A DNA stretch of 64,000 nt from Tubulanus polymorphus (taxonomy: Eukaryota; Animalia; Nemertea): assembly GCF_964204645.1 (NCBI RefSeq), contig NC_134030.1, forward strand, positions 18,870,210 through 18,934,209, in the 5' to 3' direction. Shown piece by piece: positions 1-64,000 of the stretch. How positions within the stretch are numbered: position 1 is the stretch's first letter; each line of letters opens with the position of its first letter. The position numbers and the translations under genes are program-made. A model generated the notes under the pieces. That model was not told the origin of the DNA and searched no databases. It saw nothing but the letters and a program-made list of their open reading frames with translations.

Positions 1-1253
1 CCTTCCAAGATTTAAAGTCACTTCAAGTTCTTGATCTTCATGGACTTTCCTTGTTCGTGCTTGACAGATTCGTATTTAGAGGTCTATCTTCTCTACGATC
101 GTTGAATATCAGTGGTAACAGAATACGTCGTATTTCACTATACGCATTTTTTGGTTTAACTACACTTGAGACCCTCGATATAACCGATAATTACAAAGTC
201 ATTTCTGTAGATAGACAAGTTTTTGACAATGTAACGACATTAGCATTCCTAACGTCTGATGCTTATAAATTTTGCTGCATGGCTCCGAATGTTGACCAGT
301 GCCTTCCCGAAGCTGATCAATTTTCCTCCTGTTCAGATCTTATTGGGAATACAGCTCTCAGAGCTATCATCTGGGTCATCGCTTCATGTAGTTTCTTTGC
401 TAACGGATTTGTCATTTCCCTTCGCATTCGAGCGATTCGATTCTCCTCCTCAAATCCATCCTCAGACATCATCATTATAAACGTTGCTTTATGTGATTTT
501 ATGATGTCTATATATTTGTTTCTGATCGCTGGAGCCGATTACATATATAAGGGAATCTACTTTCTCCATTCAGAATCGTGGACGGACAGTGCGCTGTGTC
601 GTCTTGCCGGGGTCGTGGTATCTATTTCGTGTGAAGGCTCATTGATATTCTTGCTCATAATGACGCGTCATAGATATTCAAATATCGTTAATCCTTTTTC
701 TGTGAGCCTGAATCCATCTCCGAGATACGTGTCCATTATTTGCTGTATATGTTGGGTTGTCCTGGGCATTATTGCAATACTACCTCTTACACCTGTCCCG
801 TACTTCGGAAGCAATTTCTACGGCGCTACAGGGGTTTGTTTACCTATGAATTTGATTTCCATTGATGTCGATGCCTGGCATTATTCGTTCATTATTTTTT
901 CTCTGTCTACGTCAGTCATACTTGCTACGATAATGGTGACTTACGCGCAAATGTACCGGCTTGTATCTGGAAGCAGGTCTGGTTCAGGAAGAGCTGATCC
1001 TACCGAACTGATTTTGGCCCGCAGAAGTTTGGTGATAAATCTTTGTAATGTAATTTGCTGGTTACCGTTAATTATCGTTCAGTTTTGCGCGGTAATTCGG
1101 GTTGAAATACCGAATCAGGTAGCGGCTTGACTTGGGGTTCTTTCCTTACCAATCAACTCGTCCCTTAATCCCTTTTTATATACAATACTGACTATTGATA
1201 TGAAGTCCATACGAGCAAAAGCTATGCGCCAAATGAATTGGGTGAACAAATGA
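1..1253 (+). pseudogene. GRL101-like LGR GPCR copy 0 (3' end only: LRR, hinge, 7TM); nonsense TGA at 1128-1130 at the start of TM7
   Basis: ORF 51-1130 encodes LRRs, the FSSCSDL hinge and TM1-6. TGA replaces the TGG (Trp) of copies 1, 3 and 4; the downstream frame still reads LGVLFLPINSSLNPFLY to TGA 1251-1253. Confidence 0.85.
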
Positions 1254-1339
1254 AACATCTAGATTCCTTTCGCATAAGAATGCTGCATTTTTCTTTACAT
1301 TCAACACAATTCTAGTTCTTGTAGTAGTCATACGCATGG

Positions 1340-1357
1340 TTATATATAGATATATAT

Positions 1358-1408
<51 letters not shown>
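1340..1408. repeat. (TA)n microsatellite 3' of copy 0
   Basis: Read directly from the sequence. Confidence 0.95.
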
Positions 1409-1413
<5 letters not shown>

Positions 1414-4400
1414 TCTTTTTAGTCATAACTAACACTATATATACCCTTTCTTTAATATATATACTAGTCACGGATGAGATATATAGATTAACGGGTCACA
1501 GGCCCCGGATCGGTGGTACACTCCTGAAGTTTGTAGATAGATAACTACCAATAAACCATTTAACAGTCGCTAGCCGCCATTTTGTTAGGGTACTTTTGTC
1601 CGGTAATGTTGGGTAATGTTTCTCTTTTTTTTTAAATCCAATTGTGATGCGTGTTTTATCATATTTCATCGGTTTGTAGATGGATTTTGACAGTGTTAGT
1701 AGGGCCTGGCTAGTATTTCAGCTATGTAAAATTCATTTGCAACATGAGATTGATATAGAAATCCGTGACCAGTTTTTGCTGCGCGCATAGAAATTCAGGG
1801 TACTCAACTTTAAAGCTAGTTTTTTTTTTAAATAAGTTTCCTTAAATTCTAGGAACTGTGCGCATTAACACAATTCAAGTGGAATTCATAGATATCTTGC
1901 CCAGTTTTTGTTGTTCTATGGTTATTTAACTGCAGCGCGTCTATTGACATTCCGAGTTTCTGCGCTGTTTCAACTTTGTGTATTTTAGAATAAGGTGTTA
2001 CTTGTTCTCATTTTCTGCTGTACCCGCAGATTGCAGCCAGCAAAATGACCCTTTACAATAACAGATATCCCAAGGTCACTTCGACTTAGTCTCAAATTTT
2101 ATGTGATAATCAAGCTAGTTTAGGCCTACCAGGGGTGCAATCATGTCGTCCACCAATCCGTCTACGAGAGAGGAGCGTATCGATCTGATTGTCAGCGTCA
2201 AATAAAAACGAACAAAGATTCGACTAATTAGATGTTAAATGGTGTTTTTATTGGATGTCATCTCGATGATAATAGCAGAGAAACTGACAATTGCTTTCAA
2301 GCAATTTAACACTCAATACTCGTCCCACGGACATTTTTCATGACAGGTACTTGGACAGTTTGCTTGGCAGGCATCCTTTTGTGCGGCGGGTGTTCGACAT
2401 TTTACCCAGCAATTGTTGAGACAGATTTGACAATAATCAGGCTGCGCTGAATCAGCGCCACTAGCGACCATTGCGACCAGAGCTAAAACTACCAGAAACT
2501 GAAAAAGAGTATATTGTTACCAGAGCTGTACTTCCGCGGCTTATCAATGATGATTCCACAGTGGCTGCTCGCTCGAGAGTTCCACGCGTGCCAAGGGCTG
2601 ACCCACAAGGTAAAATATTGTGCAGTAGGACATAAACCACTATGGCAATAGAGGATTCTACTTGTGGCAAGTAGGGTCCACCAGGTGTCACTAGTGTGCA
2701 ACTACTGTGGCGATAGTTCAAGATCCCACAGTGAAAAAGAAATCGATGAAAATAAAACAACAAAAGAATATAGCTGCAAAGCGACGATAACGGGCTTTCT
2801 GCCAAAATAAATGTTTTTGTCGGGGATTCGAGCCAAATATGATGACTATATTATATCGCGATGTAAGCCTTAAAATCACCTTCGATATCACAGGATTAGA
2901 ACGTTCACTATACGCGACACAATTCTATTTGTAGCGAATTCAAGTCATAGACGGAGGTGTCTTATTTTTACAAGTGGAAGCAAAATCTGAACCCGATAAG
3001 ATGAATGGCACTGTTTGAAAAAAAATATAACGAACAAATATTTGGTATCCGAAAATCTAATTAATTGCTGAATCTTGGAACCAAACTTTATCAATTCGGG
3101 CTTACAAATTTCTAGAAATATCAAATGAGTAGGTAATGCGGTTTATGTGTTATAAGTATTATCAATTGTTCTTGTAATTGCCAAAGAGTTCGGTGGCCCT
3201 AATAAATCTATAATTAACATCAGTACACATGATGAAATACGTAAAAGACATAATAATCAAAATATCAAAACAGGACGTGTTTAGTGCTTCATAAAAATGA
3301 CGATAATTTACAAATTGACTTACTAATTCACAGAAATGGTTTGAAAGAAAAGTTTGCAAATCAACCTCCGGTCAGTTTTTTTTTGTAAGGTAACAACGCC
3401 AATATACTTTTAACGAAAATAGTGCGGAAAAAGGTAAGTAGACTGACGATGGAGAATGTGAAGAGAGTTTTCTGCGAAAGTCCATAAAATCCTAATTACC
3501 TTTGATGACAACATGATTCTCAGATACTGTAGATCTCAGATTCCTCGCGTACGTGAAGTCAATGCGATGTGTTTTACTGCATGTGCGTTACGCAAAGACA
3601 CGGGTGGAAAATAGCCGTTTTAATAATGGAGATTCGTTATTTGCTAAAACTGTTGAAATTGTGAAGATGATTCCCGACCACTCAGACGCACTCGGTATCG
3701 TCAATGTCAAATAATATATATCGTATTACATTGAAATCAGCAGCTGTGAAACGTACGTCCCTGAGCAGAAACTTCCCCGTTGTCCTTGAGATGCTTATTC
3801 TGACGATTCCGCATAGTCTTCATCCATCCGTCCTCTGAAATGACACCATTCTTGAATCGTTGAATTCACCAAGAACGAGATAGTCATCATTAGCTGCTAA
3901 TTATAATTTTACTGAATCGTTGATAGTCATCGAGAATGAAAGGGTTGTCATTTGGTAAATAATCATGATTTCGGTGAATCTTAAGAATCATGTAGAGTGA
4001 GAAGGCCACAAATAACTGGTTATAATTTAACTGGAATTTACTTATTTCTATATAGTACGTATGTGAAACATCTGCTACTCAATTATCATGAATTCTGCGT
4101 CGATGTATACAACATGTTACTTGATATAAATATTCGATTTTAAAAAAGCAGCTGGTCATGTAAGTACAGCAATTATGATTGCAATTGATTCAGATGTACT
4201 TCGCATTATTCCAATACCGTCGAGTTCACTTAAATTACTCTAATCAATATTCTGTTGGATGATTATTATTGAAACCCTTATCCCAAAACGCACCGAATTA
4301 AATGAATTACGCATAGACATTCTGTAGATTCTAGTACTACCAAACTTCGATGATTGATGTATTGACCTCCTTTTACTGTCCTATCCTGGTCGCGACAATG

Positions 4401-5200
4401 GTGTACACATTGTACAGCTATGCAGGCGGGTTTGTATCTTTATAAAAAAAGACTGATGTTTTTTTTCCGATGCGGACAGTCGCAAAGACGGACGGATCAA
4501 CGGACTGACCAACAGACGCGGGCAAAAGTTAAGGTACCAAGTTCCCCGCTAAGTCCCCGGGACAAAGATATTGTTGTGGTAAACTTACAGTATTGTTATA
4601 ATTCTACGTTTATTCTACGTCTGCGATTCTTTGCATAATGAATTGAAGCTAAGTCGATTACGTCGCATCGAGTGGACATTCTATACTTAACAACCGCTGA
4701 AAAACGGTTGAAGAAATCCTCTGAATTGTCGAGAAATTACAAACAAAAGTAGGTGTATACCTGTTTTGAAACACTCTGCATATACGCGTAATGCATCAGC
4801 AAAAAATGATATTCAGGAGCGACTTGAACGAAACGAAAATAATTTTGAGTATTTTAAAGTATGATTGGGCATATCGAAATAACCACGCGTGGAAACATGA
4901 AATTGAGAATTGCTGCTCAGAGAGATGGTACCGTAATTACTAATATATTGATGTGTATGTCGGAGAACGAATACTAATGACAGAACGGGGGAAAAATATC
5001 ACACGCGTTCGACAAAAATCAGCGGTTGAAAATAATTGCTAGATTTCTAAATTGCTGAGTGAAGCAAATAAATAATTTCACTAGAAAGAAATATACAATT
5101 GTTCATCATTTATGAGTGGAACCTGAAGATATGTGGGCAACCAAGCAGAATTTGAATAGTGAAGGAATTCCTTCATTCTGACGTGACGAAGTTACTCTGT

Positions 5201-8200
5201 ATGGATCGATAAGGAGCGCTGTTTCTAGCGTCGCTGATCGTCTGGCGCGTTAACATCGCACACGCTGATCTGTCTGACTCTGTGACGATCAGTTCGTCTT
5301 GTAACAACACTTGGTACCCCGTCGATTCTACGTCCGGTTACATCGTTTCACCGAATTACCCGTCGTTAACGCGCGGTGTTGAATGTCGTTGGTTCGTCAA
5401 CAGCTCTTTACCGGGAACTTTCAACATCTAACTATACTACGACATCGAGCCGTCGATATTCTGTAGTGCTGACTACCTTCTCGTTGATGGTTCGGATAAC
5501 AGATTCTGCGGCGAAGGAGAATATGGCATCCGCCGTAACGGTTTGATCTCGCCGTTGTTGTTTAGGAGTAACGTCGATGGTGCGCGAGGCAGTCGGGTTT
5601 ATATAACATATCGTTATGAACGAAATCGATTGAAAGTCAGCTGTGGTTTGACATTTACTACTCCCAGATTCAAGGAAATTATTACATCGGAGGGATACAA
5701 ATATTCTATAAGCCATCTAGAGAATTGTCGTCCGTTCCTGGAATGGATGGGGATGCCATATGGTTTCGCGATGAACCTGACTTTGGTCAAGATTAGGGTT
5801 AGAATGGAATTTCTTGCTGATCCCGCGACGACTGGTAAAATCTACGACGGATGGAACAGCAGCAGTGAACCTATAGCTCTCATACCAGTACAAACCGGTC
5901 ATCCAGCTTCATCATTCTATACTAAGACAAGTAAAACTATTATCTCTCTGCTTGAATATAAACTGAATTTCGATTTTCAACTTTTGGTTCAGATGTATAA
6001 AATATCAGATTGGAACGTCACTAATCCGTTAATCCAAATCTCTAATGACGAGTCTGGAGTGCTCATTCCTGATGACAACAGTTTACACGTAATAACCCGA
6101 TCGAAACACTTACACTGCTGGTCTATCACAGTGCAGGTGTTACCGTACGTCGTCTTCAACTGGACACGTGATCTCAGCATATCCGGTGACGTCATTGGTG
6201 TATATAAACTAGAAGGGTTACGCGTTGTAGGAACTGATATTTTACTCGGTTACAACTACCTGGAATCACTGAGTGTTAAATCTGACGGCTTTCTCGTCAT
6301 ACTGTGCGTTTTGATGAGCGCTGATGTGATGATGTCGAAACTAGAAATATCCTACAAAATCAATTCACTAACAATAGGTTATTTACACGTTGGGAAATCA
6401 GTGGTAAGTACTTCGTCGTGATATCTGTATTGTCGGTATTTACTTCACGATATTAAACTGCGTTCAGCAATTATTTCTTTCGTAAATTAAAATGATGATG
6501 AAATGTAAGATTATTTCACATCGATATGTATCCTGTGCACGTTTAGTTTTAATGAAATGCACCCATCCAAATTGTCGTTCATATGAATCTACTTTTTGAA
6601 ACGTACAACGAGCATATAATATTTTAAGAAGCGATGGAACGTTCATATGATGTTGTTTGTTGTCACAGGTACGCGACCCGGAGGAATGTTTACAATCATT
6701 CAGGCTATTTCCGTTTGTAAAAAGAAAAACGTTGACCTATCGAGTGATCGAACATAAGTTGAAATGGCGAGTGGAAATATTGGAAAAACGATTTCAACTG
6801 GCTGTCTTATCGAGAAACTGCGAGCGAGCTGGATTTTATATATATGATGGTGGTAATTTTACAGCTAGACGCTATGGTCCGTATTGTCCTGGTGATACCT
6901 ATGGTCGGCCCGTCGTCAAGTTGATTACATCAGGAGGATCGGTTACTGTAGTAGGATACGCCTACGACTGGGATAATCAGCTAACAGTCAAGACTAACAA
7001 ACTTTCATGTATCATGCTTCGCGCTACTGAATGTGACGGGTATGTGTTAAAGCAGGGAGAAAATCGCCTTAAAACGACGTCAGACTGTATCGTGATTCTA
7101 CCCGAAAACCGACGTCTTCCTTTAAGAAATATTTACATATTATCCGACCGCGAATATCAAATTGATCGATGTGCTCCGGAAGATTTTATATACGTCGCGT
7201 GCCGGCCCAATATGAATATCAGCAGTAGTTTTATTACGGGAAATACCTCAACAAGAACTGTGTTAAACAAGGTATCATTTATTAGTCTTCATCCTTTTTT
7301 GACACCTGAGCGATTTATCAAACTGAGACGAAAGTGCTATAGAACAAAAAGGGCCGGTCATAGCGGTTTAGTCCCTAAGGATGTGTGTGGACTTGTGTGC
7401 AATCGCCGAACTATCCCGGACCTGCCGGAATTACTGTTCAAAGAATATTCTATGCAGTCATTTATAGATATCATTACGGAAAACTTCGTTATTACAAATT
7501 CGTAATCAAATACATTGAAATGATTGAATGCGTTAAACAATCCAGATACTCTAAAGAAGCAGTGTTGTTCGTACAATACTTTAGTGATACCGAAACAAAA
7601 TTCCAACTCGTTACTGAAACCCAACACAAACAAACAATCTGTGGACGACACGCAGGGCATATACTTTACAGTCTGAAGGCTACCAGACATGAGTTTCAAG
7701 TGACCGACAGAATCCCAACATTTCGGATACAATACATTCTACAAGAATCATTCCCAATAAAAGACCACGAGAATAAGTGTGAGGCGGGATTTCTATATTC
7801 GGGAATTTCATGCGTGAAATACATCACGGATGAACGATTGAATTGGGAGAATGTTGAATTGTACTGTAGACAGAAGTATGCGGGACATCTACTAAGTATC
7901 AACTCAGAACAGGATATGAATTCCATTAAAACGTTATTTGCTACAAAGCTTCTTTTAACTGCATATTCGAAGAGAGCACTCATTGTGTTGATTGGATTGA
8001 AAAAAAAACAGGTAAATCTAATTTAAGTTGCATAAAGGTATTGATAACATTATCGGGAGTTGGGATCTCAGAAGAAGAAATTTACGGGGGAATTAACGGC
8101 CTCAAGTCTTAACGGTCAAGTTTAATTTCGGCACTAACCGTTATTAGCCAATGATTTAGTTCGTACTAGACATTACGCACATTACTTTACAATTCTCTTT

Positions 8201-11169
8201 TTAGCCTAAAACCAGTTTTTACACGTGGACTGACGGCAAACCGTTGAGTTACACAGAGTGGTATAAACCAATAAATAACGACACGATACCGGACGTACTT
8301 CAAGGGTTGATATCTTATGAAAGAAAACAACCGACAAATGACGTGAATATGCCGTGTACAGCGATGATACTGAATAATCCACGAGGATCAGCGAACTGGG
8401 TTCGATTCCCGTGTCAAATAGAAGAGGTTCACGTGCGATTCTTTTGTGAATAGGAAAGAAATGATATCAATAAAAGTATGGCTGGGATAGAAAATGATTC
8501 AAAAACATAATATGATATCCCAAATTAAACAAGGTATTTTGAATAACAATACGCTGAATACAATGTGTGCAATAGGTTGGTTAGGTATAGATGGACAATG
8601 TTATCGGGTACTGACACGTTGGGAAAATAAGGAAACTTTTGACGTGGTTAGTGCAAGAGAAATGTGCCGTGAGGTACGCGGGGAAATAGGTATAATACAG
8701 GACTTGACGCAAGCCAAGGAGATGATTTTCAGATTTCGTTATCAGCATCAATATGGCGCTATATTAACTTTGGATTCTAGCAAGCAGTGGATGATAATGA
8801 AGCCATTTGTTACCAGGGGTGAAATTACTTACGATCAGTCGGTTAATTGGGTAATGATACCCTGGGAAAATGCAAAAGACAAAATCCATTCTGTTTTGTG
8901 TTCCTATAATGTAACTGATGAAGAGTTGGCTTCTTTAAGTGGTTGTAAATCGTGGCAGTTTAAATGTAACGATCAAAGATGTATCAGCGACCATCGCGTA
9001 TGTGATACCATACACGACTGTCGACACGGCGAAGATGAACTCAGTTGTACGGATATAAATTCATACAGTCAGTTTCAATGCTTTGATGGTGAGATTGTAT
9101 CAATAAGTGGTTACTGTGATTTCATACAGGATTGTGTGGATGGTTCTGATGAGAATTCGTGTTTTCATCCCCCGTGTTTGTCCGAGGAATTTCGTTGCAT
9201 CAGTGGTCAATGTGTCAGTGGGTCGAACAGATGTGGCTAATTGTAAAGACATTTCCGATGAAATTGAATGCACCTCTAAACTATGTCAGGGGTTCTTATG
9301 TAACAGTGGGGACTGTATCAGTTCTCAGTTGTATCAGGATGGAGTTATGGATTGCAGTGGAACTCTTGAGGAAGATGAATTAGTTACGAATCCTTATATT
9401 ACAGTGAATCCTACGATATATTGCAATATTGAACACCACCGTACGACTAACTTCACAGATCTCTGTACAGAATCTAATGAACAAAGATGTTCTTTCGATT
9501 CTCCTCATTGCTATTCTAGACGTCACAGGTGTATTCTAGAACGAATGACAAATGGTTTCCCAGTTTGTAGAAACCTTGAGCACGTATTGAAATGTGAAGA
9601 ATTTGTATGCCCAGTTGGTACAGTGAAATGTCCAGCATCGTACTGTATTCCTGTCAGACAAGTGTGCGATGGTCGGTCAGATTGTCCTAATTCAGAAGAC
9701 GAGGGAAACTGCGAAACTTTGTCACGTCCGGGAATGTTTAAATGTAGCCAGGAAAATCGATGTATTCCACAGACTGAAGTTTGTGATGGTGTTGTTAATT
9801 GTAAACGTACAACTGATGACGAGGCTTTCTGTAACGTCTCGTGTCCTAAAGGTTGTGAATGTCAAGGTCATTCGATCAAATGCAACAATTCTCGGCTAGC
9901 AGATGTAAATGGCATTTTCCAAGCATCAACGCGAATTTTAATTTTGTCAAATAACCAAATTGTCTTGGACGTCTTTACATTTTCCCAATACGTTTATCTC
10001 CACATGCTCAACCTCACCGCCAATGAATTGTCTTACCTTTTACCAAACTCGTTCAAGAACCTGCATAACTTACATACATTAGACCTCACGGACAATAATA
10101 TAACATCATTATCCACAAATACGTTTACTGGTCTGTATAGTTTGAAAGAGTTATTCATAACTGAAAACCCACTACGTCGTTTAGAGGATGACACCTTCCA
10201 AGATTTAAAGTCACTTCAAGTTCTTGATCTTCATGGACTTTCCTTGTTCGTGCTTGACAGATTCGTATTTAGAGGTCTATCTTCTTTACGATCGTTGAAT
10301 ATCAGTGGTAACAGAATACGTCGTATTTCACTATACGCATTTTTTGGATTAACTACACTTGAGACCCTCGATATAACCGATAATTACAAAGTCATTTCTG
10401 TAGATAGACAAGTTTTTGACAATGTAACGACAAATCCTCAAATCGCTGGAGCCAACTACATATATAAGGGAATCTACTTTCTCCATTCAGAATCGTGGAC
10501 GGACAGTGCGCTGTGTCGTCTTGCCGGGGTCGTGGTATCTATTTCGTGTGAAGGCTCATTGATATTCTTGCTCATAATGACGCGTCATAGATATTCAAAT
10601 ATCGTTAATCCTTTTTCTGTGAGCCTGATTACATCTCCGAGATATGTGTCCATTATTTGCTGTATATGTTGGGTTGTCTTGGGCATTATTGCATTACTAC
10701 CTCTTACACCTGTCCCGTACTTCGGAAGCAATTTCTACGGCGCTACAGGGGTTTGTTTACCTATGAATTTGATTTCCATTGATGTCGATGCCTGGCATTA
10801 TTCGTTCATTATTTTTCTCTGTCTACGTCAGTCATACTTGCTACGATAATGGTGACTTACGCGCAAATGTACAGGCTTGTATCTGGAAGCAGGTCTGGTT
10901 CAGGAAGAGCTGATCCTACCGAACTGATTTTGGCCCGCAGAAGTTTGGTGATAAATCTTTGTAATGTAATTTGCTGGTTACCGTTAATTATCGTTCAGTT
11001 TTGCGCGGTATTTCGGGTGGAAATACCGAATCAGGTAGCGGCTTGGCTTGGGGTTCTTTTCTTACCAATCAACTCGTCCCTTAATCCCTTTTTGTATACA
11101 ATACTGACTATTGATATAAAGTCCATACGAGCAAAAGCTATGCGCCAAATGAATTGGGTGAACAAATGA
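5201..11169 (+). pseudogene. GRL101-like CUB-CLECT-LDLa-LRR-7TM GPCR copy 1 (exons 5201-6403, 6669-8011, 8205-11169), multiply disabled
   Basis: GT-AG phase-0 introns match the other copies. Lesions: TAA 5210-5212, TAA 5429-5431, +2 TG frameshift ~7395, TAG 8451-8453, 8-bp deletion ~9235, 285-bp hinge/TM1-2 deletion ~10433, -1 frameshift ~10815. Confidence 0.9.
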
Positions 11170-11279
11170 AACATCTAGATTCCTTTTGCATAAGAATGCT
11201 GCATTTTTCTTTACATTCAACATTGTAGTAGTCAAACGCATGATTATATATAGTGTTAGTTATGACTAAAAAGAACGGG

Positions 11280-11304
11280 TATATATATATATATATATAT
11301 ATAT
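11280..11304. repeat. (TA)n microsatellite 3' of copy 1
   Basis: Read directly from the sequence. Confidence 0.9.
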
Positions 11305-12948
11305 GGATTTTGACAGTGTTAGTAGGGCCTGGCTAGTATTTCAGCTATGTAAAATTCATTTGCAACATGAGATTGATATAGAAATCTGTGGCCAGTTTTT
11401 ACTGCGCGCATAGAAATTCAGGGTACTCAACTTTAAAGCTAGTTTTTTTTTTTTAATAAATTTCCTTAAATTCTAGGAACTGTGCGCATTAACACAATTC
11501 AAGTGGAATTCATAGATATCTTGCCCAGTTTTTGTTGTTCTATGATTATTTAAGTGCAGCGCGTCTATTGACATTCCGAGTTTCTGCACTGTTTTAACTG
11601 TGTGTATTTTAGAATAAGGTGTTACTTTTTCTCATTTTCTGCTGTACCCGCAGATTGCAGCCAGCAAAGTGACCCTTTGTAATAACGGATATCCCAAGGT
11701 CACTTCGACTTAGTCTCCAATTTTATGTGTTGATCAAGCTAGTTTAGGCCTACCAGGGGTGCAATCATGTCGTCCACCAATCCGTCTACGAGAGAGGAGC
11801 GTATCGATCTGATTGTCAGCGTTAAATAAAAACGAACAGATATTCGACTAATTAGATGTTAAATGGTGTTTTTATTGGATGTCATCTCGATGATAATAGC
11901 AGAGAAACTGACAATTGCTTTCAAGCAATTTAACACTCATTACTCGTCCCACGGGCAATTTTCATGACAGGAACTTGGACAGTTTGCTTGGCAGGCAACC
12001 TTTTGTGCGGTGGGTGTTCGACATTTTACCCAGCAATTGTTGAGACAGATTTCACAATTATCAGGCTGCACTAAAATAGCGCCACTAGCGACCATTGCGA
12101 CCAGAACTAAAACTACCAGAAACTGAAAAAGAGTATATTGTTACCAGAGCTGTACTTCCGCGGCTTATCAATGATGATTCCACAGTGGCTGCTCGCTCGA
12201 GTGTTCCACGCGTGCCAAGGGCTGATCCACAAGGTAAAACATTGTGCATTAGGACATAAACTACTTTGGCAATAGAGGATTCTACTTATGGCAAATAGGG
12301 TCCACCAGGTGTCACTAGTGTGCAACTACTGTGGCGATAGTTCAAGATCCCACAGTGAAAAAGAAATCGATGAAAATAAAACAACAAAAGTATATAGCTG
12401 CAAAGCGACGATAACGGGTTTTCTGCCAAAATAAATGTTTTTGTCGGGGATTAAAGCCAAATATGATGACTATATTATATCGCGATGTAAGCCTTAAAAT
12501 CACCTTCGATATCACAGGATTAGAACGTTCACTATACGCGACACAATTCTATTTGTAGCGAATTCAAGTCATAGACGGCGGTGTCTTATTTTAACACGTG
12601 GAAGCAAAATCTGAACCCGATAAGATGAATGGCACTGTTTGACAAAAAATATAACGAACAAATATTTGGTGTCCGAAAATCTAATTAATTGCTGAATCTC
12701 GGAACCAAACTTTATCAATTCGGGCTTACAAATTTCTAGAAATATCAAATGAGTGGGTAATGCGGTTTATGTGTTATAAGTATTATCAATTGTTCTTGTA
12801 ATTGCCAAAGAGATCGGTGGCCCTAATAAATCTATAATTAGCATCAGTACACATGATAAAATACGTAAAAGACATAATAATCAAAATATCAAAACAGGAC
12901 GTGTTTAGTGATTCATAAAAATGACGATAATTTACAAATTGACTTCGT

Positions 12949-15894
12949 CAAAAACTGGGCAAGATATCTATGAATTCCACTTGAATTGTGTTACTGCGCA
13001 CAGTTCCTAGAATTTAAGGAAATTTATTTTTAAAAAAAACCAGCTTTAAAGTTGAGTACCCTGAATTTCAATGCGCGCAGCAAAAACTGGCCACGGATTT
13101 CTATATCAATCTCATGTTGCAAATGAATTTTACATAGCTGAAATACTAGCCAGGCCCTACTAACACTGTCAAAATCCATCTACAAACCGATGAAATATGA
13201 TAAAACACGAATCACAATTTTGGATTTTAAAAAATAGAGAAACATTACCCAACATTACCGGACAAAAGGACCCTAACAAAATGGCGGCTAGCGACTGTAA
13301 AATGGTTTATTTGTAGTTATCTAACTACAAGCTTCAGGAGTATACCACCGATCCGGGGCCTGTGACCCTTTAATCTATATCCGTTCTTTTTAGTCATAAC
13401 TAACACTATATATAACCATGCGTGTGACTACTACAAGAACTAGAATTGTGTTGAATGTAAGGAAAAATGCAGCATTCTTATGCAAAAGGAATCTAGATGT
13501 TTCATTTGTTCACCCAATTCATTTGGCGCATAGCTTTTGCTCGTATGGACTTCATATCAATAGTCAGTATTGTATATAAAAAATGATGAAGGGACGAGTT
13601 GATTGGTAAGAAAAGAACCCCAAGCCAAGCCGCTACCTGATTCGGTATTTCCACAGAAAGCCTCGTCATCAGTTGTGTGTTTACAATTCACAACACCATC
13701 ACAAACTTCAGTCTGTGGAATACATAGATTTTCCTGGCTACATTTAAACATTCCCGGACATGACAAAGTCTCGCAGTTTCGCTCGTCTTCTGAATTAGGA
13801 CAATCTGACCGACCATCGCACACCTGTCTGATAGGTATACAGTACGATGCTGGACATTTCACAGTACCAACTGGGCATACAAATTCTTCAAATACGTGCT
13901 CAAGGTTTCTCCAAACTGGGAAACCATTTGTCATTCGTTCTAGAATACACCTGTGACGTCTAGAATAGCAATGAGGAGAATCGAAAGAACATCTTTGTTC
14001 ATCGGATTCTGTACAGAGATTTGTGAAGTTAGTCGTACAGTGGTGTTCAATGTTGCAATATATCGCAGGATTCACTGTAATATTAGGATTCGTAACTAAT
14101 TCATCTTCCTCAAGAGTTCCACTGCAATCCACGACTCCATCCTGATACAACTGAGAACTGATACAGTCCCCACTGTTACATAAGAACCCCTGACATAGTT
14201 GAGAGGTGCATTCAATTTCATCGGAGTTGTCTTTACAATTAGCTACTCCGTCATATCTGTTCGACCCACTGACACATTGACCACTGATGCAACGAAATTC
14301 CTCGGACAAACACGGGGGATGAAAACATGAATTCTCATCAGAACCATCCACACAATCCTATATGAAATCACAGTAACCACTTATTGATACAATCTCACCA
14401 TCAAAGCATTGAAACTGACTGTATGAATTTATATCCGTACAACTGAGTTCATCTTCGCCGTGTCGACAGTCGTGTCTGGTATAACATACGCGATGGTCGC
14501 TGATACATCTTTGATCGTTACATTTAAACTGCCACGATTTACAACCACTTAAAGAAGCCAACTCTTCTTCAGTTACATTATAGGAACACAAAACAGAATG
14601 GATTTTGTCTTTTGCATTTTCCCAGGGTATCATTACCCAATTAACCGACTGATCGTAAGTAATTTCATCCCTGGTAACAAATTGCTTCATTATCATCCAT
14701 TGCTTGCTAGAATCCAAAGTTAATATAGCGCCATATTGATGCTGATAAAGAAATCTGAAAATCATCTCCTTGGCTTGCGTCAAGTCCTGTATTATACCCA
14801 TTTCCCCGCGTACCTCACGGCACCTTTCTCTTGCACTAACCACGTCAAAAATTTCCTTATTTTCCCTATACCTAACCAACCTATTGCACACATTGTATTC
14901 AGCGTATTGTTATTCAAAATACCTTGTTTAATTTGGGATATCATATTATGTTTTGAATCATTTTCTATCCCAGCCATACTTTTATTGATATCATTTCTTT
15001 CCGATTCACAAAAGAATCGCACGTGAACCTCTTCCATTTGACACGGAAATCGAACCCAGTTCGCTGATCCTCGTGGATTATTCAGTATCATCGCTGTACA
15101 CGGCATATTCACGTCATTTGTCGGTTGTTTTCTTTCATAAGATATCAACCCTTGAAGTACGTCCGGTATCGTGTCGTTATTTATTGGTTTATACAATTCT
15201 GTGTAACTCAACGGTTTGCCGTCAGTCCACGTGTAAAAGCTGGTTTCTGGCTAAAAAGAGAATTGTAAAGTAATATGCGTAATGTCTGGTACGAACTAAA
15301 TCATTGGCTAATAACCGTTAGTGCCGAAATTAAACTTGACCGTTAAGACTTGAGGCCGTTAATTCCCCCGTAAATTTCTTCTTCTGACATCCCAACTCCC
15401 GATAATGTTATCAATACCTTTATGCAACTTAAATTAGATTTACCTGTTTTTTCAATCCAATCAACACAATGAGTGCTCTCTTCGAATATGCAGTTAAAAG
15501 AAGCTTTGTAGCAAATAACGTTTTAATGGAATTCATCTCCTGTTCTGAGTTGATACTTAGTAGATGTCTCGCATACTTCTGTCTACAGTACAATTCAGCA
15601 TTCTCCCAATTCAATCGTTCATCCGTGATGTATTTCACGCATGAAATTCCCGAATATAGAAATCCCGCCTCACACTTATTCTCGTGGTCTTTTATTGGGA
15701 ATGATTCTTGTAGAATGTATTGTATCCGAAATGTTGGGATTCTGTTGGTCACTTGAAACTCATGTGTGGACGCCATCAGACTGTAAAGTATATGCCCTGC
15801 GTGTCGTCCACAGATTGTTTGTTTGTGTTCGGTGTTAGTAAATTTTCCACTTATGTATTGTACGAATAACACTGCTTCTTTAGAGTATTTGGAT
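12949..15894 (-). pseudogene. Inverted, internally deleted fragment of the GPCR unit (3' part of exon 2, intron 2, CLECT-LDLa, TM7, 3' flank)
   Basis: Minus-strand ORFs 15429-15872, 14792-15211, 14358-14891 and 13557-14351 match the array proteins. The last LDLa is fused to the TM7 region near 13650, so the LRRs and TM1-6 are lost. Forward spacer sequence resumes at ~15903. Confidence 0.9.
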
Positions 15895-17684
15895 GAAGTC
15901 TATAAATAGTCTGGAAAAAGGTAAGTAGACTGACGATGGAGAATGTGAATAGAGTTTTCTGCGAAAGTCCATAAAATCCTAATTACCTTTGATGACAACA
16001 TGATTCTCAGATACTGTAGATCTCAGATCCCTTGCGTTCGTGAAGTCAATGCGATGTGTTTTACTGCATGTGCGTTACGCAAAGACGCGGGTGGAAAATA
16101 GCCGTTTACATAATGGAGATTCGTTATTTGCTAAAACTGTTGAAATTGTGAAGATGATTCCCGACCACTCAGACGCACTCGGTATCGTCACTGTCAAATA
16201 ATATATATCGTATTACATTGAAATCAGCAGCTGTGAAACGTACGTCACTGAGCAGAAACTTTCCCGTTGTCCTTGAGATGCTTATTCTGACGATTCAGCA
16301 TAGTCTTCATCCATCCGTCCTCTGAAATGACACCATTCTTGAATCGTTGAATTCACCAATAACGAGATGGTCATCATTAGCTGCTAATTATAATTTTACT
16401 GAATCGTTGATAGTCATCGAGAATGAAAGGGTTGTCATTTGGTAAATAATCATGATTTCGATGAATCTTAAGAATCATGTAGAGTGAGAAGGGCACAAAT
16501 AACTGGTTATAATTTAACTGGAATTTACTTATTTCTATATAGTACGTATGTGAAACATCTGCTACTCAATTATCATGAATTCTGCGTCGATTTATAGAAC
16601 ATGTTACTTGATATAAATATTCGATTTTAAAAAAGCAGCTGGTCATGTAAGTACAGCAATTGTGATTGGAATTGATTCAGATGTACTTCGCATTATTCCA
16701 ATACCGTCAAGTTCACTTAAATTACTCTAATCAATATCCTGTTGGATGATTATTATTCGAATCGATTACTAGGTTATTGAAACCCTTATCCCACCGAATT
16801 AAATGAATTACGCATTGACTTTCTGTAGATTTTAGTACTACCAAACTTCGATGATTGATGTATTGACCTCCTTATACTGTCTGGTCGCGACAATGGTACA
16901 TATTGTACAGCTATGCAGGCGGGTTTGTATATTAATAAAAAAGACTGATGCTTTTTTCCGATGCGGACAGTCGCAAAGACGGACGGATCAACGGACTGAC
17001 CAACAGACGCGGGCAAAAGTTAAGGTACCAAGTTCCCCGCTAAGTCCCCGGAAAAAAGATATTGTTGCGGTAAACTTACAGTATTGTTATAATTCTACGT
17101 TAATTCTACGTCTGCGAATCTTTGCATAATGAATTGAAGCTCAGTCGATTACGTCGCATCGAGTGGACATTCTATACTTAACAACCACTGAAAAACGGTT
17201 GAAGAAATCCTCTGAATTATCGAGAAATTACAAACAAAAGTAGGTGTATACCTGTTTTGAAACACTCTGCATATACGCGTAATGCATCAGCATTAAGGAG
17301 CGACTTGAACGAAACGAAAATAATTTTGAGTATTTTAAAGTATGATTGGGCATATCGAAATAACCACGCGTGGAAACATGAAATTGAGAATTGCTGCTCA
17401 GAGAGATGGTACCGTAATTACTAATATATTGATGTGTATGTCGGAGAGCGAATACTAATGACAGAACGGGGGAAAAATATCATACGCGAGTTCGACAAAA
17501 ATCAGCGGTTGAAAATAATTGCTAGATTTCTAAATTGCCGAGTGAAGCAAATAAATAATTTCACTAGAAAAGAAATATACAATTGTACATCATTTATGAG
17601 TGGAACCTGAAGATATGTGGGCAACCAAGCAGAATTTGAATAGTGAAGGAATTCCTTCATTCTGACGTGACGAAGTTACTCTGT

Positions 17685-20600
17685 ATGGATCGATTGGGAG
17701 CGCTGTTTCTAGCGTCGCTGATCGTCTGGCGAGTTATAATCGCACACGCTGATCCGTCTGACTCTGTGACGATCAGTTCCTCTTGTAACAACACTTGGTA
17801 CCCCGTCGATTCTACGTCCGGTTACATCGTTTCACCGAATTACCCGTCGTTTACGCGCGGTGTTGAATGTCGTTGGTTCGTGAACAGTTCTTTACCGGGA
17901 ACTTTTAACTTCAAACTATACTATGACATCGAGCCGTCGATATTCTGTAGTGCTGACTACCTTCTCGTTGATGGTTCAGATAACAGATTCTGCGGCGAAG
18001 GAGAATATGGCATCCGCCGTAACGGTTTGATCTCGCCGTTGTTGTTTAGGAGTAACGTCGATGGTGCGCGAGGCAGTCGGGTTTATATAACATATCGTTA
18101 TGAACGAAATCGATTGAAAGTCAGCTGTGGTGTGACATTTACTACTCCCAGATTCAAGGAAATTATTACATCGGAGGGATACAAATATTCTATAAGCCAT
18201 CTAGAGAATTGTCGTTTGTTCCTGGAATGGATGGGGATGCCATATGGTTTCGCGATGAACCTGACTTTGGTCAAGATTAGGGTAAGAATGGAATTTCTTG
18301 CTGATCCCGCGACGACTGGTAAAATCTACGACGGATGGAACAGCAGCAGTGAACCTATAGCTCTCATACCAGTACAAACCGGTCATCCAGCTTCATCATT
18401 CTATACTAAGACAAGTAAAACTATTATCTCTCTGCTTGAATATAAACTGAATTTCGATTTTCAACTTTTGGTTCAGATGTATAAAATATCAGATTGGAAC
18501 GTCACTAATCCGTTAATCCAAATCTCTAATGACGAGTTTGGAGTGCTCATTCCTGATGACAACAGTTTACACGTAATAACCCGATCGAAACACTTACACT
18601 GCTGGTCTATCACAGTGCAGGTGTTACAGTACGTCGTCTTCAACTGGACACGTGATCTCAGCACATCCGGTGACGTCATTGGTGTATATAAACTAGAAGG
18701 GTTACGCGTTGTAGGAACTGATATTTTACTCGGTTACAACTACCTGGAATCACTAAGTGTTAAATCTGACGGCTTTCTCGTCATACTGTGCGTTTTGATG
18801 AGCGCTGATGTGATGATGTCGAAACTAGAAATATCCTACAAAATCAATTCACTAACAATAGGTTATTTACACGTTGGGAAATCAGTGGTAAGTACTTCAT
18901 CGTGATATCTGTATTGTCGGTATTTACTTCACGATATTAAACTGCGTTTAGCAATTATTTCTTTCGAAAAATTAAAATGATGATGAAATGTAAGATTATT
19001 TCCCATCGATATGTATCCTGTGCACGTTTAGTTTTAATGAAATGCACCCATCCAAATTGTCGTTCATATGAATCTACTTTTTGAAATTTACAACGAGCAT
19101 ATAACATCTTAAGTAGCGATGGAACATTCATACGATTTTGTTTGTTGTCACAGGTACGCGACCCGCAGGAATGTTTACATTCATTCAGGCTATTTCCGCT
19201 TGTAAAAAGAAAAACGTTGACGTATCGAGTGATCGAACATAAGTTGAAATGGCGAGTGGAAATATCGGAAAAACGATTTCAACTGGCTGTCTTATCGAGA
19301 AACTGCGAGCGAGCTGGATTTTATATATATGATGGTGGTAATTTTACAGCTAGACGCTATGGTCCGTATTGTCCTGGTGATACCTATGGTCGGCCCGTCG
19401 TCAAGTTGATTACATCAGGAGGATCGGTTACTGTAGTAGGATACGCCTACGACTGGGATAATCAGCTAACAGTCAAGACTAACAAACTTTCATGTATCAT
19501 GCTTCGCGCTACTGATTGTGACGGGTATGTGTTTAAGGACGGAGAAAATCAGCTCAAAACGACGTCAGACTGTATCGTGATTCTACCCGAAAACCGACGT
19601 CTTCTTTTAAGAAACATTTACATATTATCAGACCGCGAATATCAAATTGATCGATGTGCTCCGGAATATTTTATATACGTCGCGTGCCGGCCCTATATGA
19701 ATGTCAGCAGTAGTTTTATTACGGGAAATACCTCAACAAGAACTGTGTTAAACAAGGTATCATTTATTAGTCGTCATCCTTTTTTGACACCTGAGCGATT
19801 TATCAAACTGAGACGAAAGTGCTATATGACAAAAAGGGCCGGTCATAGCGGTTTAGTCCCTAAGGATGTGTGTGGACTTGTGCAATCGCCGAACTATCCG
19901 GGACCTGCCGGAATTACTGTTCAAAGAATATTCTATGCAGTCATTTATAAATATCATTACGGAAAATTTCGTTATTACAAATTCGTAATCAAATACATTG
20001 AAATGATTGAATGCGTTAAACAATCCAGATTCTCTAAAGAAGCAGTGTTGTTCGTACAATACGTAAGTGGAAAATTTACTAAAACCGAACACAAACAAAC
20101 AATCTGTGGACGACACGCAGGGCATATACTTTACAGTCTGATGGCTTCCACACATGAGTTTCAAGTGACCAACAGAATCCCAACATTTCGGATACAATAC
20201 ATTCTACAAGAATCATTCCCAATAAAAGACCACGAGAATAAGTGTGAGGCGGGATTTCTATATTCGGGAATTTCATGCGTCAAATACATCACGGATGAAC
20301 GATTGAATTGGGAGAATGCTGAATTGTACTGCAGACAGAAGTATGCGGGACATCTACTAAGTATCAACTCAGAACAGGAGATGAATTCCATTAAAACGTT
20401 ATTTGCTACAAAGCTTCTTTTAACTGCATATTCGAAGAGAGCACTCATTGTGTTGATTGGATTGAAAAAACAGGTAAATCTAATTTAAGTTGCATAAAGG
20501 TATTGATAACATTATCGGGAGTTGGGATCTCAGAAGAAGACATTTACGGGGGAATTAACGGCCTCAAGTCTTAACGGTCAAGTTTAATTTCGGCACTAAC

Positions 20601-23600
20601 TGTTATTAGCCAATAATTTAGTTCGTACCAGACATTACGCATATTACTTTACAATTCTCTTTTTAGCCTGAAACCAGCTTTTACACGTGGACTGACGGCA
20701 AACCGTTGAGTTACACAGAGTGGTATAAACCAATAAATAACGACACGATACCGGACGTACTTCAAGGGTTGATATCTTATGAAAGAAAACAACCGACAAA
20801 TGACGTGAATATGCCGTGTACAGCGATGATACTGAATAATCCACGAGGATCAGCGAACTGGGTTCGATTCCCGTGTCAAATAGAAGAGGTTCACGTGCGA
20901 TTCTTTTGTGAATCGGAAAGAAATGATATCAATAAAAGTATGGCTGGGATAGAAAATGATTCAAAACATAATATGATATCCCAAATTAAACAAGGTATTT
21001 TGAATAACAATACGCTGAATACAATGTGTGCAATAGGTTGGTTAGGTATAGATGGACAGTGTTATCAGGTACTGACACGTTGGGAAAATGAGGAAACTTT
21101 TGACGTGGTTAGTGCAAGAGAAATGTGCCGTGAGGTACGCGGGGAAATAGGTATAATACAGGACTTGACGCAAGCCAAGGAGATGATTTTCAGATTTCGT
21201 TATCCGCATCAATATGGCGCTATATTAACTTTGGATTCTAGCAAGCAGTGGATGATACTGAAGCCATTTGTTACCAGGGATGAAATTACTTACGATCAGT
21301 CGGTTAATTGGGTAATGATACCCTGGGAAAATGCAAAAGACAAAATCCATTCTGTTTTGTGTTCCTATAATGTAACTGATGAAGAGTTGGCTTCTTTAAG
21401 TGGTTGTAAATCTTGGCAGTTTAAATGTAACGATCAAAGATGTATCAGCGACCATCGCGTATGTGATACCAGACACGACTGTCGACACGGCGAAGATGAA
21501 CTCAGTTGTACGGATATAAATTCATACAGTCAGTTTCAATGCTTTGATGGTGAGATTGTTTCAATAAGTGGTTACTGTGATTTCATACAGGATTGTGTGG
21601 ATGGTTCTGATGAGAATTCGTGTTTTCATCCCCCGTGTTTGTCCGAGGAATTTCGTTGCATCAGTGGTCAATGTGTCAGTGGGTCGAACAGATGTGGCTA
21701 ATTGTAAAGACATTTCCGATGAAATTGAATGCACCTCTAAACTATGTCAGGGGTTCTTATGTAACAGTGGGGACTGTATCAGTTCTCAGTTGTATCAGGA
21801 TGGAGTTATGGATTGCAGTGGAACTCTTGAGGAAGATGAATTAGTTACGAATCCTTATATTACAGTGAATCCTACGATATATTGCAATATTGAACACCAC
21901 CGTACGACTAACTTCACAGATCTCTGTACAGAATCTAATGAACAGAGATGTTCTTTCGATTCTCCTCATTGCTATTCTAGACGTCACAGGTGTATTCTAG
22001 AACGAATGACAAATGGTTTCCCAGTTTGTAGAAACCTTGAGCACGTATTGAAATGTGAAGAATTTGTATGCCCAGTTGGTACAGTGAAATGTCCAGCATC
22101 GTACTGTATTCCTGTCAGACAAGTGTGCGATGGTCGGTCAGATTGTCCTAATTCAGAAGACGAGGGAAACTGCGAAACTTTGTCATGTCCGGGAATGTTT
22201 AAATGTAGCCAGGAAAATCGATGTATTCCACAGACTGAAGTTTGTGATGGTGTTGTTAATTGTAAACGTACAACTGATGACGAGGCTTTCTGTAACGTCT
22301 CGTGTCCTAAAGGTTGTGAATGTCAAGGTCATTCGATCAAATGCAACAATTCTCGGCTAGCAGATGTAAATGGCATTTTCCAAGCATCAACGCGAATTTT
22401 AATTTTGTCAAATAACCAAATTGTCTTGGACGTCTTTACATTTTCCCAATACGTTTATCTCCACATGCTCAACCTCACCGCCAATGAATTGTCTTACCTT
22501 TTACCAAACTCGTTCAAGAACCTGCATAACTTACATACATTAGACCTCACGCACAATAATATAACATCATTATCCACAAATACGTTTACTGGTCTGTATA
22601 GTTTGAAAGAGTTATTCATAACTGAAAACCCACTACGTCGTTTAGAGGATGACACCTTCCAAGATTTAAAGTCACTTCAAGTTCTTGATCTTCATGGACT
22701 TTCCTTGTTCGTGCTTGACAGATTCGTATTTAGAGGTCTATCTTCTTTACGATCGTTGAATGTCAGTGGTAACAGAATACGTCGTATTTCACTATTCGCA
22801 TTTTTTGGATTAACTACACTTGAGACCCTCGATATAACCGATAATTACAAAGTCATTTCTGTAGATAGACAAGTTTTTGACAATGTAACGACATTAGCAT
22901 TTCTAACGTCTGATGCTTATAAATTTTGCTGCATGGCTCCGAATGTTGACCAGTGCCTTCCCGAAGCTGATCAATTTTCCTCCTGTTCAGATCTTATTGG
23001 GAATACAGCTCTCAGAGCTATCATCTGGGTCATCGCTTCATGTAGTTTCTTTGCTAACGGATTTGTCATTTCCCTTCGCATTCGAGCGATTCGATTCTCC
23101 TCCTCAAATCCATCCTCAGACATCATCATTATAAACGTTGCTTTATGTGATTTTATGATGTCTATATATTTGTTTCTGATCGCTGGAGCCGATTACATAT
23201 ATAAGGGAATCTACTTTCTCCATTCAGAATCGTGGACGGACAGTGCGCTGTGTCGTCTTGCCGGGGTCGTGGTATCTATTTCGTGTGAAGGCTCATTGAT
23301 ATTCTTGCTCATAATGACGCGTCATAGATATTCAAATATCGTTAATCCTTTTTCTGTGAGCCTGATTACATCTCCGAGATACGTGTCCATTATTTGCTGT
23401 ATATGTTGGGTTGTCCTGGGCATTATTGCAATACTACCTCTTACACCTGTCCCGTACTTCGGAAGCAATTTCTACGGCGCTACAGGGGTTTGTTTACCTA
23501 TGAATTTGATTTCCATTGATGTCGATGCCTGGCATTATTCGTTCATTATTTTTTCTCTGTCTACGTCAGTCATACTTGCTACGATAATGGTGACTTACGC

Positions 23601-23732
23601 GCAAATGTACAGGCTCGTATCTGGAAGCAGGTCTGGTTCAGGAAGAGCTGATCCTACCGAACTGATTTTGGCCCGCAGAAGTTTGGTGATAAATCTTTGT
23701 AATGTAATTTGCTGGTTACCGTTAATTATCGT
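17685..23732 (+). pseudogene. GRL101-like GPCR copy 2 (exons 17685-18887, 19154-20473, 20667-~23732); open to stop 21699-21701 after an 8-bp deletion; TM7 deleted
   Basis: ATG and signal peptide MDRLGALFLASLIVWRVIIAHA are intact and exons 1-2 are open. ACGGAGTA is missing in LDLa3, and the 7TM breaks into (TA)n after TM6. Confidence 0.85.
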
Positions 23733-23750
23733 ATTTAACGTAATTATCGT

Positions 23751-23753
23751 ATA

Positions 23754-23847
<94 letters not shown>

Positions 23848-23875
23848 TATATACCCTTTCTTATATATATATATA
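23751..23875. repeat. (TA)n microsatellite at the truncated end of copy 2
   Basis: Read directly from the sequence. Confidence 0.95.
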
Positions 23876-26800
23876 CTAGTCACGGATGAGATATTTAGAT
23901 TAAAGGGTCACAGGCCCCGGATCGGTGGTATACTCCTGAAGCTTGTAGATAGATAACTACCAATAAACCATTTTACAGTCGCTAGCCGCCATTTTGTTAG
24001 GGTACTTTTGTCCGGTAATGTTGGGTAATGTTTCTCTATTTTTTAAAATCCAATTGTGATGCGTGTTTTATCATATTTCATCGGTTTGTAGATGGATTTT
24101 GACAGTGTTAGTAGGGCCTGGCTAGTATTTCAGCTATGTAAAATTCATTTGCAACATGAGATTGATATAGAAATCCGTGGCCAGTTTTTGCTGCGCGCAT
24201 AGAAATTCAGGGTACTCAACTTTAAAGCTAGTTTAAAAAAAAATTAATTTCCTTAAATTCTATGAACTGTGCGCATTAACACAATTCAAGTTGAATTCAT
24301 AGATATCTTGCCCAGTTTTTGTTGTTCTATGATAATTCAACTGCAGCGTGTCTATTGACATTCCGAGTTTCTGCGCTGTTTTAGCGGTGTGTATTTTAGA
24401 ATAAGGTGTAACTTGTTCTCATTTTCTGCTGTACCCGCAGATTGCAGCAAGCAAAATGACCCTTTGTAATAACGGATATCCCAAGGTCACTTCGACTAAG
24501 TCCCCAATTTTATGTGATGATCAAGCTAGTTTAGGCCTACCAGGGGTGCAATCATGTCGTCCACCAATCCGTCTACGAGAGAGGAGCGTATCGATCTGAT
24601 TGTCAGTGATAAATAAAAACGAACAGAGATTCGACTAATTAGATGTTAAATGGTGTTTTTATTGGATGTCATCTCGATGATAATAGCAGAGAAACTGACA
24701 ATTGCTTTCAAGCAATTTAACACTCAATACTCGTCCCACGGACATTTTTCATGACAGGTACTTGGACAGTTTGCTTGGCAGGCATCCTTTTGTGCGGCGG
24801 GTGTTCGACATTTTACCCAGCAATTGTTGAGACAGATTTGACAATAATCAGGCTGCGCTGAATCAGCGCCACTAGCGACCATTGCGACCAGAGCTAAAAC
24901 TACCAGAAACTGAAAAAGAGTATATTGTTACCAGAGCTGTACTTCCGCGGCTTATCAATGATGATTCCACAGTGGCTGCTCGCTTGAGAGTTCCACGCCT
25001 GCCAAGGGCTGATCCACAATGTAAAACATTGAGCATTAGGACATAAACCACTTTGGCAATAGAGGATTCTACTTATGGCAAATAGGGTCCACCAGGTGTC
25101 ACTAGTGTGCAACTACTGTGGCGATAGTTCAAGATCCCACAGTGAAAAAGAAATCGATGAAAATAAAACAACAAAAGAATATAGCTGCAAAGCGACGATA
25201 ACGGGTTTTCTGCCAAAATAAATGTTTTTGTCGGGGATTCGAGCCAAATATGATGACTATATTATATCGCGATGTAAGCCTTAAAATCACCTTCAATATC
25301 ACAGGATTAGAACGTTCACTATACGCGACACAATTCTATTTGTAGCGAATTCAAGTCATAGACGGAGGTGTCTTATTTTTACAAGTGGAAGCAAAATCTG
25401 AACCCGATAAGATGAATGGCACTGTTTGACAAAAAATATAACGAACAAATATTTGGTATCCGAAAATCTAATTAATTGCTGAATCTCGGAACCAAACTTT
25501 ATCAATTCGGGCTTACAAATTTCTAGAAATATCAAATGAGTAGGTAATGCGGTTTATGTGTTATAAGTATTATCAATTGTTCTTGTAATTGCCAAAGAGT
25601 TCGGTGGCCCTAATACATCTATAATTAACATCAGTACACATGATGAAATACGTAAAAGACATAATAATCAAAATATCAAAACAGGACGTGTTTAGTGCTT
25701 CATAAAAATGACGATAATTTACAAATTGACTTACTAATTCACAGAAATGGTTTGAAAGAAAAGTTTGCAAATCAACTTCCGGTCAGTTTTTTTTGTAAGG
25801 TAACAACGCCAATATACTTTTAACGAAAATAGTGTGGAAAAAGGTAAGTAGACTGACGATGGAGAATGTGAAGAGAGTTTTCTGCGAAAGTCCATAAAAT
25901 CCTAATTACCTTTGATGACAACATGTTTTGCCGATATTGTAGATCTCAGATCCCTCGCGTTCGTGGAGTCAATGCGATGTGTTTTACTGCATGTGCGTTA
26001 CGCAAAGACACGGGTGGAAAATAGCCGTTTTAATAATGGAGATTCGTTATTTGCTAAAACTGTTGAAATTGTGAAGATGATTCCCGACCACTCAGACGCA
26101 CTCGGTATCGTCAATGTCAAATAATATATATCGTATTACATTGAAATCAGCAGCTGTGAAACGTACGTCCCTGAGCAGAAACTACCCCGTTGTCCTTGAG
26201 ATGCTTATTCTGACGATTCCGCATGGTCTTCATCCATCCGTCCTCTGAAATGACACCATTCTTGAATCGTTGAATTCACCAAGAACGAGATGGTCATCAT
26301 TAGCTGCTAATTATAATTTTACTGAATCGTTGATAGTCATCGAGAATGAAAGGGTTGTCATTTGGTAAATAATCATGATTTCGGTGAATCTTAAGAATCA
26401 TGTAGAGTGAGAAGGCCACAAATAACTGGTTATAATTTAACTGGAATTTACTTATTTCTATATAGTACGTATGTAAAACATCTACTACTCAATTATCATG
26501 AATTCTGCGTCGATGTATAGAACATGTTACTTGATATAAATATTCGATTTTAAAAAAAGCAGCTGGTCATGTAAGTACAGCAATTATGATTGCAATTGAT
26601 TCAGATGTACTTCGCATTATTCCAATATCGTCAAGTTCACTTAAATTACTCTAATCAATATTCTGTTGGATGATTATTATTCGAATCGATTACTATGTTA
26701 TTGAAACCCTTATCCCAAAACGCACCGAATTAAATGAATTACGCATAGACTTTCTGTAGATTCTAGTACTACCAAACTTCGATGATTGATGTATTGACCT

Positions 26801-27625
26801 CCTTATACTGTCTGGTCGCGACAATTGTGTACACATTGTACAGCTATGCAGGCGGGTTTGTATCTTTATAAAAAAAGACTGATGCTTTTTTCCGATGCGG
26901 ACAGTCGCAAAGACGGACGGATCAACGGACTGACCAACAGACGCGGGCAAAAGTTAAAGTACCAAGTTCCCCGCTAAGTCCCCGGGACAAAGATATTGTT
27001 GCGGTAAACTTGCAGTATTGTTATAATTCTACGTTTATTCTACGTCTGCGATTCTTTGCATAATGAATTAAAGCTAAGTCGATTACGTCGCATCGAGTGG
27101 ACATTCTATACTTAACAACCGCTGAAAAACGGTTGAAGAAATCCTCTGAATTGTCGAGAAATTACAAACAAAAGTAGGTGTATACCTGTTTTGAAACACT
27201 CTGCATATACGCGTAATGCATCAGCAAAAAATGATATTCAGGAGCGACTTGAACGAAACGAAAATAATTTTGAGTATTTTAAAGTATGATTGGGCATATC
27301 GAAATAACCACGCGTGGAAACATGAAATTGAGAATTGCTGCTCAGAGAGATGGTACCGTAATTACTAATATATTGATGTGTATGTCGGAGAGCGAATACT
27401 AATGACAGAACGGGGGAAAAATATCACACGCGTTCGACAAAAATCAGCGGTTGAAAATAATTGCTAGATTTCTAAATTGCTGAGTGAAGCAAATAAATAA
27501 TTTCACTAGAAAGAAATATACAATTGTTCATCATTTATGAGTGGAACCTGAAGATATGTGGGCAACCAAGCAGAATTTGAATAGTGAAGGAATTCCTTCA
27601 TTCTGACGTGACGAAGTTACTCTGT

Positions 27626-30600
27626 ATGGATCGATAAGGAGCGCTGTTTCTAGCGTCGCTGATCGTCTGGCGCGTTAACATCGCACACGCTGATCCGTCT
27701 GACTCTGTGACGATCAGTTCGTCTTGTAACAACACTTGGTACCCCGTCGATTCTACGTCCGGTTACATCGTTTCACCGAATTACCCGTCGTTAACGCGCG
27801 GTGTTGAATGTCGTTGGTTCGTCAACAGCTCTTTACCGGGAACTTTCAACATCAAACTATACTACGACATCGAGCCGTCGATATTCTGTAGTGCTGACTA
27901 CCTTCTCGTTGATGGTTCGGATAACAGATTCTGCGGCGAAGGAGAATATGGCATCCGCCGTAACGGTTTGATCTCGCCGTTGTTGTTTAGGAGTAACGTC
28001 GATGGTGCGCGAGGCAGTCGGGTTTATATAACATATCGTTATGAACGAAATCGATTGAAAGTCAGCTGTGGTTTGACATTTACTACTCCCAGATTCAAGG
28101 AAATTATTACATCGGAGGGATACAAATATTCTATAAGCCATCTAGAGAATTGTCGTTTGTTCCGGGAATGGATGGGGATGCCATATGGTTTCGCGATGAA
28201 CCTGACTTTGGTCAAGATTAGGGTTAGAATGGAATTTCTTGCTGATCCCGCGACGACTGGTCAAATCTACGACGGATGGAACAGCAGCAGTGAACCTATA
28301 GCTCTCATACCAGTACAAACCGGTCATCCAGCTTCATCATTCTATACTAAGACAAGTAAAACTATTATCTCTCTGCTTGAATATAAACTGAATTTCGATT
28401 TTCAACTTTTGGTTCAGATGTATAAAATATCAGATTGGAACGTCACTAATCCGTTAATCCAAATCTCTAATGACGAGTCTGGAGTGCTCATTCCTGATGA
28501 CAACAGTTTACACGTAATAACCCGATCGAAACACTTACGCTGCTGGTCTATCACAGTGCAGGTGTTACCGTACGTCGTCTTCAACTGGACACGTGATCTC
28601 AGCACATCCGGTGACGTCATTGGTGTATATAAACTAGAAGGGTTACGCGTTGTAGGAACTGATATTTTACTCGGTTACAACTACCTGGAATCACTGAGTG
28701 TTAAATCTGACGGCTTTCTCGTCATACTGTGCGTTTTGATGAGCGCTGATGTGATGATGTCGAAACTAAAAATATCCTACAAAATCAATTCACTAACAAT
28801 AGGTTATTTACACGTTGGGAAATCAGTGGTAAGTACTTCGTCGTGATATCTGTATTGTCGGTATTTACTTCACGATATTAAACTGCGTTCAGCAATTATT
28901 TCTTTCGAAAAATCAAAATGATGATGAAATGTAAGATTATTTCACATCGATATGTATCCTGTGCACGTTTAGTTTTAATGAAATGCACCCATCCAAATTG
29001 TCGTTCATATGAATCTACTTTTTGAAACGTACAACGAGCATATAATATTTTAAGAAGCGATGGAACGTTCATATGATGTTGTTTGTTGTCACAGGTACGC
29101 GACCCGGAGGAATGTTTACAATCATTCAGGCTATTTCCGTTTGTAAAAAGAAAAACGTTGACCTATCGAGTGATCGAACATAAGTTGAAATGGCGAGTGG
29201 AAATATCGGAAAAACGATTTCAACTGGCTGTCTTATCGAGAAACTGCGAGCGAGCTGGATTTTATATATATGATGGTGGTAATTTTACAGCTAGACGCTA
29301 TGGTCCGTATTGTCCTGGTGATACCTATGGTCGGCCCGTCGTCAAGTTGATTACATCAGGAGGATCGGTTACTGTAGTAGGATACGCCTACGACTGGGAT
29401 AATCAGCTAACAGTCAAGACTAACAAACTTTCATGTATCATGCTTCGCGCTACTGAATGTGACGGGTATATGTTAAAGCAGGGAGAAAATCGCCTTAAAA
29501 CGACGTCAGACTGTATCGTGATTCTACCCGAAAACCGACGTCTTCCTTTGAGAAACATTTACATATTATCAGACCGCGAATATCAAATTGATCGATGTGC
29601 TCCGGAATATTTTATATTCGCCAAGTGCCGGCCCGATATGAATATCAGCAGTAGTTTTATTACGGGAAATACCTCAACAAGAACTCCTGTGTTAAACAAG
29701 GTATCATTTAATAGTCCTTATCCTTTTTTGAGACCTGAGCGATTTATCAAACTGAGACGAAAGTGCTATGGTACAAAAAGGGCCGGTCATAGCGGTTTAG
29801 TCCCTAAGGATGTGTGTGGACTTGTGCAATCGCCGAACTATCCGGGACCTGCCGGAATTACTGTTCAAAGAATATTCTATGCAGTCATTTATAAATATCA
29901 TTACGGAAAATTTCGTTATTACAAATTTGTAATCAAATACATTGAAATGATTGAATGCGTTAAACAATCCAGATTCTCTAAAGAAGCAGTGTTGTTCGTA
30001 CAATACGTAAGTGGAAAATTTACTAAAACCGAACACAAACAAACAATCTGTGGACGACACGCAGGGCATATACTTTACAGTCTGATGGCGTCCACACATG
30101 AGTTTCAAGTGACCAACAGAATCCCAACATTTCGGATACAATACATTCTACAAGAATCATTCCCAATAAAAGACCACGAGAATAAGTGTGAGGTGGGATT
30201 TCTATATTCGGGAATTTCATGCGTGAAATACATCACAGATGAACGATTGAATTGGGAGAATGCTGAATTGTACTGTAGACAGAAGTATGCGGGACATCTA
30301 CTAAGTATCAACTCAGAACAGGAGATGAATTCCATTAAAACGTTATTTGCTACAAAGCTTCTTTTAACTGCATATTCGAAGAGAGCACTCATTGTGTTGA
30401 TTGGATTGAAAAAACAGGTAAATCTAATTTAAGTTGCATAAAGGTATTGATAACATTATCGGGAGTTGGGATCTCAGAACATGAAATTTACGGGGGAATT
30501 AACGGCCTCAAGTCTTAACGGTCAAGTTTAATTTCGGCACTAACTGTTATTAGCCAATAATTTAGTTCGTACCAGACATTACGCATATTACTTTACAATT

Positions 30601-33600
30601 CTCTTTTTAGCCTGAAACCAGCTTTTACACGTGGACTGACGGCAAACCGTTGAGTTACACAGAGTGGTATAAACCAATAGATAACGACACGATACCGGAC
30701 GTACTTCAAGGGTTGATATCTTATGAAAGAAAACAACCGACAAATGACGTGAATATGCCGTGTACAGCGATGATACTGAATAATCCACGAGGATCAGCGA
30801 ACTGGGTTCGATTCCCGTGTCAAATAGAAGAGGTTCACGTGCGATTCTTTTGTGAATCGGAAAGAAATGATATCAATAAAAGTATGGCTGGGATAGAAAA
30901 TGATTCAAAACATAATATGATATCCCAAATTAAACAAGGTATTTTGAATAACAATACGCTGAATACAATGAGTGCAATAGGTTGGTTAGGTATAAATGGA
31001 CAATGTTATCAGGTACTGACACGTTGGGAAAATAAGGAAACTTTTGACGTGGTTAGTGCAAGAGAAATGTGCCGTGAGGTACGCGGGGAAATAGGTATAA
31101 TACAGGACTTGACGCAAGCCAAGGAGATGATTTTCAGATTTCGTTATCAGCATCAATATGGCGCTATATTAACTTTGGATTCTAGCAAGCAGTGGATGAT
31201 AATGAAGCCATTTGTTACCAGGGATGAAATTACTTACGATCAGTCGGTTAATTGGGTAATGATACCCTGGGAAAATGCAAATGACAAAATCCATTCTGTT
31301 TTGTGTTCCTATAATGTAACTGATGAAGAGTTGGCTTCTTTAAGTGGTTGTAAATCGTGGCAGTTTAAATGTAACGATCAAAGATGTATCAGCGACCATC
31401 GCGTATGTGATACCAGACACGACTGTCGACACGGCGAAGATGAACTCAGTTGTACGGATATAAATTCATACAGTCAGTTTCAATGCTTTGATGGTGAGAT
31501 TGTATCAATAAGTGGTTATTGTGATTTCATACAGGATTGTGTGGATGGTTCTGATGAGAATTCGTGTTTTCATGCCCCGTGTTTGTCCGAGGAATTTCGT
31601 TGCATCAGTGGTCAATGTGTCAGTGGGTCGAACAGATGTGACGGAGTAGCTAATTGTAATGACAACTCCGATGAAATTGAATGCACCTCTCAACTATGTC
31701 AGGGGTTCTTATGTAACAGTGGGGACTGTATCAGTTCTCAGTTGTATCAGGATGGAGTCGTGGATTGCACTGGAACTCTTGAGGAAGATGAATTAGTTAC
31801 GAATCCTTATATTACAGTGAATCCTACGATATATTGCAATATTGAACACCACTGTACGACTAACTTCACAAATCTCTGTACAGAATCTAATGAACAAAGA
31901 TGTTCTTTCGATTCTCCTCATTGCTATTCTAGACGTCACAGGTGTATTCTAGAACGAATGACAAATGGTTTCCCAGTTTGTAGAAACCTTGAGCACGTAT
32001 TGAAATGTGAAGAATTTGTATGCCCAGTTGGTACAGTGAAATGTCCAGCATCGTACTGTATACCTATCAGACAGGTGTGCGATGGTCGGTCAGATTGTCC
32101 TAATTCAGAAGACGAGCGAAACTGCGAGACTTTGTCATGTCCGGGAATGTTTAAATGTAGCCAGGAAAAGCGATGTATTCCACAGACTGAAGTTTGTGAT
32201 GGTGTTGTGAATTGTAAACGTACAACTGATGACGAGGCTTTCTGTAACGTCACGTGTCCTAAAGGTTGTGAATGTCAAGGGCATTCGATCAAATGCAACA
32301 ATTCTCGGCTCACATATGTAAATGGAATTTTCCAAGCATCAACGCGAATTTTGTCAAATAACCAAATTGTCTTGGACGTCTTTACATTTTCCCAATACGT
32401 TTATCTCCACATGCTCAACCTCACCGCCAATGAATTGTCTTACCTTTAACCAAACTCGTTCAAGAACCTGCATAACTTACATACATTAGACCTCACACAC
32501 AATAACATAACATCATTATCCACAAATACATTTACTGGTCTGTATAGTTTGAAAGAGTTATTCATAACTGAAAACCCACTACGTCGTTTAGAGGATGACA
32601 CCTTCCAAGATTTAAAGTCACTTCAAGTTCTTGATCTTCATGGACTTTCCTTGTTCGTGCTTGACAAATTCGTATTTAGAGGTCTATCTTCTCTACGATC
32701 GTTGAATATCAGTGGTAACAGAATACGTCGTATTTCACTATACGCATTTTTTGGATTAACTACACTTGAGACCCTCGATATAACCGATAATTACAAAGTC
32801 ATTTCTGTAGATAGACAAGTTTTTGACAATGTAACGACATTAGCATTTCTAACGTCTGATGCTTATAAATTTTGCTGCATGGCTCCGAATGTTGACCAGT
32901 GCCTTCCCGAAGCTGATCAATTTTCCTCCTGTTCAGATCTTATTGGGAATACAGCTCTCAGAGCTATCATCTGGGTCATCGCTTCATGTAGTTTCTTTGC
33001 TAACGGATTTGTCATTTCCCTTCGCATCCGAGCGATTCGATTCTCCTCCTCAAATCCATCCTCAGACATCATCATTATAAACGTTGCTTTATGTGATTTT
33101 ATGATGTCTATATATTTGTTTCTGATCGCTGGAGCCGATTACATGTATAAGGGAATCTACTTTCTCCATTCAGAATCGTGGACGGACAGTGCGCTGTGTC
33201 GTCTTGCCGGGGTCGTGGTATCTATTTCGTGTGAAGGCTCATTGACATTCTTGCTCATAATGACGCGTCATAGATATTCAAATATCGTTAATCCTTTTTC
33301 TGTGAGCCTGATTACATCTCCGAAGTACGTGTCCATTATTTGCTGTATATGTTGGGTTGTCCTGGGCATTATTGCATTACTACCTCTTACACCTGTCCCG
33401 TACTTCGGAAGCAATTTCTACGGCGCTACAGGGGTTTGTTTACCTATGAATTTGATTTCCATTGATGTCGATGCCTGGCATTATTCGTTCATTATTTTTT
33501 CTCTGTCTACGTCAGTCATACTTGCTACGATAATGGTGACTTACGCGCAAATGTACAGGCTTGTATCTGGAAGCAGGTCTGGTTCAGGAAGAGCTGATCC

Positions 33601-33853
33601 TACCGAACTGATTTTGGCCCGCAGAAGTTTGGTGATAAATCTTTGTAATGTAATTTGCTGGTTACCGTTAATTATCGTTCAGTTTTGCGCGGTATTTCGG
33701 GTGGAAATACCGAATCAGGTAGCGGCTTGGCTTGGGGTTCTTTTCTTACCAATCAACTCGTCCCTTAATCCCTTTTTATATACAATACTGACTATTGATA
33801 TAAAGTCCATACGAGCAAAAGCTATGCGCCAAATGAATTGGGTGAACAAATGA
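27626..33853 (+). pseudogene. GRL101-like GPCR copy 3 (exons 27626-28828, 29095-30417, 30611-33853) with two in-frame TAA stops
   Basis: TAA at codon 4 (27635-27637) and TTA>TAA at 32447-32449. ORFs 30650 and 32549 are in the same frame and the 7TM is otherwise complete. Confidence 0.85.
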
Positions 33854-33947
33854 AAAATGAAACATCTAGATTCCTTTCGCATAAGAATGCTGCATTTTTC
33901 TTTACATTCAACACAATTCTAGTTCTTGTAGTAGTCATACGCATGGT

Positions 33948-34092
<145 letters not shown>

Positions 34093-37000
34093 TCCGGTAA
34101 TGTTGGGTAGTTTCTCTTTTTTTTTTAAATCCAATTGTGATGCGTGTTTTATCATATTTCATCGGTTTGTAGATGGATTTTGACAGTGTTAGTAGGGCCT
34201 GGCTAGTATTTCAGCTATGTAAAATTCATTTGCAACATGAGATTGATATAGAAATCCGTGGCCAGTTTTTGCTGCGCGCATAGAAATTCAGGGTACTCAA
34301 CTTTAAAGCTAGTTTTTTTTTTTAAATAAATTTCCTTAAATTCTAGGAACTGTGCGCATTAACACAATTCAAGTGGAATTCATAGATATCTTGCCCAGTT
34401 TTCGTTGTTCTATGATTATTTAACTGCAGCGCGTCTATTGACATTCCGAGTTTCTGCGCTGTTTCAACTTTGTGTATTTTAGAATAAGGTGTTACTTGTT
34501 CTCATTTTCTGCTGTACCCGCAGATTGCAGCCAGCAAAATGACCCTTTACAATAACGGATATCCCAAGGTCACTTCGACTTAGTCTCAAATTTTATGTGA
34601 TAATCAAGCTAGTTTAGGCCTACCAGGGGTGCAATCATGTCGTCCACCAATCCGTCTACGAGAGAGGAGCGTATCGATCTGATTGTCAGCGTTAAATAAA
34701 AACGAACAGAGATTCGACTAATTAGATGTTAAATGGTGTTTTTATTGGATGTCATCTCGATGATAATAGCAGAGAAACTGACAATTGCTTTCAAGCAATT
34801 TAACACTCAATATTCGTCCCACGGACATTTTTCATGACAGGTACTTGGACAGTTTGCTTGGCAGGCATCCTTTTGTGCGGCGGGTGTTCGACATTTTACC
34901 CAGCAATTGTTGAGACAGATTTGACAATAATCAGGCTGCGCTGAATCAGCGCCACTAGCGACCATTGCGACCAGAGCTAAAACTACCAGAAACTGAAAAA
35001 GAGTATATTGTTACCAGAGCTGTACTTCCGCGGCTTATCAATGATGATTCCACAGTGGCTGCTCGCTCGAGAGTTCCACGCGTGCCAAGGGCTGACCCAC
35101 AAGGTAAAATATTGTGCAGTAGGACATAAACCACTTTGGCAATAGAGGATTCTACTTGTGGCAAGTAGGGTCCACCAGGTTTCGCTAGTGTGCAACTACT
35201 GTGGCGATAGTTTAAGATCCCACAGTGAAAAAGAAATCGATGAAAATAAAACAACAAAAGAATAGCTGCAAAGCGACGATAACGGGTTTTCTGCCAAAAT
35301 AAATGTTTTTGTCGGGGATTCGAGCCAAATATGATGACTATATTATATCGCGATGTAAGCCTTAAAATCACCTTCGATATCACAGGATTAGAACGTTCAC
35401 TATACGCGACACAATTCTATTTGTAGCGAATTCAAGTCATAGACGGCGGTGTCTTATTTTTACAAGTGGAAGCAAAATCTGAACCCGATAAGATGAATGG
35501 CACTGTTTGACAAAAAATATAACGAACAAATATTTGGTATCCGAAAATCTAATTAATTGCTGAATCTCGGAACCAAACTTTATCAATTCGGGCTTACAAA
35601 TTTCTAGAAATATCAAATGAGTAGGTAATGCGGTTTATGTGTTATAAGTATTATCAATTGTTCTTGTAATTGCCAAAGAGTTCGGTGGCCCTAATAAATC
35701 TATAATTAACATCAGTACACATGATGAAATACGTAAAAGACATAATAATCAAAATATCAAAACAGGACGTGTTTAGTGCTTCATAAAAATGACGACAATT
35801 TACAAATTGACTTACTAATTCAGAGAAATGGTTTGAAAGAAAAGTTTGCAAATCAACTTCCGGTCAGTTTTTTTTTGTAAGGTAACAACGCCAATATACT
35901 TTTAACGAAAATAGTGTGGAAAAAGGTAAGTAGACTGACGATGGAGAATGTGAAGAGAGTTTTCTGCGAAAGTCCATAAAATCCTAATTACCTTTGATGA
36001 CAACATGTTTTGCCGATATTGTAGATCTCAGATCCCTGGCGTTCGTGGAGTCAATGCGATGTGTTTTACTGCATGTGCGTTACGCAAAGACACGGGTGGA
36101 AAATAGCCGTTTGAATAATGGAGATTCGTTATTTGCTAAAACTGTTGAAATTGTGAAGATGATTCCCGACCACTCAGACGCACTCGGTATCGTCAATGTC
36201 AAATAATATATATCGTATTACATTGAAATCAGCAGCTGTGAAACGTACGTCCCTGAGCAGAAACTACCCCGTTGTCCTTGAGATGCTTATTCTGACGATT
36301 CCGCATAGTCTTCATCCATCCGTCCTCTGAAATGACACCATTCTTGAATCGTTGAATTCACCAAGAACGAGATGGTCATCATTAGCTGCTAATTATAATT
36401 TTACTGAATCGTTGATAGTCATCGAGAATGAAAGGGTTGTCATTTGGTAAATAATCATGATTTCGGTGAATCTTAAGAATCATGTAGAGTGAGAAGGCCA
36501 CAAATAACTGGTTATAATTTAACTGGAATTTACTTATTTCTATATAGTACGTATGTGAAACATCTGCTACTCAATTATCATGAATTCTGCGTCGATGTAT
36601 AGAACATGTTACTTGATATAAATATTCGATTTTAAAAAAGCAGCTGGTCATGTAAGTACAGCAATTATGATTGCAATTGATTCAGATGTACTTCGCATTA
36701 TTCCAATACCGTCGAGTTCACTTAAATTACTCTAATCAATATTCTGTTGGATGATTATTATTCGAACCGATTACTATGTTATTGAAACCCTTATCCCAAC
36801 ACGCACAGAATTAAATGAATTACGCATAGACTTTCGGTAGATTTTAGTACTACCAAACTTCGATGATTGATGTATTGACCTCCTTATCCTGTCCTATCCT
36901 GGTCGCGACAATGGTGTACACATTGTACAGCTATGCAGGCGGGTTTGTATCTTTATAAAAACAGACTGATGTTTTTTTTCCGATGCGGACAGTCGCAAAG

Positions 37001-37713
37001 ACGGACGGATCAACGGACTGACCAACAGACGCGGGCAAAAGTTAAGGTACCAAGTTCCCCGCTAAGTCCCCGGGACAAAGATATTGTTGCGGTAAACTTG
37101 CAGAGTATTGTTATAATTCTACGTTTATTCTACGTCTGCGAATCTTTGCATAATGAATTGAAGCTCAGTCGATTACGTCGCATCGAGTGGACATTCTATA
37201 CTTAACAACCCCTGAAAAACGGTTGAAGAAATCCTCTGAATTGCCGAGAAATTACAAACAAAAGTAGGTGTATACCTGTTTTGAAACACTCTGCATATAC
37301 TCGTAATGCATCAGCAAAAAATTGATATTCAGGAACGACTTGAACGAAACGAAAATAATTTTGAGTATTTCAAAGTATGATTGGGCATATCGAAATAATC
37401 ACGCGTGGAAACATGAAATTGAGAATTGCTGCTCAGAGCGATGGTGCCGTAATTACTAATATATTGATGTGTATGTCGGAGAGCTAGTACTAATGACAGA
37501 ACGGGGGAAAATATCATACGCGAGTTCGACAAAAATCAGCGGTTGAAAATAATTGCTAGATTTCTAAATTGCTGAGTGAAGCAAATAGATAATTTCAGTA
37601 GAAAGATACAATTGTTCATCATTTATGAGTGGAACCTGAAGATATGTGGGCAACCAAGCAGAATTTGAACAGTGAAGGAATTCCTTCATTCTGACGTGAA
37701 GAAGTTACTCTGT

Positions 37714-40700
37714 ATGGATCGATTGAGAGCGCTGTTTATAGCGTCACTGATCGTCTGGCGAGGTTTAATCGCACACGCTGATCTGTCTGACTCTGTGACG
37801 ATCAGTTCGTCTTGTCACAACACTTGGTTCCCCGTCGATTCTACGTCCGGTTACATCGTTTCACCGAATTACCCGTCGTTAACGCGCGGTGTTGAATGTC
37901 GTTGGTTCGTCAACAGCTCTTTACCGGGAACTTTCAACATCAAACTATACTACGACATCGAGCCGTCGATATTCTGTAGTGATAACTACCTTCTCGTCGG
38001 TGAGTCCGATAACAGATTCTGCGGTGAAGGAAAACATGAAATCCGCCGTAACGATTCGATGTCGTTGATGTTTAGGAGTAACGTCGATGGTGCGCGGGGT
38101 AGTCGGGTTTATATCACCTATCGTTATGAAAGAAGCCGATTGAGAATCAGTCATCGCTGCAGTGAATCTAATTTTCAAATGGATGAAATGAAAATGTCGA
38201 CAGGATACAAATTCACGATGTTGATGCGTGATGGTTGTCAGATCTTCCTGGAATGGGACGCCCTCTCGACTGGTTCAGCGTTGAATTTGACATTCGCAGA
38301 TTTTGACCTAAAACTCCCACCTTCTGTCGATCCAGCGTCAAGTTTTCGAATCAATGACGGCTGGAACACCAGCAGTGAACCGATAGCGCTTATGGGTGAA
38401 CAACGCGGACAGCAGCCGTCATCGTTTTATACTAAAACAAACAGTGCCGTTTTCAGTTTGCTACATGGGCATGAGGTTACCACAACACTATCAGTTCAGA
38501 TCTATAGAATGTCTGATTGGAACGTCTCTAATCCGTCAATTCGAATGTCTTATAACGAGTCCGGAGTCCTTATTCCAGACGACAACAGTTTACACGTAAT
38601 AACTCGATCAAAACACTTACACTGCTGGTCTATCACAGTGCAGGTGTTACAGTACGTCGTCTTCAACTGGACACGTGATCTCAGCACATCCGGTGACGTC
38701 ATTGGTGTATATAAACTAGAAGGCTTACGCGTTGTAGGAACTGATATTTCACTCGGTTACAACTACCTGGAATCACTGAGTGCTAATTCTGACGGCTTTC
38801 TCGTCATACTGTGCGTTTTAATAAGACCAGGTGTTTTACAGTCGAATGTAAAAATTGAATTTGAAGTTAAATCTATCTCTATAGGAGACGTACAAGTCTA
38901 CAAACCCAAGGTGAGTTAAGATGTCCACTCGGTTATAGCTAAATTTAATGTAACTTATTTTGTGAACCAAAGAATATACATCGTCAAACACCTTTTTTTC
39001 TAATTGCGATAAAGAATATTCAATTTCAAAACACGGTGCCCTCGCGGTGCAACTGATCGAAAAAGTATCTGAAAATTTTAATCAGCCGTTCATTAGTCAT
39101 TCATTTATCCTTCCCTTCCGAACGCAGAGCCGTCGGAAGGAATTTTTCAGTGGCGAGGCTTATCTCTGAAGGGTGGTCTGGGGGCCCTCCCCTAGAAAAA
39201 TTTTGAAAATTCAATCACCGGAGATGCGTTTTGGGGCCATTTCACGGTCTCATTCACAGAAGCATTTGAAGTCGTGAGCCAACCACCTAGTACAGAGAAC
39301 GACGAGCTGCTACGCGGTACAGCATGCTTTCGAAAAAAATTTTGTTAAGCAAAAAATTGGGGCGGCTTGGGCCGCCCCTTCCTCCCCTGTTCCGACGGCC
39401 CTGGAACGGATGAAATACCGTATGAAATATGGTATGAAATGACGTATGAATATGAAATAACTTCCAGTGAAGTGAGCGTTTGTCAGAGATGACGCCTGCT
39501 GACATAAACAATAAAGTTCTGAAATTACCCATTTAGAAATCACATTTCTCTGTAATGGCTAAAACAAAATTCGAACCAGTAGCATATTTGATATTTGTTT
39601 TAATATATCACATTTGACAATATACATTTTACGTAATATTTCGATGTTTCTTCTATTTACAGCGGCACCGCTGAAAGATATTTATGAATTCCTAATAGAA
39701 ACTAAACTCATTGATATTGTAGGTAAAGCGCGATCGGTTTATATCGTCAAACCCCTTTCCTTTTTCTAAGATGAGGTTTACGTATGGTGTATTCAAGTAT
39801 GAATTCGAATGGAAAGTTGAAATCTACGACATCGATCTGGAATTAGCGGTGCTGTCTGTGAATTGCAAAAATGCTGGATTTTATATATATGATGGTGGTA
39901 ATTTCACGGCTAGACGATACGGTCCGTATTGCCCCAGCCCATCGGGATATAGACGAAGCGTCGTCAGTCTGATTACATCAGGCGGCCCGGTGATCATGGT
40001 GGGCTATTCCATTAACAGTCAAATCCAGCACAAGGGCGGCGTGGTATTACGTCCGTCTGACTGTGACGGCTACGCGCTACGGGAAGGAGAATACAGCGTT
40101 ACAGTGCCGCTGACGTCACGCTGTTTCACGGTTTCACCCGAAAAACGAGACGTTCCATTACATCATAGTATCGACATATTATCACCGCACGAATATGAAA
40201 TGAACTCGTGTTTGCCTGATTTTATCTCGTCATATACGCCGTGTAGTCGTTATTTGTCTATCGATAGGCAGCGCCTCGAAAACAGTCTCGTACTGCACAC
40301 TGTTACAGTAAATGATACGCGCTTGTTCAGAAGACGCCCGTACATCATTGAATTGAGGCGCGTATGTCAAACGACGGATAGACGTAACAGACGGTTCGGC
40401 GATGCGGAATCGAATAAAGGCGACTGCGGAATCTTTCAGTCACCGAACTACCCGGCTTCAGTCGGATATTCGAGTAATACGATCAGATACAATCTCAAGT
40501 TCAAATGGAATACAGCCCCGATAGAGTTTTACCGATTCGTTATAAAATATATGGAAATAACACCGTGCATGAAAAGTTCAAAAGGGGTTCGATACTCAAT
40601 CTTTTACGTCGAGGTAATGAAATACAAAGACAGCGAGACGAAACATGGAGATAAACTATGCGGAATATACGCCCGAGCAGGATTACAGTTTTATAGTATC

Positions 40701-43700
40701 AGTACAGGTCCCCTCCTCTGGTTCGAACTGAAAAACGATATTCCGAAATTCCGTATTCAATACATTTTAGAGAAACAATTTTTGATGAAACCGCGCGATA
40801 TTGTCTGCAAATCGGGACTCATAGATTCAGGAGTTTCCTGCGTCAAATATATCAGAGACAAACGTCTGAAATGGGAGAACGCTGAAATATACTGTCAACA
40901 GAAATACGGAGGACATCTTCTCAGTATCAACTCGGAACATGAAATGATTGCTATTAAAAGATTATTTGCTAGTAAACTTCTTCGAGATGGCTATACACAG
41001 AGATCACTTGTGGTGATGATCGGCTCGAAACTGCAGGTAAACTATACACGAATTTTCAAACGTCTTCTGTCAACAGAGATGTTTTAAATTTTCAGCATTT
41101 ATTTCTAGCCTAAACTTGGTTATTACACATGGACTGATGGGAAACCCTTGAGCTACACAGAGTGGTTTAAACCAACGGGAAACGAAACGATACCAGCAGT
41201 TATTCGAGGATTGATATCTTCTCAACGAAAACAACCGATAAATGACGTCAATGCGCCGTGTACGGCGATGATACTGAATAACCCACGAGGATCGGCGAAC
41301 TGGGTTCGATTCCCGTGTCAAATCGAAGACGACTACACGAGTTTCATGTGTGAATTTGACGGAGTTGATGTTGGAGAAAAACGGGGAAATGCAACTGTCA
41401 ACAGTAGTGAATATGGACCAATTGAAATGATGTTTTCATTTAATTATATTCCGAGAAACAATTCACCGTGTAGACGAGGTTGGCTTGGTTTAGCCGGACA
41501 GTGTTATCAGATACTGACACACTGGACAAACAAACAGGGTTTGGATATCAGAGGAGCGAGAGAAATGTGTCGTGAAATCCACGGAGAAATAACTCATCAC
41601 GAATCTGATATCATTAAAAACATAATTGAAACATTGCACTATCGGCACCAGTATGGCGCTGTACTGACCTCTGGTGACAGAATTATAAAACCAATAATCA
41701 CTAGAGATGACATAACTCATACGCAGATAGTTAAATGGATGATAAAACAGTTCGATAATGTCACAGATTTAGCGCATTCAGTGCTATGTTCCTATAATGT
41801 AACTGATGAAGAGTTGGCTTCTACAAGCGGTTGTAAATCGTGGCAGTTTAAATGTAACGATCAAAGATGTATCAGCGACCATCGCGTATGTGATACTAGA
41901 AACGACTGTCAACACGGTGAAGATGAACTCGATTGTTCGGGTTCAAACTTACACAGTCAGTTCCACTGCTCAGATGGACGAGTTGTATCAATAAGTGGTT
42001 TGTGTAATTTCATAAATGATTGTGTTGATGGTTCTGATGAGAACTCGTGTCGTCATCCTCCGTGTCTGTCCGAGCAATTTCGCTGCAAGAGTGGTCAATG
42101 TGTCAGTAAGTATAAAAGATGTGACGGAGTAACTGATTGTAAAGACGGCTCCGATGAAATTGAATGCACCTCTCAACTGTGCCAGGGGTTTTTGTGCAAC
42201 AGTGGAGATTGTATCAGTTATCAGTTGTATCAGGATGGTGTCGTGGATTGCAGTGGAAGTCTTGAAGAAGATGAATTAGTAACAAATGCTAATGTTACGT
42301 TGAATCCTACAGTTAACTGTAATGATGGAAACCTATGTACGACTAACTTCACAAATCTCTGTACGGATTCCGATGAACAAAGATGTTCTTTCGATTCTCC
42401 TCATTGCTATTCTAGACGTCGAAGGTGTATTTTGGAGAGAATGACAAATGGTTACCCAGTTTGTAGAAATCTTCAGCATATATTGAGATGTGAAACATTT
42501 GATTGTCCAGCTGGTACTGTAAAATGTCCAGCATCTTACTGTATACCGATGGGACAGGTGTGCAATGGTCGACCCGATTGTCCTAATTCAGAAGACGAGC
42601 GAAACTGCGAGACTATGTCATGTCCCGGCATGTTCAAATGTGGCCAGGAAAACCGATGCATTCCCCAATCTGAAGTTTGTGATGGTGTTGTGAATTGTAA
42701 CCATACTACTGATGACGAGGCTTTCTGTAACGTAACATGTCCTGGGGGTTGTAAATGTCAAGGCCTTTTGATCGACTGCGGAAATGCCGGTTTAACAAAT
42801 ATTACGGATCTTTTCTCGGCATCAACTCGAGTTCTGATTCTGTCGAATAACACAATTATCATGGAGATATCGACATTTGTTTCATATGATTATCTTCGGT
42901 TGCTCAACATCTCCTTAAATAAATTGTTTTATATTTTACCGAATGCATTCTCAAAGCTGCATAATCTAAACACATTAGACCTTACGTATAACAACGTAAC
43001 ATCATTATACACAAATACATTCACCGGGCTGTATAGTTTGAAAGAGTTATTCATAACTAAAAATCCACTACGTCATTTAGCGGACGATACGTTCCAAGAG
43101 TTGAGATCACTTAGATCTCTCGATCTTCACGGACTTTCCTTGGTTTTACTTGGAGGAAATGTGTTTAGAGGTTTATCTACATTACAGTCTTTGAATATCA
43201 GCAGTAACAGAATTCATCATATTTCACGATATGCATTTGTCGGTTTATCTTCACTTGAAATTCTAGATATCAGCAACAACTACGAAGTTATTTCTGTCGA
43301 CAGAACGGTTTTCAATAATCTGACATCATTGCGCTCCTTACGGTCTGACGCCTACAAGTTTTGCTGCATGGTTCCGAGTGTTGACCGGTGCATTCCCGAA
43401 GCAGATCAATTTTCATCCTGCTCTGATCTGATGGGTAACACAGCCCTCAGAGCTATCATCTGGGTCATCTCTACGTTCAGTTTCTTTCTGAACAGTATCG
43501 TCATTTTATTCCGTGTTCGATCATTTCGACTTTCATCCTCCGAAAAGCGTAACATATCTTCTGACATCATTATCATCAGTATCGCAGCTTGTGATTTTCT
43601 GATGTCGATTTATTTGTTTCTGATCGCGGGAGCTGACTACGTGTATAAAGGAGTTTATTTCCTATATTCTGAAACTTGGACGGACAGTTCATTGTGTAGT

Positions 43701-44339
43701 TTCGCTGGTGTTATGGTTACTATTTCTTGTGAAGGCTCATTGACGTTTCTATTCATTCTAACGCGTCACAGATATTCAAATATCGTTGATCCATTTTCTG
43801 GAAGCTCGATTACATCTCCGAGATATGTGTCCATTATTTCTTGCCTATGTTGGCTCATCGTAAGTGTAATTTCTTTAATACCACTGTCACAATCGACTTA
43901 TTTCGGCAATACATTTTACGGATCTACTGGAGTTTGTTTACCTATGAATTTAATTTCAATTGATAGCAATGCCTGGCAATATTCATTCGCTATTTTTGCC
44001 GTGTTTAACTCGGTCGTACTTGCTACAATAATGATGACGTATGCACAGATGTACAGACTCGTATCCGGAAGCAGGTCCGGCTCGGGTAGAGCTGATCCTA
44101 CCGAATTGATTCTGGCACGTAGAAGTTTAGTGATAAATCTGTGTAATTTATTTTGCTGGTTACCGATAATTATCGTTCAGTTTTGCGCTGTATTCCGAGT
44201 CGAGATACCGAACCAAGTGGCGGCTTGGTTGGCGGTACTTTTCCTACCGATCAACTCGTCACTGAATCCACTTCTTTACACCATCCTCACTATCGATATA
44301 AAATCAATACGAGCAAAAACCAAACGCCGAAACTATTAG
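37714..44339 (+). CDS. Intact G-protein coupled receptor GRL101-like (LGR/relaxin-receptor related), ~1913 aa: SP, CUB/CUB-like domains, 2 C-type lectin domains, ~6-7 LDLa, LRRNT+~7-8 LRR, 7TM; exons 37714-38910, 39723-41036, 41109-44339
   Basis: Motifs: SGYIVSPNYP and CGIFQSPNYP (CUB); W-x-x-A-x-x-x-C, HLLSINS and WTDG (CLECT); DCxDGSDE (LDLa); LxxLxLxxN (LRR); CWLP and NPLLY (7TM). Donors AAG|gtgagt and CAG|gtaaac, acceptors tgtag|GTA (or an in-frame alternative at 39770) and tctag|CCT keep the frame with no stops. Confidence 0.9.
39125..39403. mobile_element. Non-autonomous TIR element (hAT-like termini CAG(A/G)GCCGTCGGAA) in intron 1 of the intact GPCR
   Basis: 14-bp imperfect TIRs flanked by a GAACG direct repeat (not the canonical 8 bp). 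A second copy lies at ~51219-51732. Confidence 0.7.
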
Positions 44340-45050
44340 AAGAAACGGCAATTAATGAAATCCTAACTCTTGTGTGGATTGATTGGCCTGCATGTAAGTT
44401 ATAATGTATTTGAAGTCTTTTTAAACCGCGTGTATTGGCTTAGTTCTTATGGTATTTTTCTTTCATCTTCAATGATCTGGTCCCCCTTAGAGGTCGTCCA
44501 TTAATTCTCTCTTTGTTTGAAACATTACAATTATGTAATAATTACATTAAATAACATATTGAATTGAAACGGACGACATGCGCACCGACAAAAAGATGGC
44601 AGAAAACTAACTTTTTAGAAAATAAATCCTATCCTGTCCAAATACACTCCTATGATTTGAACTTAACCGCTGCAGTTTCGAAATTTTTTAACAATCAATA
44701 TTCTATTTCGAATATTTGAGATACAAAGGAAAAGAAACATAGACCTACGTATTCACTTGAAGAAATAAATTTACCGTCAATTATAAATAGGTGAATTTTA
44801 AACTGTATTTTGAAATTTATCTACCAGTAAAAGCCTTCTATAAGGACATATATCCATATCTACGTTACACAGTCGAAGTCTAAAGTGTATCATTCCACAG
44901 TAACTGTTAGGATTTTACCAATTTCATCGCAGCAAAGTAAGAAGCCGGAGTGTATTGCATTCAACTAACTCATAATCAGTACTTAACGCTACCTCGGGAT
45001 ACAATTTACCAATCCCAGCATAAAAATCTTGAAAATTAAGCTACACAAAG

Positions 45051-45180
45051 AAATACCCTAGTTTTTCGTCAGAATTGTTTCTGGTGAGCGATTTTTCTAT
45101 TGCTTTAAGAAAAATGCAATCAAAAGCTCAACCAGATTCTTAGAAGAGACGCGGGAGGGATAATTTCTTTTACCAATGCC
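45051..45180 (+). repeat. Dispersed repeat fragment, related copy at ~63550-63650
   Basis: Shared AAATACCCTAGTTT...AGAAGAGACGCGGGAGG...TTTTACCAAT. Confidence 0.55.
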
Positions 45181-45556
45181 AAACAAAGACTCAGAAAAAA
45201 TTACAGAAACAGTATTGATTTCTTTCTCTGAAGATTATCCACACAGAGGACGTGTTAATCTAGTGTAGAATAAGTAAACCGTGGTCGGAAGAGTGAACGA
45301 TGATAATAGATAACAGGCCAGGTAAATACCATAGATTAGATTGAGAAAAAAGTTATGGGTTTAGATTGCGACATACAGTTAACCCCTTCTATACCACTCT
45401 CTTATACCTCCATTTACACCAAACGCCAGGTTTTCTCTATGTACGGAATATTTAACTTGACATCTGAAAAAAACAACCCAGATATAATGCTCTCGTTTCC
45501 CGCCAACACGTTTCCACAGTACAGTCCAATATTCGTTAGTTTCATGACCCGTTGAA

Positions 45557-45895
45557 CATCCTCCCTCTGCGGGGACTCGAACCTGATGGCATCGCTACAC
45601 TCAGCCACGGCACGAACCCCTGCATCAGTAGACCGGGTGCGCAGGTACATGCGCAGCTTTCCGAACGAAAACTGGCGGCACCAATCAGATTGCTCGTTGT
45701 ATAATCGTTGAGGCAAATTTCAAGGAAGAACTATAAATGGGAAAACCCGGGCTAAAATAAAACGGGATTTCTGATTGGCTAAAAATCAACTCATCTGAAC
45801 TGCGCATGTATCTGCGCACACGGTTGATTATGGCAGGGTTTCGTGCCGTGGCAATCTCGATGCCATCAGGTTCGAATCCCTGCCGGGGGAGGATG
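45557..45895. mobile_element. MITE with ~100-bp TIRs (CATCCTCC...GGAGGATG) and 9-bp TSD, Mutator-like
   Basis: CCCGTTGAA at 45548-45556 and 45896-45904. A second copy in the opposite orientation lies at ~53514-53868. Confidence 0.85.
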
Positions 45896-45934
45896 CCCGT
45901 TGAATAGATGTCAGCACATAATCGAGACTCATTA

Positions 45935-46166
45935 AGCCGGGCGCACACGAGGCGATTTATCGGCGATTTTTGTCGCAAGCGACAAAATCGCTGGGAAATC
46001 GCGTAGTGCGCGGTCAGTGGCGACCATTGTCGGCTGACAAATCGTCGCCAGCGACAAGATCGCTCAGTATCTGGCATGCTAGATATTCGGCGACAAGATC
46101 GCTCAGTATCTGGCATGCTAGATATTCGGCGACAAGATCGGCAGCAAATCGCCTAGTGTGCGGCTA
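45935..46166. mobile_element. Small TIR element (GCACAC..AGGCGATTT termini, Harbinger-like MITE) with an internal 39-bp tandem duplication
   Basis: Inverted termini gcacacgaggcgattt / aaatcgcctagtgtgc; 39-bp unit at 46051 and 46090. Confidence 0.5.
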
Positions 46167-46726
46167 CTAGCGACGAATCGCTTCGAATCCATTTAAAAAA
46201 CAGTCGTCGTGAGAGTTGAGGATTTGAAACTTATTTAACATCCAGATCCTTTAGAAATATGTATTCCATGTTAATGTTTGTCATGAATTGTAGATATGTA
46301 TTTCTTAATCACTCCGTGTACATTTCGTGGCGAGTATATAGAACATTTCATTCATTTCATGACATTTTATGTATTACAGGGTGGGGCTCTGATTCTAACA
46401 AATCAATTCTACGAGATATATTGCTTCCGTGTAACAGAACAATATCAGCGCTGATTTTATAGTCCCAACTGAATGAACCGGCGGCGGCCATCAAATATAG
46501 AGGCAATACCGAATGAATTCTACAATTACGGGAAGATGCCTAATACTACGATTCGGGAAACTGATACATTGCTGCCAATAAACATAATCATTGACGCTCA
46601 TTGAGTCTTTGCCGTGCAGCTAGATTTTTTTAGCCGTTTCGTTTTCGCAAGAGACCGTAATTGATCGGTGGCCGAGGAAGGTGGGCCCAGGGAGGTGGGC
46701 ACCTCCCTGGTATTACTAAGAATTTC

Positions 46727-47034
46727 GTTGCAAGCCGAATCGAACTAACGGAGTTCCGGCTGCATGTTGCAAGCCGAATCGAACTAACGGAGTTCCGGCT
46801 GCATGTTGCAAGCCCAATCGAACTAACGGGGTTCCACTGCATGTTGCAAGCCGAATCGAACTAACGGGGTTCCACTGCATGTTGCAAGCCGAATCGAACT
46901 AACGGAGTTCCGGCTGCATGTTGCAAGCCGAATCGAACGAACGGGGTTCCACTGCATGTTGCAAGCCGAATCGAACTAACGGAGTTCCGGCTGCATGTTG
47001 CAAGCCGAATCAAACTAACGGGGTCCCACTGCAT
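46727..47034. repeat. Minisatellite, 8 units of 38/39 bp (GTTGCAAGCCGAATCGAACTAACGGAGTTCCGGCTGCAT)
   Basis: Two variants in the order A A B B A B A B, with no unique spacers. Confidence 0.95.
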
Positions 47035-48432
47035 GTTGTAGGCGTAATTCAATCCTGATCTTTTTCTTGAAATCGAAAGGGAGTCCAACTTATCTTTTGT
47101 GATTTCATTCGACAACCCCCTACCCCTCGAGCACGAATTCGCAAGGCTTTGTACCAAGAAATGAAGTTTCGAAAGAAGGAAAGTCTGTTTTAGAAATCAA
47201 AATATGTTCCATGGATGAATAATACATTTCGCGCAAAGTATCTGCATCTGCCGAAACAAGCATTTTTCTAATCGTTGATTTCTAACGCATCTGCCTTTCG
47301 AACAAATCCAAAGTAGCAGGTGGGCCAAGCCCGAAGAGCTGTTGAAAGTATCGACGAATCGAGCTCAAGTGGCTGCAATTCGGAAATATAACGCCGCATT
47401 ATTTGATTCTGTTCATCCAAACGGCAGAAGTTTGGTAAATCTATCTTCCTTCCCCGGTCGAAAATACTGCAGTGTGAAGGCTATTTCATCAAAGGTAGGG
47501 AAATCTTATGTTACATTATTCGTATAGGTTGAAGGCAGTTGGCGCCAGAGAATCTGCAATGGATAGAACTTTTTTAGGCTTATTCGATGAAAAAATTCAT
47601 TATCCAAGGCACACGTAGCGTGACTGATTTAATGCGAACTTCCTTCAAATGTGGGCCGAATGCGCACGTTGTTCAACACAAAAGCGCTCGAAATGCTCGG
47701 CGGGTACCTAAATGAATCGTTTGAGAATGGACAATTTTTTCAATTTCCAATAAAAGAAAACTCGAAAATCGTATCTAAATTTCGAAAAAGTTTTTACACA
47801 AATTTGTTGAATGACACTGACCTTTTGAAGAGCACTTTGAAAATATTATTTAGGGGGTTCGCTCGCTAACCCTCCCCCCGAACCACGGGCCTTGTGTGCG
47901 GTTTTGTGTGCAAATCATGTGGTAACCGCGTATAGGTATACAGCAAACTACAAGTATAGGTCGAGGTCTGAATATTTTAGTGGTAAAATCCAGGATTTAA
48001 AACGATCTACTTACATACGCCGATCTTTTACGGAACCAGTATTTTAGCTTCTGCGGCCCTATATTGGAAGAGGTTTCCAAGACTTTCAATATTCAGCCAC
48101 CATCTGATCGGTGACATCATATGAATTTCATTTGAATGTATTTTTCATTTTGTGAAAGATATTCTTTTTCAAAATATAAAATAATTTCCCTACCTACCTG
48201 TACCCTATGACATTTTGACCGTAAACGAATGTATATCTTTGGCCTTATTCGACTACAAAATAATTCTATGAGAAAGATAGGATACAATATAAACTTATAG
48301 AACTTTGAAGGCAACTTATTTTTATAGAACTTATTTTTTTCTATCAGAATGCATATTTGAATACAGTTTCTTGCCTATGGCTCTGATATTCTTAATGATT
48401 ATAATGATTAATAATACTTTCAGAGCGAGGTG

Positions 48433-49497
48433 ATGTTATTGACGATGATGCGAGTGTTGTTGATGTTTGGCTATTGCTGTTGTCTGGTTAGTTGTAGTAC
48501 AGATCGGATCGTCTTGAACGAGGATGAGTTGAACGGTGGTTGCACGTCGGATTGCACGAAGATGCCCACGAAGTTCGACCTGCACGGGTGTAAAAAGATC
48601 GACAACTGTCGCTTAAACACGAAGGCATGGCTTCGATGGTTCCACGATTGTGATTATTGCAACTGCAAATGCACGGCCAAACAAACGAAAATCGACATGG
48701 CCGAGACAATCAAGAAAATCAGCAAATCGGAAAAAGATCTGTACGGTACATGCGCTAACAGCTGCGATAAAAGTAATCTGGTCAGAAACAATTTGTTTGG
48801 TTGCGATAAAATAAAAGACTGCAAAAAGGACGAGAACGCACCGAGTTCCATTAGTGGTGTATATAGTTGCGATACATGTATATGTTCGTGCGTTAACGTA
48901 CAAACAGCCAAGAAATACCAGCTGATCAATGTCAAATATTTTATCAAAAAAGCTCAAGTGATTAAGAACGAGAACACGGAAGTCACTTCTGCGGTGGTCA
49001 TCAATAAGAACAAGTTGCAGCAACAGATGTCTCAAACTCTGTCGTTCGAATACGTCTCCCAAACCTCGATGTCGACCAGCGAAGAGACGCAAGCGGGTCT
49101 GGAAGTTTCCGTAACTGCCGGTATGACTGTCGGCAATCCGGAGGTTCTCAGCGCTAGCTTGTCAACTACTTTGACTACAAGTATGAATAAGGGATTCTCG
49201 AAAGAAGCCGGCCGCACAAAGTCGAAAACGAAAACGTTAAGTTTGACAGGGACGGCCAACGTACCGAAGTTTTCACAATTAAGAATGACCGTAGCAGCGA
49301 AACGCGTGAAAGTCAATATTCCATACACGGCCGATTTGAAAGTTACTTACACCGGAGGCAAGACAGAGATAAAGAGAAATGTAAGAGGTTATCTCAAAAG
49401 TGTGGATATGACGAAGTTTAAAGTCGTCATAGGAAAGGCAAAACCTTTTCGACCTAAGAAACCTCAAAAGAAAAAGGGTAAAAAAGGAAAAAAATAA
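48433..49497 (+). CDS. Secreted aerolysin/ETX-MTX2 (natterin-like) beta-pore-forming protein with two N-terminal 8-Cys repeats and a Lys-rich tail
   Basis: Hydrophobic signal peptide. Ser/Thr-rich strands flank an amphipathic hairpin (AGLEVSVTAGMTVGNPEVLSASLSTTLTTS), followed by VP...VNIPYTA...G typical of the aerolysin fold. Single coding exon after acceptor tttcag at 48423. Confidence 0.8.
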   Translation: MLLTMMRVLLMFGYCCCLVSCSTDRIVLNEDELNGGCTSDCTKMPTKFDLHGCKKIDNCRLNTKAWLRWFHDCDYCNCKCTAKQTKIDMAETIKKISKSEKDLYGTCANSCDKSNLVRNNLFGCDKIKDCKKDENAPSSISGVYSCDTCICSCVNVQTAKKYQLINVKYFIKKAQVIKNENTEVTSAVVINKNKLQQQMSQTLSFEYVSQTSMSTSEETQAGLEVSVTAGMTVGNPEVLSASLSTTLTTSMNKGFSKEAGRTKSKTKTLSLTGTANVPKFSQLRMTVAAKRVKVNIPYTADLKVTYTGGKTEIKRNVRGYLKSVDMTKFKVVIGKAKPFRPKKPQKKKGKKGKK

Positions 49498-50948
49498 TAC
49501 CAGTAAAAATGAATTCAATCAATCATATCCGTAATACATCGTATCATACAATAACTAAAATATGAATAAGCAATTGTTCTCATTCATAACCTGTCAAATT
49601 GTGGATATCTAAAGTTAAATGAATATGATGATGGATGCTTTTATGTGATTGAAAACAACGTGTTGTCTCATTTTTTTAGTGTGTGGTTTTTAGAGTCAAT
49701 TTTTTAACTTTTCTGACAGTGATGGTGATTCTTCGCACATCGATTCATCTGATACGTTTCGCTACACGAATGGAGCGCATTTTAACGGAAAGGAACAATA
49801 AATAAAAAAAGAAGAATCTTGTATTTACACGACAGATGATGACTTTGGGTGAATACTAGCGCATACCTAGGTATGACCAGCGCTACAGACCTTTTTAAAT
49901 TAGAGTCATTATAAGATAAGATATTTATGATACGGTCTCCGTTCCTTTCCGTGCCTCTCCGTTCCTCGAAGTGTCATAAGCCCATTTTAATGACATGATA
50001 TTCAGAGAAGAATCCCTTTGAATACGTGCAACTGAGCGTACATTCATACAAATGATTCATTATAATAAAACATTATCCAATCTCCAATTCCTAGGGAGCT
50101 GATTTGATGAAAAAGAGCCTCGTTATTACGTGATGTTTTCGCGAAAAAGGGGGCTAATGATAATTATTGAAAACCATTTGAAAACTGCCTTAATGCACAA
50201 ATAGGCCCAACTGCCAGGGCCTTAAAAGTCAATACAAGAACTTTAACCGACAACCAGTGTAAAGAACGACAATCTTGGCAAATTGACCCAATTTTTCTTG
50301 GGCTGCTGGGCCCTGATGGGAAACATACAAATAGTATATAATCCATCATTAAAATGCTCTGCGAAACTTCGCCAAATGATTGGAATCCGTCTAAGGACAA
50401 ATGAGCGAAAAGTGAACACAAACAGCCTGCTGAGAATGAAGTCTCGATTAGGCTCAATATCTGACGAAAGACCGGGTTGACTGTAAATTCAAACTAACAC
50501 TTAAACCGTCAAATAAAAATACCTTTTAACTCGGATAAAGACCAGTCAATACCACACTGTTAACTCAGACTGAAGGTTATCCTTTTTTAAATTTGGATCT
50601 TTTTCAGACTCGGTGATATCTAAGTTGTCGGACGTATCGTGAAAACTGCCTTGATTGAAAGAAAGAAAAACATTTTTTGTTTTTTGTTGAAAAAAATCTT
50701 CGTTCATTTTTACTGAATCATTTATCGCTTCAACTGAAATAAGAATGTTCACGTCTACTGAGTTCAGTGTTCACAGGCTGCGGAACGTTTGAAAACACCG
50801 AAAAGCGCAATATGAAGATCGACAGTTCCTTTTAATTATTTGTAGTAAAAACGAATGAAATCTATGTCGACGACACTTTTTTTGAAAGTCTTTCTCCTAT
50901 CGCTCCGATTTACGGGAACATAAGCGAGGACTCCGGAGTCATTGATCG

Positions 50949-53900
50949 CTAAGTTTGTTGAACTAGCACTCCTTGAGTCGTCGATTTCGCCTTGTCTTCG
51001 CCGTGTTTCTTATCGACGTCGTCCTCTTCGCCCCGGACCCGGATGTTGTATTTCTCGCGGTAGTCGTTCAACTCTTTGCCTTTGGCTTCCAGTTGTTTCG
51101 TCAAATTCGTAACTAACATTCCGATCTGCGGGGGAAAAAGAATGATTACGATTTCATCAATCGATCGCCATTAAAACGAGGACATCAACTACTGTGGCAA
51201 TTGAGGATGCTGCTCACCCAGCTGTCGGAAGGGATTTTGCAGTGGTGAGGCTTATTTCTGTACAGAGGGTCAGGGGGCCTTCCCCCAGAAAAAATGTTGT
51301 AAAATTCAATTGCCGGAGATGCGTTTTGGGGTCTCATTCACAGAAGACGAGAAGTCGTGAGCCACCCACCTAGTACAGAGAACGCATTCAACACATTTTT
51401 GGGTAACCCTTTCAGTGCTGACTAATCAATACCCCATAGTGGTGGCGATAATTTGAAATATTTGAAAAATTCCACTCTAGTGTGCTGCATAACAGGAATA
51501 CCACAATAGTGTCTACACCGCGGCGCGGTGTATCGTTAGTTACTAATATTTCACTGTGTTTGACAGGTGCTGCCATCTTTCAATAGAGATAAAAACTAAT
51601 TAATATTGACATAAATACACCGCAGTGCGGTGTACTAGCAAAATCCATCACCCATTTATACACCCTACTGTGGTGTAGACGCACTGAAAGGGTTAAGCAA
51701 AAAAGTGGGGCGGCCCCGTTCCGACGGCTCTGCCCAGCCAGGGCGAACTTCCATTTTCTCCGCTAGTCTTCTAGTGGACGGACCTAATAACCGAAAGCAC
51801 TATGATAGTTCGGTCATAAGGTATTTCACAGCGTCAGCCATCTTGGAACCGGGCCTGAATAACTTGGATTCTATTCGAGTAGAAATAATAATAGTTCTTA
51901 CTTGTTCTTTATTGTTCACCAACGCAGGAGAAACGTCTTTAACAGTTCGTTCAACCAGTATTCCACCAACCAAACGATAACATTTCCTATCGCCATCTTT
52001 AATATCCTTCAGGGTATCAATTACTAGTCTGCAAAACAATAATACCCAAACATGACACTTGACCAAATGTAGTTAGTTACCAAATCGTTGGTGGTAAGGC
52101 AAAATAAAAAAAAATTAGTTGTTTATCGTCTTTTCATTGTTTATTTCAGATCACGGATAGCGACTGGAAGTGTGGCGCCACAAGCAAAACAAATACAATT
52201 CAATTCATAGAACTTTATTAACTTAAGATTTTAAAATCGATCTAAATACGCTCCACAACCGGAAATCCACGCTGTGTACGCTCCATAACTGAATATTGAC
52301 TTTTTGTTATTCAGCGAAGGCACTTCGTCGATCGATAAATCATTTTGTTTGCTGCTATACTGTCCTACAATCGACATGAAACGGTAGCTATGGCAAACAT
52401 TTTCGATTGGAACCAAAATAGAACAAAATAAAAAAAAAGAAAGAAATTGGGTCGAGTATATTTCGTAGGGTCGGGCGGGGACGATAAGCAACTAATTTTT
52501 TTTATTTGGCCTAAGCTTTTTATAATCGGATGAGCTTATACCAACGTTAGGGATGACAAGGGCCAAAACACGGTTGAAAAAAGTAACCCTCAAAAATATA
52601 CTTTCTATTCACTTCAGTCCACAATTAATGGATTAATTCACAAACTAACACAGGTACCTTTCGAAATAATCCAATTTTATGTATGTTTCGAGTGATTAAT
52701 CACCATTATTTTGAGAAATTAATCAATTTCCCCACAAATTTCACCAGTGGCCGCCATTTCTGCATATTACATGTGGCATGATAGACAAAGTGACCTACAA
52801 GGATTTACATATAAAACTTCCAAAACGAAACAACAATTTTTATTTTTGATGGTTTTTCCAACTTATATTTCAAATCTTCGTGATTTCCATAATAAATAAT
52901 GCAAAGGTAAATTCTGGTTTAAGAAAAATGTGAATAAGTGTTGATTTCTTAATTTTTTCAATTTCGTCGTTTCGTTAGTTTGTCTTGTGGTCCTGGCCTC
53001 AGTCCACACGCTTTCAAAATGGCCGCCGTTGAATCGACGAAAATTTACTCTCACTTTACGGCCGATTTGCACTTGGATTAAGATCGTCATGTGAGGTGTT
53101 ATAGGTATCAAACAAACAACGAATCTGTTGGGCGTTGATTACAACAAAATTAGACGGATATCTTAAAAGACCAGAAAATGCCAGGCAAATTACTCGTCAG
53201 TCAAATTGGCTGACGAAAATGGATCCAGAGGGGGGGTGGGCTTTCAGGGGTCGTGAACACCCCCTGCTCAGCTACCAAAAAATAATTTTTAATTGTTTTC
53301 TAGAAGGAATGTACTCAACATGAAGTGATTGTTCATATGACAAATGAACTGGCAATCAGCAGTGACAAGTTCTAGCGCTGTTCTTACGAGATGATTGGAT
53401 TGTAAGTCGACCTGAGCTTGCTTTAGGTGGAATTTTCGCAAGTTGATAGGCCTATAGGAGTTCGAGGGCAGCGATACCGAACCCTGGCAAGTGAGGATGA
53501 ACAGGGTTCTGCGCGTCCTACCCCGGCGGCGGGGATTCGAACCTGATGGCATCGAGATTGCCACGGCACGAAACCCTGCCACACTAGACCGAGTACGCAG
53601 CTACACGCGCAGCTTCGATGATGTCATTATCAGCCAATCAGAACTCCCGTTTTATTTTAGCCCAGATTTTCCCATTTATAGTTCTTCCTTCATTTTTACC
53701 TCAGTGATTATAGGCCTACAACGAGCAATCTGATTGGTGCTGCAAGTTTCCGTGCGGTGAAGCTGTGCATGTACCTGCGCACCCGGTCTACTGTGGCAGG
53801 GGTTCGTACCGTTGCTGGGTGTAGTGATGCCATCAGGTTCGAACCTCGAATCCCTGCCGAGGGAGGGAGAATATGGTTTGATGAGGTGAGGGGAGAAGAG

Positions 53901-56598
53901 AGATTGGGGATAGGGAGGATGGGTCTCAGCAGGTATTCACACTTCACAGGGGCTTGTATTAGAGTTGTAGGTAATGTAACTAGGGGCCCAGGGACACCAT
54001 GCCCACTTGGGGAGTGGTTTCAAATGCTCAACAATCTAACAATTTCAACATTCAACGCCCCCTGGTGACCATTTACAAAAACCAATGACCTTGAAACTCA
54101 CCACAATCATAGAACATGTCGACAGCTACGATTTTGTAATTGTGATAACAAAATATGCCTCGTTACCAATTTAATATGGAAATACTAAGTCATTCTACTA
54201 TTCAACGCCCCCTGGTGACCATATTCAAAACCAAATGACCTCGAAACTCACCACAATCATAGAACATGTCATGAACTACAACTTTGCAATTGATCATGGT
54301 AACAAAATATGCGTAGGTACCAATATAATAAGGAAATACTAAATTATTCTACTATTCAACGCCCCCTGGTGACCATACAGAAAAACTTATGTCCTTAAAA
54401 CTCGCAACAATCATAGATGATGTCATGAGCTACAACTTTCCAATTGATTGTGGTTACAAAATATGCATAGGTACGAATATAATAAAGAAATGCTAAGATA
54501 TTGTATTATTCAATGCCCCCTGGTGGCCATATACGAAATCCAATTACCTTGAAACTCACCACAATCATAGAACACCTTATGAGCTACAACTTTCTAATTG
54601 ATTGTGGTAGCAAAATACGCTTAGGTATCAATATAATGTGGAAAAACTTTTTCCCACTTACGAATGAGTACTGGTGACACCAAGATGGCCGCCAATTGCG
54701 TCATAATTGGCTGATGAAAAATACCTGTCTCAGGTATAAAACATCCCTTTCCAAAGAATACCCATCACAAATTGTAATGAGAAATGGCAAACCAGTAGGA
54801 AGCTACAGGACTCAGAATTTGGGCCAAAATTAACATTTTTGGGCACTAAAAAGGTCATAGGACGGCCATCTTGAGTCCGACCGACCCAATTTTTGTCATG
54901 TTGATGGGCCCTGGGGGGATTCACATATATCCGAAAGATCAAGGTAATTGATCAAAGCGTCTTCAAAATTTCCCTCAAAAAGTTCAAAAATGTGTAAAAA
55001 GTGCGGATTTTGACGAACAACAATGGCTGCCAGTCGGCCATCTTGATTCTGACAGGGCCAGTTTTTGGGCTGAAGATGTGTCTAGGGTAGATACATGTAA
55101 AAACCAAATATCAAGACATTACCTTGAAGCGTCTTCAAAACTTCCCAAAATAACTGGATTCCGTCTACGGATGGACGGACGAACGGACGACGGACGAAAA
55201 GTGAACGCAATAGCCCGCTGGGACTAAAGTCCCAAGTGGGCTAAAAACGATAATCTGTTAATCCAATGTCTATAGTATATATAAGATAACAAGGGGGCTT
55301 ATGACACTCACAAACTACTCAACTTCAGTCACTTACTATTTCGTTATTTCTCATCCGATTTTGATAATCCAGGCTTGATATGAAAGCTAATAGCTTCCTG
55401 CTTCTAATGAAACTAATCCAGTTAACTTCCGATGAATAGTTCGTGAATTATTTGTCTTTGAACGCGAAATTAGGGCCGAATTCGCGTGGACCGAAAATGC
55501 TATGACGCCGGTTTTTGCCGATTTCGAAATTTAAAACGTTGAGTTCAATACGAAATCCTTCACCGATTTTGATGATCGAGGGCTTCAAATGCGCAAAACA
55601 TTCTATATTTTCTAGATATTGCGGTTGTTTCGTCAATCCATACGATCTTCCAGCTTTGCAAACACGAATTTTCCGATTTTACGTCAATTCACAAACTCCA
55701 TGCGCGATCTCAAACAATGCTTAGCGCAATGCCGAACCAAAATGAATTTTATTTCCAATTTATTTTCAGTGTAGGCCTATATTTACGTGAAATTCAGAAT
55801 CTATTATTACCTGATCGTGTTTATTCTAGCTTAAATAAGATAAAACATTATTTGTTTGAATTGTTACGAAATAAAATTCACTGCGGACCTGTTGCTAGTT
55901 CAAGTTCAAGGTCGCCATCTTGGGATCGCGTGTCGAGTTCGTGAATTGACGATTGTAAAATCGAAAAATTCGCGTAGTTGCATAGTTACAAGATCGTACG
56001 GATTAACTAAACAACCGCGATATTCAGAAAATATAGAATTTATGTTGTGCGCATTTGAAGCCCTCGATCATCAAAATTGGTGAAGGATTTCGCGTCGAAC
56101 ACAACGTTTGAAATTTCGAAATCGACAAAAACCGGCGTCATAGCATTTTCGGTACAGGCGATTTCGGTCCGAATTTCGCGTTCAAAGACATATAATTCAC
56201 GAACTATTCATCGGAAGTTAACGGGATTAGTTTCATTAGAAGCAGGAAGGTATTAGCTTTCATATCATGCCTGGATTATCAAAATCGGATGAGAAATAAC
56301 GAAATAGGCCTAGTAAGCGACTGAAGTTGAGTAGTTTGTGAGCGTCCTTTCCCCCCTTGTTATTTTATGTATACACTATATACATTGGATTAACAGATTA
56401 TCGTTTTTACATTACCTACAACTCAGATACGAGCCCCTGCCCTGTGTCACACTTCACTTACTCATGTTCTTTACAGTCCATTTCTAACTCGGATATTTTT
56501 GACGCCAGGGCGCGCTGCTGTTGTCTCAGCTCGTTGAAGCCGCTGATTATCGCCTCTTGATTCACTTGTTTCTGTTTCTGAGCGGCTGCCGTCGACAT
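50949..56598 (-). CDS. PFDN2: Prefoldin subunit 2, 146 aa; exons 56598-56462, 52028-51902, 51125-50949
   Basis: Spliced protein MSTAAAQ...FNELRQQQRALASKISELEMDCKEHE/LVIDTLK...RKCYRLVGGILVERTVKDVSPALVNNKEQ/IGMLVTNLTKQLEAKGKELNDYREKYNIR...QGVLVQQT*. GT-AG sites keep the frame (441 nt). Confidence 0.95.
51219..51732. mobile_element. Second copy of the 39125-39403 hAT-like MITE, interrupted by a piggyBac-like MITE
   Basis: Colinear similarity to 39125-39403; 3' terminus TTCCGACGGCTCTG. Confidence 0.7.
51407..51692. mobile_element. piggyBac-like MITE
   Basis: Perfect 12-bp TIRs CCCTTTCAGTGC/GCACTGAAAGGG flanked by GTAA/TTAA. An empty TTAA site is present in the paralogous element at 39345-39348. 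Confidence 0.8.
52098..52511. mobile_element. PIF/Harbinger (Tourist-like) MITE
   Basis: ~32-bp TIRs GGC(A/C)AAATAAAAAAAATTAGTTG(T/C)TTATCGTC with TAA on both sides. Confidence 0.75.
53514..53868. mobile_element. Second copy of the 45557-45895 MITE family
   Basis: Same TIR (GATTCGAACCTGATGGCATCG) and the same internal sequence reversed; no TSD recognisable. Confidence 0.8.
53978..55247 (-). mobile_element. Non-autonomous Helentron (HINE/DINE-1-like) nested in the foldback element
   Basis: Minus strand starts TTTTTAGCCCACTTGGG with a palindrome, then a (CGTC)n microsatellite and four ~153-bp central repeats. A matching subterminal inverted repeat at 54001-54011 precedes a ...CTAGTT end. Inserted into a T-run without a TSD. 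Confidence 0.8.
54045..54645. repeat. ~151-155-bp tandem repeat x4 inside the Helentron
   Basis: TTCAACGCCCCCTGGTGACCAT recurs at ~54051, 54202, 54355 and 54509. Confidence 0.9.
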
Positions 56599-58541
56599 TT
56601 TTACACCGAGTTCAGTCGAAATTATCGAGAGAAAACTTGAGTAAAGTGCAAATAAATATCCGAGGAATTCCTGGCTCCACAATAGAATCTTTTTTCAATG
56701 TTGTCTTTACCGTATTTCAATTCAATCCAATTTTTCTTATTAAAGATACATTGCAATACTTCATCTATTTTTTTGAGACTTCAAGTGCATTTAACGGATT
56801 TCTAAAATTTTCTTTGTGCGAATAAAGAAGATTTTGTCAAATTTTACATAAATTGGGTTTGTCAATGTTTCTCGTCGACAAAGGGGTAGCTCCGAGAATA
56901 TCTTAATCAGGGCATCCTTATAGATTGGTCGCTTGTCCAATGCGCCACCTGCATTCAGGTAGAGACCGACAACCAGTCTAATCGCAGGAGAGCAGCAGGC
57001 TCTCATCGACACCGGCGATCTGCAGCGAGGCTGCTCCGCCGCGAATTATCAGGGAATTTGAATTAAATCGCTAAAACGCATTATGCGTCCCGGTGCATCC
57101 GCGCTTCCCAGGGACTGATTGCTTTCCGCCGAAGCTAACGCCATCGGATCTTTGAATGAACATTCGAGTCCCATCTGAGCTCATTGCCAAATTTCAAAAT
57201 CTAAAATATGAAGCTTTAATTACTTTCTATATACTAGCCATGTCATTGATTATAATTTTAAATCACTTCTTACGATTATTATAAAAAAATAGTCGTAATA
57301 AACTGATTACCGCACCATAATTTTTTAAGAAAGCAGTTCCATGGAACATTGATTTCTGATGCAAATTTCAGACTCATCAACAATACGTTTTCTCTTTAAG
57401 TTTTGACCATTCAGTTTACAAATGCGCACGCTAGGTTGACCTCTGATAGCCGGGTTTGATGGGGGGTTCCCATATTTACACACGCATACAAGCACCGGCG
57501 CAGCTCTTTCGACGATGCCGTTTCACAAGATTCAAGTGACCCTAACACGGTAAAAGTGTCATTTTTCCTGAGATAGAGAAACAGCTGGTCACGGACCTAG
57601 ATTCAAAATATTTGACATTAAAACCGGTTTCGAATCACTTTTCTAAACGAGGTAGCGCCACTCGATAGAACTGAAACAAATAATGATTTGTTTTCTGCAA
57701 TTGCACGGTATCAGCGGGCCGAGATAAGAGAGTGACTAATGACTAATACATTGATATTCACCGCTGACTGGTATTATTGTCATTACTACAGGAGCTCTCG
57801 ACAACAGGCGCACTGGCTTTAAGTGAAAAACAAACAGGTAGGCCTATATAATTTCGCTTGCACCTAGAAAAATTGTTTCTACGCTCTACTGAGCGTACAT
57901 GTTGACCCGGCTGGCCGCCTATCGGCCCTGTACATTACCTTTTTAGAAATCGTGATCAATTTTACCATTACAGACTCGGCAGTTATAGAAATGAAACTGA
58001 TTACAAATTTTATTATATTTTACAAAAATGACTCGGCCGCTGCGGAGAAACAAGGTATCATTTTTGTTTAGCCTTACGTCAGCCAAATATGGGTTCCTAA
58101 CCCATTATAAATTCACAGCTAATGAAACTGCGATATTTCACTTTCTCGAACTTTTGTTCATCATCGCTACTGGTATTTTTTTCCGATCCGAAACCATCGA
58201 AGTCATCATCTTATAGTTTTGTAATCAGTTTTTAGCAACTTTAGTTTCGAACAACACTGACCCCCTACCCCTTAAAAAAGCGGTTCATGGGTTTCGCCGA
58301 AGGATTCGTTTTGAACGTGGACTGTGCAACTGGCCCGAGATGCTAATACATAATTTGTGTGGGCTTCAGCGAGAGAGAAGCAAGCCATGGCGAGTCAAGG
58401 GATCGGATGATTCAAACTCTTGATTCTTTGAAGAAATCAATCGATTTGATATGTATATACACGATTGCTTTTTAAGTTGAATCAAAATTCTAAATTCTAG
58501 ATAAGAGATATTGAACGCACTTGAGCCGATCGGATAGAACC

Positions 58542-61500
58542 ATGGATATGTTCGGATTGTTCACCGCGTCAGTCTGGCTGCCCGTTATTCCTGTTGTATT
58601 AGGATTGTTGCTCTACTATTACGGGTAAGTTTCGAATGCTACCCTTTTATTTTCTCTATTTGCTTCACCAAGGCGAATTTTTACATTATTAGAAATAAAG
58701 TCGGAAATGTCGCTAAATACTTGTTCCTATATGGCGGTGAATAACCTAACCCATAGCCAAAATGTGCGATTGACCCGGGTTGTGCGCGTAATTTCACGGT
58801 CACTTCTTGATTAATTCTAAATCATTGTTGTGAAAGTTGATTCCGTTCCGGTGGGGGTTCAATTAGCTAGTTCTTGGGTAAAATACATTTTCCGCTCTCC
58901 GCTAGGAGGGCTGGCTGTTTATCGGGGTTGTAATTATATTTTATTTCTTGAACATGACGCTTGTGAAACTCCACGCTACTGTGTCGTATATATTTTTGAT
59001 CTGTCGTTGAAATTATGCACAAAGGATTTAGCTCCATTTTGTATTTTTCGGTTAAATATTCTCCATTAAAATTCGACATCAGTAATTAGCCGAAAATTCA
59101 CAACGAGCTAAATTAGCATAAATCAGCATAAATCAGTACGCTAACCGTCAAATGTTGCACAAAAGGGTTCACCTTAGAACACCGTAAATTAGGCTAAAAA
59201 TCTATATGGGCACAAAGGTGGTGGATCGAGGAAAATTGGAGGTTATGGGTCCACAAGAATGGGGAAATGTACATCACGGAAAAGACCACGCCTAGGCCAC
59301 CAGCAGGATCCGACTCAGCGTCGGGATTTAATTGTAAAATTATCCTCGAAAAAATGCAATATAATTGCGTTGTATTCAGGGTTTAACCATCGCTGTCTTG
59401 ACAAAAACGGCCACCTTAATTCTTAATGCTTCAAATCTAGCTAAGAAAGGAGATCCCGAACGCACACGGAAAATTCTCTTCAAATTCACAAAAATGACTT
59501 CACACAAATATTTCTATTTGTCGCCTGATGAATGTTCGGCGTTTTCCCCACATATGATGACATTTCGATATATCGACAAAAGTCATCCGTACATATCGTA
59601 AAAAGGAATTTTACGCTAATCGACTTGGTTCTGGTGTACATTTTTTTAGCTGGGTCAAACTTCCGATTAATGAGTTCAAGCAATATGGAATCGAAACCGA
59701 CACTGGTAAGTTACCGTTCATCGGTAACGGTTGGAAGTTATTCACTGAGGTAAGGATTAGTCTTTCTAAACAGGATTATTGAGAAGCGAGTGTCACAAGT
59801 GATACAAGTTTAACGGAAAGCTCGGACCATAATTTGTAATGCGAGTATTTGTCCAAACGCTTTGCATATTGTCTATAAGTTAATACCAGTCTATTAAACC
59901 GGCTCCTGTGGTATAGTTGATGGAAGATGCTGTTTTCATTTCGTTTTTGTTTCGTATAAGGGGGTTATGAACTTTGACAGAAGGTTGTACAATAAATTCA
60001 AGGAAAATAGAATCTACGGGTAAGGCATTGACAAATCTATCGATCCTAAACAAAAACTATTTCAGTCAACTTCATTCTTAAGATCTATGTTACCTATCTA
60101 ACGGTTATTTATTCTCGTTTAGTTCGGTGTTAAATGGCAAACCGAATATAATGGTTTTAGATCTCGAACTGATTAAATCAGTCATTATTAAGCAGGCCGG
60201 AACTGTGTTTACTAATAGAGCGGTAAGTACTCTATCTCACGATGACATCAGGTTCAAATCCTTGAATGGGAGAAATGTGGCAGAGTCTCGCAATGTAATC
60301 AGGCAGCTACATGGACACGTTGCAGAGTCAATCGATACCATCAGGTTCAAATCGATTAGAAGGAGGCACGTGTAAGACTCGTATACGATATCACCTGTTT
60401 CGATTTCCTATCCACTGTTACATTCCCGTTCAAACATTGATTTGACTCGATACAAACGACATTTTCTAGACTCCGTTTGGCAGTACAAATCAGGTCACCG
60501 CTAAAATGATGACATTGTTAAAAGATGACCATTGGAAGCACGTTCGTTCGATGTTGACCCCGGCTTTCAGCAGCGGAAAGATGAGAAAGGTAAGTTGGAC
60601 TTGGATAGAGTTTTTCATGTGTTAGAAGGTTGAACACAAGATTGTGTGGAAAGAGTCATTCAAATGTGAAGGGTGTCTCTCATATGACTGCTAAATCATC
60701 CCTTGGGCACTGTATAGTGTCTCCTACGAGTTAACGCGGAAATGGCAATGCAATTGTCGTAATCAGGTGGCTTTAGCCAGTGGGTTGCGCTTGCGTGATG
60801 TAAATCGTTGCATGTTTCACATGGGAGTGATCAATTACTAATAATTATTTGTGATCGATTATTAATAGCATTATTTATAAGTATCACTGCACATTCCCCT
60901 GCACTCTGCACAAGGTTCCAGCGCCTTAATTTCATGTACAGCCTGTTGGCTTGCACTGGATACCTCGTAACCGGTTTACGAAAATAAATTATTATTATTA
61001 CAAAAATCATCCAATATGTATCCAAGTGGTGACGAATGAATGTTGTTGTTTATTGTCGTTTCAGATGGAAAGACTAATCCAGGATTGCGCTCGGAACCTG
61101 GTCGGAAATTTCAGCCGTCACGAACAGGAAAATAAACCAGTGCAAATGAAAAAGTAAGAACAAGATTCTGCTGGGGGTGGGGGAGGGGGGTATCGCGCTG
61201 TCACGCATGACGTCATGTGTAGGAGACTCGCTGTACATGCCAGACATAATCAGGGATTTTAGGGTCGCTTTAGATTTCGACCACGTATACTGCGTAGTCA
61301 TGTCAAATGGCACATAGCTATGAGGCCTCTATTATAGGCCTACAGTTGAACTATGTTGCGGGATTACTTTTGCAAATATCTTTCAGAGAATTAACCTTTC
61401 TGGTCCATTTAGAACGGATGTATGATAGCGATATAAATGCTTTTGAAATAGAATTCGAGTAATCTTTTTTTTTCAACTCGAATGTCGCCCCTATGAATTA

Positions 61501-63431
61501 CAATTCGACGTATTTTTCGTTCTATAGCGCATTCGGTTGTTTTTCGATGGATGTGACTGTCAGTACGATATTCGGTTTACAAGTGAATTCGTTGCTCAAT
61601 CCTGACCAGCAGATCGTCACCAACACCAAAACGTTGATGTCTAGATTCAGTGGTTTCAGCCTCAGGATCCTTCTTCTGTGTAAGTTCGAACAAAAATAGA
61701 TATACACTTTACGGAAAATCATCAATTGGTTTAGTTTAGGTGTTTGCGACCTATTTTACATGATGGCAGAAAGTACCTTTAATTTAATTGATATGAAATC
61801 AGGAAAAAATGGCGGCTTATTCAACCGCAAGAAATTATGTACATGTGCTTCGTTTGACACAGGAATACTGTGTAGTCATCCTCGCTTGCCTGGGTTTGAT
61901 TGCCTCCCGCTGAAGCTCACGCAAAACTAATGTCAATCGAGCCCTGATAAGCGAGGATGCGTGTAGTAAGCTTCGTAGCTTTGTCTCGTAGCACTTGGTA
62001 GGGATCACTTTCGAATATGGATAATTCTGATTAGAAGATATTATTTGACACGTCCTTTTTCATTTTTGAATGATAAATAACCTATTTTCATATTAATCTT
62101 TTGAATTAATCTTTTTTTTATTAATTTAAAATGCTTGTAACGATTATGTTTTTTCTTTCTGTCACCCTTCCGCTATGTTTTTTTTTTCATTCGCGTTCCG
62201 TGCAATTGAAAAAACAACAACTAGTTAATGTTGCCCTTTGTTGCCTTCACACAAAACACTTGAAATAGATTATTGGATTTGGTATCTGTTTTGTTAAAGA
62301 CCTCACTTAAAGAGTTCACATATATTCTCATTTTTATTGCTGGTGCTCTAGTCCTGCCTTATTATTGTTCGTACTATTTTAATGATAACATCCTTTCTTT
62401 TACAGTTTTGTCACCGTCGCTATTCAGATTTTTGGCTCGTTTTCGAATCGTCGAGATTTTTCCACGACGAATCATAGACTACTATGAAAAGTTGCTGGAC
62501 CACGCGATCGAAGAACGAAAAGATGACCAAGACCAGGTATTTGCATACGTAATCGACCTGTGGCAAGTGAGGATCCACCAGGCGTCACTAGTGGGAAATA
62601 GGACATGAACTACTGCAACGATAGAGTATTGCACTTGTTGCAACTAAGGATTCAACAAGCCTCCTAAAATACTAGCTGGCATTCTTCGGGTTTCGGGTTT
62701 TTGATTCAACTAACATCTTCTGTAAGTCCTCAATTTAGTGGCAAAAAAAAATGATTCGTGTGTTTGTCTTTTTAGCCCCATGCTGATTTACTCCAGTTGA
62801 TGGTTCAATCACATGTTAGCGATGACCAAGTCGACAGAGAAACTAACAACACGAAATGGTCGAGCATAGGTAAACAAAAAATAACTGCTTCTCAACCCAA
62901 GATGACTGACGACCATTGATTTTCACTGTGAATACCCTAAAGAAAATTACGACACAGCCGAATATCCTAGCTTTTTACGCAATTGGAAAAAAATTAACAA
63001 ATTAACAAATTAAAGTTCCATTTCCTACGGTCAAAGCGAGTTTCCATCCCATAGTTTGCGACATACACAGGGTGCTGAATAATGTATTTGCGAATCAACG
63101 TTTAATATACCTACTGTAATTGTAAAATTCTCATACTTGTAATAATTGCAGTCAAGAAAACGATATCTCAATCTTTTAATCTCTCAATCTAAGTCAAGAT
63201 GATCGACAGATATTGAAATTGTCCGAACTCGATTTCATGCCTGCGACGTATAGATTTTCTGATTTTGAAGGTTTGTTACGCGATGAAATCTTGGCGCAGT
63301 CGTTTATATTCATCGTGGCCGGTTATGAGAACATATCGAATTACATGACGTACGTGGCGTATTGTTTGGCGCTGAATCCCGACGTTCAGGATCGACTCAT
63401 CGACGACATCCATCGAATTATCGGCAAACAG
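58542..63431 (+). CDS. Cytochrome P450, clan 3 (CYP3A/CYP5-like), 5' partial; exons 58542-58624, 59650-59749, 59961-60019, 60123-60222, 60470-60589, 61065-61153, 61528-61679, 62406-62536, 62776-62869, 63271-63431; continues beyond the window
   Basis: N-terminal anchor, LPFIGN, FTNR, WKHVRSMLTPAFSSGKMRK, FSMDV, DLLQLM and I-helix AQSFIFIVAGYEN. All introns are GT-AG with consistent phases and a CYP3A-like exon layout. Confidence 0.9.
61877..61959. mobile_element. 83-bp mini-MITE with CATCCTC termini
   Basis: ~26-bp imperfect TIRs; flanks TGTGTAGT / CGTGTAGT (7/8 match). Confidence 0.55.
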
Positions 63432-64000
63432 GTACTAGTTTCATGTTTACATCCGGGCCTCGGCATGAAACCCACATTACTGCGAAACAGGGACAAACTG
63501 ACTAAACTCACACCAAGACCATGCTACCATATTTCAGGCCACTCAAATAAATACCCTAGTTTCTCATCGGATTTAAAAAGGGTTGAAATAAATAGCTCAA
63601 CCGGAGTCTTATAGAAGAGACGCGGGAGGAGAGTTTTTTTTACCAATACCTTTTTAAAAAGACGATTGACGCATCGCGGATGCTGGCGAGTGCATTTAAC
63701 TTTCTTGAGAAACTAGTGTATTTCTTTTGCCCCATCATAGCTTTAACAGCCACGTAGCAACAGTATGAAATCTCCAGTATATTCACTTGCTAGAGCTTTA
63801 TACCGTCATATTCACTTGTCGGGCGGGGATTGAAACGAATATATTGCTGTATTAACTTACCAGAGCTGCCTTCATTTGGATATCAGCTAATCATACACAT
63901 GCCGATGAGCGATAGCCACCGACTCCAGGAAGACAGGTCGTAGCTTCGAACCCCGTACATTCCCGTAGTGTCACCGGGTAAGACATTTCCTCATTGCTTC

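What the first reader, a model, noticed from the sequence alone, without database searches (positions are those of the whole stretch)
37714..44339. Very large CUB + C-type-lectin + LDLa + LRR GPCR: candidate lectin-type sensor receptor
Seen: a ~1913-aa spliced ORF joining several CUB-like domains and two CLECT domains to a GRL101-type LDLa-LRR-7TM core. Known: Lymnaea GRL101 and RXFP-type LGRs carry LDLa+LRR ectodomains, and CUB and CLECT are typical extracellular recognition modules. Inference: a glycan or pattern-sensing GPCR family under birth-and-death evolution, with an immune or chemosensory role.
Basis: partly seen in the sequence, partly recalled or inferred. Interest (0 to 1): 0.8.

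Follow-up and report, generated by a model that had tools for sequence, protein, structure and literature searches.

The report
Giant GRL101-like receptor gene, intact copy
This is an intact three-exon ribbon-worm gene for a 1,897-residue cell-surface G-protein-coupled receptor of the GRL101/relaxin-receptor type. It belongs to a family of several hundred copies, looks like a sensor repertoire, has a domain layout already seen in other invertebrates, and has a lectin-like part that lacks the sugar-binding residues.

Summary
The gene is real at the stated coordinates. Its exons are 37714-38910, 39771-41036 and 41109-44339, all phase 0 with GT-AG introns, giving 1,897 aa rather than ~1,913.

- **Shown:** a signal peptide, one Pfam CUB, 5-6 LDLa modules, LRRs and a rhodopsin-type 7TM closest to RXFP1.
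- **Weaker:** the other "CUB-like" modules rest on fold or embedding evidence only. The first lectin-like domain is split by intron 2. The second is degenerate.
- **Lectin claim fails:** the first lectin-like domain reads QPI and WVR where sugar-binding lectins have QPD/EPN and WND. It is also among the most constant modules between copies.

The genome is Tubulanus (ribbon worm). Exon 2 has at least 99 confirmed relatives and 364 candidates in it. This copy is the only intact one among ten copies and fragments: five in the window and four 97%-identical copies nearby are all broken.

The order CUB, lectin-like, LDLa, LRR, 7TM already exists in predicted scallop, flatworm and amphioxus proteins. 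GRL101 expansions with sensory or immune readings are published for snails.

This scan reported the same family several times elsewhere in this genome. Verdict: a new member of a known kind. Exons were never joined; all searches ran exon by exon.

The parts
37714..38910 (+). Exon 1 (399 aa), from the start ATG; donor GT at 38911
   Evidence: ORF and sequence. GTGAGT-type donor at the same position in 10/10 paralogs.
37714..37779 (+). Signal peptide (about 22 aa, hydrophobic core, AHA-D cleavage-type end)
   Evidence: Read from the translation. The first 20 aa are 81% conserved in 20 paralogs. No predictor was run.
37834..38094 (+). CUB domain 1 (exon-1 aa 41-127), constant between copies
   Evidence: Pfam CUB E 1.3e-5, 26 bits against a 21.4 cut-off. 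hhalign against reference CUBs gives 87% probability. Conservation 82-93%. dS only 0.09 against relatives.
38137..38523 (+). Module b (exon-1 aa 142-270): variable beta-sandwich, CUB-compatible fold
   Evidence: AF2 pLDDT 64-88. VIA Z 6.6-8.1 to PCPE-1, TSG-6, neuropilin and cubilin CUBs, tied with cupins. Conservation 55-66%.
38524..38910 (+). Module c (exon-1 aa 271-399): unassigned. Its core (aa 281-360) is nearly invariant and its tail is variable.
   Evidence: Conservation 91-98% for aa 281-360 and 46-70% for aa 361-399. No Pfam or hhalign match. Low-confidence model.
38911..39770 (+). Intron 1 (860 nt), with a ~280-bp interspersed-repeat insert
   Evidence: GT at 38911-2 and AG at 39769-70. 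The insert is absent from sister copy L007, and a related piece lies at 51220-51384.
39771..41036 (+). Exon 2 (422 aa), the most divergent exon (47-71% identity to paralogs)
   Evidence: Donor GT at the same position in 22/22 paralogs. The ATG at its start is not conserved in paralogs.
40011..40790 (+). Variable region of exon 2 (aa 81-340), including a module with the CUB N-terminal motif (aa 218-228)
   Evidence: Conservation 41-71%. Motif match to CUB1 over 17 columns, E 3.7e-4. Embedding lead to CUB clusters. Homologous stretch in Macrostomum GRL101-like proteins, E 1.7e-11.
40791..41036 (+). First lectin-like domain (CTLD1), N-terminal half
   Evidence: Pfam Lectin_C E 0.012, aa 365-398. 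Most hits of the exon-2 profile fall on this part. Aligns with lectin-like domains of Argopecten, Gigantopelta and Branchiostoma receptors.
41037..41108 (+). Intron 2 (72 nt), which splits CTLD1
   Evidence: GT at 41037-8 and AG at 41107-8, with stop codons inside. AG acceptor in 9/9 paralogs.
41109..44339 (+). Exon 3 (1,076 aa plus stop)
41109..41354 (+). CTLD1, C-terminal half: WTDG motif, QPI at the QPD/EPN position, WVR at the WND position
   Evidence: Alignments. Conservation 82-95%.
41355..41462 (+). Variable, N-glycosylation-sequon-rich linker
   Evidence: Conservation 44-51%, with length variation. dN/dS about 0.9-1.6 against the three closest intact relatives and 0.41 against L002.
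41463..41804 (+). Second, degenerate lectin-like module (CTLD2, exon-3 aa 119-232)
   Evidence: C..GW....CY...W...A..C pattern and four conserved cysteines. No Pfam or PDB support. Embedding lead to Lectin_C, 0.90.
41805..42743 (+). LDLa array (5 Pfam-supported modules plus 1 degenerate) with a cysteine-rich insert
   Evidence: Pfam Ldl_recept_a E 3.9e-36, 5 stretches. Conservation 79-96%. dN/dS 0.15-0.22.
42744..43418 (+). LRR N-cap, leucine-rich repeats and hinge
   Evidence: Pfam LRR_8 E 2.5e-26 and LRR_5. Aligns with the RXFP1 LRR and hinge.
43419..44336 (+). Rhodopsin-type 7TM and short tail: HRY in place of E/DRY, CWLP and NPLLY present
   Evidence: Pfam 7tm_1 E 2e-20. RXFP1 7TMW E 5.3e-53. 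Motifs.

Best explanation
The stretch is an intact, spliced gene of a ribbon worm (Tubulanus). It encodes a 1,897-aa type-C leucine-rich-repeat GPCR of the GRL101 kind.

From outside to inside, the protein runs: signal peptide; CUB; five further beta-rich modules, at least one CUB-like; a lectin-like domain without sugar-binding residues; a variable linker; a degenerate second lectin-like module; 5-6 LDLa modules; LRRs and hinge; and a relaxin-receptor-like 7TM.

It is one working member of a tandemly arrayed family of several hundred copies. Certain outer modules differ strongly between copies: exon-1 aa 141-260, exon-2 aa 81-340, the linker and CTLD2. CUB1, module c, CTLD1, the LDLa array and the 7TM are kept nearly constant.

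Most likely working (inferred):
1. The variable beta-sandwich modules bind an external macromolecular cue from water, prey or conspecifics, in the manner of a chemosensory repertoire.
2. The constant CTLD1-LDLa-LRR-hinge unit passes binding on to the 7TM, as the LDLa and LRR ectodomain does in RXFP1.
3. The 7TM signals through a G protein.

Shown here: the gene model, domain content, family size, mosaic conservation and purifying selection. Inferred: the ligand class, the cell type and the coupling.
For: - **Gene model.**. Splice sites are kept at the same positions in all paralogs tested. The three-exon order is kept in 20/20 loci on 7 contigs. CTLD1 is only complete after splicing. Neither exon 2 nor exon 3 has a conserved start or signal peptide of its own.
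- **Core identity.** Pfam. RXFP1 is the best solved relative at E 5e-53, against 3e-29 for LHCGR and 1e-16 for LGR4. Named GRL101(-like) proteins are the best outside hits.
- **Family.** 364 candidates and 99 confirmed exon-2 matches in the 268-Mb genome, 96 of them open.
- **Working copy.** No stops or frameshifts. dN/dS is 0.15-0.8 in every module against relatives, while all nine neighbouring or sister copies are broken.
- **Mosaic of variable and constant modules.**
- **Sensory reading.** Published GRL101 expansions in apple snails (29-132 genes in tandem clusters) are expressed in tentacles and labial palps (PMC6573481). GRL101-like expression is tentacle-specific in Charonia (PMC13403566).
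Against: - No RNA or expression data could be consulted. Records of this genome are withheld from the protein and contig look-ups.
- No ligand is known for any GRL101-type receptor (PMC11863921).
- No module reaches dN/dS clearly above 1, so selection for diversity is not shown at module level.
- In module b, variation is not concentrated in loops: strands 0.67 against loops 0.66, p 0.79.
- The acidic residue of E/DRY is replaced family-wide (HRY, HRF, YRF). Coupling may therefore differ from RXFP1.
- The models of exons 1 and 2 are mostly of low confidence.
- A snail cluster of related receptors lies in a parasite-resistance locus, which favours an immune role (PMC12297450).
Confidence: 0.5

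Rival explanations
1. Immune pattern-recognition receptor. The CUB and lectin-like modules bind microbial or parasite surface molecules, and the GPCR core triggers a defence response.
For: CUB and C-type-lectin-like domains are common in invertebrate recognition and complement-type proteins (established knowledge). Twelve lectin-LDLa-LRR GRL101-like genes fill the SudRes2 schistosome-resistance region of Biomphalaria sudanica, and its authors propose recognition by the lectin domain (PMC12297450). A large tandem family with many pseudogenes also fits immune receptor families.
Against: CTLD1 lacks four of the five canonical calcium and sugar ligands (QPI, WVR). It is near-constant between copies, so it is not a diversified glycan reader. 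The snail association is positional: the lead variants lie in a neighbouring Zn-RING-IAP gene. There are no induction or expression data for the worm. Published expression of expanded GRL101 genes is in sensory organs.
Confidence: 0.25
2. Endocrine receptor. Like its relaxin-receptor relatives, it binds an endogenous insulin- or relaxin-like or other peptide hormone through the LRRs and LDLa modules. The N-terminal modules are accessory.
For: The 7TM and LRR are closest to RXFP1. GRL101 has been proposed as an IGF-type receptor (PMC8286064). The LDLa-LRR-7TM part is strongly conserved (dN/dS 0.15-0.35).
Against: Hundreds of copies with divergent outer modules and frequent pseudogenes do not fit a hormone receptor. 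Such receptors are single-copy in most animals. The family sits on a long stem branch outside the RXFP clade.
Confidence: 0.05
3. A young duplicate with no function of its own. The open frame survives by chance in a decaying array, and the gene is silent or on its way to becoming a pseudogene.
For: All five other copies in the window and all four 97%-identical sister copies are broken, some by shared lesions. The region is a pseudogene-rich block. No expression evidence is available.
Against: There is no lesion in 5,691 coding bases, and all four splice sites are canonical. dN/dS is below 1 in every module against intact relatives 2 Mb away. My rough estimate for about 1.5% neutral change is 3-4 expected stop codons, so an intact frame by chance is unlikely (inference, about 0.03).
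Confidence: 0.1

Closest known systems
GRL101 of Lymnaea stagnalis and its bilaterian homologues (type C2 leucine-rich-repeat GPCRs; orphan)
   Same: LDLa array, then LRRs, then a rhodopsin-type 7TM related to relaxin receptors. Proteins named GRL101(-like) are the best outside hits at 34-37% identity. No ligand is known.
   Different: Lymnaea GRL101 is described with 12 LDLa and 6 LRR modules and no CUB or lectin part. This gene has 5-6 LDLa modules behind about 1,050 aa of CUB, CUB-like and lectin-like modules. It reads HRY instead of E/DRY. It belongs to a family of hundreds on a long separate branch.
Predicted CUB, lectin, LDLa, LRR, 7TM proteins of other animals: Argopecten irradians GRL101-like (P0160), Macrostomum lignano PAA57333 (P0138), Branchiostoma GRL101-like/'RXFP1' (P0123), an unnamed 1,742-aa protein (P0182); without lectin: Haliotis (P0002), Diadema (P0164)
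   Same: The same order of domain types along the chain. The Macrostomum proteins also align with exon-2 aa 155-419, E 1.7e-11.
   Different: These are automatic predictions and none has been studied. Their CUB and lectin domains pass Pfam, while most N-terminal modules here do not. Argopecten has QPD and Gigantopelta (P0006, a lectin-LDLa-LRR-7TM protein) EPD at the sugar-motif position, where this gene has QPI. They keep E/DRY.
Biomphalaria sudanica SudRes2 cluster of GRL101-like GPCRs (PMC12297450)
   Same: A tandem cluster of lectin-like, LDLa, LRR GPCR genes with truncated members and copy-number differences. A recognition-receptor role is proposed.
   Different: It has 12 genes in 440 kb, against hundreds here. 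No CUB modules are reported. The link to resistance is positional.
Ampullariid (apple snail) GRL101 expansion (PMC6573481)
   Same: A lineage-specific burst of GRL101 genes in tandem arrays, read as environmental sensors.
   Different: It has 29-132 genes per genome, and expression in tentacles and labial palps is shown. For the worm, expression is unknown, the copy number is higher and the ectodomain is larger.
Human relaxin receptor RXFP1 (PDB 7TMW), type C1
   Same: The best solved relative: E 5.3e-53 across the last LRRs, hinge and all seven helices, with CWxP and NPxxY aligned. It has an LDLa plus LRR ectodomain. In RXFP1 the LDLa module is needed for activation (established knowledge, not tested here).
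   Different: RXFP1 has one LDLa module, no CUB or lectin modules and a known peptide ligand. The RXFP clade (100/100) excludes the worm family.

Membership tests
Type C LGR / GRL101-like (type C2) | Rhodopsin-class 7TM most similar to relaxin-receptor-type LGRs | tested here: met
   Pfam 7tm_1 E 2e-20. RXFP1 E 5.3e-53, against LHCGR 3e-29, TSHR 2e-23 and LGR4 1e-16.
Type C LGR / GRL101-like (type C2) | Leucine-rich repeats directly N-terminal to the 7TM | tested here: met
   LRR_8 E 2.5e-26 in 3 stretches, plus LRR_5. Aligns with the RXFP1 LRR and hinge.
Type C LGR / GRL101-like (type C2) | Several LDLa modules N-terminal to the LRRs (one in type C1) | tested here: met
   Ldl_recept_a E 3.9e-36 in 5 stretches. 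A sixth, degenerate module was read from the translation.
Type C LGR / GRL101-like (type C2) | Groups with GRL101 rather than with RXFP/Lgr3/Lgr4 (type C1) in a 7TM tree | tested here: inconclusive
   The worm clade (100/100, stem 1.61) lies outside the RXFP clade (100/100). Its place among the GRL101-like rows is unresolved. There was no type A or B outgroup and no Lymnaea sequence in the tree.
Class A GPCR activation switches | E/DRY, CWxP, NPxxY | tested here: inconclusive
   R3.50, CWLP and NPLLY are present. The acidic residue before R is H, and H, Y or Q across the family, where all eight outside GRL101-like proteins have E or D.
CUB domain | Match to the Pfam CUB profile above the gathering score | tested here: met
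   Exon-1 aa 41-127: 26 bits against 21.4. This holds for one domain only.
CUB domain | Further CUB domains ('several') | tested here: inconclusive
   Module b has a fold at Z 6.6-8.1 to CUBs, tied with cupins. hhalign of modules b to f against CUB gives at most 2% probability. There is an embedding lead. The exon-2 model was unusable.
C-type lectin-like domain (fold) | CTLD sequence signature (conserved cysteines; alpha-helix-1 motif W..A...C..-G-HL-SI; WTDG) | tested here: met
   This holds for CTLD1 only, with the two exon halves aligned separately to lectin-like domains of four GRL101-like proteins. Pfam on the N-half gives E 0.012. The C-half aligns with mannose-receptor CRD4. CTLD2 is inconclusive.
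Carbohydrate-binding C-type lectin (CRD) | Calcium site 2 and sugar ligands: EPN or QPD motif plus WND | tested here: not met
   QPI and WVR stand at the aligned positions. The same residues are near-invariant in 16 paralogs.
Relaxin-family peptide receptor (type C1, RXFP1/2) | Single LDLa module and membership of the RXFP clade | tested here: not met
   It has 5-6 LDLa modules and is excluded from the RXFP clade at 100/100.

The most novel reading that the evidence does not exclude
The several hundred copies may form a germline-encoded combinatorial recognition repertoire built on a GPCR. Gene conversion and unequal crossing-over would keep a constant transducer (CUB1, module c, CTLD1, LDLa, 7TM) homogenised, while cassettes of variable beta-sandwich modules are shuffled and diversified. 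The family-wide loss of the acidic DRY residue would mark a changed, perhaps ligand-gated-off or constitutively primed, signalling mode. That would be a sensor system with no described counterpart among leucine-rich-repeat GPCRs.
Probability: 0.12. Interest if true: 0.8.

Novelty: new member of a known kind. Interest (0 to 1): 0.42.

Why it matters
GRL101 has had no known ligand since 1994. The family described here has at least 99 confirmed and about 360 candidate copies in one small genome. Its copies have sharply alternating variable and constant ectodomain modules. That argues that this receptor type can serve as a general sensor scaffold rather than a hormone receptor.

The family also offers many natural ectodomain variants on one signalling core for finding ligands. 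For this particular gene the result is more modest. It is an ordinary, intact member. Its lectin-like domain should not be taken as a glycan reader.

Tried and rejected
- **AlphaFold2 of exon 2** with 21 paralogs gave mean pLDDT 44, so it was not used for fold search.
- **Foldseek on the exon-1 model** gave TM at most 0.19, with cubilin at rank 2. This was uninformative.
- **hhalign of modules b to f** against each other and against a four-sequence CUB reference found no repeat relation beyond a 17-column motif.
- **Pfam on 16 paralogs of the exon-3 N-terminus** found no Lectin_C. A PDB profile search gave only E 0.04 to mannose-receptor CRD4.
- **BLASTP of exons 1 and 2 against the Haliotis CUB-bearing GRL101-like protein** found nothing.
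- **The exon-2 profile against 1.84 billion representatives** found no hit below 1e-30. This is not evidence of novelty, because this genome's own records are withheld.
- **My first by-eye mapping of the EPN position to 'TGN'** was wrong. An alignment with real lectin-like domains replaced it with QPI.
- **A test for loop-restricted variation in module b** was negative.
- **AATAAA** is no more frequent than chance. The nearest copy downstream of the stop is at 44621.
- **A search for a separate, closer GRL101 orthologue in the genome** found only 37-40% matches, mostly family members.
Full report
**Gene model.** The region holds three long + strand ORFs. Reading the junctions gives three exons:
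- Exon 1 is 37714-38910. It begins at an ATG followed by a hydrophobic signal-peptide-like stretch, and a donor GTGAGT starts at 38911.
- Exon 2 is 39771-41036, with the acceptor AG at 39769-70 and a donor GT at 41037.
- Exon 3 is 41109-44336, with the acceptor AG at 41107-8 and the stop at 44337-9.

All junctions are phase 0, and the three pieces translate without stops into 399, 422 and 1,076 aa. The total is 1,897 aa. Every search, alignment and fold was done exon by exon, by reference.

**Are the exons one gene?** No RNA data were available. Records of this genome are withheld from the look-ups. The indirect evidence is strong:
- In 20 of 20 paralogous loci fetched from seven contigs, the three exons lie in the same order and spacing.
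- GT follows the last exon-1 codon in 10/10 paralogs that align to the end of the exon. GT follows the last exon-2 codon in 22/22.
- AG precedes exon 2 in 4/4 paralogs and exon 3 in 9/9.
- Intron 2 cuts a C-type-lectin-like domain in two. The N-half ends exon 2 (Pfam Lectin_C, E 0.012). The C-half, starting with the WTDG motif, opens exon 3.
- The ATG at the start of exon 2 is not conserved in paralogs, and exon 3 has no start or signal peptide of its own.

**Domain content.**
- Exon 3 carries Ldl_recept_a (5 stretches, E 4e-36), LRR_8 and LRR_5, and 7tm_1 (E 2e-20).
- Exon 1 has one CUB above Pfam's cut-off at aa 41-127. hhalign against CUBs cut from database hits gives 87% probability.
- The AlphaFold2 model of exon 1 is confident only for aa 142-270. 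That part is a beta-sandwich that matches PCPE-1, TSG-6, neuropilin, cubilin, Kremen and C1s CUBs at Z 6.6-8.1 with 12-16% identity. It is tied with cupins, and that Z range is common background.
- The exon-2 model was unusable (pLDDT 44).
- Exon 2 shows the CUB N-terminal motif at aa 218-228 only. A language-model look-up points to CUB clusters at 0.90-0.93, which is a lead only.
- About 500 aa therefore remain as beta-rich modules that match no Pfam family.
- The second lectin-like module (exon-3 aa 119-232) has the N-terminal cysteine and tryptophan pattern. It has no Pfam or PDB support and only an embedding lead.

**The lectin claim.** I aligned the two exon halves separately with Pfam-supported lectin-like domains of four GRL101-like receptors. 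The sugar-motif position reads QPD in Argopecten, EPD in Gigantopelta, EPE in Branchiostoma and QPI here. The WND position reads WHD, WED, WEN and WVR here. Most calcium and sugar ligands are therefore missing. The same residues are nearly invariant in 16 paralogs. This domain is among the most conserved parts of the protein (81-95%). It is not a diversified glycan reader.

**Organism and family.**
- The best outside hit of exon 3 is a Tubulanus polymorphus protein. That protein matches another contig of this genome at 99% and 92% over its two parts. The genome is Tubulanus.
- Exon 2 alone has 364 first-look candidates and 99 confirmed matches (all E below 1e-112, 96 open) in the 268-Mb assembly.
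- Earlier notes of this scan describe the same family, put at 270-400 copies, at other places in the genome. I used them as leads and re-derived the points cited here.

**Local context.** The window is a tandem array:
- Copy A is a 3' end at 3-1232.
- Copy B is at 5201-11148.
- Copy C is an inverted fragment at 13523-15896.
- Copy D is at 17685-23733.
- Copy E is at 27626-33832.
- Copy F is this gene.

B, D and E are 97.6% identical in DNA. B and D share an 8-bp deletion in the third LDLa module, so a pseudogene was itself duplicated. E has in-frame stops.

The four closest relatives of F are about 97% identical over 7.7 kb and lie 80-205 kb upstream. All are broken: by frameshifts and stops in three of them, by a stop shared between two of those, and by a truncation in the fourth. 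F is the only intact copy of the ten.

**Evolutionary pattern.** Across 17-21 paralogs, conservation alternates along the chain:

| Module | Conservation |
|---|---|
| CUB1 | 82-93% |
| Exon-1 aa 141-260 | 55-66% |
| Exon-1 aa 281-360 | 91-98% |
| Exon-2 aa 81-340 | 41-71% |
| CTLD1 | 81-95% |
| Linker | 44-51% |
| CTLD2 | 55-77% |
| LDLa array | 79-96% |
| LRRs | 72-89% |
| 7TM | 73-99% |

- Against intact relatives, dN/dS is below 1 in every module (0.15-0.8) and about 1 only in the linker.
- dS itself ranges from 0.09 in CUB1 to 0.7-0.9 in exon-2 aa 210-340.
- The 690 bp upstream of the ATG are still 92.7% identical between F and D.
- That mosaic fits gene conversion of some segments.
- In module b, variation is no higher in loops than in strands.

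**Classification.**
- RXFP1 is by far the best solved relative.
- A 7TM-only search ranks mollusc GRL101(-like) proteins above relaxin receptors.
- In a 32-row tree, the worm family is a 100/100 clade on a long stem (1.61) outside the 100/100 RXFP clade. It is unresolved among the GRL101-like rows. No outgroup was available.
- The family reads HRY, HRF or YRF, and QRY in the RefSeq protein, where eight outside GRL101-like proteins have E/DR. CWxP and NPxxY are kept.
- No clearly closer single-copy GRL101 orthologue was found in the genome.

**What is known.**
- The order CUB, lectin-like, LDLa, LRR, 7TM occurs in predicted proteins of Argopecten, Macrostomum, Branchiostoma and an unnamed source. 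CUB-LDLa-LRR-7TM occurs in Haliotis and Diadema.
- Macrostomum proteins also align with exon-2 aa 155-419.
- Published cases include a 12-gene lectin-LDLa-LRR GRL101-like cluster in a schistosome-resistance region of Biomphalaria (PMC12297450).
- Apple snails have 29-132 GRL101 genes in tandem clusters, expressed in tentacles and labial palps (PMC6573481).
- Charonia shows tentacle-specific expression (PMC13403566).
- GRL101 remains an orphan type C2 receptor (PMC11863921), with a proposed IGF link (PMC8286064).
- I found no paper on the Tubulanus family.

**Reading.** The gene is an intact member of a known receptor kind, in an unusually large family. I favour a sensory repertoire for external macromolecular cues (about 0.5) over an immune recognition role (0.25), a decaying duplicate (0.1) or a hormone receptor (0.05). 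In this reading the variable beta-sandwich modules bind and the constant CTLD1-LDLa-LRR-7TM unit transduces.

**Limits.** There are no transcript data. The models are of low confidence outside exon-1 aa 142-270. The family counts are lower bounds. The tree has no outgroup.

Noticed in passing
window 38911-39770 (about 39128-39403) and 51220-51384: Intron 1 carries a ~280-bp insert that is absent from the sister copy L007. A related 177-bp piece (81%) lies elsewhere in the window. It is probably a small interspersed repeat.
   Followed up: partly
window 37023-38150 against 17001-18124: About 690 bp of upstream non-coding DNA plus the first 440 bp of exon 1 are 92.7% identical between this gene and copy D. 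The middle of the two genes no longer aligns at DNA level. This suggests a converted or shared 5' end and promoter.
   Followed up: partly
window 9236 and 21696 (copies B and D); L005 and L006, exon-3 codon ~562: Disabling lesions are shared between copies: an 8-bp deletion in LDLa3 in B and D, and a stop codon in L005 and L006. Pseudogenes were therefore themselves duplicated.
   Followed up: yes
window 43761-43775 (exon-3 aa 885-889) and all paralogs: The acidic residue of the E/DRY motif is replaced family-wide (HRY, HRF, YRF, QRY), while the arginine is kept. Eight outside GRL101-like proteins have E or D.
   Followed up: partly
L001 2918-7594 (-) and L002 2962-7635 (+) (G000:C6 about 21.32 and 21.00 Mb): In two paralogs, exon 2, the 84-nt intron 2 and exon 3 form one open frame of 1,557-1,558 aa. 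The GT donor is still present, so this is an intron without stop codons, not an intron loss.
   Followed up: partly
It was not examined here.
   Followed up: no
G000:C1:4375254-4377065 (+): The best genomic match to Patella GRL101 (39%, open frame 772 aa) lies on a contig where none of the other family matches listed in these searches lies. It may be a shorter, non-array GRL101-type gene.
   Followed up: no
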